From Eledone cirrhosa (lineage: Eukaryota), in NCBI GenBank assembly GCA_964016885.1, contig OZ024751.1, positions 8,060,001 to 8,124,000 of the forward strand: DNA of 64,000 bases, in the 5' to 3' direction. Positions 1 through 64,000 of the stretch are shown here, in pieces. The notes under the pieces were generated by a model. That model made no database searches. It had not been told where the DNA came from and saw only the letters and a list, made by a program, of their open reading frames with translations. Position 1 is the first letter of the stretch, and every line of letters starts with the position of its first letter. The translations under genes were made by a program, and so were the position numbers.

Positions 1-460
1 TATCAGGTCAGTGTATAAGGAGATGTAACGTTAATGGATTAATAGATTTCTAAAATGTTTATAGATGCTGGTCGTTCTGCAATGTGTGTGCGTTCCTACA
101 CAGAGTATGTGTGAGTGTGATTAAGAATGTGTGAGTGCAAGTGAGAACCGCGGAAGGATATAGTCCAAGTATCAAGTAATAAGATTTGATACAATGTATT
201 AATTCACATTCAGAGACACATACCGTTTCCTATTCTGCTTATGCTGCATAAAATATATGAAATTATGAGATGTAAATCACACATATACACACACGCACGA
301 ACAAAGACACACACAAAAATACGCATACACCCCTCCACCACATATATATGGGTGGTGGTTAATACAAATTTGAGAATAGGTTAAGAGAACGTGGATGCCT
401 GTGAAACGCGCATTACACAAAATAAATACAGATATATGTACATATATATACATATATGTA

Positions 461-513
<53 letters not shown>

Positions 514-628
514 GTAGAACACTGGAAGGTAATATCCGTAGTGGTATAGACATCAGTTCATGGGACGAGTTAGGTAGAATTGGTTACACAACAGTTAGTT
601 CAACGTACTTTTGCTTCACATCATTTTG

Positions 629-736
<108 letters not shown>

Positions 737-829
737 ACCAAAATTAAATTAAGGATGTTATTTCTGAGAATAGCCTCAAACATTCAAAGGGATAAATCGG
801 TGCATTTATTAGCATTAGATTAAATATAT

Positions 830-900
830 AACTGTTTCTACTTTAGGCACAAGGCCAGCAATTACACAGTGCATTACTGGTACTTTATTTTATCGACCCC
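830..900 (-). mobile_element. 3' fragment of tRNA-derived CORE-type SINE
   Basis: Reverse complement matches the 3' half of the SINE at 8046-8229 (ggggtcgataaaataaagtaccagtaatgcactg...ggccttgtgcctaaagtagaaaca). Confidence 0.85.
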
Positions 901-949
901 TGGGAACCTCTATATTTGAAGTTATCGTTAAATTTTTCTATGCTACCTA

Positions 950-1180
950 ACTGCCGGCCGCTTTTCTGCAGCCACAACCTGGAGCAGTCTGCGACTAACC
1001 CAGGTTCTACTGCACGTCGGCCTGAGGAGGACAAACTCCTCAAATACCGGTCACTCTCCGACATGTTTGCGGTTGTATCCCTAGCAGTGGAGACTTCTGG
1101 TGTCCTCGGCTTTATGGCTACCTCCCTACTCACCCCCCAGCGCCTGCTCTATCCTGTCCGCCGGGGCTCGGGTGGGGTGG
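950..1180 (+). mobile_element. Fragment of the restriction-like endonuclease C-terminus of a CRE-like non-LTR retrotransposon
   Basis: GC-rich island; frame reads SATNPGSTARRPEEDKLLKYRSLSDMFAVVSLAVETSGVLG, matching the AxxAExxKxxKY...AVETxGxLG tail of RLE elements. Confidence 0.6.
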
Positions 1181-1413
1181 GGGGTCATCGCGTAACATTC
1201 CATATTTAAGTAAGTAAAAGTAAATATGTATGGATAAATGATAGTATATCTCAGATCACATTTACAGTAATCTATATTTACTATCATATGTTCGTGGTAA
1301 AGGCTTTACCTCACATAACATCAAATCTATGAACTTTTGACATTATTTATTTTTAGTAAATATGTGTGTTTACACTCTTTACAAGTTATCCCCTCTGATT
1401 GTTTGATGTGTTC

Positions 1414-1451
<38 letters not shown>

Positions 1452-1784
1452 TGTGTGTGTGTGTGTGTGTGTGTGTTTATCGATTTTAAGTGAATGCTAA
1501 TAAATGCTCGGATTTATCCCTTAGAATCTTTGAGCTTATTCTACATGTGGTATCGCATGTTTCTCAGACATGACATCTTTAATTTAATTTTGGTTATATG
1601 TACTGCTCCTAGATAGTACAGATTTTTTGTTGAAATGATTCGGCTGCTATTTCTAGCAGTCGATAATCCTATTCACGTCACTGGATTGACGGCGGGGCGA
1701 TGTGTACTTAAAAAACCCACATGAGTTTCGTCATTTCAAGCTTTACTTTTAGTCTGTAATCACAGATAGTTAAATCTCCTCCAT

Positions 1785-1980
1785 TGCCGATGATCCAGGA
1801 TTTGACATCTGTCATTTGCCGATTAATGGTGAAATATATTTCTTTAATGAAATATATACAAAGGAGATTAATCATTATATTCGAGGTTATCGTTAAATTA
1901 TAATATATTACCTAAGTAACGATGTGTGTCTACACTCTTTACAAATTATCCCCAGTGATTCTTTATGTGTTTATTATATA
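1785..1980 (+). mobile_element. Decayed Penelope-type terminal repeat with HHR-like motif; related pieces at 737-825 (inverted), 915-950, 1340-1596, 2216-2240
   Basis: ttg-CCGATGA-t-cca...tgg-t-GAAA-tata...TA-caa; downstream sequence recurs at 915 and 1340; 1494-1596 is the reverse complement of 737-820. Confidence 0.45.
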
Positions 1981-1982
1981 TC

Positions 1983-2153
1983 AATATCAGTACAGGGTCG
2001 GACGCCATGCTTTGACGCAAAGAATTACGACGCTTCACGATATGAGTTCAAATGCCGCCGAGGTTTACTTTGCCTTTCATCCTTACGGGGTCGATAAAAT
2101 AAAGTACCTGTATTTTACTGGTTTATTGCTGGCCTTGTGCCAAAAGTAGAAAC

Positions 2154-2158
<5 letters not shown>
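1983..2158 (+). mobile_element. tRNA-derived CORE-type SINE
   Basis: B-box-like gagttcaaatgcc, central tttgcctttcatcc..ggggtcgataaaataaagtacc, 3' tail ggccttgtgccaaaagtagaaacaatt. Confidence 0.85.
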
Positions 2159-2216
<58 letters not shown>

Positions 2217-2249
2217 AATCGATTTTTAATTTAATGCTATACACACACA

Positions 2250-2293
<44 letters not shown>

Positions 2294-2300
2294 TATCCCA

Positions 2301-2350
<50 letters not shown>

Positions 2351-2589
2351 CCATACATACACACATACATACTGACATATATATGTATACATACATATAT
2401 AACCTGATTGTATTTTCGTTCTTGTGGTGGCTTCTGTGGCTTTGTCCCCTTAGCCACAGTTTTCAATCCGTCACGCTATTTAACATATGCTTATTACTCT
2501 AAGATGTAACTTATTGATTTATCGATATCTTCTTAATGTGTGATTCATGCAACGCTCCGAATATTGATTTTTTCGTGGGTGCTTCCACT

Positions 2590-2885
<296 letters not shown>

Positions 2886-2904
2886 CTTATATATATATAT
2901 ATAT

Positions 2905-3090
2905 AGTTGTAATAATATAGCTAGAATTAGTTTTCGCTTCTGTATCTTTTATATCAGTTAATTCCTTCGGTCATCAATGTTTACCAGTGAATGACCAACG
3001 CTCAAAAATGCAGATATAACATAGCTATAAACACATATATATAGTCTAACAAAGTTCTTTCATTGCACATCTGCAACATCGTCACCAAAA
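2905..3090 (-). mobile_element. Fragment of the Penelope-like family C terminal repeat
   Basis: Homologous to 6680-6850 and (reverse complement) 52630-52800; includes the GUUGCA gaug UGCAA stem II and GAAA. Confidence 0.75.
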
Positions 3091-3182
3091 ACTATACACA
3101 CACGCAAGCGCATGCGCACATGATTTCATATCAAAAGCCTCGCACAACAGATATGTACATGCATCACTGATTTTTTGTTTTC

Positions 3183-3259
<77 letters not shown>

Positions 3260-3265
<6 letters not shown>

Positions 3266-3336
3266 TAACAGATTAAAGTTTAAGCAAAGAATCGCTGCTT
3301 TCACCCTTTGGATTTTAGTCTTCAAATTTATTATTA
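3260..3336. mobile_element. Internally deleted copy of HHR mini-element family D
   Basis: Inverted arm (taaaataacagattaaagtttaagcaaagaatcgctgctttcaccctt) joined to tail (tggattttagtcttcaaatttattatt), as in 49680-49903. Confidence 0.75.
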
Positions 3337-3353
3337 TATATATATATTATATA

Positions 3354-3433
<80 letters not shown>

Positions 3434-5393
3434 TGTATGTATATATACATATCAACTTCCTGACAGCACGAAGGGGTTACGAGAAGGGAAAGACAATGTA
3501 AACAGAATATATTCGAAGGGGAGGGAATATGGTGGTTTTGTTCCCTTCGAATCTTTCTAACTTGTAGTCGGCAGGAAACAGTATTGCCAGAAGAGAATTC
3601 CATAGGTGAGATATGAGAGAGACGAGATTATGAATTCGAATTTGGAATTACATTGAGAACCTCGACTGTAATGGATGAGACCTTGCTGAAAATCGTATAT
3701 TCCATTTAAATATATTTATACATACACACACATTCAGACAAACACACACACAGACACACATACACACACACGCGCGCGCGCACGCAATACACATATATAT
3801 ATATAAATGTTAGAGCGAAAACAAATTTTACTTATATATTTATATACATATAGATGTAGGTTTGTGTGTGAAAGCGTGAGAGAAAGCGAGAGCGAGAGTG
3901 AATGTTATTTTATACAGATTTATATGGGTTTTCATGTTTTATGCAATTTCTAATATAATGTTACCGGTTTGTATGAAACATAAATCGTCTCAAACGACGC
4001 TGATCTAACATAGGGGTATTGCATCAACTGCTGGCTATAGTATTTTCTCGGATTTGAATATCTCTCTTTTACTGCAGTATTGTAATCAATGGAGCAGATA
4101 TATTTCTGTATAACATCTTCAAACTGACCGATATCGTATATATAGAGGGGGATAATGTAATAAAACGAATATAAAGGAAATAAAATAAAAATGATTATCT
4201 ACAAATTTGATCTATTTTATACATCTGCATTTATATCATCATGAGCATTTCATAAATCTTCTTTGAGTATATGTTCGATAAGCTAAAAGGTGGGTTGAAA
4301 GGATTACGGGTATTTTATAGAACTGAGGAAATACATCATTATAATGACAATATCTGTGACAACCATTTATGCTACAAGAAAATTATGGCATTTAAAACAA
4401 GACTCTTGTTTTCCTTCCAACAGAAATTATTGATCTGTATTTCAGAATTCCAGTGGCTATTGTGCAGTGAAATCATATCATTGAAGAACCAGCTTTCTCT
4501 ACATATTCTATACCTATAATAATATTTTACTTTCTTCTTCGGTTTCTCGACAAAAAGAATATAAATATTAAGTATTCCATAAAGACGACACCTAATTTAA
4601 ATTTCACTGATATAAGCATGCCACAAACAGAACAGCCATTTCTTGTTGTTCAGGCAGATATGAAATATATAGCTTTTTATTGAATTTTATTCTAAATTAT
4701 CTCATATAGTACTATTTTGTAATATCCTCTTTTTTTACGTTCTTAATACCTGTTTGAAAATATAAATATTTACATGCATTCACATTCCTGGTGGTTTAAC
4801 TGTTGATCAAATGTAAAAAAAAAATCAAAAAAAAAAAATAACCAATTAGCCTGTTAAGGAATCATCATGATATCTATACATTTGCCTTACAATATGAAAT
4901 ATAGGAAATTCTAAGATTCAATATATGCCTCCATAATCAATTTTACATTATTACTTCTATTTATAATGAAGAATTTCACACAGCCAGGATTAATATTCTT
5001 TTGTGAATGGGATGTATACTTTGAGTAATAATAGAAAAGAAACGCTATTGATGAAAGAGTTTTATGTACCTAACTAGTTAATAAAACGTCTCTTCAATTA
5101 TCATCTCAGCCCCGCATCTTCACTTTCTATGGAGCTAATTTAAAAAAAGAGCTTTTACTCATATGTGCAAGTTACGTTTTTATATAAACAAAAAATACAA
5201 AATGTCTAAATATGTCCTATTGAAATATGTGTAGCCATTTGTTGAAATGGTTCCGTGCGCGGTTATCGGGTCTAATAGTTTTAATATAGACCGCAGTAAA
5301 TGCTATTTCATCACCAGTAAATATGTTTTTAGTCAATTTAAACCAGCTCGAAGATTTGAAAATATTATAGGAATTGTACTATATTAACATGAA

Positions 5394-5509
5394 CAGAGTG
5401 GTCCAAAAGTCATAAGATCATTTCAAATTATAATCACATTTAATTGATAAAATTAAATTTATATATGATATATCTTAAAAAGACCTAGTGAGATATGGGC
5501 CACCGTGTA
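5394..5509. mobile_element. Possible decayed Tc1/mariner-type MITE
   Basis: Imperfect terminal inverted repeats acagagtggtccaaaagtca / tgagatatgggccaccgtgta. Confidence 0.3.
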
Positions 5510-6264
5510 TTTTTTCCTTTGAAATATATAGTTTTATAGTATGAACTTTAGCCTTATTAGGATATATCAAATATGTTTAAGTGGTTTAATGTAGATATTA
5601 TTTATATTATATGCGTGGATTTCAATTGGTATTATTTATTTTGATTTATATATGTTACGCTCTCACATAATGCAATATCTGAATGATGTACTTTAGTACC
5701 CTGTACTTTAGGAACAGCTGTTTTTGTATAATAATCAATATTTCACAGGCTTTCTTAAAATATTCGTGGAAAGTTACGTGTTATTATATTAAAACACCAG
5801 GTTTCGACTAACTGAAATGGTTTAGAGAGGGAAAACCTTTTAACATTCCTTCTAAAATTTAAAAAGATTATGTTTAAATATATTCTACACTTGAATCATG
5901 ATGCATATCCACAAATGACACACCAGGTAGTGATAGGAATATCCTGGCTCTTTAGAAAGAATATTCAATATATATATTATTCATTGCTCCAGGTCCAGTG
6001 AGCATATGCTGAATTATATATTCTACACGAGGAATAAGCATATTTTATATATTTTACTCTTTATACTAAAATTATCTGTAGGTTTGATAAGACGCCACAC
6101 TTGATAGCATATAAAGCTAGATATTACATATTGCAGTCTATAGTGTTAGATATTGTATATTTCAGCATAAATAATCATCAAACAATAAAAGCAAATACAC
6201 AGCAACTCAAGGTTTCCCAAACTCATATATAATCGGTTATGAAATAAACATTCACTCAAACATA

Positions 6265-6345
<81 letters not shown>

Positions 6346-6479
6346 TTATATATCTACTAGTTTTATACAAGACGTGTCATTGTTCAACAGTGTACTCAGT
6401 TTTTGTGTCAGCAGAGTGTAAATATATCAAAGAGTTAAGACACGACGACTGAACTCTTTCAGTTTGGGATTTTTTGTTC

Positions 6480-6547
<68 letters not shown>

Positions 6548-6599
6548 CGGCGATGAATTAGTTTTGCGAGGTTTTTGATATGAAATCGTGTGTCGAAAC

Positions 6600-7580
6600 A
6601 AATATTGTTATACTTGGGGAGGGTCATATTTGTGTAATATTGCCAGAATTAATAACAGAACACACTCACCGTTTGGTTGGTTTTCGCTTTTCGCTTCTGT
6701 GTCTTTTATATCGGTAATCTAATTTATTCGGTCCTCAATGTTGCCATTGACTGACCAAAGGTCAAAAATAATACAGATACAATATAGGCACAAACACATA
6801 TATATAGTTTATCAAAGTTCTTTCGTTGCACATCTGCAACATCGTCAGTGGTGCTATTGTGTCCTCCCGTTACATTGTATTTTCTACGCCATCATTATTT
6901 AGTCTGTTTATATATTCATTTGTTTATTTTATTTTGTCTTCTTTGCGCATGCGTTTGCGTGTGTGTATAGTGTTTTGTTTGATGTGTGTTCGTGATTGGG
7001 TGACTGTGTATTGGTTAATGTATTCTATCTTTACTAGTTGGTGTTTATATGAGTTTCTTGTTATTGTGCTTGTGTATGTATTTATTTATTTATTTATCTA
7101 TTTATTTATTTATTTATCCTTCCCTTAGGTCAGTGTTGTTTGTTTGGGTGTTGTTGTTATTCCATTCATTATTTCTGTTTAGCCTTGGCCTTTTAAGTTC
7201 TATTTCACTGGCCTCTCTGATTTGCCTATCCGCTGGGTCATTTCTATGTTTAGATATTATTCTTTCTATGTTGTCTATGTTACCATCATGTTGTTGTCTG
7301 GCATGTTCGTATAGGACTGACCCGTTTTTTTGTCCTTTTAGTTCCCCCCAGTGTTGGTCTATCCTTTTCACCTATGCTACGAGCTGTCTCGCCTATGTAT
7401 GTTGTTGTCATGTTTCTGCAGGTACCCTCTGTACATCTTATGCTATAGAATACGTTTCTAGCTTTACAGTTTATCCGGGGGTTTACCTTACATATGATAC
7501 TTTTCCTATTAGTACGGTGGTTTTTTCTTAAAAGGGTAGGTTTTGCTGATCAGGGATTTTATGGTGGTTCCTGGCTTTTC
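6600..7580 (-). mobile_element. 3' part of Penelope-like element family C: GIY-YIG endonuclease, 3' UTR and HHR-bearing terminal repeat
   Basis: Minus strand reads NVFYSIRC...TYIGETARSIG (frameshift) IDQHWGELK..SVLYEHARQQHDG..RQIREASEI..LNRNNEW; then cca-CTGACGA-t-GTTGCA gatg TGCAAC-GAAA at ~6815-6852. Confidence 0.85.
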
Positions 7581-7627
7581 TACATATTTATATATATATA
7601 TACATATATATGGATATTCACTAGATA

Positions 7628-7746
<119 letters not shown>

Positions 7747-7779
7747 TTGTATTTATATATATTTATATATATATATATA

Positions 7780-8040
7780 TATCACTATCCTGTGAATATC
7801 CAACCAATAAGGTATGAATTTCATGGGCATGTCTCCATTTATAAAAGAAATTTTATCTGATGAAATTTACTGATGTATTTTGTCTGATGAAAGCGTACCA
7901 ATGAGTCTTATTACCCTTGAAATACATATATAAAATAAATATGGTTTTATAAATATAGTTTCCATTATTTTAATATCATTGAATTATTTAATATCTTTGA
8001 ATATTTACTCCAGTAATATGTTGAGTGGTCTACATAAACA
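7780..8040 (+). mobile_element. Solo Penelope/Naiad-type terminal repeat with HHR-like core
   Basis: attttgt-CTGATGA(7884)-aag...ctt-GAAA(7919)-taca-TA; tail ataaatatggttttataaatatagtttc shared with the repeat at 40857-41012. Confidence 0.65.
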
Positions 8041-8045
8041 TTATA

Positions 8046-8229
8046 GGATTGGCAGTACCAGTAGAGGGTCGGACGCCATGCTTTGACGCATAGAGTTACG
8101 GTCCTTGCCATTCTGAGTTCAAATCCCGCCGAGGTTAACTTTGCCTTTCATCCTTTCGGGGTCGATAAAATAAAGTACCAGTAATACACTGGATTAATTG
8201 CTGGCCTTGTGCCAAAAGTAGAAACAATT
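8046..8229 (+). mobile_element. Near full-length tRNA-derived CORE-type SINE
   Basis: A-box-like tggcagtaccagtag, B-box gagttcaaatccc, central CORE-like block, 3' tail; about 10 copies in the window. Confidence 0.9.
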
Positions 8230-8303
8230 ATATATATATAATGATAATAAAAATAATAATAATAATAATAATAATTATAATAATAATAATAATAATAATA
8301 ATA

Positions 8304-8452
8304 ACGCTTTTTGGAACGCTTCAAAAGGCATGCTTGCTGGGAACAGCAAGAAACCTCCGATACGTCCTGAATATCTGAGGCTGCAGGTAGTGGCTTGATA
8401 TTCATTCCAACGGACTTTAGGTTAACTAACATCAATGACTGAGACTCAAGGA
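8304..8452 (+). mobile_element. Extreme 3' fragment of R4/Dong-like family A
   Basis: Near-identical to 12881-13030 (…LQKACLLGTA..LRYVLNI* plus 3' UTR). Confidence 0.95.
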
Positions 8453-8460
8453 GTAATAAC

Positions 8461-8528
<68 letters not shown>

Positions 8529-9420
8529 GGGAAGAAGACGCACGAGGTGGCGGAGGTCATGAAATCGCTCCCGTAATTTTTGAATTTTTAACATATTTAA
8601 ATCATTTGTGAAATAACAACTCTTAGTACAAATGCTACGTAAAGCACCGGCTTGAGCCCAAAAAAATTCCGACCCAAAATATATTGTTATAAGGCTCAAA
8701 TATTCAAATATTCAACTTTGTATTGTACACTGTATATCCAAAAAAGAAAATGGCTATAAATGGAAGAAGAACCCACCCACCTCTCCTCTCCTCTGTCTAC
8801 ACTATATAGAACAGCCAAACTCACCAACACCAGAAACTAGATACACCACCCACCTCATCACCTGTGTACACTAAACACAACAGCCAGATAACGGCAATTT
8901 CACCACCACCGCTCACTACTGCCATCATTACCACCACTATCGCATCACCGCCGCCACCACTCCTTCACTCCTTCACTGCTACCACCGCTACAACACCATC
9001 ACTACAGTAATACGATCACATCAACACCACCGCTGCCTCGGTATCGACATCACCACCACCACTGTCTCAGTATCGCTACCGCCGCCAGTCACACACCTCA
9101 CCGAGCTGGCTGCTGCCACCACATTATAGAATTCCTACTACTAAAAAAGAGGAAGGCATCAAAATATATAGATAGACTCAAAAGAAAAAAGAAAAAACAA
9201 ACAACAAAACCAAAGCAGCACAGCAACAACAGCAAAAAACGAGAAAAACAAACAGAGAAAAACAAAAACAAAAAAAACAAAAAAACGTAAAGAAAATAAG
9301 AATGAAGAGAGAAGCAGGCGGAGGGACAGAGAAGAGGGGGGACAAACTAAAACTAAAAAAACAAAAACTAAGTCAGACATTCGAACACTACATTACAATG
9401 AAACTTATGCTTATTCATTT
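8529..9420 (+). mobile_element. Orphan 5' segment resembling an L1/Tx1-type 5' UTR plus decayed low-complexity ORF1
   Basis: GC-rich first 45 nt, AT-rich leader, A-run + ATGGCT at 8750 (same context as the two Tx1 ORF1 starts), then Thr/Pro- and Lys/Gln-rich broken frames. Confidence 0.4.
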
Positions 9421-12400
9421 TTGGGGCCCTTTCTGCCTGTGTGTTTGTTTGTTTATGTGTGTTCGTATACAGCGTGGTGATAATGCCACACAAGGGCCAA
9501 GTGGAACGGCGAATCCACAGATGGCTATGTAACCATACATTCGCCAATCCTCGATAAGAGTGTTTAAATATCGAACATAAACAGTTCGAATAACGGTGAA
9601 ATGGAGACTAGAACGTCATGTGACAGACTCTCACCCAACAGGTGCCCCCTGGCTCAGCAGCAGGAACCTGACTGTCAACCAAATACTGCTGATGTTGGAG
9701 GAAGAAGAAGAAGGAAAGGGGCCAGAACCAACTGGACGAAAGAATTGAATAGAACTGTTATGCAATGTTACCTGAAAAGTAACCCCAAGGAGAGGGGCTA
9801 CAGGAGACGGATGCATAACATCTGGAACGAGATTGGTCTATTTAAATTAGATGAACAAAAATTGGCCGGGCAGGCTCGGGTAATAAGAACTAATGGGTGG
9901 ATAAGCGAGCTGGAACTGGAGGAACTGAGCAGAGAGAATGGCTTGGAGATGGCGGGTGTAGTATGCCAGACAAGCGAGCCAGTGGGAAATGAAGGTGAAG
10001 AGGTCCTGAGAACGGAGGAACCCCCCGAAGCAGACAATGATCTGAATACTGAGATAAATAATACCTGGAACAGAGATACGGCCACTGAGGAGATGAATGC
10101 TGACGGGCTAGGACAAGATTCGGTTGACATCCTAAATTTAGTGGTAGATGAATTGAACAATGATAGTGGGAGACCTATGAATCTAAGATTTGTAGACAGG
10201 AAAAAGTTAAAAGAAACAACAGCTAAGTTAAACAAATTCATCCCATACCTTGAGGCGAGGAGCCTTCACCAGTGCAACAATATCCTCAAAGCAACAGCAA
10301 ATACGGTGAGGAAACTACTTGGTATAAAAGCAAGAGGAAACAACAGACAAGAAAGAGCAGAGCCGTGGTGGAAGAAACGACTGAGTGGTCAAATCGGGGA
10401 AATGAGAAATGACATAGGAAAGCTTGAGTCACTACTGAATGGGACACTAAAAAACATAGGCACTAAAAATAGACTGGAAATAAAGTACAAAACTAGGAGG
10501 AAAAGCTAAATATTATCATAGAGGAACTGAAGCAACGCGTTGTAGCAAAGAGTGCAAAAATCAGGCGATACGAGAACAGAGTCAGTCAGTACAAACAGAA
10601 CCGCATGTTCGACAACAATCAGAAGATGATGTTTGGACAGCTTGAGGGGAATGAAAGAGGCAACGACTTGATCCCTCGGGCGGAGCAAACTAAAACATTC
10701 TGGAGAGGAATATGGGAGCAGGATTTTAGACATAATGTCCAGGCAGGGTGGATTGAGACAGTACAGAGGGAGATCGGTGAGCAGGCACACCAACAAACTG
10801 ATTTGAGTATCACAGTTGAAACTCTTAAGGGGCAGGCCAAAAAACTAACCAACTGGAAATCACCAGGCCCAGATGGTGTGCAGGGGTATTGGATTAAAAA
10901 TTTAACATCCCTCTACCTGAAGCTGACGGCCATGTTCAATGACTGCTTGGTGTCGGGTGAGGTGCCAGAGTGGTTGACAAAAGGTACCACAGTTCTGATA
11001 ATGAAAGACCGAATCAAGGGTAATGATGTTACCAACTATAGACCTATCACATGTCTGTCCGTAATGTGGAAACTGCTGACGAGCATTGTGTCTGAGGAAA
11101 TCTACCATCACCTCCACACAAACAACTTGTTACCGGACGAACAGAAAGGATGCCTAAAGAAGTCACGTGGTACAAAGGACCAGTTACTTATTGATAAGAT
11201 GGTAATGGGGAATTGCAGGAGGAGACACACTGATCTTGTCATGGGATGGATAGACTACAGAAAGGCATTTGACATGGTGCCTCATTCTTGGATCACCAAA
11301 AGCCTGGAGATCTTCAGGGTGGCAGATAACATCAGACAGTTGCTGGGCAGCAGTATGGGGTCCTGGGAGACAGAGTTGACATCAACTGGAGTATCCTTGG
11401 GAGATAGCCTGTCCCCTCTGTTGTTTGTCCTTGCCCTGATGCCCTTGACCATTATGCTGCGAAAAGTGAGAGCAGGATACAAGTTGGGAACGGGTGAGCT
11501 TACCATCAATCGCCTCCTCTTCATGGACGATCTTAAGCTCTTCGGGAAAAGTGAGAAGGAGTTGGATGTGCTTGTTGACACTGTCCGTATTTTCAGCAGT
11601 GATATATGTATGCAGTTTGGTATTAGTAAATGTGGTGTCATTGTGACAAGGAGGGGTAGGTTGAGCAGAAGTAACGGGATCCAGATACCAACAGGTGAGA
11701 TGATAAAGGAAATTGACTCTGAGGAAGGATACAAGTATTTGGGCGTTCTAGAGGCTGATGGCATAAAGAACAAAAAAAGGAAGGAATTGTTAAGAACTGA
11801 ATACATTCGGAGAATAAGGAGCGTATTGAAGTCACATCTGAACAGCAGAAATGCCATAAGCGCAGTAAATTCCCGAGCTGTGTCTATTATTAGGTACAGT
11901 GCGGGAATTCTGAGTTGGAATGTTGCTGAACAAAAAGAAATGGATAGGAAGACTAGGAAGCTATTGACTATCTACAACATGTTCCACAAGAGGAGTGATG
12001 TCGATAGACTCTACCTAAGGAGATCTAAGGGTGGAAGAGGTCTTATCAGCATAGAGGACTGTGTTCAAATGGAGAAAAATAACCTATACAAATACGTGAC
12101 CTATAGTAAGGAGCCAATGCTCAAAACTGTACTGAAGGAGGGGACAGTAGGCCAGGGGATGTCCAAGGAGGAAATAACATCAAGGAGGAAGAGCAGCCTT
12201 AAGGGAAAATCCCTTCATAGTACCTTCTTTGAGAAAACTGAATATAGAGATCCACAGACATGGAACTGGTTGAGAAGAGGAGACCTGAAAAAGGCTACAG
12301 AAGGAATGCTAATGGCTGCGCAGGAGCAGTCCCTCAAAACGAAGTGGTTGAAGCACCATATTTACAAGGAGGAGGCTAGCCCACTGTGCAGGATCTGTAG

Positions 12401-13030
12401 AGAGAGGAGACTGTGGCTCAAATTGTGTCCGAGTGTAAACACCTAGCCCAGACCCACTATAAGGGCTGGAGACACGATGTGATGGGCAGGGTGATCCACT
12501 GGCACCTGTGCAAAGTAAACAATTTACCACATTCTGAGAAATGGTATGAGCATAGGCCAGAGGCGGTGATGGAGAACAATCAGGTGAAGGTGCTGTGCGA
12601 TTTTAGGATACAGACGGACAAAAAACTGGAACACAATACACCTGACCTGGTGGCTGTGGACAAAGAAAAAAGATCGTGTCTGATTGTGGATGTGGCCTGC
12701 CCTTTCGACACGAGAGTGCAAGAGAAGGAGAGGGAGAAAATTAACCGATACCAGGACCTAAAGTGGGAGGTGAAAAGGATTTGGAACTGCCATGAAGTCA
12801 AAGTGATCCCGATTGTCATAGGCGCACTGGGGCCTATCTCCAAAATTTTCCAGGGATGGTTAAAGAAAATCGGCCCCTTCACGCTTTTTGGAACGCTTCA
12901 AAAGGCATGCTTGCTTGGAACAGCAAGAACCCTCCGATACGTCCTGAATATCTGAGGCTGCAGGTAGTGGCTTGATATTCATTCCAACGGACTTTCCAGT
13001 TAACCAACATCAATGACTGAGATTCAAGGA
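9421..13030 (+). mobile_element. R4/Dong-like non-LTR retrotransposon family A, near full length, decayed
   Basis: Myb-like N-terminus (WTKELNRTVMQCYLKS..RGYRRRMHNIW), RT, CCHC, RLE, short 3' UTR ending in (AAT)n; the 5' boundary is approximate. Confidence 0.92.
9601..12955 (+). pseudogene. RT + CCHC + PD-(D/E)xK endonuclease ORF of family A (frameshifts near 10505 and 12410)
   Basis: NWKSPGPDG, NYRPITCL, WIDYRKAFDMVPH, GDSLSPLLF, LLFMDDLKLF, YKYLG, CRIC, RHD, TPDLVAVDK..IVDVACP..EKINRY. Confidence 0.93.
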
Positions 13031-13038
13031 ATAACAAC

Positions 13039-13077
<39 letters not shown>

Positions 13078-13078
<1 letters not shown>

Positions 13079-14688
13079 TTAAAATGGAGCTTGGACTGGA
13101 TAAATGCGCCAAAGCAACGTTCACCAGAGGAAAACTGCTGAAGAGTTTAGACATTAATCTTGATCGGGGGAACGTGATAAGAGAGCTTGATCAAGAAAAA
13201 ACTCACAAATATCTAGGTGTTTGTGAAGGAGACGGAATCAAGCACTCGGCAATGAGGGAAAGGATAAGGAAGGAATTTTACCGCAGAGTCAGAGCAATCT
13301 CGAAGAACGGAATTGAATGCAAGGAATAGGATCGATGCCATAAACACGCTTGCCATACCAGTAGTAACCTACAGTTACTATGTCATCAACTGGTCAAGCA
13401 CAGAGATCCGTAGGCTCGATACAAAAATCTGAAAATTCTTAACCATGCACAGAATGCATCACCCTAAGGCAGACATAGATAGAATATATCTCCCTAGGAA
13501 AGAAGGAGGATGTGGATTAATCCAGTTAGACATTGCGTTGAAAACTGCAACAATTGGATTATCCACATATCTAAGGGAATCACATGATCGGATGATCAAA
13601 CTCGTTTTGAAACACGAAAGCACCAAAAGATCATATTCCATTACAAAAGATGCACAAAGATACAGTAATGGACTACAAATTTCAGAAGTCCCACTTACTG
13701 CTGAAATGGAAAACACAGAAAAAGCAAAGCAGGTAAAAGTAACTGCAAAGAAAGAACTGCTACAGAAACTGGCTAAGAAATGGCAAGAAAAGCCTCTGTA
13801 TGGAAAATACCCAGAGCGAGCTAACAATCCTGATGTTGACAAAACTTTAAACCATCAGTGGTTGGCATCCTCTGGACTGAAATCGGAGACTGAAGGACTG
13901 ATTATATCGGCACAAGATCAGTGTCTGCCAAAAAAAAATTACCAAGCCAAGATAATAAAAAATGGGTGCAGCCCATTATGCCGTGTATGCAAAAAACAAC
14001 CAGCGACCATTGACCATATAATTTCAATGTGCAGTCCTATAGCTCCAACCGAATACCTAAACAGGCACGACAGAGCTGCACAATACATATATTGGATAAT
14101 GTGTAAGCATTTTGACCTGCCCCATTAAAAGAATTGGTGGGAGCATCAACCACCTCCCATACTTGAAAAAGATCACATCTCAATCTTGTGGAACTTTAGC
14201 ATCCAAACAGACCGAAAAATAGATGCAAATAGACCTGATATAATATTGAAGGACTTTAAAAAGAGTGTATGCCTGCTAATTGATATGTTTGTGCCAATAG
14301 AGAAGAATGTATCTATAAAAACATTTGAAAAATTGAGCAAGTATAAGGACCTGGAGATAGAAATTGGAAAAATGTCGAAATTGAGAACTAAAACAATACC
14401 AGTTGTTGTAGGTGCTCTAGGAATCATACCTGAAGGGTATAATGATTACTTATCGCAAATCCCAGGAAACCCGCGTATAGGAGAAATACAAAAGATAGTA
14501 CTAATGGGAACTGCCCATATACTAAGGAAGATCCTGTCAATATAAGTACATCACAAGTCTAAACACTAAGGATGCATGTGTTAATATGTGTGTTCTTTCT
14601 TGAACATGGCGGACCTTGTTGTCTCTTGAGGTCACTGGTTGTGACTTGGTGATAACTCGTATGAACATAAAGCAAGATAAATGCAACT

Positions 14689-14690
<2 letters not shown>
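13078..14690 (+). mobile_element. 5'-truncated R4/Dong-like family B copy 1 (stops and frameshifts)
   Basis: GLDKCA, KYLG, CRVC..HIISMC, RHD, NRPDII..LIDM..EKLSKYKDL; near-identical to 28576-30116. Confidence 0.93.
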
Positions 14691-14746
<56 letters not shown>

Positions 14747-15006
14747 TTTCTTTATTAACCACAAGGGTTTACATAAAGTAGACATTAAGGACAGTGCAGG
14801 ACAATGCAGGACGGTACAAATGGGCATTTCTGCGTGTAAAAAAACAAAAACAGAGGATGTAACAAAAATAACAATGAAAATAACAATGAAAAATTCCCCA
14901 ATAGGGGGGAGACTTCGGAGGGACATTTGTGGAGAAAGCCCAGTAAAAAGCCACAATGACCCTGACCACCAAGGCAAGTGCCCTCTCCCAGTTTTCCACC
15001 TTTAGT

Positions 15007-18000
15007 TTACAGATATATACTCAGAGTCGGCCCATTCACTCGGGCCATTCTTGCTTCTCTCACCCATCTTTCAACAAAATGCTGGGAAGAGAGCACTTCC
15101 CTCTCTACTCTGATTTTCCTTTTCAAATGAAATTTGAAAAAGTCAATCAGAGCATCACCGAAGAGGTAAGTGCTCGTCTTCAGCCCTTTCAAACGTGTCC
15201 ACCATACTATCTCTTTCGCCATGGCCACCAGACAGATAAAAACTGCCTGCCCTTCCCGGCTAAAGGAGGAGGGCGGGGCAATCCTCACGATGGACTCAGA
15301 TGATAGCTGGATCCGTCCTAAACGCGACAGCAGGTGTTCGACATAAACCCACAAGTCAGCAATTTTCGGACACTGGACGAGTGCGTGCAGGACGGTTTCG
15401 TCGCCCTGCGCGCATCTCGGACATGCCCGGCTGACGGCACCTCCATGCCTGTAGAGTTTATCCCGAACTGGCAAGGCTTCTCGGTAGCACTGCCAGGCCA
15501 GAGATTTCTGGAAGTTGTCCATAGGCCCTGGCCCGAAAGTTCTTCCGAAGAGATTGGCTAGTTGATTTTCGTCGACGCCTAGAGTTTCCCCAAGTACGTC
15601 GTCGCTCTTCCCCTCCACTAATCCTCTATAGAACGCCGAGGTGGAGTTTCCACCGATCACATTGCCCGATTGGTCGAGGGCTGTGAGCGCCTGAAGACAT
15701 TCCAGTCTCCAGGCGCTCCCTCTCGGTCTTCGCTTGACCCAGGACTGCAGCTCCGTCAAGGAAACGAGCTGGGGAAAAACGCGTCTAGCAAACGGCGACC
15801 ACACCTGATCACCGTCGAGGAAGAGGTGGAGATGTCGTAGCCTGAGCGCGTGCCTGCGCATCATCAGCCACGGCATGCCCAGCCCTCCACGTAGCGGGTG
15901 TTGACAACAGATGGACCGCCTGACCATCGGAGCACGTCCCTTCCACAAAAAGCGAAAGAGCAAACGCTCCAGCGCAGTCAGGCGAGGCTTAGGACAAGGT
16001 ACGACGGTTAGGCGGTAGCAGATGACAGACGCGATGTACGCGTTAGCCACCTCCGCTCGACCTTTCAGGGATAGCTTCCTCTCCGCCCATTTCTGGGTGA
16101 GAGAAGCCACCCTGCTCGTCACCTCGTCCCAGTTTTTGTCCGTCTGGAGGTCCGGACCGAACCAGACCCCTAGCAATTTAACCGGTCCGTCCGTCCAGCG
16201 CCCGACGACGCTGTTGGACGGCATGGACCTGCCTCTCCAGGTGCCGAGCTGCAGGCCCACTGACTTTTCCTGGTTGATCATTGCTCCTGTCACCGCTTCG
16301 TATTCTCTTAGTGTAGTGCCGATCGCCTCGATGTGTTTGGCGTTCGACACCACTACGGTGACATCGTCCGCATATGCTGACACGGATCTTCCGCATCCTA
16401 GTTCGCGCGGGACTCCCCTCAACGTCTCCAGTTTGTGCAGTAATGGCTCGAGAGTCAATACGTACAAGAGGGACGAGAGGGGACATCCTTGGCGGACCGA
16501 GCGCATGATGTTGAACGGTTCCGACAGGTGACCGTTCACTCTCACCACAGAGCAGATGTCGCTGTGCATGGCAGCGATCCAGCCTCTGAAGACGGGCCCA
16601 AAGCCAGCCGCCCTCAGGACTGCCGCTAGGTAACGATGGTCGACCCTATCGAAAGCTTTCGACTGATCTAAATTGATCAAGGACCCACCCGTGCCAGGTT
16701 CCCTAGCTACCCTCTCTACGATGTATCGCATGAGGTGGAGGTTGTCGTGGATGGATCTGTCGGGAATGGCGCATGTCTGCGCCTCTCCCACCAGACCACC
16801 AACGACAAGCGCCAACCTCTTTGCTAGCACCTTGGCCAAAATCTTAAACTCTGTGTTTAGCAGAGTTATGGGCCGGAAATTGTCTATGTTATCCCCCTTG
16901 TTCGGATCCTTTCTCAGCAGTGCCACCGCTCCTCGGCTCACAGAACTGGGAATTCTCCCGTTCTGTTGCCAGTTGCAGTAGACGTCCGCCAAGAGGCCTC
17001 CGAACAAGTCTGGCATCTGTACGTAAAGTTCATAGGGCAGACCATCCAAACCAGGCGATTTACCCCTTGTGCAGCCAGTCATTGCCTCCCTTACTTCAGC
17101 GGCTGTTATCGGCTTTTCACAACACTTCGCCTCAGTGGCCGAGAGCCGCGGCAGTCCGTCGAGGTAGACACTAAAGTCCATCCCTCTACCCGGCCCCCCG
17201 CTGCCCCCGAACAGCTGAGCGAAGTGTCGCTGAAAAGCTTCACACATTTGCCCGGGATCGAGTAGCATGCGCCCGTCGTGGTCCACCAAAGACCGGATCG
17301 TGGCTTTGTTGCCACGACGCGCCTCCGCCACTCGGGCCCATTGAACGGCTTTCGTCCCCTCGTGTCTGAGAGCACGCACCCTAGCTCTGACAACGCAGCC
17401 TTCGTGCTTTGCATTGAAGAATTGGTCAAGGGCCAATTTCGCCGCAAGCACGTCGGTCGCAATGCCTTTGCTAAGCGCCTCGTCTAATTTTCTAACTAGT
17501 TCTCCCTCTGCTCTATTTTTCTCTATTGCTAAAGCCTTACTAAACCTAATCGATTCTATTCTAATCGCTCTTTTCAGAGCAAACCACCACTTGTTGTTGA
17601 CGATGGCCCCCGTCAACGCCCGCTTAACTAGTTCGCTAATCCGGTCTCTGTAGGCCTTGCGCGCTGGTAAGGACGCGTTTAGCTTCCAGTAGCCGGGTCC
17701 TCGTCTATGAAGCCTATCTAAGTCAAGCACACAGATCACGAATTTGTGGTCCGTGTAGCTGACTATCTTGAATTGTGGACAGCCTATGCTAGACCTATCT
17801 ATTTCCCTACAAAATACTCTATCTAGATATGATCTGGATGACCCTATGCGGTTTGTCCAAGTCCACATTGGCACATTCGGGAAATCCAATCGGTACCTGT
17901 CAGACAGTTCAAAACGCCTGAGCAGGTTGGTGAGGCTCTTGCACCCTCCACCCCTATCCGCTAATCCCACACAGTCCCAGCGTGCATCTAAGATCCCGTT

Positions 18001-18426
18001 CCAGTCGCCCACTAACACTAAAGAGCGCGACGTTCCAAGAAAGGTCTCCAGACGCCGGAAGAAATCAGGCCGCCCTGCTCCTGTCGGGGCATAGACGGCC
18101 ACTAGCCTGAAAGCTTGCCCGTCTCCGCTGGTCACGTCCAGCACCACCAGCTTACCCTCTGGGTCCAGGAAGATGGCCCGTATGGCGAGATCCAAACCTC
18201 TCCGAAAAAGCACAGCAACTCCTCCACCCGATCCAGGACGGCTGGGAGATGCGTACACATCGTAGCCGCCGAAGATCGGTGCGAAGGCCCGTGCTTCGGA
18301 GATTCTGGTCTCGCTGATGGCCACTACATCTATGTTTAGTGACCTGAGGTCGTTGAGCAGGTGACCCTGCTTCCATGACGACCCCAAGCCACGCGCATTT
18401 ATGCTGCCTATTCTGAGTGAGGTCAT
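15007..18426 (-). CDS. ORF2: APE endonuclease + reverse transcriptase + C-terminal CCHC finger, 1139 aa
   Basis: SINARGL, ISET, VYAP, GDWN, YLDR, TDH, GPGYWKLN, KSPGLDG, FRPITLLN, LDQSKAFDRV, VRQGCPLS, YADD, CPRC..ETVLHALVQC; uninterrupted. Confidence 0.97.
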   Translation of the reverse strand: MTSLRIGSINARGLGSSWKQGHLLNDLRSLNIDVVAISETRISEARAFAPIFGGYDVYASPSRPGSGGGVAVLFRRGLDLAIRAIFLDPEGKLVVLDVTSGDGQAFRLVAVYAPTGAGRPDFFRRLETFLGTSRSLVLVGDWNGILDARWDCVGLADRGGGCKSLTNLLRRFELSDRYRLDFPNVPMWTWTNRIGSSRSYLDRVFCREIDRSSIGCPQFKIVSYTDHKFVICVLDLDRLHRRGPGYWKLNASLPARKAYRDRISELVKRALTGAIVNNKWWFALKRAIRIESIRFSKALAIEKNRAEGELVRKLDEALSKGIATDVLAAKLALDQFFNAKHEGCVVRARVRALRHEGTKAVQWARVAEARRGNKATIRSLVDHDGRMLLDPGQMCEAFQRHFAQLFGGSGGPGRGMDFSVYLDGLPRLSATEAKCCEKPITAAEVREAMTGCTRGKSPGLDGLPYELYVQMPDLFGGLLADVYCNWQQNGRIPSSVSRGAVALLRKDPNKGDNIDNFRPITLLNTEFKILAKVLAKRLALVVGGLVGEAQTCAIPDRSIHDNLHLMRYIVERVAREPGTGGSLINLDQSKAFDRVDHRYLAAVLRAAGFGPVFRGWIAAMHSDICSVVRVNGHLSEPFNIMRSVRQGCPLSSLLYVLTLEPLLHKLETLRGVPRELGCGRSVSAYADDVTVVVSNAKHIEAIGTTLREYEAVTGAMINQEKSVGLQLGTWRGRSMPSNSVVGRWTDGPVKLLGVWFGPDLQTDKNWDEVTSRVASLTQKWAERKLSLKGRAEVANAYIASVICYRLTVVPCPKPRLTALERLLFRFLWKGRAPMVRRSICCQHPLRGGLGMPWLMMRRHALRLRHLHLFLDGDQVWSPFARRVFPQLVSLTELQSWVKRRPRGSAWRLECLQALTALDQSGNVIGGNSTSAFYRGLVEGKSDDVLGETLGVDENQLANLFGRTFGPGPMDNFQKSLAWQCYREALPVRDKLYRHGGAVSRACPRCAQGDETVLHALVQCPKIADLWVYVEHLLSRLGRIQLSSESIVRIAPPSSFSREGQAVFICLVAMAKEIVWWTRLKGLKTSTYLFGDALIDFFKFHLKRKIRVEREVLSSQHFVERWVREARMARVNGPTLSIYL

Positions 18427-18461
18427 GTTTAAAATAGAGTGGAAAAGATGGGAAAGACCAC

Positions 18462-20561
18462 TTACCGTATTTTTGGTAGAGGAGGGATGGTTTTTACATC
18501 CCTTTTCACTTGATCGTCTGGTGAAGGGACCGTTGAATCGTCCCTTCGGCTGGTCGTCGGCTCTTCTAAGAGAATGTCTGAATATACTCTTCGATTAATG
18601 GTTCCTCCTAGGTCCCTGAAATCACCAACTGCGTTGGGGAATTTCGTTTTAATGTTTGTGTATTGTTTCTGTGCTATTTTTAGCAGTCTTATGTTAGTTG
18701 GCGTTTTGATTGGTGCTGGTATTATGTAGTCCTGTTGTGAAATGTCTGTGTGTTCAATTATGTAAGTCATTAGTTTCTTGTTGTGTGTGTTTATTGCCGT
18801 GCATTTGTTTTTCTGGGGGTGGGGTGTGGTTCTGCTATTTTCTTGTCGTTGTTGCTGGGTGTGTGTGTTTTGTTGTTGTGTTTGCGATGTTGGTGCTTGT
18901 GGTGGTGGTGTTGAAGGTGTTGTTGGCGGTGGGGTTGTCGCCGGTGGTGATGGTGGTGCTGGTGTGGGTGGTGATGGTGTTGGTGGTGTTGCTGCTGTGG
19001 GTCTCTTTGCAGTAGACTTTACCCTTTTCTCATTTCTTTCCTCCCTTTTCAAAGGCGACGATGCGCTGCTTCTGCGTTTGTGCCTTCTTGAGACCTTTTG
19101 CCATCCCTCTCCCACCTCACACTCCATGTCTGATTCTGTAAGGTCGGGGAGGGGTACCAGCTCCACTCTTTCACTTGTTGTTGTTGGTGATGTTTGCACT
19201 GGAGTCTCTGTTGCAGCTGCATTTGGTATTGCTGTTGTTGTTGTTAATATTTCCACTGCTGCTGCTGTCTTTGATTTCCGTGGAGTGGGTATGGGTGCCA
19301 CGGACCTATCGTTCCTGGTTGCCGCTTGTCCTGTTGCTGGTAGCCGTGGAACCGGATTCGGGAGGAGGGGGGTTTTCTCCTTTCTCAGGGTCTTCTCGTT
19401 GCAGAAGGCCCTGAGGTGAGTCTTCGATCCACAGCGAAAGCATTTCGGGCGTTTGCCCTCAACACTTATGGGCAGTTGAGTGCCGTTATCGAAGTCTATC
19501 ACATCCGGGATAGCTTCGATGCACTCCTGGTTGGTTTGGATTAGCATCTCAATGGAGGAGCCGACCCAATCTTCTCTTACTTTTTTCTGTACTTGCAGTA
19601 CAGTTGTTTTGTCCTCGATTCCGACGAGGACAGACGCGGCCAGCCAAGAAGGGGTCATTCCGGGGGGGACGTGGGTCAGTTTGACCCTCACAATTTTTTG
19701 CCCGCAGTAGGAGGGCACCAACACCATTTCCTCGCTCCTTAGGGTCACTACTGATTGGGCCTTTGCCTCCTGGGGTGTGGCAAAAAGTACGTCTACGGTG
19801 GCGTATTTTTTGCCTCGGGTGATGTGCGTTTTCCTCTGCCACACAGACCCCAAGGCTTTTTGTATTTGGGCCTCTGTGGCTCTTTCCACCCTACGGGATT
19901 TTGTACTTACTGTACGGTACGTGACCGTACAGTGCTCTTGGGTTTCGAAAAAATTTTTCGCTGCCTTGCAGATTGCTCGGTGTCCGTTCTTTGTCACCAT
20001 CTTCTTCGCTTCCTCTAATTCCTCATTTGTTATGAGGATTGTTTCCAGGTTTTTCGCAATACCTGCAAATGAGATTGGTTTTTCTCTGCTGTTGTTGTTG
20101 TCGTCAGAGCTGCTGGTACTTTTGTTGTTGCTGCAGGTACTACGACTACTGCCTCCGCCGCTGTTGCTGTGGTTGTTGTTGGTGTTGCTGCTGCTAATGC
20201 TGTTGTTGTTTATGCTGCTGGTGATGCTGTTGCGGCTGCTACTGTTGTTTTCATTGTCACTGTTGCTGTTGTTATTACGGCTGCTACTGCTATTATTCCT
20301 GACGTCAGACGAATGAACTGGGTTTTCGTATTTCCCGCACACCTGTTTCGTCGCTGTCGTCGTCGTCGTGGAGAAACCTTGCACGCTTTGCACGAGACTT
20401 TTCTTTTCTTTCGTCGCTTGCGAAAGAGAAGGTAGGGAGAGAGACACATTTAAAGAAGGGAGGGAGAGAGACAATCTTCTCTCTCCTGTAGTGATGATTG
20501 AGGAAGAAGAAGACGGAATGAGTGGGAGTGACGTATGAAATTTTTTTTTTTTGGTAGCCAT
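18462..20561 (-). CDS. ORF1 (gag-like, ~699 aa) with single CCHC zinc knuckle and Ser/Asn- and Pro/Thr-rich linkers
   Basis: ATG at 20561 (MATKKKK) after an A-run; SFAGIAK; CFRCGSKTHLRAFC; open frame directly upstream of ORF2. Confidence 0.88.
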   Translation of the reverse strand: MATKKKKFHTSLPLIPSSSSSIITTGERRLSLSLPSLNVSLSLPSLSQATKEKKSLVQSVQGFSTTTTTATKQVCGKYENPVHSSDVRNNSSSSRNNNSNSDNENNSSSRNSITSSINNNSISSSNTNNNHSNSGGGSSRSTCSNNKSTSSSDDNNNSREKPISFAGIAKNLETILITNEELEEAKKMVTKNGHRAICKAAKNFFETQEHCTVTYRTVSTKSRRVERATEAQIQKALGSVWQRKTHITRGKKYATVDVLFATPQEAKAQSVVTLRSEEMVLVPSYCGQKIVRVKLTHVPPGMTPSWLAASVLVGIEDKTTVLQVQKKVREDWVGSSIEMLIQTNQECIEAIPDVIDFDNGTQLPISVEGKRPKCFRCGSKTHLRAFCNEKTLRKEKTPLLPNPVPRLPATGQAATRNDRSVAPIPTPRKSKTAAAVEILTTTTAIPNAAATETPVQTSPTTTSERVELVPLPDLTESDMECEVGEGWQKVSRRHKRRSSASSPLKREERNEKRVKSTAKRPTAATPPTPSPPTPAPPSPPATTPPPTTPSTPPPQAPTSQTQQQNTHTQQQRQENSRTTPHPQKNKCTAINTHNKKLMTYIIEHTDISQQDYIIPAPIKTPTNIRLLKIAQKQYTNIKTKFPNAVGDFRDLGGTINRRVYSDILLEEPTTSRRDDSTVPSPDDQVKRDVKTIPPLPKIR

Positions 20562-21017
20562 GTTTTTTTGTTTAAAATGAAATTTTGGGTACAAAACCCC
20601 AATAACTGGTTATTTAACCCCGAAGGGCCAAATAACGGACAGAAAGACCCCTCTCACGAGGAGGAGGGTGTCTTTATCAACAATTTGGTTCAAGTTTTAA
20701 ACAATTTACAATTGTTTTAACGGTTAAAAATTACTATACCTTACAGAGCCGAGCCTCCGTCAACCATGGCATTCAATAATAATAATAATAATAATAATGT
20801 TTTCTTTATTAACCACAAGGGTTTACATAAAGTAGACATTAAGGACAGTACAGGGCATTTCTGTGTGTAAAAAACAGAGGATGAAATAAAATAACAAAGA
20901 AAAATTCCACAATAGGGGGGAGACTTCCGAGGGACATTTGTGTAGAAAGCCCATTAAAAGACCACAGTGACCCTGACCACCAGGGCTACTGCCCTCTCCC
21001 AGTTTTCCACCCTTAAT

Positions 21018-24000
21018 TTACTGACACATACTCAGAGTAGGCCCATTCATTCGGGCCATACTTGCTTCTCTCACCCATCTTTCAACAAAATGGTGGGAAG
21101 AGAGCACTTCCCTCTCTACCCTGATTTTCCTTTTCAAATGAAATTTGAAAAAGTTAATCAGGGCATCACCGAAGAGGTAAGTGCTCGTCTTCAGCCCTTT
21201 CAAACGTGTCCACCATACTATCTCTTTCGCCATGGCCACCAGACAGATAAAAACTGCCTGCCCTTCCCGGCTAAAGGAATGGGGCGGGGCAATCCTCACG
21301 ATGGACTCAGCTGATAGCTGGATCCGTCCTACACGTGACAGCAGGTGTTCGACATAAACCCACAAGTCAGCAATGCTCGAACACTGGACGAGTGCGTGCA
21401 GGACGGTTTCGTCGCCCTGCGCGCATCTCGGACATGCCCGAATGACGGCACCTCCATGCCAGTAGAGTTTATCCCGAACTGGCAAAGCTCCCCGGTAGCA
21501 CAGCCAGGCCAGGGATTTCTGGAAGTTGTCCATAGGCCCCGGCCCGAAAGTCCTTCCGAAGAGATTGGCTAGTTGATTTTCGTCGACGCCTAGAGTTTCT
21601 CCAAGTACGTCGTCGCTCTTCCCCTCCACTAATCCCCTATAGAACGCCAAGGTGGAGTTTCCACCGATCACATTGCCCGATTGGTCGAGGCCTGTGTGCG
21701 CCTGAAGACATTCCAGTCTCCAAGCGCTCCCTCTCGGTATTCGCTTGATCCAGGACTGCAGCTCCGTCAAGGAGACGAGCTGGGGAAAAACGTGTCTAGC
21801 AAACGGCGACCACACCTGATCACCGTCGAGGAAGAGGTGGAGATGTCGTAGCCTGAGCGCGTGTCTGCGCATCATCAGCCACGGCACGCCCAGCCCTACA
21901 CGTAGCGGGTGTTGACAGCAGATGGACCGCCTGACCATCGGACGCGTCCCTTCCACAAGAAGCGAAAGAGTAAACGCTCCAGCGCCGACAGGCGGGGCTT
22001 AGGACAAGGTACGACGGTCAGGCGGTAGTAGATGACGGACGCGATGTACGCGTTAGCCACCTCCGCTCGACCTTTCAGGGATAGCTTCCTCTCGGCACAT
22101 TTCTGGGTGAGAGAAGCCACCCTGCTCGTCACCTCGTCCCAGTTTTGTCCGTCTGGAGGTCTGGACCGAACCAGACCCCTAGCAATTTAACCGGTCCGTC
22201 CGTCCAGTGCCCGACGACGCTGTTGGACGGCATGGACCTGCCTCTCCAGGTGCCGAGCTGCAGGCCCACTGACTTTTCCTGGTTGATCATTGCTCCTGTC
22301 ACAGCTTCGTATTCTCTTAGTGTAGTGCCGATCGCCTCGATGTGTTTGGCGTTCGACACCACTACGGTGACATCGTCGGCATATGCTGACACGAATCTTC
22401 CGCATCCTAGTTCGCGCGGGACCCCCCTCAACGTCTCCAGTTTGTGAAGTAATGGCTCGAGAGTCAATACGTACAATAGGGACGAGAGGGGACATCCTTG
22501 GCGGACCGAGCGCATGATGTTGAACGGTTCCGAAAGGTGACCGTTCACTCTCACCACAGAAGTCGCTGTGCATGGCAGGGATCCAGCCTCTGAAGACGGG
22601 ACCAAAGCCAGCCGCCCTCAGGACTGCCGCTAGGTAACGATGGTCGACCCTATCGAAGGCTTTCGACTGATCTAAATTGATCAAAGACCCACCCGTGCCA
22701 GGTTTCCAAGCTACCCTCTCTACGATGTATCGCATGAGGTGGAGGTTGTCGTGGATGGATCTGTCGGGAATGGCGCATGTCTGTGCCTCTCCAACCAGAC
22801 CACCAACGACAAGCTCCAACCTCTTTGCTAGCACCTTGGCCAAAATCTTGAACTCTGTGTTTAGCAGAGTTATGGGCCTAAAATTATCTATGTTATCCCC
22901 CTTGTTCGGATCCTTTCTCAGCAGCACCACCGCTCCTCGGCTCACAGAGCTGGGAATTCTCCCGTTCTGTTGCCAGTTGCAGTAGACGTCCGCCAAAAGG
23001 CCTCCGAATACGTCTGGCATTTGTACGTAAAGTTCATAGGGCAGACCATCCAAACCAGGCGATTTACCCCTTGTGCAACTAGTCATTGCATCCCGTACTT
23101 CAGCGGTTGTTATCTGCTTTTCGCAACACTCCGCCTCAGTGGCCGAAAGCCGCGGCAGTCCGTCGAGGTAGACACTAAAGTCCATCCCTCGATCCGGCCC
23201 GCCACTGCCCCCCAAAATAGTTGAGCGAAGTGTCGCTGAAAAGCTTCACACATTTGCCCGGGATCGAGTGGCATGCGCCCGTCGTGGTCCACCAAAGACC
23301 GGATCGTGGCTGTGTTGCCACGACGCGCCTCCGCCACTCGGCCCATTGAACAGCTTTCGTCCCCTCGTGTCTGAGAGCACGCACCCTAGCTCTGACAACG
23401 CAGCCTTCGTGCTTTGCATTGAATAATTGGTCAGGGGCCAATTTCGCCGCAAGTACGTCGGTCGCGATGCCTTTGCTAAGCGCCTCATCTAATTTTCTAA
23501 CTAATTCCTCCTCTGCTCTATTTTTCTCTATTGCTAAAGTCTTACTAAACCTAATGGACTCTATTCTAATTGCTGTTTTCAGAGCAAACCACCACTTGTT
23601 GTTGACGATGGCCCCCGCCAACGCCCGCTTAACTAGTTCGCTAATCCGGTCTCTGTAGGCATTGTGCGCTGGTAAGGACGCGTTTAGCTTCCAGTAGCCG
23701 GGTCCTCGTCTATGAAGCCTATCTAAGTCAAGCACACAGATCACGAATTTGTGGTCCGTGTAGCTGACTATCTTGAATTGTGGACAGCCTATGCTAGACC
23801 TATCTATTTCCCTACAAAATACTCTATTTAGATATGATCTGGATGACCCTATGCGATTTGTCCAAGTCCACATTGGTACATTCGGGAAATCCATTCGGTA
23901 CCTGTCAGACAGTTCAAAACGTCTGAGCAGGTTGGTGAGACTCTTGCACCCTCCTTCCCTATCCACTAATCCCACACAATCCCAGCGTGCATCTAAGATC

Positions 24001-24430
24001 CCGTTCCAGTCGCCCACTAACACTAAAGAGCGGGACGTTCCAAGAAAGGTCTCCAGAGGCCGGAAGAGATCAGGCTGCCCTGCTCCTGTCGGGGCATAGA
24101 CGGCCACTAACCTGAAAGCTTGCCCGTCTCCGCTAGTCACGTCCAGCACCACCAACTTACCTTCTGGGTCCAGGAAGATGGCCCGTATGGCAAGATCCAA
24201 ACCTCTCCGAAAAAGCACAGCAACTCCTCCCCCGATCCCGGACGGCTGGGAGATGCGTACACATCGTAGCCGCCGAAGATCTGTGCGAAAGCCTGTGCTT
24301 CGGAGATTCTGGTCTCGCTGATGGCCACTACATCTATGTTTAGTGACCTGAGGTCGTTGAGCAGGTGGCCCTGATTCCATGACGACCCCAAGCCACGCGC
24401 ATTTATTCTGCCTATTCTGAGTGAGGTCAT
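21018..24430 (-). pseudogene. ORF2 (APE + RT) of Tx1 copy 2, about six frameshifts
   Basis: Overlapping ORF pieces 24137-24430, 23175-24380, 23110-23346, 22187-23215, 22129-22605, 21896-22132 and 21018-21956 reconstruct the copy-1 ORF2. Confidence 0.95.
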
Positions 24431-24465
24431 GTTTAAAATAGAGTGGAAAAGATGGGAAAGACCAC

Positions 24466-26472
24466 TTACCTTACTTCTCGTAGAGGAAGGTAGGTTTTTC
24501 CATCCTTTTCACTGCTTGTGGCCTCCTCAGGATGGATGTCCTTATAAATCCTCATGGAGAGTGCTTGTCGGAAGTCTCCGATGTCTTTGGGGAATTTTTT
24601 TTTTAGTGTCATGTACGTTTTCTGTGTGATGCGAGTGATTTGTATGTGTGGAGGTGGTGTGAATTTTGGGGTTGTTGTGTAGTCTTTTTCTGTGATGCTG
24701 GTGTTGTGTTGGATGTAGTGTAATAATTGCTTGTTGTTCAAATTTAATGCTGTGTAGTGTGTATCGTTTTGGTTGTTTTGTTTTGTTTGCGTTTGTTGTG
24801 GGTTTGTTTCTGTTACGCATTTTGGTGACTTTTGTGGTGTAGGTGATGGTGGTGTTGGGGTTAATGATGGTGATGGTGTTGGTGTTTGGGTTGATGGGGT
24901 TGGTGATGCTGGTGTGGATGGTGGCATATCTGTCCTAACTTTTTTGTTTCTTAATTTATTTGTTTCCCTCTGTATTTTGTTTTTGGAGGGGGAAGGAAGA
25001 GAATTTTTTCTTTTTTAGTTTCTTTTTTTTTCCGGATATCGTTTCCCACTCCTCGTTGTAACAATCTGTCTCCAGTTGTGATAGGCCGTGGAGTGGAAAA
25101 TCCTCCACAGGCGTTAGTTTTGGTTGTGGCGTGGTGGATGGTGTAGGCGCTGGTGCTAGTTCTGAAGCCTTGGGTGGTGGTGGTGTTGGTTTTGCTGGTG
25201 GTGGTGTTTGTGTTGGTTTTGCTACTGTTGCTGCGGTTGTTGCTGTTATAGTTGCTTCTGTTGTTACTTCTACAGTTGTTGCTGCCATCTCTGCTAGTGG
25301 TGGTGTTAATGGTTGTGTCACTGGGGTGGGTAGGAGAGGTGGCCTCAACCTTTTAGCCTGAGGGCAGAAAGCCCTTAGGTGGGTTCCATCACCACAAACG
25401 ACACACCTAGGTCTTCTGCCCTCGACAATTACCGTGAGGTGGCTGCCGTCAGTGAGGTCTATTACCTCTGGGATCTCTTCAATGCTTTTTTGGTCCGCTT
25501 GGATCAGGAGCTCCATCCCAGATCCGGACCAGTTCTCCTGCTTTTCTTTTGCTATTGCTATTATTTTTGTGTTGGCTTCGATGTCGGCGAGGACGGCCGC
25601 CATTAGCCAGGGAATTTCGATGGCCGGTGGAACGTGGGTCACCCTGATCGTTACGAGTCTCTGGCCACAATAGCTTGGGACGAGTGTGAAGTCGTCACTT
25701 CTTAATGGGGCCATGGAGTGTTCTCTAGCCTCCTCTGGTGTTTCAAAGAACACGTCCACGGTTCCATACTTCTGCCCACGTCTGATGTGGGTTTTTCTTG
25801 CCCACACATGTCCCAAATCTTTTTGGATTTGAAACTCGTATGCCCGTTCCACTCGGCGCGATTTTACATTTATTGTTCGATACGACACAGTGCATAAGCG
25901 CCGATGCTCCATTTTATTAGGTGGGTGGGTGGGGGTGTGGTGAGGCTGACCCTGTACCCATCTTTCTTTACCATTTGTTTGGCATTTTCTAAATCCTCCT
26001 GAGTTACCGTAAATGCTTCGAACTGTTTTGCTACTCTGGCAAAACTGAGGGTGGTTTTTATAATGTCATTGGTGTTGTTGTTGCTATCGTTATTTGTGTT
26101 AATATTAATTTTAGTTTCAGTTGTGTTGGTGGTGACGTCAGTCGTCTTTGGTGGGGAAGAGTCCATTTTGCTTGATTTCATTTCGACATCACGAGTTAAT
26201 TTATTTTTTTCTTCTTTTGTTTCTGTTGTCGCGGTGGTGGTGGGGGTGGTGGTTGTCGCGGTGGTGGTGGTGGTGGTGGAGGCTTTAACACCTGCAGTCA
26301 ATGGTAATGGCGGGAAATGAATGTCTGCCTGAGACAAATTTAAAATATTGCTACTGTTTAAATTTTTTGTAGTGTTGGCAAACGTAGTAACATTTACAAT
26401 GGTGGTGTCGGTGTGAGGTGTTAATTTGTGAGAAAGGCTTTCAGCTGCTTGGTGCAGTGGTGAATTAGCCAT
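24466..26472 (-). pseudogene. ORF1 of Tx1 copy 2, frameshifted
   Basis: MANSPL.., SFARVAK, CTVSYRT..SRRVERA, LVPSYCGQ, CVVCGDGTHLRAFC, KKFPKDIGDFR; homologous to but strongly diverged from copy-1 ORF1. Confidence 0.88.
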
Positions 26473-26684
26473 TTTTTTTCAAAGAAATGTTTTGATAATC
26501 ATAAAAGTTTAAATTTTGGGCATAAGGCCCCAATCTTTTTGGGTGTCCTTTTCGGAAAACAATGTATGTGCGCTTATAAACAGTTAACAATGAAATTCTC
26601 CATAAATGACAATTTTTAACAAACGGAAATAACAAACCTTTGCGAAGCTCCCGTTGATACGATTTACTACGTAGGTCGCCAATC

Positions 26685-26777
<93 letters not shown>

Positions 26778-26779
26778 TT

Positions 26780-27310
26780 TGGCACCTGCGCAAAGTAAAC
26801 AGTTTACCACATTCTGAGAAATGGTATGAGCATAGGCCAGAGGCGGTGATGGAGAACGATCAGGTGAAGGTGCTGTGGGATTTTAGGATACAGACAGACA
26901 AGAAACTGGAACACAATAGACCTGACCTGGTGGTTGTGGACAAAGAAAAAAGATCGTGTCTGATTGTGGATGTGGCCTGCCCATTCGACACGAGAGTGCA
27001 AGAGAAGGAGAGGGAGAAAATTAACCGATACCAAGACTTAAAGTGGGAGGTAAAAAGGATTTGGAACTGCCATGAAGTCAAAGTGATCCCGATTGTCATA
27101 GGCGCACTGGGGGCTATCTCCAAAAGTTTCCAGGGATGGTTAAAGATAATCGGCCCCTTCACGCTTTTTGGAACCCTTCAAAAGGCATGCTTGCTGGGAA
27201 CAGCAAGAACCCTCCGATACGTCCTGAATATCTGAGGCTGCAGGTAGTGGCTTGATATTCATTCCAACGGAGTTTCCAGTTAAACAACATCAATGACTGA
27301 GATTCAAGGA
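26780..27310 (+). mobile_element. 5'-truncated R4/Dong-like family A (RLE domain + 3' UTR)
   Basis: Near-identical to 12500-13030; WDFRIQTD..NRPDLVVVDK. Confidence 0.95.
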
Positions 27311-27327
27311 ATAATAATAATAATAAT

Positions 27328-27399
<72 letters not shown>

Positions 27400-27402
<3 letters not shown>

Positions 27403-30114
27403 CTTAGAAAATTGAAAAAAAAGTACTGTATAAAATCAACATGTGACATAGACATGCTGATAGAAATAATCAAGCAAAAATTGTCGGCCAAAGCTGCTCG
27501 TATAAAGCGCTTTGAAAAACGATCTAGATTCTATAAGGAGAATAATATGTTCAAAAACAACCAAAGAAACTTCTACAGAAAAATTGGTAAGTCAACAATA
27601 ACTGCTAAATCAATACCACCCAAGGAGGAAGTGCAAGAATTCTGGGAAAAGATCTGGGCCGAAGAAAAAGTTCATAACATACATGCCCCATGGATAGACC
27701 GACAAATGAAAGATACAGCTCACCTTGAGGAACAAATATGGGAAAATATAACAGTTGAACAGTTGCGCTTGGCTCTAAGAAAAACCAGCAAATGGAAATC
27801 CCCAGGAAAAGACAAAATACAAAACTTTTGGATAAATGCCTTCACAGAGTCTCGTGAGCTGTTAGCCCAACTTTACAATGGAATAGTTAAGGAGCCAGAA
27901 ATTATACCATCATGGCTAGTTAACAGCATTACATTCCTGCTTCCGAAGAATGATGAGACAAACAATCCCAAAAATTACAGACCGGTAACTTGCTTGACCA
28001 CAATGTATAAAATTTTAACATCAGTCCTAACTGAATACACATATGTCCACCTGATAACAAATGACCTATTTCCCATTGAGCAGAAAGGGTGTAAACGAGG
28101 CTCATATGGCTGTAAGTATCAGCTTCTGGTTAACAAAATGATACTGGAAGATTGTCATAATAGACACAAAAATCTATCGATTGCTTGGATAGATTATAAA
28201 AAAGCATTCGATAGTTTGCTACACAGATGGATTGAAAAATGTTTAGAGATTTTCAAAATATCCCCCGTTGTCAGGAGGTTTTTGTCATTCAGTATGAAGA
28301 CATGGAAAACGACACTCCTTTTGAATAGTGAAATAAAATCACTGGAAGCTGGAGAAGTTAATATTAATTGTGGAATTGTTCAGGGTGACTCTTTATCACC
28401 GCTTTTATTCTGCATCGCACTTATACCATTAAGTAAAATGCTCAATGAAACAAAACATGGATATAAAGTCTATGACAAAACCATTAATCACCTGTTCTAC
28501 ATGGATGACCTGAAACTATTTGCAAAAAATGATGAACAAGGGCTATTATCCACTGTGGAGCAGTTCAGTGATGACATTAAAATGGAGTTTGGACTAGATA
28601 AATGCGCCAAAGCAACGTTCACCAGAGGAAAGCTGCTGAAGATTTCAGACATTAATCTTGATCGGGGGAACGTGATAAGAGAACTTGATCAAGAAAAAAA
28701 CTTACAAATATCTAGGTGTTTGTGAAGGAGACGGAATCAAGCACTCGACAATGAGGGAAAGGATAAGGAAGGAATGTTACCGCAGAGTAAGAGCAATCTT
28801 AAGAACGGAATTGAATGCAAGCAATAGGATCGATGCCATAAACACGCTTGCCATACCAGTAGTAACCTACAGTTACAATGTCATCAACTGGTCAAGCACA
28901 GAGATCCGTAGGCTCGATACAAAAATTCAAAAATTCTTAACCATGCACAGAATGCATCACCCTAAGGCAGATATAGATAGAATATATATCCCTAGGAAAG
29001 AAGGAGGACGTGGGTTAACCCAGTTAGACATTGCGTTGAAAACTGCGACAATTGGATTATCTACATATCTGAGAGAATCACATGATTGGATGATCAAACT
29101 TGTTTTGAAACACGAAAGCATCAAAAGATCATATTCCATTACAAAAGATGCACAAAGATACAGTAATGGACTACACATTTCAGAAGTCCCATTTACTGCT
29201 GAAATGGAAAACACAGAAAAAGCAAAGCAGGTAAAAGTAACTGCAAAGAAAGAACTGCTACAGAAACTGGCTAAGAAATGGCAAGAAAAGCCTCTGTATG
29301 GAAAATACCCAGAGCGAGCTAACAATCCTGATGTTGACAAAACTTTAACCCATCAGTGGTTGGCATCCTCTGGACTGAAATCGGAGACTGAAGGACTGAT
29401 TATATCAGCACAAGATCAGTGTCTGCCAACAAAAAATTACCAAGCCAACATAATAAAAAATGGATGCAGCCCATTATGCCGTGTATGCAAAAAACAACCA
29501 GAGACCATTGACCATATAATTTCAATGTGCAGTCCTATAGCTCCAACCGAATACCTAAACAAGCATGACAGAGCTGCACAATACATACATTGGATAATGT
29601 GTAAGCATTTTGACCTGCCCCATCAAAAGAATTGGTGGGAGCATCAACCACCTCCCATACTTGAAAAAGATCACATCTCAATCTTGTGGAACGTATGCCT
29701 GCTAATTGATATGTCTGTTCCAATAGACAAGAATGTATCTATAAAAACATTTGAAAAATTGAGCAAGTATAAGGACCTGGAGATAGAAATTGGAAAAATA
29801 TGGAAATTGAGAACTAAAACAATACCAGTGGTTGTAGGCGCTCTGGGAATGATACCTAAGGGGTCTATTGATTACTTATTCCAAATCCCAGGAAACCCGC
29901 GTATAGGAGAAATTCAAAAGATAGTACTAATGGGAACTGCCCATATACTAAGGAAGATTCTGTCAATATAAGTACATCACAAGTCTAAACACTAAAGATG
30001 CATGTGTGAGTATGTATGTTCTCTCTTGAACATGGCGGACCTTGTTGTCTCCTGAGGTCACTGGTTGTGACTTGGTGATAACTCGTATGAACATAAAGCA
30101 AGATAAATGCAACT

Positions 30115-30116
<2 letters not shown>
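27400..30116 (+). mobile_element. 5'-truncated R4/Dong-like family B copy 2 (RT to RLE; one frameshift near 28700, 72-nt deletion at 29692)
   Basis: KWKSPGKD, NYRPVTCL, WIDYKKAFDS, GIVQGDSLSPLLF, HLFYMDDLKLF, YKYLG, CRVC. Confidence 0.95.
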
Positions 30117-30134
<18 letters not shown>

Positions 30135-30147
<13 letters not shown>

Positions 30148-30306
30148 TTGAAGACTAATGTACAAAGAGGGCTCGATAACTATAAATATATATCAAATAT
30201 ATAAGAACCGTAGGGCAAATATTTATTAAAATAACAGATTAAAGCTTAAGCAAAAAATCGCTCAAGGGAGAAAACAGCGATTCTTTGCTTAAAGTGTGAT
30301 CTTTTA

Positions 30307-30312
<6 letters not shown>
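30135..30312 (-). mobile_element. Fold-back HHR mini-element family D
   Basis: Tail aaatttgaagac..gagggctcgataa plus imperfect palindrome 30226-30312 (aagcaaaaaatcgct / agcgattctttgctt). Confidence 0.8.
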
Positions 30313-31921
<1,609 letters not shown>

Positions 31922-31996
31922 CTCTGATGGTAGCTAAGATGGTTCCATAGGCGGTATGCCGGTTGAGCATTATATGCTCTTACAGAGCGGAGTATA

Positions 31997-32234
31997 ATAG
32001 AATAGAAAACGAAAAATCAATGATGCATCTGAACTCAATTTATTATGAGTTGCAATTGTTTCGCCGGCGGACAGCTAGAAATACAATCGTTGTCTGGTTC
32101 CTTCTGGTTCTGGAAATATTTCGGAACACATTCTCTCACTGAGAATATGCTTCAAAATCATTAGACGTGTCCGTCGAACCTGTGGGTCCAGAATCAGACA
32201 GATCCATCACTGATTTTTCGTTTTCTAATCTATA
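31997..32234. mobile_element. Short element bounded by ~35-bp inverted repeats
   Basis: tagaatagaaaacgaaaaatcaatgatgcatctg ... cagatccatcactgatttttcgttttctaatcta; a similar end occurs at 3148-3188. Confidence 0.55.
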
Positions 32235-32415
32235 TATTTATATATATATATATATAAAAATATATATATATATCTATATATTTATAAATATATACGATAT
32301 ATACACACCCGTATTATAAGAGTATATAAATATATACATACATGTATTAATTAATATGATATATACACACTCGTATTATAAGAGTATATACATATATACA
32401 TACATGTATTAATTA

Positions 32416-32611
<196 letters not shown>

Positions 32612-33275
32612 TAATTAATACATGCAATTATATATGTATATACTCTTATAATACGAGTGTGTATATATTGTATATAAGCATATATGGTCGAGGGTATGTT
32701 ATATATGTATATCGATGAATGTTCATATGTAAATATTTATATATATATATATGTATATAAAGACATATATATATATATAAACGGAAAAAATGAAACGAAA
32801 TTTCATTTCGCACACTTAATACGGCTGTTACTTAAATATAAGTACGTATACGTACATATATATATATGTATACAGACGTACAGTAGTATGTATATATATA
32901 TACATACATGCACACATATATATATATATGTACGTATGGATTCACCAAACATTTATTATAATTCTCGGTGTGTTTGTAAACAAACATCCCGTATTATAAT
33001 AACTGTTTGGTGAATCCATATATGTGTGCATGTATGTATATATACATACTACTGTACGTCTGTATACATATATGTATGTACGTATACATACTTATATTTA
33101 AGTAACAGCCGTACAAAGTGTTGGAAATGAAATTTCGTTTCATTTTTTCCGTTTATCGTTTTCCGTGAAACCGGCCGATTAACCCACTCGATATGCAAAT
33201 TGGGCTACTAAGCCGTTAATATGCATAAGGTAAGTATATACTTTCGGACGTTCATCTATCTGGCAGGAAGGTATA

Positions 33276-33316
33276 CGTTGCTGACGATAGCTAACAAGCT
33301 TGAAACTAGTACAGCG
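33276..33316 (+). ncRNA. Minimal type I hammerhead ribozyme
   Basis: CGUUG-CUGACGA-u-AGC uaacaa GCU-u-GAA-ACUAGU-A/CAGCG: 5-bp stem I, canonical core, palindromic stem III. Confidence 0.88.
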
Positions 33317-33706
33317 TTTCTTTGTCAGTGTTGAACAAACGAGCAACGGTGGTTGCTAGACACTACGGCTTAATACGGGATGTTTGTTTACAAACACACC
33401 GAGCATTATAATAAATGTTTGGTGAATCCATACGTACATATATATATTTGTGTTCATGTATGTATATATATATATACATACTACTGTACGTCTGTATACA
33501 TATATGTATGTACGTATAGATACTTATATTTAAGTAACAGCCGTACTATGAGCGGGAAATGAAATTTCGTTTCACTTTTTCCGTTTATCTTTTTCGGTGC
33601 ACCCGGCCGATTAACCCACTCGATATGCAAATTGGACTACTCAGCCGTTAATATGCATAAGGAAAGTGAATACTTTCTGCGTTCAACTATCTGGCAGGAA
33701 GGTATA

Positions 33707-33747
33707 CGTTGCTGACTGTAGCTAACACGCTTGAAACTAGTACATCG
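33707..33747 (+). ncRNA. Second-unit hammerhead with mutated core
   Basis: CGUUG-CUGACUG-uagcuaacacgcuu-GAA-ACUAGU-A/CAUCG; G8 and A9 altered. Confidence 0.65.
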
Positions 33748-33975
33748 TTCCTTTGTCAGTGTTGAACAAACGAGCAACGGTGGTTGCTAGACACTACGGC
33801 TTAATACGGGATGTTTGTTTACAAACACACCTAGCATTATAATGAATGTTTGGTCAATGCATACGTACATATATATATATATGTGTGCATGTATGTATAT
33901 ATATATACATACTACTGTACGTCTGTATACATATATGTATGTACGTATATATACTTATATATATATATATATATA

Positions 33976-34015
<40 letters not shown>

Positions 34016-34055
34016 GCCCATATATATATATATATATAAATACATATATATATAT

Positions 34056-34144
<89 letters not shown>

Positions 34145-34599
34145 AAAGATACATATAAACATGTAAGTTTATATATAGAAAAAAATTAAATATATTAGCA
34201 CTCAAAAATATTGAATACATATTTATGATTATGATAAGTATAGTTGCAGAGAAAAAGGGAGAAGTTGATAATATATTTAGAATCATCTAGTGATCTAGTA
34301 AGATTGGTTGTAAAACATATTCAACTGTTATAAGTATAATTTAATGTATGTGAACTTATATAGGTGTGTCAAATATATCAGTAGATTGATGGGGTATTCG
34401 ATGCGTCTTAGACAGTCATCAGATGTATATACGTGCATACAACAATGTACGCATAGCGACAGAAAGAAGGGAAAATAGTCAATATGTGAGTGTTATCTGT
34501 GTGTTATAGGTACAATTACATATATGTGATCATATTAAATATACGTTCAGGGTAGTTAGTGTTAATGCTATTTTATAATTGAAATATATGTTGAGGGTG

Positions 34600-36555
34600 G
34601 TTGTGTGTCCAGAGTTTGCTATTTTTATTCCATTAGGAAGGTAGTTGTGGGCAACCTCCGAAATTTTCAGTTTTAGAGTTGAGACAATTATGTGGAGATT
34701 TCATGTTCCCCAGAATTCTATATTTCTCGCTTACGCATAAAGTACATTTTCTTTTATCTTTTGCATATACTTGATTGGTCAAAAATAGACCAATTTATTA
34801 CATATTGAACTCTGTGTTCTTTCATCTACCGCACTCTGTTTGCCAGCGCCGTAGTTTTCTATTTTTTTTCAGGATGTCTGAAAGAAGCGAGAAGTGCATA
34901 ATAACGTTGTTTAAATATATCTTGAGTCATACCCACATATCGCTCAAAGGTATCTGGCTCGTTGGTGTTTAAATGTGTCAATGTCGCCTCATATACAAGT
35001 GATAATATGTTACAATTCTCCTGTATTGCTGCATGAACATCCTTGATGTTCTCTGGCTAATTTACGATTGGTAATATTCGTTTTCATTGAAGGGCTGCCT
35101 GAGTAGTTAATCTTGACTAAAGTTCTGTTAAATATTATGAGATCAAGGAACTTTCTGCTTACCTTTGTTTTTACTGCTAATTAAATTATGTTTCCTTTTC
35201 TATTTTCTTTATCATTGGTATTAGTAGGATTAGGTATATATATAATTATTTCGTTAACAACATTATTTTTAAGGGCCTTTTTTATAATAATGGGATGATT
35301 TATTAAATAATTCTTCAGAGGAAAAAGAGGGTTTATATCGTACGACTGATATTCGGGGTGTGATGGCATGACACTTTATTTATATATCGTACATTTTCAT
35401 TAGGTTTATGATATGGCTTAAAAGAAGCGGTAAGTAAATCAAGATTTATATCAAAAAAGGTAGCACTAGGCAGATTTGTGTCAATGATAATTTTAAGATC
35501 TAGATTATTGAAGGTTTGTATCAAGTTTTTACGACATCTGTGAAGATTATGGCCATTGGTTTTATTTGACACTGCTAGTCCGCCATCTCGACATAATCCG
35601 ATAGTGTGATTGGAGAATTTCTCTTAAGTGTATGGAGGAGGAATAAGCCAACTAAATCCAACTTGGTGGCACTATCGGAAGAACACATTGAGACATCAAC
35701 AGAATTTTCTCGGTTTTATTTTTTTTATCGCAGGTTTCGTCTTTGTTAAAATGTAATGTTTTTCTAGCATGCAAAATTACACCTTTCTTTAGTTCTGATA
35801 TATCATAAATTGTATAGCAAAATCTAACGATTTGGCTAACAAGGAATGAGTAATAGAAGGATAGACATCTACAATAACAAATTGGGTAAATCTAGACCTA
35901 TATTTCTCTTGCATATTAATTAAACCAAGATATAACTGAGTAGGTATTTAACCATTGAAATAATTCTGTTATAATTCTTATTTGTTTAATGATAGTTCTT
36001 AAAATTTCTTTACTAGCAAGAAGAATTTCTGTTTTAACGGGGTTAATAAATATACAACTAGGTCGGTTAATGACAATTATTTTGTGGTCTTTACATTTTT
36101 CTCGGCTTTCAGTTCTATTATCTATTCTTAATTTTGTTGCTATATTTTTAGCTTCATTATTTACTTTGCCTTTCATCCTTACGGGGTCGATAAAATAAAG
36201 TACCACTAATGCACTGGTTAATTGCTGGTCTTGTGCCTAAAGTAGAAACAATTATTTATATTATTACATGTGCTACTTTTGGTTTTTGATATTTAGTAGT
36301 TATACTATCTGTTAAAAGTTGGTTATATAATTGGTTAGTAACTTCATATACATTTTTAGCTTTATCCGAAAATACAAACGTATCATTAGAGGATTTAATA
36401 TGAGAAATATCGTTAGAATGTTTAGTTTGAAATGTTTTATTGTACTTACGAAATGTTATTCTTATTCGAATGGGGCGGGATCTTTAACTCTTGGTGGGTA
36501 TTTGCATGACTTAATGTCAAAGTAATTCGTTGAATATGTTCTGAACAGTCCGTGA
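34600..36555 (-). mobile_element. Decayed Naiad-like Penelope element (RT + GIY-YIG) interrupted by a SINE
   Basis: KDHK..INPVKTEI..SKEIL, QWLNTYSVISWF, VDVYPSI, DLVGLFLL, GLCRDGGL, FFDINLDL..FKPYHKPN, CTLCVSEK; many stops. Confidence 0.85.
36160..36255 (+). mobile_element. 5'-truncated SINE inserted in the Naiad-like element
   Basis: tttgcctttcatccttacggggtcgataaaataaagtacc...gtgcctaaagtagaaacaattat. Confidence 0.9.
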
Positions 36556-36557
36556 TG

Positions 36558-36632
<75 letters not shown>

Positions 36633-37683
36633 TTATATAAATGTATGTGCGGGTGTGTTCACTTTCGATAAAAGTATTTCTGTATTGAAGAAGTAAAACG
36701 TATTTTCACTTAGCTGGACCTGTGTTTAGCAGGCGAAATACATTTTAAGGGGTGCTCTACACATTATCATACCCATCTTTCTCCGAAGATCTATAATAAT
36801 ATGCTAGAAATTATCAACTAAATTATCAACTAATCATCATTCATATTGAATCACACTTTCATAAAAATATATGACATATCAGATGATAGCGTCCCGAATG
36901 GTATGCTTCTACTAAGAAAATGAGAGCTATGACAACTTCCTTCCAACAAAGTCATTTTAACCACTATTAGCATGCAGTTTAATATGAGCATGCAGTTTAT
37001 TATGAGCCACAACTCTATAATACTTTATACAAACATGGGCTTCCATATTTATAGTTTACATTCTATTAACGAGGAAGTAATCTGGAACATTCGCCTCCAA
37101 AGCTAAGGAGATAACCTTAAATAATAAAAAGAATAATGATCCAATCCGTGCTACTGTTGTTAATGTAGCAATGCAAAAAGAAAATTAAAACAGCTTTAAG
37201 CTGATGGTCACAAGATATAAAATCTAATTTGGAAAATATATTATATAAACAGATTGAGTGATATCAAAAGAGAATATTATTTGAACTAAAGGAAAATTCG
37301 TATTGGGAATTGTTGTCTAAAGAAAAGCACATGATTAATACACAGAAAGAATTTCATTGACATTGACGGATGGATACAGACCTGTGCAATAGAGACATCT
37401 TTGTGGTATTACTGGCTTAATCTACTAAACAAAAAATAGCTTTAATTCAGAAATCCATGATGACCATAATGCAAAAAACAACACTCTGTAAACATTCATT
37501 CGGACAATGCCCTGTGGTATCCTTTGAAAGACGATATAAACAAAATAATAATTAAATGTGTTACTCCACAGTCCTGGCAAAAAATTACCAAAGTGGAGTT
37601 TATTTTCAACGCCGAGGCAGTATTACCTAAAACATGTGATTGGGTATCCATTAGTATACGTCAATACCCGTCAACCACTGTAA

Positions 37684-37740
<57 letters not shown>

Positions 37741-37984
37741 AAAGTTATATTTAAAATTGTTGGGTTACAACTAGTAAATATTTATAACTGATATAAAAGC
37801 ACTCGACAAATATTTGGAGTATATTTACAATATTAAATAAATGGAAACTATATTTATAAAACCATATTTATTTCATTATATATATTTCGGGGATATCATA
37901 TTAACAATATGCTATGCCTTCCTCAGACAAAATACAATATAAACAGTTTTATAGATAAATAGATTCGACATACCGTTATAAACA

Positions 37985-39480
37985 GAGAGGTTGTTGAGTG
38001 GTTTAGGCAAATTAAATATAACAATAATAATAGGTTTAGTCAATTTGATATAGCTAACTATTATTCTTCTATTACCCCTAGTCTACTAAATAAGGCACTA
38101 AATTACGCATTCAAACATACTGACCTAACTAGCAAAGAAATGCATATTATATTATCGGCTAGGAAAACTTTGATAGAATTTAATGACAAATTATGGACCA
38201 GAGCAGATAGAGATAGCAATTTTGACATAACTATGGGATCTTCCGACTCAGCTCAGGTAACTGACCTTGTGGGCTTATTTTTAATCAATTCGATACATAG
38301 GAAAATACCTGATACTACCGGAGGTTTATATAGGGATGACATGCTTTTACTTATTAATAATAATAACCCTGAACTAAATAGAAAATGTAAACAAATTACA
38401 AAATTTTTTAATTACTTTAACCTTAAAATAGAAATTGAGAACAACCATAGAATAGTCAATTTCCTAGATATAACATTAAATCTCAACACATGTCTCCACT
38501 ATCCTTTTCACAAGTTGAATGAAAACTTAAACTATGTCAACTTTAACTCTAACCACCCCAGATCTGTCAAAAACACTATAGTAAACTCAGTTCAAAAACG
38601 TATCTCTAGGATCTCGTCGAATAGAAAGATTTTCGACGAAAAGGCCCAATACTATAATGAAGCATTAGCTAGGGCAGGATATGCTGATAAGATTGTGTAC
38701 ATAGATAATGATATACAAACTAAACAAAGTAACAACTTTTTTAATTACGGCAACAACATTAACAACTATAATAGAAAGCATTACAATAATTCCAAAGGCC
38801 AAAAAAGAAATAGAACTAGGAACATAATTTGGTTTGCCCCCCCCCCCCCCCTTTCTCACTAAACATTAAAACCCACATCGCTAAATTATTTTTCAAAGCT
38901 CTTGATAATCGCTTCCCTAGAACACATAGGTATCACTCAATTTTCAATAGGCATACAATTAAATTAACCTACTCATCCACCAAAAATTTAGCACAAAATA
39001 TTAATAGAATAAATAATAGGAACTTAAAACCTAGTGATAATAGCATAAATAATATACAAGTTAACAAATGTAACTGTAGAGATAGATCTAAATGTCCGTT
39101 AAATAACAACTGCTTAGTTAAAAATATAGTATACAATTGTAATGTTAATACTGACTCTAATTCTTTTAACTACGTCGGTTCCACATCGACGGAATTTAAA
39201 CTTCGCTATAATAACCACAAGAATTTTTTCACAGATCCAAGTAAAAAATCTTCAACGGCACTATCACGCGTACTCTGGCAACTTAAGCTAGATAACGTTA
39301 GATATTCGACGGCTTGGAATATAGTCTCAAGAGGGATTCCTTTTAATTCATCCTCTGAGACATGTGACCTCTGCGCAGAGGAGATATTCTTTATTCTAAA
39401 ATTTAAAAATTCCCTTAACCTACGACAAATTTATTCAGTTGTTGCAAACATAGATTAAACTCAACGTTTAAATATAAATT
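37985..39480 (+). pseudogene. Penelope-type RT + GIY-YIG endonuclease, 5'-truncated, frameshift in the poly-C at ~38840
   Basis: EVVEWF, QFDIANYYSSI, FDITMGSSDSAQVTDLVG, GLYRDDML, VNFLDITL, SNHP, RNIIWF.PPFS, CNCR..CPL..CL..NIVY..YVGST..FKLRYNNH, CDLCAEE. Confidence 0.92.
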
Positions 39481-40907
39481 TAAATTTAAAATGTAGTATA
39501 TTTAGTTTGATTTATATTATATGGGAAACTAGCCGATAAATTTTTGATTCCTAAATTTTTGATTCCTTCTTTTTTATTGTTTATTTTTATTTTATTTTTA
39601 TTTTTTATTTAAACATTCCTCATGAAAAATTAAGCTACCCTAAAAGCTGATGCTCCAAATTTTTTGAATAAACCTTACACTAGATAAACTTCTATATTAA
39701 ATATAAGAACATATGTAGACCAATTTGGACATCATAAACTTTTTGAAATGATCTTTGCTAGATGTGATTTGATAGATAATTTTTGGCTTTGTCTTGTAAT
39801 GAACTTGGCATTATATTGTCAATTAACTTTGAAGGTTTGATCTTTGTGGTTTATTTTTATTATTTTTTATTGTAGTATTTTATAATTATTTTTTATTTTT
39901 TATTTTTATTTTTAATATCTTTAATATGTAAATTTTTAATACGTAATATTTTTTAATACGTAATATTTTTAATATGTAATATTTTTTATTTTTATTATGT
40001 AATATTCTTTCGTAATATTTTTTTTTAGTTTTCTATTTTATTATTACTTATTTTTACTTATTATTATTATTGTTATCTTTTTATTTTTTTAGTTTTGTTT
40101 CTGATATATATTTTTATTAGTATATTGAAATCTGCTCTCTATTTCTGCTTGATAGATAATCTTGTAGAGTATAGACAGGAATAATAATACACATATATGT
40201 ATGCTAAAATGTTTATACCACATTGAGAATGTTTTCCGTGAACTTAGAGTTTGCAGAGTGAATCATGTGGATTCGCATGGATGTTTGTAGCTGTCACATA
40301 AACATATGAATTTTTTTGAAACTAAACATAAGATAATTAATTTTCACACACTATGGATACTTGTCTCATTCAGGAATACTGATATTTACAATATAGTGTA
40401 AGTTTTATAAATACTAATACATTAAAACATAGGATTTTTACGCCTCGAATATATCTGGCTATTTTTAAATTTTTTTCTCTCGCTATTTTTTCCTCTCTAT
40501 ATATTTTTTCTCTATATATATATCTCCCTTACATTAATACTTGAGCTAAATAAATAAATAAATAAATAAATGTATCATTGATACATTTACTCAAAATGAC
40601 CTCCCACTACCTAATTTTATATATATATATGTATCTATCTCTATTTCCTCTCTCTCTATATATATATATATCTTTCTGTTTCTTTACATGAAGTTCTTCG
40701 CTTTATCTATCTTTCCATCTCTCTATTTTGTTCCATGCACTTCTTCTTTTTCTTCCTTTTCTTCGTTTTCTGTCTTTCTTTCTTTTTTCTCTCTTTCTTT
40801 CTCTCTGTGTAAAATGTTTTCACTGCCAGCTTAAACCTCTTCAAATGGAAGCCGGTGTTTATAACGGTATGTCGAATCTATTTATCTATAAAACTGTTTA
40901 TATTGTA

Positions 40908-40966
40908 TTTTGTCTGAGGAAGGCATAGCATATTGTTAACATGATATCCCCGAAATATATATAATT
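40908..40966 (+). ncRNA. HHR-like motif in the terminal repeat (mirror copy on - at ~37875-37932)
   Basis: CTGAGGA(40914)-long stem II region-GAAA(40952)-tata-TA; stem I pairing is imperfect. Confidence 0.55.
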
Positions 40967-41010
40967 AAATAAATATGGTTTTATAAATATAGTTTCTATT
41001 TATTTAATAT

Positions 41011-41046
<36 letters not shown>

Positions 41047-42374
41047 AATGTGTATGTGTGTGTGTTTTTGTATGTGAGGGAGTGTAAGTACGTTGCTATG
41101 TGCTCGTGACGTTGTGTGTGTCTGAATGTGTGCTTGTGTGTATAATCTAATAAAACAAATGATGTGAATAGTTGAGACTTAAAATGCTAAATAACATTGA
41201 AGAACGAAAGAAAAAGTTAGCAGTTATCCAACATGGAATTTCATTCTGTAATGTCCTTCGGGAGCTGATGCCAAACTGTCTTCAGATGTTCCTGTATAAA
41301 ACATTTTAAAGAAAATATTGTTTTCGGTTTTCTTAAATTCATCAATACTTAATGTCCATTAAAGAACTTAAATTATATTTTAAACAAACTGTGTTTATCA
41401 TTTAAACCGAGGCACATCATGCATTTGAATTTTAAATTTACTATTTCATAGACTCATTTATATGCCTACCTAGATGAAGAACATATATTGTTCCGATGAA
41501 AGTATTGTGACTCAGAGCTTCTCTTAGATATTTGATTTAAGTCGTCGTGATATATCACACACGGATAATCAGTCTCTAGGGCTTCTTTCCTAAATCCCTT
41601 GCATCATATTGATATTGCCCAGAATTCACCAGGGAAGCGTTCTTTTTGCTCAACACTTAAATTACCAGTTTTTTTTTTAGAATATATCTAAAGTGAAATG
41701 TAGGAAATGTTCCATTTAACTACAACTGGTAACACATTTATTTAAAGTATTTAAATGTATCAATACATCTCTATATGCAACTGATCTAAAATTATCCGAT
41801 AGAGTTGTTTCGCATAACCTTACCATAACCCTGTTAAACGCTTGATTCGAGCGTAGTGAGCTATTGAATTGGATTAAACAATTCATCGAACAATCTTTTT
41901 CGGTAGATTAAATCGGAGTTATCAACATTGATAATACTAATAATACTAAACTGCAAGGATAATTACATCACTTGGCATTACGGTTGCTAGTTTGAAAGCA
42001 ACATTTATGACAATTTGTCAACTGAGGTAGACCGCGCGTATTTTAGTTATATCCAACCAATAAAGATAATTGAATGAAATAATTTTACTATAGAGAAATA
42101 ATATAAATATGATATAACCTTAATGCTATTCGTCCAGATTGTCATTCGGCAAATTGGTTGGATTACTCTATCGGATCATGTTATTATGGTATGAATGAAA
42201 TGGACAAGGTGACTGAGTGAAGAATGATTTGTTTAAAAATACATCAATTACATTTCATATGAAAATAATGTTTACTTGAAATATTATAAAGACATCAACT
42301 ATCACCCAAACCTTTACATTCACACGGAAACACACAACCAGATTCATACATACACATACGCAAATACACACACA

Positions 42375-42458
<84 letters not shown>

Positions 42459-43346
42459 GAGTTAGATAGATAGATGATAGATAGAGACTTAATTTATATT
42501 TCTCATGTTCTTGTAGGTATATATTATTGATATGCACTAGACTTTACTGTAATGTAATGCTAATATATAATACATCTATGTGATTTATTAGTTTGATAGT
42601 ATTGGTCACATCCAGAAAGGCTTCGCAGTATTTATTTTGATTTTATGTTCAAATATAGCAGGACCAATATTGCTTTTAATACATATGGAATCGATATAAA
42701 TAAACTCTAGAACTTTAAATGTTGTTTATTTAATTGCATATAACTTCTTTCCCGATAGAGAGTGACCTAGTATGAATACGAGAGAAGAATATTTACAGGT
42801 GTATTGTTGGATGTTGTGGAACCAGAAATAATCTATTCTCCTATTCTTAGTGAGACCTAATCTTAACTGTCAACATATATCATTCGTGCCAATAATACAC
42901 TTCTGAAAAGTATGATCGTATGAATATCCTCGTTCTTTCGTCTAACATATATATATCATATTTGTGCCTAATCACAAATGTAAATACTGTTTATTGAAGT
43001 ATTGCCATAAAATAAGTGGTAAAGGTTCTGTGATCAGATTCCAAGATGAATCTAATTTTCCTTGTTGGAAGCTATTAAATTCACATATATCTCTAATACA
43101 GTTGAGAACCACATTATTGTCTCATACTCTGATATTATCTACGTAGAGAGTTTTATAGCCTGGCAACAGACATAATTATATGAAACGTTCGTGCAATTCT
43201 GTGTCATTTGCGTGACATATGTCTACTTTGAAATTTTCAGATTGTCATACATTAATGCGACACGTGGGGATTGTTTTTAACTTTTGAGCAGATAGTGTAT
43301 TTGGTGAATAGGGAAAGACAATATAACCCATTGCTTTTCATGAAAT

Positions 43347-43658
43347 AATTGTTTCTACTTTTGGCACAAGGCCAGCAATTATCCAGTGCATTACTGGTAC
43401 TTTTATTGTATCGACCCCGTAAGGATGAAAGGCAAAGTTTAACCTCGGCCGCATTTGCTTTTCATGAAACAATCGTTTCTACTTTTGGCAGTAGGCCAGC
43501 AATTACCCAGTGCATTACTGGTACTTTATTTCATCGACCACCTAATGATGCAAAGTAAAGTTAACCTCGGCGGCATTTGAACTCAGAAGGGCAAGGATCG
43601 TAACTCTATGCGTCAAAGCATGGCGTCCGACCCTCTACCGATACTGCCAATCCACCTC
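43347..43658 (-). mobile_element. Full-length SINE (43470-43658) plus tandem 3' half (43347-43457)
   Basis: Reverse complement of the 8046 SINE; target-site-like cttttcatgaaa present three times. Confidence 0.9.
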
Positions 43659-45275
43659 CTTTTCATGAAATGATGACACCAACTACGATAAAAAGGAACC
43701 AATTATATGTATTTACCACAAAAAAACTTTTGTAATACGCCTTTATGAATAGTGGTCTTATATGAGTCTATCCATAGATATAACAACGTCTCAGTTTGTG
43801 TGGCGATATTGATGAATCGTGATGTTATTCGTAATTCGATCTCTCCGTAATGAATCACAGAATCATATAATATATTTTAATTACCTATTCAGAGTTACTT
43901 ACTTATCACCTTGTCTACCATCTTAGATATTTCTGAAACATTAACTAGCATTTCTGTTCTATACATCATAAAGAAAATATTTGCAAACCATCACCATATC
44001 GTAAACACGTATATGCACAATAGAATTAATGAACGTAAGGCATGTTTTTTTTTTATCAATATTTTTCTTGGTATGTGTTAGCATTTCTTGTAGTTGGTTC
44101 CGGTCGTAATTTATTTGTTGTGTGTGTTTTGTTAATGTGCTACATACATGTGGTTAATTGGGTACATGTCATTTTCAGTATGATGTACATTTCTTGCCTT
44201 TGACACGTTCGATAAATATAGTTCTAATTTTCCTGTTCATCTATGAACAAAATCTTAATGAATATATACATAATGTTTACATAAGAGTAATTGAATATAT
44301 ACTGTTTTAATTTTGACGACAATATCATTTGATTAGATGTGAAAGTGTCAGTAATGTTAAACTAATCCTGCGAGTTATATACATACATCCAAAATTCCCA
44401 AGACTTAGATAATTCTAGTTATATTGGTAGTTGTTGTAAGTGATGCTCTTGGAAAGTTGAAAGACGTATTCATGCAAAACAGGAATACTATTCAATGAAA
44501 TGTTAACTATGATAGATTGACGAACTGAGTGAAGCACTGAAACTGTTTCTTTGAACTGTACCTCTATGCTAGAGCAGAAATATTTAAAGCAGGTTTACAT
44601 CTTCCAAAATGTATTTGTTACTTGCATTCAAATTTTATTACGCGACTATACATGACATATTTTCAATGGTTAATTCCTTCACAATGTTATTTTTCAGAGA
44701 TTTCTTTTCCGAAATGTGCGGTAGTTTTTTTGGTGATTATTAATTGGCTCATATTTTGAAAACATGGTGGCGGGTTCACAATGCAATTTGTCTAATTATA
44801 TAACTTCACTTAGTGATTTAATTTAAGAGAATTTGGTTACTATACGAGGATTGGCAGAAAGGTTCATAAGCTGACTATGAAGGATTGATGCTAGAGCTGT
44901 AAAATGCATTAATACCAACTGTTATTATCAATAAACCCATTGTTTATTCCACGTTGAAAAAATAAACCTCATATGGTCATACCACGCGAACATCTTGATC
45001 AGCATATGACATTTTCACTTTAATAAATTTTAGCCGATCTTCGTGAGTGTCAGTGAAACTGTTAAAACTTCGGAATAGAAGTTCGTTGAATCAAAATAAA
45101 ACTTGGACAACCTAAATCTAGGCTTGCGTTCAAAATTCGTTCAAAATTCTCCTTTTCCTGAAATACCTGAAACTTATTTAGATTCATCAGAGTAATGCCC
45201 TATATTAGAATGTTCTAGAAACTGTTCCGTTTCATAAATTCTGTATTTGTGAGTGGATTACCAAACATTAACTAT

Positions 45276-45502
45276 AGTGGATTGGCAGTATCGGCAGAGC
45301 GTCGGACACCGTTATTGGTAGCATAGAGTTACGGCCCTTTACGTTATGAGTTCACATCCCACCGAGGTTAGCTTTGCCTTCTATCCGGTCTATCCTTCTA
45401 TTGCGGTCGATAAAATGAAGCACCAGCAATGCATTGGGTCGATTTAATCGACTTTCACCTCCACCCGAATTACTGCCCTTGTGCCTAATGTGGAAATTAT
45501 CA
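45276..45502 (+). mobile_element. Diverged, longer-variant tRNA/CORE SINE
   Basis: ggattggcagtatcggcagagcgtcggac..gagttcacatccc..gtcgataaaatgaagcacc..cttgtgcctaatgtggaaatt. Confidence 0.8.
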
Positions 45503-46478
45503 AGTGCAGTAGCCCACTTTATCTATTGCACTATATTACCAACAATTGCCTCAATTCTCATATGAGAAAACTATGTTTAGAAGAACAGTTAACCTGACAA
45601 AAGGAAATTCTCAAAAGAAAGTACTGCAATTATTTTACAATTATATAAATATTTCAGTTAAAAACTACAAATATATCTTATTATTTTAGTTAGAGCTGAG
45701 GATCAATATGAAGTCTACATTTACAAATTTCTCAATAAATATATACTAGATAAAAAATACGGAGTTTCTTTTATTTCATCAAGAATATACCAAAATACAA
45801 TTAATTATAGTTTACAGCAAGGCCTTTCAAAACGTTTCGCTTTCAATATTCTATTGAACTTAAAATTATTGAAAGAAAATGATATATCAACTTATAATTA
45901 AATATTTTGGTTCGAGCTAAATTATATTCTTTTAGTTTTAAAATTGTATTTTGAGTTGCACTCATATAGGTTCTTATCCGAATTCTATTTGGCACGATAT
46001 AATTGCTTCTCATTTCATATAGTATATGAAGTTAAGGTAAAAATAAACTAATATCGCACAAACAAATAGAATTTATCACAGATAAAGACTGCATTCAGAT
46101 AACGCTACTTTTGCCTCATATTTCAAGCGTGGTTATGGTCTAATATATATTAATTTGATATATTCTTCTTAGAATTCTGTAGAATGCTATTGGATATCTC
46201 ACAGATATTTCAGTAGAAATTGTTTTACTCAATGCATAACTCGTATAAATAAGAGAGAGGAATGACTCAATATCTACCAAATTCCTTATTGTAAAATTAT
46301 CTTATCAGAGTATGTGTATATACAAGATTTCTACCAGGAATAAGAATTAATTGATAAATATATCACATCGAGTTATATAGAGCAGTGGAAGAATCTTATT
46401 AATTAGACTTACCAATTCGGTATCTATGTACTATATAAAATAATAGTAATACATTTAAATTGATAATATTAGAAGTGT

Positions 46479-46626
<148 letters not shown>

Positions 46627-47480
46627 GCTGGTCGTTCAGAATCTGTATATATGTAACTTTTTTCTAAGATATATCTAGGGCAATGGTGGATTTTTCTTTA
46701 TCTCCATAGCATTTGCCTGGCCAATGAAATTCGCAGTATGTATTTAAACGCAAGGATAAATGTTAAACTTTTGATTATATGTGCTGCAAAATGTATCCCT
46801 CCCCTCTCCCCTTCCTTTTAGTGTATTCAAGACTACTATATACGTAATTGTGAAAATAACTTTAGTCAACAGAAAATGCTCTTTCATTATGTATATAGCT
46901 TTATAGCAATCAAAGTATATGTGTCGATAGGGATAAGTATACATTCCTTTTTATTTTTTTTAAACGCATATATTTCTCAATTATTTAAAAGAAAATGTCA
47001 CATAATTGTTAAGAAAGGATAAACTACAAACTGTAATGCAAACAACTTGATGAATATGTTCGTATGACTTTAGATACTTTTAGAATGTTCTGGAATATCT
47101 GATATAATAAGAATTGTGAAACGAGGCCGGTAGTAATATAGCCAAGTTAAACAATATAATGAAAATATTTGCCACATCTTTGGCACCTTTAGTGTGTAGC
47201 AAATAATGACGATAGCCAAGTATTAGCGGCGAATAAGACTGCAGTTCTATAAAATTGATATCGATCATTGAGCCATAGGTAGCAACACTATAACTTCAGT
47301 ATGAGAACAACAGTGTAGCAAAGCTTTGGGAATAGTCCCTGGTAATGAAATCTCCGAATATTGATGGACATATTTGGTATAACCTTTTTATTTGTTTTTA
47401 TAAAAATGTGGAGACTTACAACGTTTTAGATAATTCGTATTTAACAATATCTTAATCATCGCAATAAATATAACTAATAT

Positions 47481-47669
47481 AATTGTTTCTACTTTTGGCA
47501 CAAGGCCAGCAAATACCCAGTGTATTACTGGTACTTTATTTTATCGACCCCGTACGGATGAAAGCAAAGTAAACCATGGATGGATTTTAACTCAGAATGG
47601 CAAGGGCCGTAACTCTATGCGTCAAAGCATGGCGTCCGACACTCTACCGATACTGCCAATCCCCCGCCT
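47481..47669 (-). mobile_element. Full-length tRNA/CORE SINE
   Basis: Reverse complement of the 8046 SINE. Confidence 0.9.
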
Positions 47670-48452
47670 AATAATTATATATATAATAGATATATATGTG
47701 TGTGTGTACTTATGTATGTGAGTGTGGTGTGTATGTGAGTGTTTGTGTATTAAAATGTGTATGTATATGAGATCATATACATCAGCGTGCGTACATTATT
47801 TTGGAGGCGTATAAAGTTTTGCTTTTACAATTTTGATTATTATTCAATATTCTGACTTGAATGTTCAATCGATTTTGATGTTTGTATTCCGTATCATGTA
47901 ATTTTTAAATTAAAGAAATAAATATTGAACCTAATGTGAAATTATGGAGTCACTGCAAATATTGCCTGCTATCAGTAAAACTTAAATTCCAAATTTATGT
48001 TTGCTCATATTAAAAGTCCACCCTTGTAAATGAGAAATATACCCTAGATATTTCTTAGACGTTTGAATGAACTGATTCAAACTTCAGGTTAATCAGTGGG
48101 AGACATAACGCTAGTAGGATCAACAAATACTAAATCAGCTGAAGTTCAATATGAATGGTGATAAATTTAATAGTGATTGATATTGAGAAGTAACAAGAAA
48201 ATACAAACAAAAATAACAACGCAAAAAAGAAGCACATTCCATGACATTGAAATATGTCTAAAACGTGTTCATGGAGCTATGGCGGACAACACTTCTCTTG
48301 TTTGAAGTAAATAGTGTCATGGATATTTTAAGATAAGAAATATGCGTGTTAATAACACACTGAAGTGAAATGCAAACCAATAAAATATTTTATATCATTA
48401 TTTCTTTGTTTTGTAAAAAGAAAATCATGTTTGTTCTCATTTCGGTAATTAC

Positions 48453-48497
48453 CTAACGCTGCTTCATTCTGGCTTCCTGGGCAGTTTTTATGTCCGG
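48453..48497 (-). other. Candidate 45-nt symmetric (phase 1-1) host micro-exon
   Basis: ttctgtatatacag | cc GHKNCPGSQNEAAL g | gtaatt; GC-richer than its flanks; no homology recognised. Confidence 0.3.
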
Positions 48498-49101
48498 CTG
48501 TATATACAGAACAATATACAGCATGTGTAATAAAACCCCAATGTAATCACGAATAAACTCGTATTGCTTATATTGAATTAGCAATGCATTTCCAGTTACA
48601 TTATGCACACTCATACATAAGCTGTCAACATTATTCCCCATTGAGTCTTCATTCCTAAATGATTTATTCGTAAAGTAAAGTTTTATCACCTTTTTATATA
48701 ATTTATTGTTGATATTATTACAATTTGTATTTACTTATTTTTCTCTATATATAGTTGTCTATTTTTTTCATCAGGATTCCGGATATTTTTGCTTTAATGC
48801 AGCCGCATCAGAAAGCCATTAACAAACCTGCAATCGATTCTTATTGCCTATAAATATAGAGGAACAATCTGATTTTTAGATGTTAGTTGCCGAATGTGAA
48901 AAAGGCACGCTGATGCAATTGTTGTATGTGCATTATCAGAATTCAATTTTTCTGTTTTTTTTATCGTGTTCATAAATGTTAAAGAAAAAATATATATTTT
49001 CATGAGATGAGATATATACATTAACATAATATATATATATGTGTGTGTGTATGTGTGTGTGTGCGTATGTGTGCGCGTGTATGTGCGTGTGTGTGTGTGT
49101 G

Positions 49102-49144
<43 letters not shown>

Positions 49145-49183
49145 AATCTGTATATATAATATTATATATATATGTATATATAC

Positions 49184-49250
<67 letters not shown>

Positions 49251-49256
49251 CACACA

Positions 49257-49303
<47 letters not shown>

Positions 49304-49494
49304 GTATGTGTGTGTGTATGAACAGAGGCGTTTTGGAGGGTTCATGTATGAACAGGTGCAAACAGATTTACGCGTAGCTTTCAAAAGAAGAGATTCATGA
49401 ACAAAGACCAACCTTTGAAAATAAAGCTATGAATGAGCAATATTTGCGAAATTAAACTGATATGTTATACATAATATCTGGTGAGTGTATTGGA

Positions 49495-49654
49495 AAACCT
49501 CTATTGAGTCCAGAATTAGCCAGAATTAGCCGTCGAAACGGCTTGAGCTCAGCTGTCGGGGTCTTACTGGTTCCTATTACCCACTCTACTACCTCAAGTA
49601 TTGAGTACTTTGGTGCGTTATGGTCCACCTGGTTCCTTACCACATTTCCTTCGT

Positions 49655-49655
<1 letters not shown>
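49495..49655 (+). mobile_element. Degenerate HHR-bearing terminal-repeat fragment in (TA)n
   Basis: acct-CTATTGA...c-GAA-ACGGCT tgagctc AGCTGT-C/gggg: good stem III and GUC triplet, decayed core. Confidence 0.4.
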
Positions 49656-49679
<24 letters not shown>

Positions 49680-49685
<6 letters not shown>

Positions 49686-49900
49686 CTAACATATTAAAGT
49701 TTAAGGAAAGAAACCCTGCTTTCACCCTTAACGGGATCTTGTATAGATCCCGTTAAATGTGAAAGCACTGATTCTTTGCTTAAACTTTAATCTGTCATTT
49801 TAATAAATATTTGCTTTATGCTTTTATATATTTTTATATATAATATATTATCCTTATCGAGCCCTTTTCAGATTTTAGTCTTCATATTTATTATTATTAC

Positions 49901-49903
<3 letters not shown>
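49680..49903 (+). mobile_element. Fold-back HHR mini-element family D
   Basis: Imperfect ~60-bp-arm palindrome with apex at ~49742, followed by the family tail ending ttattattattact(at)n. Confidence 0.85.
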
Positions 49904-49986
<83 letters not shown>

Positions 49987-50104
49987 ATGTGTGTATGTGT
50001 GTGTGTGTGTGTGTGTGTGTCTGTGTGTGCGCGTGAGTTTGTGTGTGTGTCTGTGTGTGCGCGTGAGTTTGTGTGTATGCATGTATGTAGATGTATATAC
50101 ATAT

Positions 50105-51238
50105 AATTAGGGCTATATTTAGCATGGAATATTAAAACAAACTATTAGCCGCATTTGAAAAAGAAATAATCTCCATAATACAGAACGTTAAATTTAAAAG
50201 GAACCAATTTACAGGCCAGGAATAACTCAAATGCCTCAAAAACAAAATAGACATGCTGGAAAAAACAAAGCAGATCCTTGTAAAATCGGACAAAACCAAT
50301 AACTTATACGGTATAGAAAAGTGGGCTTATAATAATTTAATATTGAATGAATTAGAAAAAACTATAAAAAATCCTCAAATGAAGATCTGTCAACCGAAGA
50401 TTAATATGAAGGACCACAAAAGAAACTTCGAAGTTGAACTACCAGTTACACTCATCGCACCATCTAAATCTGATTTAGGCATAATTAGCAAACATACTAA
50501 ATAGGATTATACCAGTACTTAAGCAAAGATTACACCTTAAACAATGGAACCGTACAGACGAAGTAATAGTTTGGTTTGTAGACATTAAATTAAAACATAA
50601 GAAAAAATGTATACAAATGGATATTGCTAATTACTACTGGTCAATTACCCCTAAGTTACTTAATAAGGCACTTATTTATGCTTAAAAATATACGGACTTT
50701 CTAGTGAAGAAATAAATATCATTTTAACCGCAGGAAAAACTCTATTTGAATTGTATAACCATCTCTGGACAAGGGCTGACAGAGAGAACAATTTCGATAT
50801 CACAATGGGATCATCTGACGCAGCTCAAGTAACAGGCCTCGTTGGAATATTTATTATGAATGTACTACATAGAAAAATTCCAGAGATTGCCGGAGATTTA
50901 TATCACGACGATATGTTACTTATAGTCGAAAACCATAGTGAACTTAATAGGAAAAATAAATCTATCAGAGAATGTTTCAATAATTACAACCTTAAATTAG
51001 AAATTGAAAATAATAATAAAACCGTTAACTTCTAAGATGTAACTTTAAACCTTAGCTCATGTATATATCACCCTTTCCATAAGATTAATGAAAACCTAAA
51101 CTACGTAAGCTTCCATTCTAACCATCCTAGCAATGTAAAAAATACTATTGTCAATAGTGTCCAGGAAAGAATTTCACGCATATCAGCCAATAAAAATGTT
51201 TTTGATAATAAGGCAGAATATGACAATGATGCTTTACA
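50105..51238 (+). mobile_element. Decayed Naiad-like RT fragment related to the 37985 element
   Basis: VKSDKTNNLY, MKDHK..LIAPSKSDLGIISK, QWNRTDEVIVWF, FDITMGSSDAAQV, LYHDDML, SNHP. Confidence 0.88.
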
Positions 51239-51239
51239 T

Positions 51240-51417
51240 AGAGCATTATAATAAATGTTCGGTAAACCCATACGTGCATATATATATATGTGTGCATGCG
51301 TGTATATATATATACATACTACTGTACGTCCGTATACATATATATATGTACGTATACATACATACTTACATTTAAGTAAGTGCCGTTATAGAGTGAGAAA
51401 TGAAATTTCGTTTCATT
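51240..51417 (+). repeat. Dispersed fragment of the 431-bp HHR repeat
   Basis: Homologous to 33400-33575, fused directly to the broken end of the RT fragment. Confidence 0.85.
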
Positions 51418-51454
51418 CTATTCCATTTATATATCATTTCATTTCATCATTTCA

Positions 51455-51798
51455 TTTTATGCCCGCTTTTCCCTGCTTGCAAGGGTGGGACAAGAACTGA
51501 TTCTGGCTTGATTTCTACAGTTGGATGCCCTTCCTAACATCAACCTCATTTACAGTGAGTGATGTGTGCTTTTTTGCCGTGGCACGTCCACGACCACTTT
51601 GCAGTGGAATGATAGGGACCCCAGTCCCTATCATCTCATTTCTACAGCTGAGTAAACTGGAGCAATGTGAAATAAAGTGTCTTGCTCAAGGAAAAAACAC
51701 ATCACCCGGTCTGAGAATTGAACTCGCAACCTTTCGATTGCAAGGCCAACCTTTCGATCGCAAGGCCAATGCTCTAACCACTAAGCCATGTGCCTCCA
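51455..51798 (-). mobile_element. Second tRNA-derived SINE family; the 3' part may be a separate element
   Basis: ggaggcacatggcttagtggttagagca...gagttcaattctc head; ccttgagcaagacacttt..ctcagctgtagaaatg body. Confidence 0.8.
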
Positions 51799-51809
51799 TA
51801 CTATATATA

Positions 51810-52170
51810 TATTTATTAGTAAGTGAGTTATTTTACAAAATGAAAATAAAACGAGGTGTCCTACACAAGTGAAAGTATAAGGCAAAAAGATGAAATCGAA
51901 AATGCAACTGGAGTCATTTAAAAAAAATATATATATTTATTTGGTTCCTTTACCGGTTCCGCAGTTCTTCTGCTTTTCAAAAGTAGAATTGAGATGGAGG
52001 GTTTGTGGTTTTTCTCACATCTGGTTGGTCTTTGAATGTTACTTTTGTTTTATATGGAAAAGAGTGGCTCGAAATGCTAGGTTTTTAGAGAAGTAATTTG
52101 GTTGGTTGGTGTATAAGTATCATACATTTGCAGCCAGTTCTCGTTACAAAGTTCTTATTATATTTGCCTT
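51810..52170 (-). mobile_element. Decayed Penelope-type 3' end, family E, with variant HHR at 51948-51983
   Basis: ctt-TTGAAAA-GCAG aagaa CTGC-GGA-ACCGGT-A/aag; homologous to 53085-53135. Confidence 0.55.
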
Positions 52171-52852
52171 CACTGGGGGGGAATTAAAAGGACGAAAAAA
52201 CGGTTCAGTCCTATACGTACATGCCAGACAACAACATGACGGCAACATAGACAACATAGAAATTGAAATAATATCTAAACATACAAATGACCCAGCAGGT
52301 TGGCAGATCAGAGAGGCAAGCGAAATAGAGCTTAGAAGGCCAAAGCTAAACAGAACAAATGAATGGCATAAAAACAACACCCAAACAAACAATACTCACT
52401 TAAGAGACATACAAATAAATATATAAATAAATAAGTATATACACAAGCACATAAAAAAAACACACTAGTAAACTAAGATAGAACACAATAACCAAAACAC
52501 TGTCACCCAAACGCGAACAGACACACACCAGACACTATACACACATGCAAACGCATGCACAGAGAAGAAGTCAAAAATAAATAAATAAATAAACAAATAA
52601 AATAAAAATGGCGTATAACATAATAGTACCACTGATGATGTTGCAGATGTGCAACGAAAGAAACTTGTTAGGCTATATATATGTGTTTATATCTGTATTT
52701 TTGACCGTTGGTCAATCAATGATAAACATTGAGAACCAAATCAATTAACTGTGGAGATATAAGGATACAGAAGCGAAAACCAACCAAACGGTGAGTGTGT
52801 TCTGTTATTATTTCTGGCAATAGTATTACAACAATATGATCCTCACCCAAGT
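52170..52852 (+). mobile_element. 3' part of Penelope-like family C (GIY-YIG tail + HHR terminal repeat)
   Basis: Reverse complement of 6604-7350; CTGATGA(52633)-t-GTTGCA gatg TGCAAC-GAAA. Confidence 0.88.
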
Positions 52853-52885
52853 ATAACAATATATATATATATATGTATATTTCTA

Positions 52886-53283
52886 TATATTTGTAAAGGG
52901 AAAAGAAAATGGTGACAAATTGTTCCCAGTGAAATATAGTTTAATTAGGAATAAGTAAAAATGAGTAATAATTATTGTTTAGTATTCAGTTTTGGTTTTA
53001 AGTTTTTACCGATTGCGCTTTTCTAATGCTTTTCAAAAATAATTTTCAGATAGAGCGCCCGTGAGCAAACATCACGGGCGCTCTATCTCAAAATTATTTT
53101 TGAAAAGCATTAGAAATGCGCAACCGGTAAAAACTTAAAACTAAAACTGAATACTAACCAATACTTATTACTGATTTTTATTTATTCCTAATTAAACTAT
53201 TTTTCACTGGGAACAATTTGTCACCATTTTCTTTTCATTTTACCAATATATCATAACTCGTGTGTTACACCTCTATTCTTTTA
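52886..53283 (+). mobile_element. Fold-back mini-element family E: ~180-bp-arm palindrome with 7-nt loop (53065-53071) plus short tail
   Basis: gatagagcgcccgtga-gcaaaca-tcacgggcgctctatc with long flanking arms; variant HHR at 53097-53132. Confidence 0.9.
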
Positions 53284-53478
53284 AATATATATATATATAT
53301 ATAGAAGCAGTAGAGATATTCAATGTGTTGCTAATTCAACAAAATATAAATGTGTTTAACTGATTCAGAGCACTCAACAGTTTTTCTGGAGTATAACATA
53401 CAATGATATTACATACATGGTAACTATAATTTATAAAACCATATTTATATATATATCTATATCTATATATAAGTGTTT

Positions 53479-53666
53479 ATATAGAAGACCTTCTACAGGA
53501 CTAGAACCGTTTAATTCGTGAGAAATCATCAAGGAACTCCCTGATGATTTCTCACGAAACAGTTCTAGTCCTGTAGAAGCACTTCTATATTAAAACTGTT
53601 ATACTCTGCTATGTATTGACTACCTTACTTACTGTGGTTACCGCCGATTCAACCCAGATTAACTTA
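53479..53666 (+). mobile_element. Fold-back HHR mini-element family A, diverged copy
   Basis: CTGATGA(53541) tttctcac GAAACAG ttctagtc CTGTA preceded by its own inverted copy; tail matches the reverse complement of 2700-2775. Confidence 0.85.
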
Positions 53667-53682
53667 AATATATATATATATA

Positions 53683-53766
53683 TTTGCTCTACGGTTCTTA
53701 TATATTTGATATATATTTATCCTTATCGAGCCCTCTTTGGATTTTAGTCTTCAAATTTATTATTAT

Positions 53767-53770
<4 letters not shown>
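53683..53770 (+). mobile_element. Tail-only copy of family D
   Basis: ttatccttatcgagccctctttggattttagtcttcaaatttattattattact. Confidence 0.8.
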
Positions 53771-53833
<63 letters not shown>

Positions 53834-53987
53834 TGTGTGTGTTTGTGTTATATTTTTATCATTGGTAGCAATCTCGCGTTGGTAGTGATGCTATCAAACG
53901 ATCTAAGCTTGAGTTCTATGGGGGTAGAGAACATATCCAGTCAGGAAGGAAAGGCTTATCACTGGACCAATTCCACTCACCGAGAAA

Positions 53988-54136
53988 CAATATTTATAAT
54001 CCCAAAAGAACAGATCAATATAATCAGTTACTCTTAAGTCATAGGTTTTACATCACAGAGATAAAATGTGATGTAAAACATATGACTTAAGAGTAACTGA
54101 TTATATTGATCTGTTCTTTTTGTATTATAAATATTG
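53988..54136. repeat. 70-bp-arm palindrome with 9-nt loop
   Basis: 53988-54057 is the near-perfect reverse complement of 54067-54136. Confidence 0.9.
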
Positions 54137-54139
54137 CTG

Positions 54140-55140
54140 GATTATACACATGCGGATTGCCACTTCTTGTCAGAAGAGTACCATTATGCGCATGCAGGTG
54201 ACTTTTCAGAGACGGGTTTGTTTTGCAGGCACGTTCACAGATGGTACACATGTACTGTATGCTCCTGGCAAAACCGACTGAGGTGTCTTTCGGCACTCTA
54301 ATATGTCTGCTCAGACCACTAGCAGACTTTGAAACGTAACCTGTAGTTTATGGGGCCAGGGCCATCTCACATGTGGCTCAATTCTTCGCTGGCCCATGAT
54401 ATTTCGTTGGTTGACAAATCCAGTTCTTGATGGGAGAATCGCCCCCCTACATTTCGCTTCAATTCGTGTTGTATTATTAAATACATTTTGTCTCACTTAC
54501 GGAATTACCTCTTCAAAACAGCATGCTCTGGTCGCTGATTCTCAGGGATATCACACCATACTTGATTATAATACTCCATGAGGTACCGCTATCGGTCAGT
54601 CTCTTCCAGTTCTCCATATCAATCGTCAGAGTGTTAAGATTGATTTTATGACATCCACAAATTATTTCTTTTTTTATAGCATGGCCTGTTTTCCTTTAGT
54701 CAGTTCCCCATGGAATAACTGTTTAAACAGCCTTCTATCTTCCATACTGACCGCATTACGAGCCCAAAGCATCTCGTTCATAATAATCGTATTCTCAACA
54801 CGTGCTGTCCACTTTCTTAAGTACAGCAGCATCAAGCTTGTAAGAGGTCTACATTATACGTCGGGTACAATGCTGATGAAATATTTCCTGCTGCCTGATG
54901 TTATGTATGTAAGCTGTCGAGGTTCCCCATCCAAGTACCAGGGCTGTAAGAAACCAGCACTGATACCCAGAGAGCTTTGGGTTTCCGTGATACACAGATT
55001 TGATCAGATTCAGTTCTCAAGCTTCGAGAAGGCAAACATCGCTTTCTCAATCCTGTGATATATTTCAGCATCGAGTTCATCTCTTCTAAGTGTACTTCCG
55101 AGTTACACAAAACTGTCCACTACCTCAAGATGTTTTCCTC
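54140..55140 (-). mobile_element. Decayed 3' part of an RTE-clade LINE
   Basis: EVVDSFV*LGSTL..DAEIYHRIEKA..AFSKL, ..GELTKGK.., terminal CTICERACKTNPSLKSHLHAH finger. Confidence 0.8.
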
Positions 55141-56757
55141 TCCAGAAAATGCCTACATACATACATAGTAACGTATATATTATTATATGTGCGTGTATGT
55201 GTACGCGTGTATCCATGCATGAATGCATGTATGTGTGTGTGTGTGTGAATATATGTATGCATGTATATAAATGTATGTATGCAACATGTCAATAATTGAT
55301 AGTGAGTACCTATTGGCAATTATCAGTTCTTTATCAAAGGTACAAATGTGTTAATGGCGAACCAGACAAAGAAGAAACGATTGAATTCGGTGTTACTAAA
55401 TTTATGAAATGTTATGTCGGCTTAAATCAGTCTGACGAGGACACGGTCCCACTGACGCCACATTTATTCCTGATTACAATAACAAACCTAGAGCATATAT
55501 ATAGCTATGTTGCAATGCTATTGTAATGAGGGTCGGAATAGACAAGACTTAAATGACTCCATAATTTACAGGACTGTAAAGTTATGTCGTGGACCTAGTT
55601 TTGTATTTGAATGTATATTATTTTCATAAACTAATCTATAGATTCTCTCTAGAAACATCTAATAACTGAAAGTCACTGAATGGTACATAATTCAATTCCG
55701 TTCACCTACTTAATAAACAACATATGATATTGATTCATAAAATTAAAGCAATTTTCTATTGAGTATATTAGAGAATGTTTACTTAATATACATATCTGTC
55801 CTAACACTTGTAAATTGACTTTCTTTTCATGGTAACCTACTACTTTTACCACACTAATTGTAATATTAGAACGTTTGCTCCGTAATGTCATTTAATGTAA
55901 TATAATTTCATAATTAGATTTGGAAATTCTGGTATAATTGATTTATGAAATGTAATACGCTCGCCTATGTCTCTCTGAGAAATGACAGGGGTTAATTACA
56001 TCAGTTTTAACGTACATTTTTGCAAGTCTTTAAACTTCCGTGATAAATATTGTCACAGTGATGGCCTCATACTGATTTAACTTTTCTATTTTCCCCGTTT
56101 TTGTTTTATTTTCTATAACTCGAGTCAAAATTTCACGAACTGTTTGAAGCATTTCCGAATTATCCGCTACGAATCCCGGAGCATATTGAACAAGGTTTCT
56201 ATATAAAACAACGTTTCATTCCAATTCTACTTCCCTCGTTCGTGATATTCGTTCATGGAGAGACAATTTAATAACCTCCGAGGTATATATTCAACTCATT
56301 TGCATTATATTGTCTCTTAAAATAGAGTTCAATCTTTAATATTATTTATGCTTTATTTTCTATATCAAGTGAATAATTAGAATGTAGTTCAAATCGAACA
56401 ATTGTCAGCTTTTTCGTGATTCAATCAATAGTGATATACACATGCATATAGTTGATTAATTTTCTACTTAAATTATATTATTTCAAAGCGTAACTCGTGG
56501 AATGAAACACGAGATTCGAAACTTCTGAAATAATGCTTTTACGACCTAAACAGTTTAGCTTATACAGAATTATCTCCCATTATCCGTTGCTTGCATTCAT
56601 CTAGGGTTGACAATTTTCCTCTGAACGGAAAAACCTTATCTACATAAGAATTGCTCATATGTATATAAGTCATTCGTGAATTTAATATATTTAAAAGAAT
56701 AACCTCTCTTCCTTTATCTGTTCACACAGACACACAGAGGCACATACATATTTATAT

Positions 56758-56877
<120 letters not shown>

Positions 56878-56926
56878 TATATATATATGGAAATATATAT
56901 ATAAATATATATATAGTGAGATGTGA

Positions 56927-56984
<58 letters not shown>

Positions 56985-56988
<4 letters not shown>

Positions 56989-57089
56989 TTCTACAGGACT
57001 AGAATCTCATCTATATTAAAACTTTTATACTCTGCTATGTATTGAGTACCTTACTTACTGTGGTTACCTCCGATTCAACCCGGAATAAC

Positions 57090-57090
<1 letters not shown>
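56985..57090 (+). mobile_element. Family A copy with the palindrome interior deleted
   Basis: gagattctacaggactagaatctc + tail almost identical to the reverse complement of 2700-2778. Confidence 0.88.
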
Positions 57091-57150
<60 letters not shown>

Positions 57151-57239
57151 TATACCAACATATATACACATATGTGTTCAAATCGCAAGAGCTATTTTAT
57201 TGTAAGAGACTATTTTGAGTTTCTAATTCAATATATACC

Positions 57240-57302
<63 letters not shown>

Positions 57303-57539
57303 TATATTGGAGTATATCCCGAGAGAGTGGAAGCGATTGAGAAACAATCTAATGGATAGGAACTGTAAAAATCATATTGGTAACATTTGTTATTCTTTTC
57401 AGAAAAGATATATTGAAAGAATATAAAGTAGATGGAACAATTTAGGATTTCGTAAAGTCAACTGACTAAAAGATAATGTATGGCGTAGTATGTACCATGC
57501 TTTCAGTTATGTGCTTATGTAGCTGCGAGGAAACCCTGT

Positions 57540-57725
57540 CGGTCTCATACTTATCTCTTCTGTTGACCCAGTGGAACATCCAGTATGTGCCAGATGGAAA
57601 GAGAGAGGGCTGCACTAGCATTACGCTAGTGGCGAGGAAAGGCAACGTGAACCTCGGAGGGGTTTGGACGCAGAACTCTTATGCAGGGAACAAATATTCA
57701 GCGCTCTTAGATCTCTGTCAAACTA
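57540..57725 (-). mobile_element. Old degenerate SINE-like remnant
   Basis: Reverse complement has ttctgcgtccaaacccctccgaggttcacgttgcctttcctc, similar to the SINE B-box/CORE block. Confidence 0.45.
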
Positions 57726-60092
57726 ACCGCCTAGATCTATAACTTTTTTGTAACTACTATATAATACGTCCATATATTTGCACGTACGCCGAATAGTAAA
57801 TGTTCAGTTTGATATCTCTGGCATACTTCTTATATTCTCGTTCGACTTTGAACTCAAGGAAAAAGAAGAATAATGAAAACGAAGACGAGATACGGGTCGA
57901 GCAATGTTTCTCTATTAAATGAAGCTAGCTATTCATTTAACAAGATATATTGGACTCCTGCTTGTGTCTAGACGAAACACATGGCGTTGTGTTTTCACTT
58001 CGCTGACCTGCATCAAATTTAACTATAAATCTCATCTGCTACTATATGTGGCAACAATTCTCAAAAGCCGCAGTTGTTTTGATTTATTCTAGATGCGCCT
58101 AATTTCAATTCAGATGTCAATAATAGATTTATCATCCGGTCATTAGTGATCAATAGTTCATGCCTTATAAAATTCAGGATTTTCACAAACATTTTCTTTT
58201 TCGCTTCTAAATCTCACCTTTTTTCCTATAATGATTAGTTACTATTGCTAGGATTTCATCTCAATATAATAAGTAAGAAGATAAATAACTGATTTGCTAT
58301 GTCTCTTTTGAACGAAGTACGTGTTTGGTATATTCCTCATATACAGTTGAGGAGAAAACCAATCAATTACTATGAAATGCCATCTGTAACAGAAACTTAT
58401 CAATAAAAGATTGATCCAACACATCAAGGTTAGCAAAATGTGTTAATAAAATACAGTATTAAATGGCGATATATCATTGTTTATTAGTTATACTCACAGC
58501 AATGTATACACGCGCACGAATCGTTATAATCGTTATAATCATCATTAGAGACTATCTGTCAATATCTGTGGTAATTGTCATTGTATAAAGTCACGTGACT
58601 CGCTCTCTTCCATAGATCACATCGGCATTTGTTCCGATTTCTTGATTTGAGAGTTCCAATCTTGTCCAAAATAAAACTACGCAGTAATATTTGTTGAAAA
58701 TCATTGCAGCATACATGTTTCTACTTATTGTATTGTTTCAGCGACGTATATCAACACAGACACTTTCTTGATCATTTGACAAAAGACGGACCATCATTTT
58801 CACACTGACGCACATGCAACAAAGTCTAGTATGGCACGTTTAAGATACTAGTGAAATATTTTCTAATTTTCTTTAAAAGTCAATAAAATTCACTAAAAAG
58901 ATTTTTGTTATATTTCACCAATTAAGATAACATATTTAAACGTAATGAGACTTATTCGTCTACGCCATGAAGTTCAACTCCCTCTTAAACCATTTATCTA
59001 AATGCATTGGCCTACTTAGGTTATTTCCCTTTGCATAATTATAGTTTGTAAACGTTCTCTGAACACGAGAAAGGAGATACATACTATGATATAATTCACA
59101 TTGATATAAGTTCAGTAATTGATTTAAACGTTCAATAATGAAATGTTAAAATACATAATTACTTTTGTTTATAATGTCAACAAAGATGATTATTGGAGAG
59201 AGAAAAGTAACAAGAAATGTCTTTACTGCAAAATTTCTTGTAGAAAATGTTTTTTTTTAAATGTAAATAAAGTTGTGATATCTTCATTTTATTCAGGCAA
59301 CATTTTGTGTGAGATCCTGGAAAATAGGAAGCAGGCATGTTTGTGTGTAAACATTTCTGGAGTTATGATAGCACGTAACTGTTATACACACACACCCACA
59401 CACACATATATATATATATGTGTGTGTGTGTATGTGTGTGTGTGTGTGTGTGCGCGTGCGTGCATTTGTGCATATATATATATCTGTGTGTGTGTAAGTG
59501 TACAGAGAGAGAGAGAGGGGTTGGAGAAAGGATGTACGGGAGAGATGAGAGAAAGAAAATCTGAGCACATACCACTTAGGCTAATCTGGCTAGAAATGTT
59601 TGATCTAAGCGTAGCATTGATTCTTTCACATATTACAGTAATAATGATCTGTTCGATTTTCTCGAGTTCACATCGGCATTTTCGTTGCTTTGAGATCACT
59701 AAATGTATAATTTGACTGTTGATCGACGTTATGTTCGTTGAACTAAAACGTTCCTGAATTGTTGGATTAAGCTAAGCATTGATGCGTTAGCCAGTTAGTA
59801 AGCATTATGTGGTCATGCCGTTTACAATCTGAGTTTGAAATCCTTGACGTTTTATATAATATATAATTAAAATGGATTTCTTTACAAATCATACGTTAAC
59901 TAATAAACAACGTATACAACATAACGTAACATTAGTAATATTGATCATTTTAGTCAAGAACAAATACATGCACTTACTACTTTCTATTTCTACCGCATTC
60001 TTGTATTCTAGAGATGAAATACAAGTGTACTTTCTATTTTCGTCATCAAATACACACACACGCACACACATACGGATACGCACGCACACACC

Positions 60093-60123
<31 letters not shown>

Positions 60124-60268
60124 TCATATATTTATATATATATAATATATATGTATATTTATATACATATATACACAGCGAGACACACACACATACACAC
60201 AAACGCACACACATACACACATATATATATACGTGTGCGATATGTATATATCACATATACATATATAT

Positions 60269-60321
<53 letters not shown>

Positions 60322-60844
60322 CTGTGTGTGTGTGTGTTTATTTATTTCCTGAGCATTTTGTGAACAATATATTGGTTTAATTTAAGAAATTCTGAAGATC
60401 AATGATAAAAGTAATGTTTTTTTCTGAAACACGAAACACATTTCAATGTTTCTCTTTCTAAAATAGAAGTCACACAGCTTTCAGTTATTTAATGTTATTT
60501 ATAAACGTCTGATTTAATTCCGGTTAAATAATAAAGCCAGGAGTTAAGTCATAGTAAGTTATTAAAAAGAGTTATACATTAAATGTTCACTGCTGAAAGG
60601 GAAACAATATTCAAACTTTGTATCAATAAACACAGACAGAAAACTTGATGTAACAAAAAATGATTTTATATCTACTACATTTGTTAGTTTGATTCGTGTT
60701 TTTTTAAATTCAAAACTAGTAAAAGATGTTGACATGTCTTTTAATGTTTTAGTCTAAAATAGAAATAAATGAAAGATAGCATTTCCATGTTTAGTAACAT
60801 AAATAATGACAGCACTTTTCATCATTATTGTTTAGCCCCAAGGG

Positions 60845-60940
60845 TGATGAATTGGCAGAGTTGGTTATGTGTCTAAACAAGTGAGTAGCAGTATGTGTAC
60901 TTGCTGTTTATATTCTGAGTTCAAATCCTGTCGAGTTTAT
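60845..60940 (+). mobile_element. SINE tRNA-like head remnant
   Basis: attggcagagttggtta...attctgagttcaaatcctgtcgag. Confidence 0.55.
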
Positions 60941-60964
60941 TCTACTGTTTCGTGCTAACAGCTC

Positions 60965-61706
60965 ATAGTAGATGACACACTTCCAGTTCCGGCGGACGTC
61001 CTGTACAGTGTTGCGAGGGTGGAGACCTGTCTTTACTTGCCACTGTGGCACATTCTCTTTGGCAACACATGATCACTTTCGTTTGACATTAATTGAGAAA
61101 CACCATATTTTATCACCAGTGAAAATAGAACATAGCCGATTGGCTGTGGAAGGAGAGCAGACATTCCCGAATAAGAACAGTCAAATTGTGGGGTACACGT
61201 TGCTCTAGATTGAAAACCTTTCCTATAGAATTTATTTGAGCATCGTTGTTTGTAATAACCTAAGTACTTCAAAGAATTGATGTGATGTTTGGCGTGGGTC
61301 GTTTTCAACAGCTTACACAGTTGCTCGTCATTGTAGTCGAATGGACGTCATGCGTGAGGTCGATCTTCAAGGCTGCAACCACCGAAACGGAAGCATGAGT
61401 ACCAGTCCCTGGCTCTGCGTTCATACATGGTGTGTGATCAAACTGCATTGGTAATGAAACAACGTGATGATACGATTAGGCCTGATATGAAATCAGGAAA
61501 TGAAAGGCCAGGTATAAATAATTGGCACGGATCTATGTTGCTTTTCCTATGGCGACGTAGCAGAACATGTGAAATATAAACTATAACTTTTCCATACCAA
61601 CTCACTTTCTATAAATATGTGCATGCGCAAACGTCAACCTTTGCATAACATACTACTATAATACCTGCCTTTCATTAAACGATGGGAACATTCTGTTTAA
61701 CCAATA
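60965..61706 (-). mobile_element. Decayed mariner DNA transposon (5' TIR and N-terminal to first catalytic Asp region)
   Basis: ERRARDWYSCFRFGGCSLEDRPHA*RP; NDPRQT; QRVPHNLT (WVPHEL); IFTGDKIWCFSINVKRK..KTGLHPR; TIR-like tattggttaaacagaatgttcc ending at TA. Confidence 0.8.
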
Positions 61707-61778
61707 TATATATATATATATATATGTAATAATAATAGTAATAATATATATATTTTAATAAATATATATATATATATA

Positions 61779-62068
61779 GTAATAATAATAAATTTGAAGA
61801 CTAAAATCCAAAGAGGGCTCGATAAGGATAAATATATATAAAATATATAAGAACCGCTTCAAATAATGACGTATTATGTTCGTTTTTTCCCGTTCTTTGC
61901 CAGGGAACGTTCCCACGAACCAAAGTATCGTCTTCCCGTCTTCCTCCCGTTGCAACGTTTTTTGAAATATTCACTTCTGCCTTCACATATTGATTTTGTT
62001 AGTTTCAGAAGATCCCGTTAAGGGTGAAAGCAGCGATTCTTTGCTTAAACTTTAATCTGTTATTTTAA

Positions 62069-62072
<4 letters not shown>
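61779..62072 (+). mobile_element. Family D element: inverted tail + unique segment + direct HHR
   Basis: 62001-62051: AGUUU-CAGAAGA-u-CCC guuaa GGG-u-GAA-AGCA..UGCU-U/AAACU (one core substitution, U4A). Confidence 0.8.
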
Positions 62073-62156
<84 letters not shown>

Positions 62157-62195
62157 CACACACACACATACACACACACATACACAGAAGCACAT

Positions 62196-62229
<34 letters not shown>

Positions 62230-62238
62230 GTGTGTGTG

Positions 62239-62288
<50 letters not shown>

Positions 62289-62388
62289 TTGAGAGAGATG
62301 GCAACGTAAATGGACCTGTTGTTTTTCTCTAAAAACATGTTCTAATTCCACCCCGCCTGTCCCTTTATTCTATCTAATTTATCATTCT

Positions 62389-62425
62389 TTCTTCTGATGA
62401 ATAACTACCGTCGGAAACGTTAAGA
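62389..62425 (+). ncRNA. Possible minimal HHR motif
   Basis: tctt-CTGATGA-ataactaccgtcg-GA-AACGTT-aaga; palindromic stem III, poor stem II. Confidence 0.35.
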
Positions 62426-63023
62426 CCAGTATACAATATATTGACATATGATAATATTATACATACAATATTCTCAGTATGAGAGGAGTAAGAGCGATAT
62501 TGCCAGAACTACCTTGGCGGCCTTGTGAAAACACCATAGAGGCGTCTTTCATATTCCCGGACACCTTCAGTAACGTTTATTCACTCGAATAAGAGACAGG
62601 TATACACATCCGCTTATACATATATATTGTCTATGAAATAACTGCTTGACAATCTGGTAGTAATTAGCTACGTAATTACATACATACATACATACATTAC
62701 ACATATATATATATATACCTATACATACGGTCGAGAGCTTATTCGATTTGTGGTATTTATGCAAATTTGTTGCATGGATTTACACATACTCAATTCATTT
62801 GCCAACATCTGGGGTTTTTCACCTGTGAGTTACACATTTGATTTTACAAAACACTGTGTCATCCACAACACTGGCGCAGAACAAAATACCTGTTGATAAC
62901 GTGATATTTCTCGTTCGATCATTATACCAAAAGTTTACTGTTTTAAGCAGACAGTATTATTGATTTAGGTGTCGCAGAAACACTGTACTGGATGATACTA
63001 TCAATTCCAAGGGTCCAGGTTTG

Positions 63024-63081
<58 letters not shown>

Positions 63082-63346
63082 GAAAAAGTCATTTATTTTG
63101 TCCCACCTGTTTAGCTTGACTTGTTTTTTGGCTTAGGCACTTAATGGCTTCTTGACCGCCTTCTCAGTTTGTATGGCTTTTATAACCTTTGTTTATTGCT
63201 CTGCTCTTTTTAGCCCACGGTGCGCTTGCCAGCATGACTCGGAATTTGCGTTACGATTCGCTTTTTCTACCCGCCAAAATGCGATTCTCACTGAATTTAT
63301 ATTTATATATAATTTCATATATATACGTATATACACACACACACAG

Positions 63347-63489
<143 letters not shown>

Positions 63490-64000
63490 TAAAACCTGCC
63501 TAAATAAAAAAAATAAAAATTTTACCAGTTGCCCACATGAATTCACACTTGCTTTCCAGCTCATATAAACTTAACTCACTTTCAGATACTTATCCTGCAT
63601 AAACTCTTATTGTTCACTTTCCTTAAATTATCCTCTTTACAGACTTCTCTTTCTGATTTACTTTCATTTTAAACTTTATTTTTAATTTTATTTTTATTAC
63701 TACTTCACATCCACCAGTAACCCCCCCTAATTTACGATTCACTTACCTAATATCTTCACATTCCACATTTCTCTTCCCCATTTTCTTTCACTACCTGATA
63801 TTACTATCACTTGGGTTTTCCACGCCAGATATATTCTGTTGTTTCGCAGCCGATTTTATACTTGTACTCATGCATTCATACGGTTGGTTTATAATCTGTA
63901 TCTATGTGTGCGTGCGTGCTTATGTGTGTATACGTTCTGTATATGTATACGAACGTCTCACTATGTGTGCGTGCGTACGTATTTATATGTGTGTGTATGT

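What the first reader, a model, noticed from the sequence alone, without database searches (positions are those of the whole stretch)
18404..18470. Cryptic intron over the Tx1 ORF1 stop codon would fuse ORF1 to ORF2 in frame
Seen: on the - strand ORF1 ends ..ATA CG|GTAAGT (copy 1) and ..GTA AG|GTAAGT (copy 2, 24469), a consensus 5' splice site containing the TAA stop. A pyrimidine tract follows, then the ORF2 ATG and two CAGs (18413, 18404; 24417, 24408). Removing 53 or 62 nt joins a phase-2 donor to a phase-2 acceptor, giving ORF1-R-IGSINARG or ORF1-R-INARG and keeping the APE N-terminal motif. Unspliced, the ORFs are 35 nt apart and out of frame. The interval is identical in both copies while sequence just upstream of the donor diverges. 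Established: L1/Tx1 ORF2 is normally made by re-initiation or frameshifting from unspliced RNA. Inference: this lineage may make an ORF1-ORF2 fusion by regulated splicing while transposing the unspliced RNA. Caveats: the intron is short, the pyrimidine tract is not adjacent to the AG, and conservation may just mark a recombination breakpoint.
Basis: partly seen in the sequence, partly recalled or inferred. Interest (0 to 1): 0.78.

Follow-up and report, generated by a model that had tools for sequence, protein, structure and literature searches.

The report
Conserved splice donor in a retrotransposon
A family of jumping genes keeps a near-perfect splice-donor signal at the end of its first gene across very different subfamilies, but the reading frame is not kept and no spliced copy was found in the genome, so the signal likely binds the cell's U1 splicing particle to protect the uncut RNA rather than fusing the two genes.

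Summary
The element is a young, very high-copy L1/Tx1-type LINE in (ATT)n repeats. The donor is more than chance: G|GTRAGT lies at the ORF1 end in families whose synonymous sites are only 41-61% identical, in 164 of 195 junctions picked from the ORF2 side, and one family has the other canonical form, GTGAGT. The fusion frame is not conserved: donor phase is 2, 1 or 0 by family, and three families have no usable in-frame AG. The ORF2 ATG, which splicing would delete, is kept in 189 of 195. No genomic copy lacks the intron (0 against 4,527 intact). The identity of the two window copies reflects a chimeric copy 2. No run on record as RNA was available, so splicing itself is untested. Best reading: ORF2 is translated from its own ATG on unspliced RNA, and the motif is a selected U1-binding site, likely guarding the full-length transcript as in plant Ty1/Copia. 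Fusion survives only as a possible minor isoform (about 0.15).

The parts
14690..20773 (-). Copy 1, full-length L1/Tx1-type LINE (family A here), flanked by (ATT)n on both sides
   Evidence: 40 of 40 scored genomic matches to its junction are 100% identical
18462..20561 (-). ORF1, 699 aa, with a CCHC knuckle; no Pfam hit
18460..18468 (-). Donor-like motif (exon end 18466, GT 18465-18464) holding the ORF1 stop; 7 of 11 matches to this genome's U1 5' end
18427..18461 (-). 35-nt pyrimidine-rich inter-ORF spacer (34 nt in family B)
18404..18415 (-). Three YAG candidates inside the first ORF2 codons: 53 nt (in frame), 58 nt (out), 62 nt (in)
15007..18426 (-). ORF2, 1139 aa: APE endonuclease, reverse transcriptase, zf-RVT; own ATG with A at -3
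18648..18795 (-). The only two internal poly(A)-signal hexamers on the sense strand of copy 1, 330 and 188 nt upstream of the donor
14830..14852 (-). T-rich tract ending in CAG in the 3' UTR, the best acceptor-like site downstream of the donor in families A, B and D; not kept in C, F, G, H
14751..14756 (-). Terminal AATAAA, followed by the (ATT)n tail
20774..26680 (-). Copy 2, degenerate, in tandem upstream: family-B ORF1 with a family-A spacer
24408..24470 (-). Copy 2 junction: donor, stop, spacer, ATG and CAGs

Best explanation
The donor motif at the ORF1 stop is conserved across this LINE lineage while its reading phase is not, so it is likely a U1 snRNP binding site on the unspliced two-ORF RNA, with ORF2 likely translated from its own ATG by re-initiation. 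Shown: motif conservation, complementarity to this genome's U1, free phase, kept ORF2 ATG, no intron-less genomic copy found. Inferred: that U1 binds there in vivo; that its job is to hold off premature 3'-end formation at poly(A) signals in the A-rich end of ORF1 so that full-length RNA is made; that any splicing from it is minor.
For: Strict G|GTRAGT in 164 of 195 junctions found from the ORF2 side, against 0-1 in five shifted windows. Kept in three deep clades with 41-61% identity at four-fold sites; rough post-hoc chance 5e-4 from 7 of 38 invariant four-fold sites. A protein-constrained look-alike (G-K codons near ORF2 codon 90) keeps GGTAAG in only 7 of 14 representatives. Family I has GTGAGT with a TGA stop, the other canonical donor. 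U1 genes here start with the complementary sequence. Phase 2, 1 or 0 by family. ORF2 ATG in 189 of 195 and A at -3 in 14 of 14 representatives. 0 intron-less copies against 4,527 intact, where human L1 shows about 2% spliced copies (PMC5860796, passages). Re-initiation across a spacer is the proposed L1 route (PMC5972666, PMC2241872, passages). U1 at a conserved donor suppresses premature termination in Ty1/Copia EVD (PMC5580714, passages).
Against: No direct evidence for U1 binding or for premature termination. Poly(A) hexamers lie within 500 nt upstream of the donor in 14 of 17 representatives, but counts in the upstream 1 kb (0-4) match the shuffle expectation (1.4-2.5), and C (two copies) and K have none. 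In EVD the suppressed sites lie downstream of the donor; here none lies within 700 nt downstream, so the model needs suppression of upstream signals, which I recall for HIV-1 but did not look up. A pyrimidine-rich spacer after a strong donor is also what a real short intron looks like, and an in-frame YAG lies 52-67 nt downstream in A, B, C, C2, D, G4, G', H and J.
Confidence: 0.45

Rival explanations
1. The donor is spliced to a distant acceptor, removing ORF2 and making an ORF1-only message, as copia elements do for Gag. This needs no fixed phase.
For: The donor always lies just before the ORF1 stop, so ORF1 stays whole in any phase. In A, B and D the best acceptor-like site downstream is in the 3' UTR; for copy 1 it would give a 718-aa product. 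Precedent: PMC5580714 (passages).
Against: That acceptor is absent in C, F, G and H; sites shared by all families lie in coding sequence and score modestly on an ad hoc score. No genomic copy joins the ORF1 exon end to it (0 of 9 hits; 0 of 15 hits), though such RNA would need help in trans and may not transpose.
Confidence: 0.2
2. One reading: a 52-67-nt intron is removed in a fraction of transcripts and yields a functional ORF1-ORF2 fusion of about 1,830 aa.
For: Open fusion in copy 1. An in-frame YAG at 52-67 nt in 9 family types; phase-1 G' and G4 have a phase-1 TAG and phase-2 H has a phase-2 TAG. Introns of 35-60 nt exist in other invertebrates (PMC4675715, passages).
Against: F and K have no in-frame AG nearby, G3 only one at 30 nt; in C, C2, D and J the first YAG is out of frame. 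The ORF2 ATG would be intronic yet is kept. 0 intron-less copies against 4,527 (A/B), 1,038 (G4/G'/J) and 606 (H) intact ones; with cis preference (recalled for L1) a spliced RNA that made the enzyme should be copied.
Confidence: 0.15
3. Coincidence inherited by descent: an Arg codon, a stop and two bases happen to spell a donor and have not yet decayed.
For: Only three deep clades; the chance estimate is post hoc and uses ORF2 sites as a null for a junction that recombines. Absent at the ORF1 stop in 38 of 38 distant L1/Tx1-like elements with an upstream ORF (read by eye).
Against: Survives frame changes that move the stop, so it is not held by protein; flanks are conserved in only 3-6 of 8 lineages at most positions while five motif positions are 8 of 8; the codon-90 control decays.
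Confidence: 0.12
4. The motif is a translation signal that helps ribosomes re-initiate at ORF2, at a fixed 37-53 nt from its ATG.
For: Narrow motif-to-ATG distance; TURBS elements act by rRNA pairing near stop-restart sites (PMC5972666, passages).
Against: TURBS motifs lie upstream of the stop, whereas this one overlaps it; the variation seen (A/G at +3) is that of a donor. Pairing with this genome's 18S rRNA was not tested.
Confidence: 0.08

Closest known systems
Ty1/Copia EVD donor and U1 (PMC5580714, passages seen)
   Same: Conserved U1 site at the end of the structural-protein ORF of a retroelement; unspliced full-length RNA is the transposition template; U1 has a role without splicing.
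   Different: LTR element with one Gag-Pol frame, a conserved acceptor and a downstream termination site; splicing creates the stop. Here it is a LINE with two ORFs, the stop lies in or just after the donor, and no conserved acceptor was found.
Mammalian L1 bicistronic RNA, termination/re-initiation (PMC5972666, PMC2241872, passages seen)
   Same: Two ORFs, short spacer, ORF2 with its own ATG, APE-RT-zinc finger ORF2.
   Different: No conserved donor over the ORF1 stop is described in the passages read; spacer here is 34-50 nt against about 60.
Human L1 SpIREs (PMC5860796, passages seen)
   Same: Splice sites inside a LINE RNA.
   Different: SpIRE donors are in the 5' UTR and about 2% of full-length copies are spliced; here the donor is at the ORF1 end and no spliced copy was found.
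SART1 overlapping stop-start coupling (PMC5972666, passage seen)
   Same: ORF2 of a repeat-targeting non-LTR element made by translational coupling.
   Different: Stop and start overlap there; here they are separated by a spacer in any of three frames.

Membership tests
L1/Tx1-type non-LTR retrotransposon | ORF2 with N-terminal APE, RT and C-terminal zinc finger | tested here: met
   Pfam Exo_endo_phos, RVT_1, zf-RVT; best solved relative L1 ORF2p E 3e-52 against R2 1e-21
L1/Tx1-type non-LTR retrotransposon | Separate ORF1 with RNA-binding/CCHC region | tested here: met
   CCHC motif in the translation; Atlas look-alikes are CCHC and ZCCHC3-type RNA-binding clusters at 0.90-0.93; no Pfam hit
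Tx1 clade (as opposed to L1 clade) | Placement inside Tx1 in an RT tree | not tested
L1-Tx1 families are listed as recently active in Octopus vulgaris (PMC13282606, passages)
Tx1 clade (as opposed to L1 clade) | Insertion into a specific repeat | tested here: met
   Both window copies and most fetched copies abut (ATT)n; H-type ends abut (ATCT)n. Seen in the loci, not counted genome-wide
Functional spliceosomal intron fusing ORF1 and ORF2 | 5' site complementary to U1 | tested here: met
   6-9 of 11 matches in 14 of 14 representatives
Functional spliceosomal intron fusing ORF1 and ORF2 | Donor and acceptor phase conserved | tested here: not met
   Phases 2, 1, 0; no usable in-frame AG in F, G3, K
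Functional spliceosomal intron fusing ORF1 and ORF2 | Length within the host's intron range | tested here: inconclusive
   Short introns exist in other invertebrates; the host's range was not measured
Functional spliceosomal intron fusing ORF1 and ORF2 | Spliced RNA observed | not testable with these tools
   No run on record as RNA; contigs show presence, not absence
SpIRE-like processed copies | Genomic copies precisely lacking the intron | tested here: not met
   0 against 4,527, 1,038 and 606 intact copies
Copia-type subgenomic structural-protein mRNA | Conserved acceptor paired with the donor | tested here: not met
   3' UTR CAG only in A, B, D
Copia-type subgenomic structural-protein mRNA | U1-dependent control of premature termination | not testable with these tools
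   Needs 3'-end mapping; hexamer counts not enriched

The most novel reading that the evidence does not exclude
This LINE lineage uses a regulated 52-67-nt intron over the ORF1 stop as a switch: retained, it gives the bicistronic RNA that transposes; removed, it deletes the ORF2 ATG and yields an ORF1-ORF2 fusion of about 1,830 aa in the phase-compatible families, a route to a LINE polyprotein not found in my literature searches.
Probability: 0.13. Interest if true: 0.8.

Novelty: new variant of a known kind. Interest (0 to 1): 0.45.

Why it matters
How two-ORF LINEs balance ORF1 and ORF2 and keep their A-rich RNA full length is poorly known outside mammals. A U1 site held at the ORF1 stop across a large, active lineage suggests that a LINE has reached the same solution as plant Ty1/Copia elements, and gives one 7-nt target that existing cephalopod RNA data and a reporter can test. 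If the fusion occurs, it would be a new way for a LINE to express its enzyme. As it stands the result is a conserved signal with no RNA evidence.

Tried and rejected
RNA: no RNA holder listed; this is no evidence either way. Five of the six listed runs, all of unrecorded kind, were laid as contigs. Contigs of X1, X3 and X6 bridge the junction unspliced; no joint at the donor was listed, but contigs drop rare forms and the joint table was cut (506 rows not shown), so splicing is neither shown nor excluded. A further spacer type seen as a loose end in X2 was not found in the genome by exact pattern and is not counted. Frameshift or read-through as the ORF2 route: rejected, since the ORF1-to-ORF2 offset differs between families A and B. 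Earlier findings: nothing. Literature: nine answered searches on the topic or its parts listed no paper on a spliced ORF1-ORF2 fusion or a donor at a LINE ORF1 stop; I saw listings and passages only, and most subscription papers are not in the library.

Full report
What is there. The window holds two tandem minus-strand LINEs between (ATT)n tracts. Copy 1 is intact: ORF1 20561-18462 (699 aa, CCHC knuckle) and ORF2 18426-15007 (1139 aa; APE, RT, zf-RVT), closest to L1 ORF2p among solved structures. Copy 2 is broken in both ORFs. The genome has about 3.0 Gb; an octopus is my inference from composition and from a hit in an Octopus sinensis protein. The family is large and young: 24,713 first-look candidates for the ORF2 start and 150 of 150 scored matches identical.

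Observation. All coordinates, the 35-nt spacing and the two in-frame joins are correct. The identity of the two copies is not independent evidence: 29 of 30 loci with the copy-2 ORF1 have a different, 34-nt spacer, and the exception is copy 2. Copy 2 is best read as a recombinant.

The donor is conserved. Searching from the ORF2 side gave further families, named here C, C2, D, F, G (G3, G4), G', H, I, J and K. Their ORF2 starts fall into three deep clades with 41-61% identity at four-fold sites. Of 210 loci picked without reference to the donor, 195 had a locatable ORF2 start; 164 of these have strict G|GTRAGT 20-65 nt upstream and 183 a donor-like variant (family D has GTAATT), against 0, 0, 1, 0 and 0 in five shifted windows; the sixth shift hits a G-K codon pair near ORF2 codon 90 in 94 loci. 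These loci are copies of a few families, not independent draws, and some places may occur twice. That G-K look-alike is a useful control: it keeps GGTAAG in 7 of 14 representatives and is lost in G', J, H, H2, I, K and the F copy, while the motif at the ORF1 end stays. Anchored on the motif, positions -1, +1, +2, +4 and +6 are identical in 8 of 8 lineages and the flanks mostly in 3-6 (anchoring makes part of this circular). With 7 of 38 four-fold sites invariant as the null, five positions free of the stop give about 5e-4 (post hoc). Family I carries GTGAGT with a TGA stop (one copy). This genome's U1 genes begin with the complementary sequence, matched at 6-9 of 11 positions. In distant L1/Tx1-like elements from metagenomes the motif is absent at the upstream-ORF stop in 38 of 38 with such an ORF (58 of 80 loci examined, read by eye), so it belongs to this lineage.

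The fusion frame is not conserved. Phases, assigned by hand from translations, are 2 in A, B, D, H, I, K; 1 in C, C2, F, G4, G', J; 0 in G3. An in-frame YAG lies 52-67 nt downstream in A, B, C, C2, D, G4, G', H and J, which keeps the fusion possible there. But the first ORF2 codons supply AGs in two phases by default; in C, C2, D and J the first YAG is out of frame; F and K have none in frame and G3 only one at 30 nt. I and K rest on single copies. The ORF2 ATG, which would be intronic, is present in 189 of 195 with A at -3 in 14 of 14 representatives; that this marks a used start rests on the Kozak rule, recalled.

No processed copies. A gapped pattern finds 0 A/B copies without the intron and 4,527 with it. 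For G4/G'/J and H, 13 and 13 copies deviate after the exon end, none at an acceptor, against 1,038 and 606 intact. In human L1, 131 of 6,609 full-length copies are spliced (PMC5860796, passages); that rate would predict about 90 here. So the RNA that transposes is unspliced. This does not exclude a spliced RNA that is translated but not copied.

A distant acceptor? Copy 1 has a T-rich tract and CAG at 14830 in the 3' UTR, the top-scoring acceptor-like site in A, B and D on an ad hoc score; use of it would give a 718-aa ORF1 product. C and F have CAC there, G and H lack it, and no genomic copy joins the ORF1 end to it.

RNA. No holder was on record as RNA. Contigs of three runs of unknown kind bridge the junction unspliced; this shows that form exists in those runs and nothing about splicing.

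Mechanism. A motif held at the nucleotide level, indifferent to phase, without a shared acceptor, on an RNA that transposes unspliced and keeps the ORF2 start, fits U1 binding better than a fusion intron. Re-initiation across a spacer is the proposed route for L1 ORF2, and rat L1 antibodies showed no fusion protein (PMC5972666, PMC2241872, passages). In Arabidopsis Ty1/Copia, U1 at a conserved donor both allows a Gag mRNA and blocks premature termination of the full-length RNA (PMC5580714, passages). In copy 1 the only internal poly(A) hexamers lie 330 and 188 nt upstream of the donor; across 17 representatives 14 have one within 500 nt, but the counts match composition, so this step is inference only. 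I give 0.45 to U1 binding on unspliced RNA, 0.2 to an ORF1-only spliced message, 0.15 to a minor functional fusion, 0.12 to coincidence and 0.08 to a translation signal.

Novelty. The listed searches showed no report of this motif or of a spliced ORF1-ORF2 fusion in a LINE; I saw listings and passages, no whole paper and no supplements, and the repeat libraries in the supplement of PMC13282606 (passages only) may hold these families. The element type is known; the conserved donor at the ORF1 stop is a new variant of a known kind of retroelement RNA control. Interest 0.45.

Noticed in passing
window 18510 (copy 1 ORF1); L151-L180, L192-L221: Family A ORF1 is a chimera: F-type ORF1 up to exactly the base where F has its donor, joined out of register to the last ~43 nt of a B-type ORF1, with one extra G in the join. 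A splice between tandem elements or a 2-nt microhomology switch both fit; suggestive only.
   Followed up: partly
G000 C2:110322084-110352779; C1:423394021-423418069: Head-to-tail arrays of near-identical copies at about 6.05-kb (family A) and 5.84-kb (family J) spacing, as expected if the element targets the repeat that forms its own tail.
   Followed up: no
L334: H-type elements end in (ATCT)n rather than (ATT)n, a change of target repeat within the lineage.
   Followed up: no
window 9568-14200 and 26780-30145: Plus-strand RT elements without APE and fragments of them share the same (AAT)n tracts; two stretches are repeated on either side of the Tx1 pair. Dong/R4-like is my recalled label.
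   Followed up: no
P0001 residues 41-101; window 18156: An Octopus sinensis tectonic-3-like model contains 61 aa of this lineage's endonuclease, ending at the donor-like G-K site near ORF2 codon 90: exonisation or a gene-model error.
   Followed up: partly
window 37963-39458 (+), related stretch 50584-51245: Two overlapping ORFs with RT-like motifs and no Pfam hit at E 0.01; possibly Penelope-like (recalled).
   Followed up: no
G000 C2:180973544-180995099; C1128: U1 snRNA genes in a tandem array with a unit of about 2,674 bp.
   Followed up: no
L252-L326: Many distant L1/Tx1-like elements also have a T-rich stretch right after the ORF1 stop, so the pyrimidine-rich spacer may be general and not intron-specific (by eye).
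   Followed up: no
window 32700-34096: A 431-bp tandem duplication and nested inverted repeats among (TA)n tracts.
   Followed up: no
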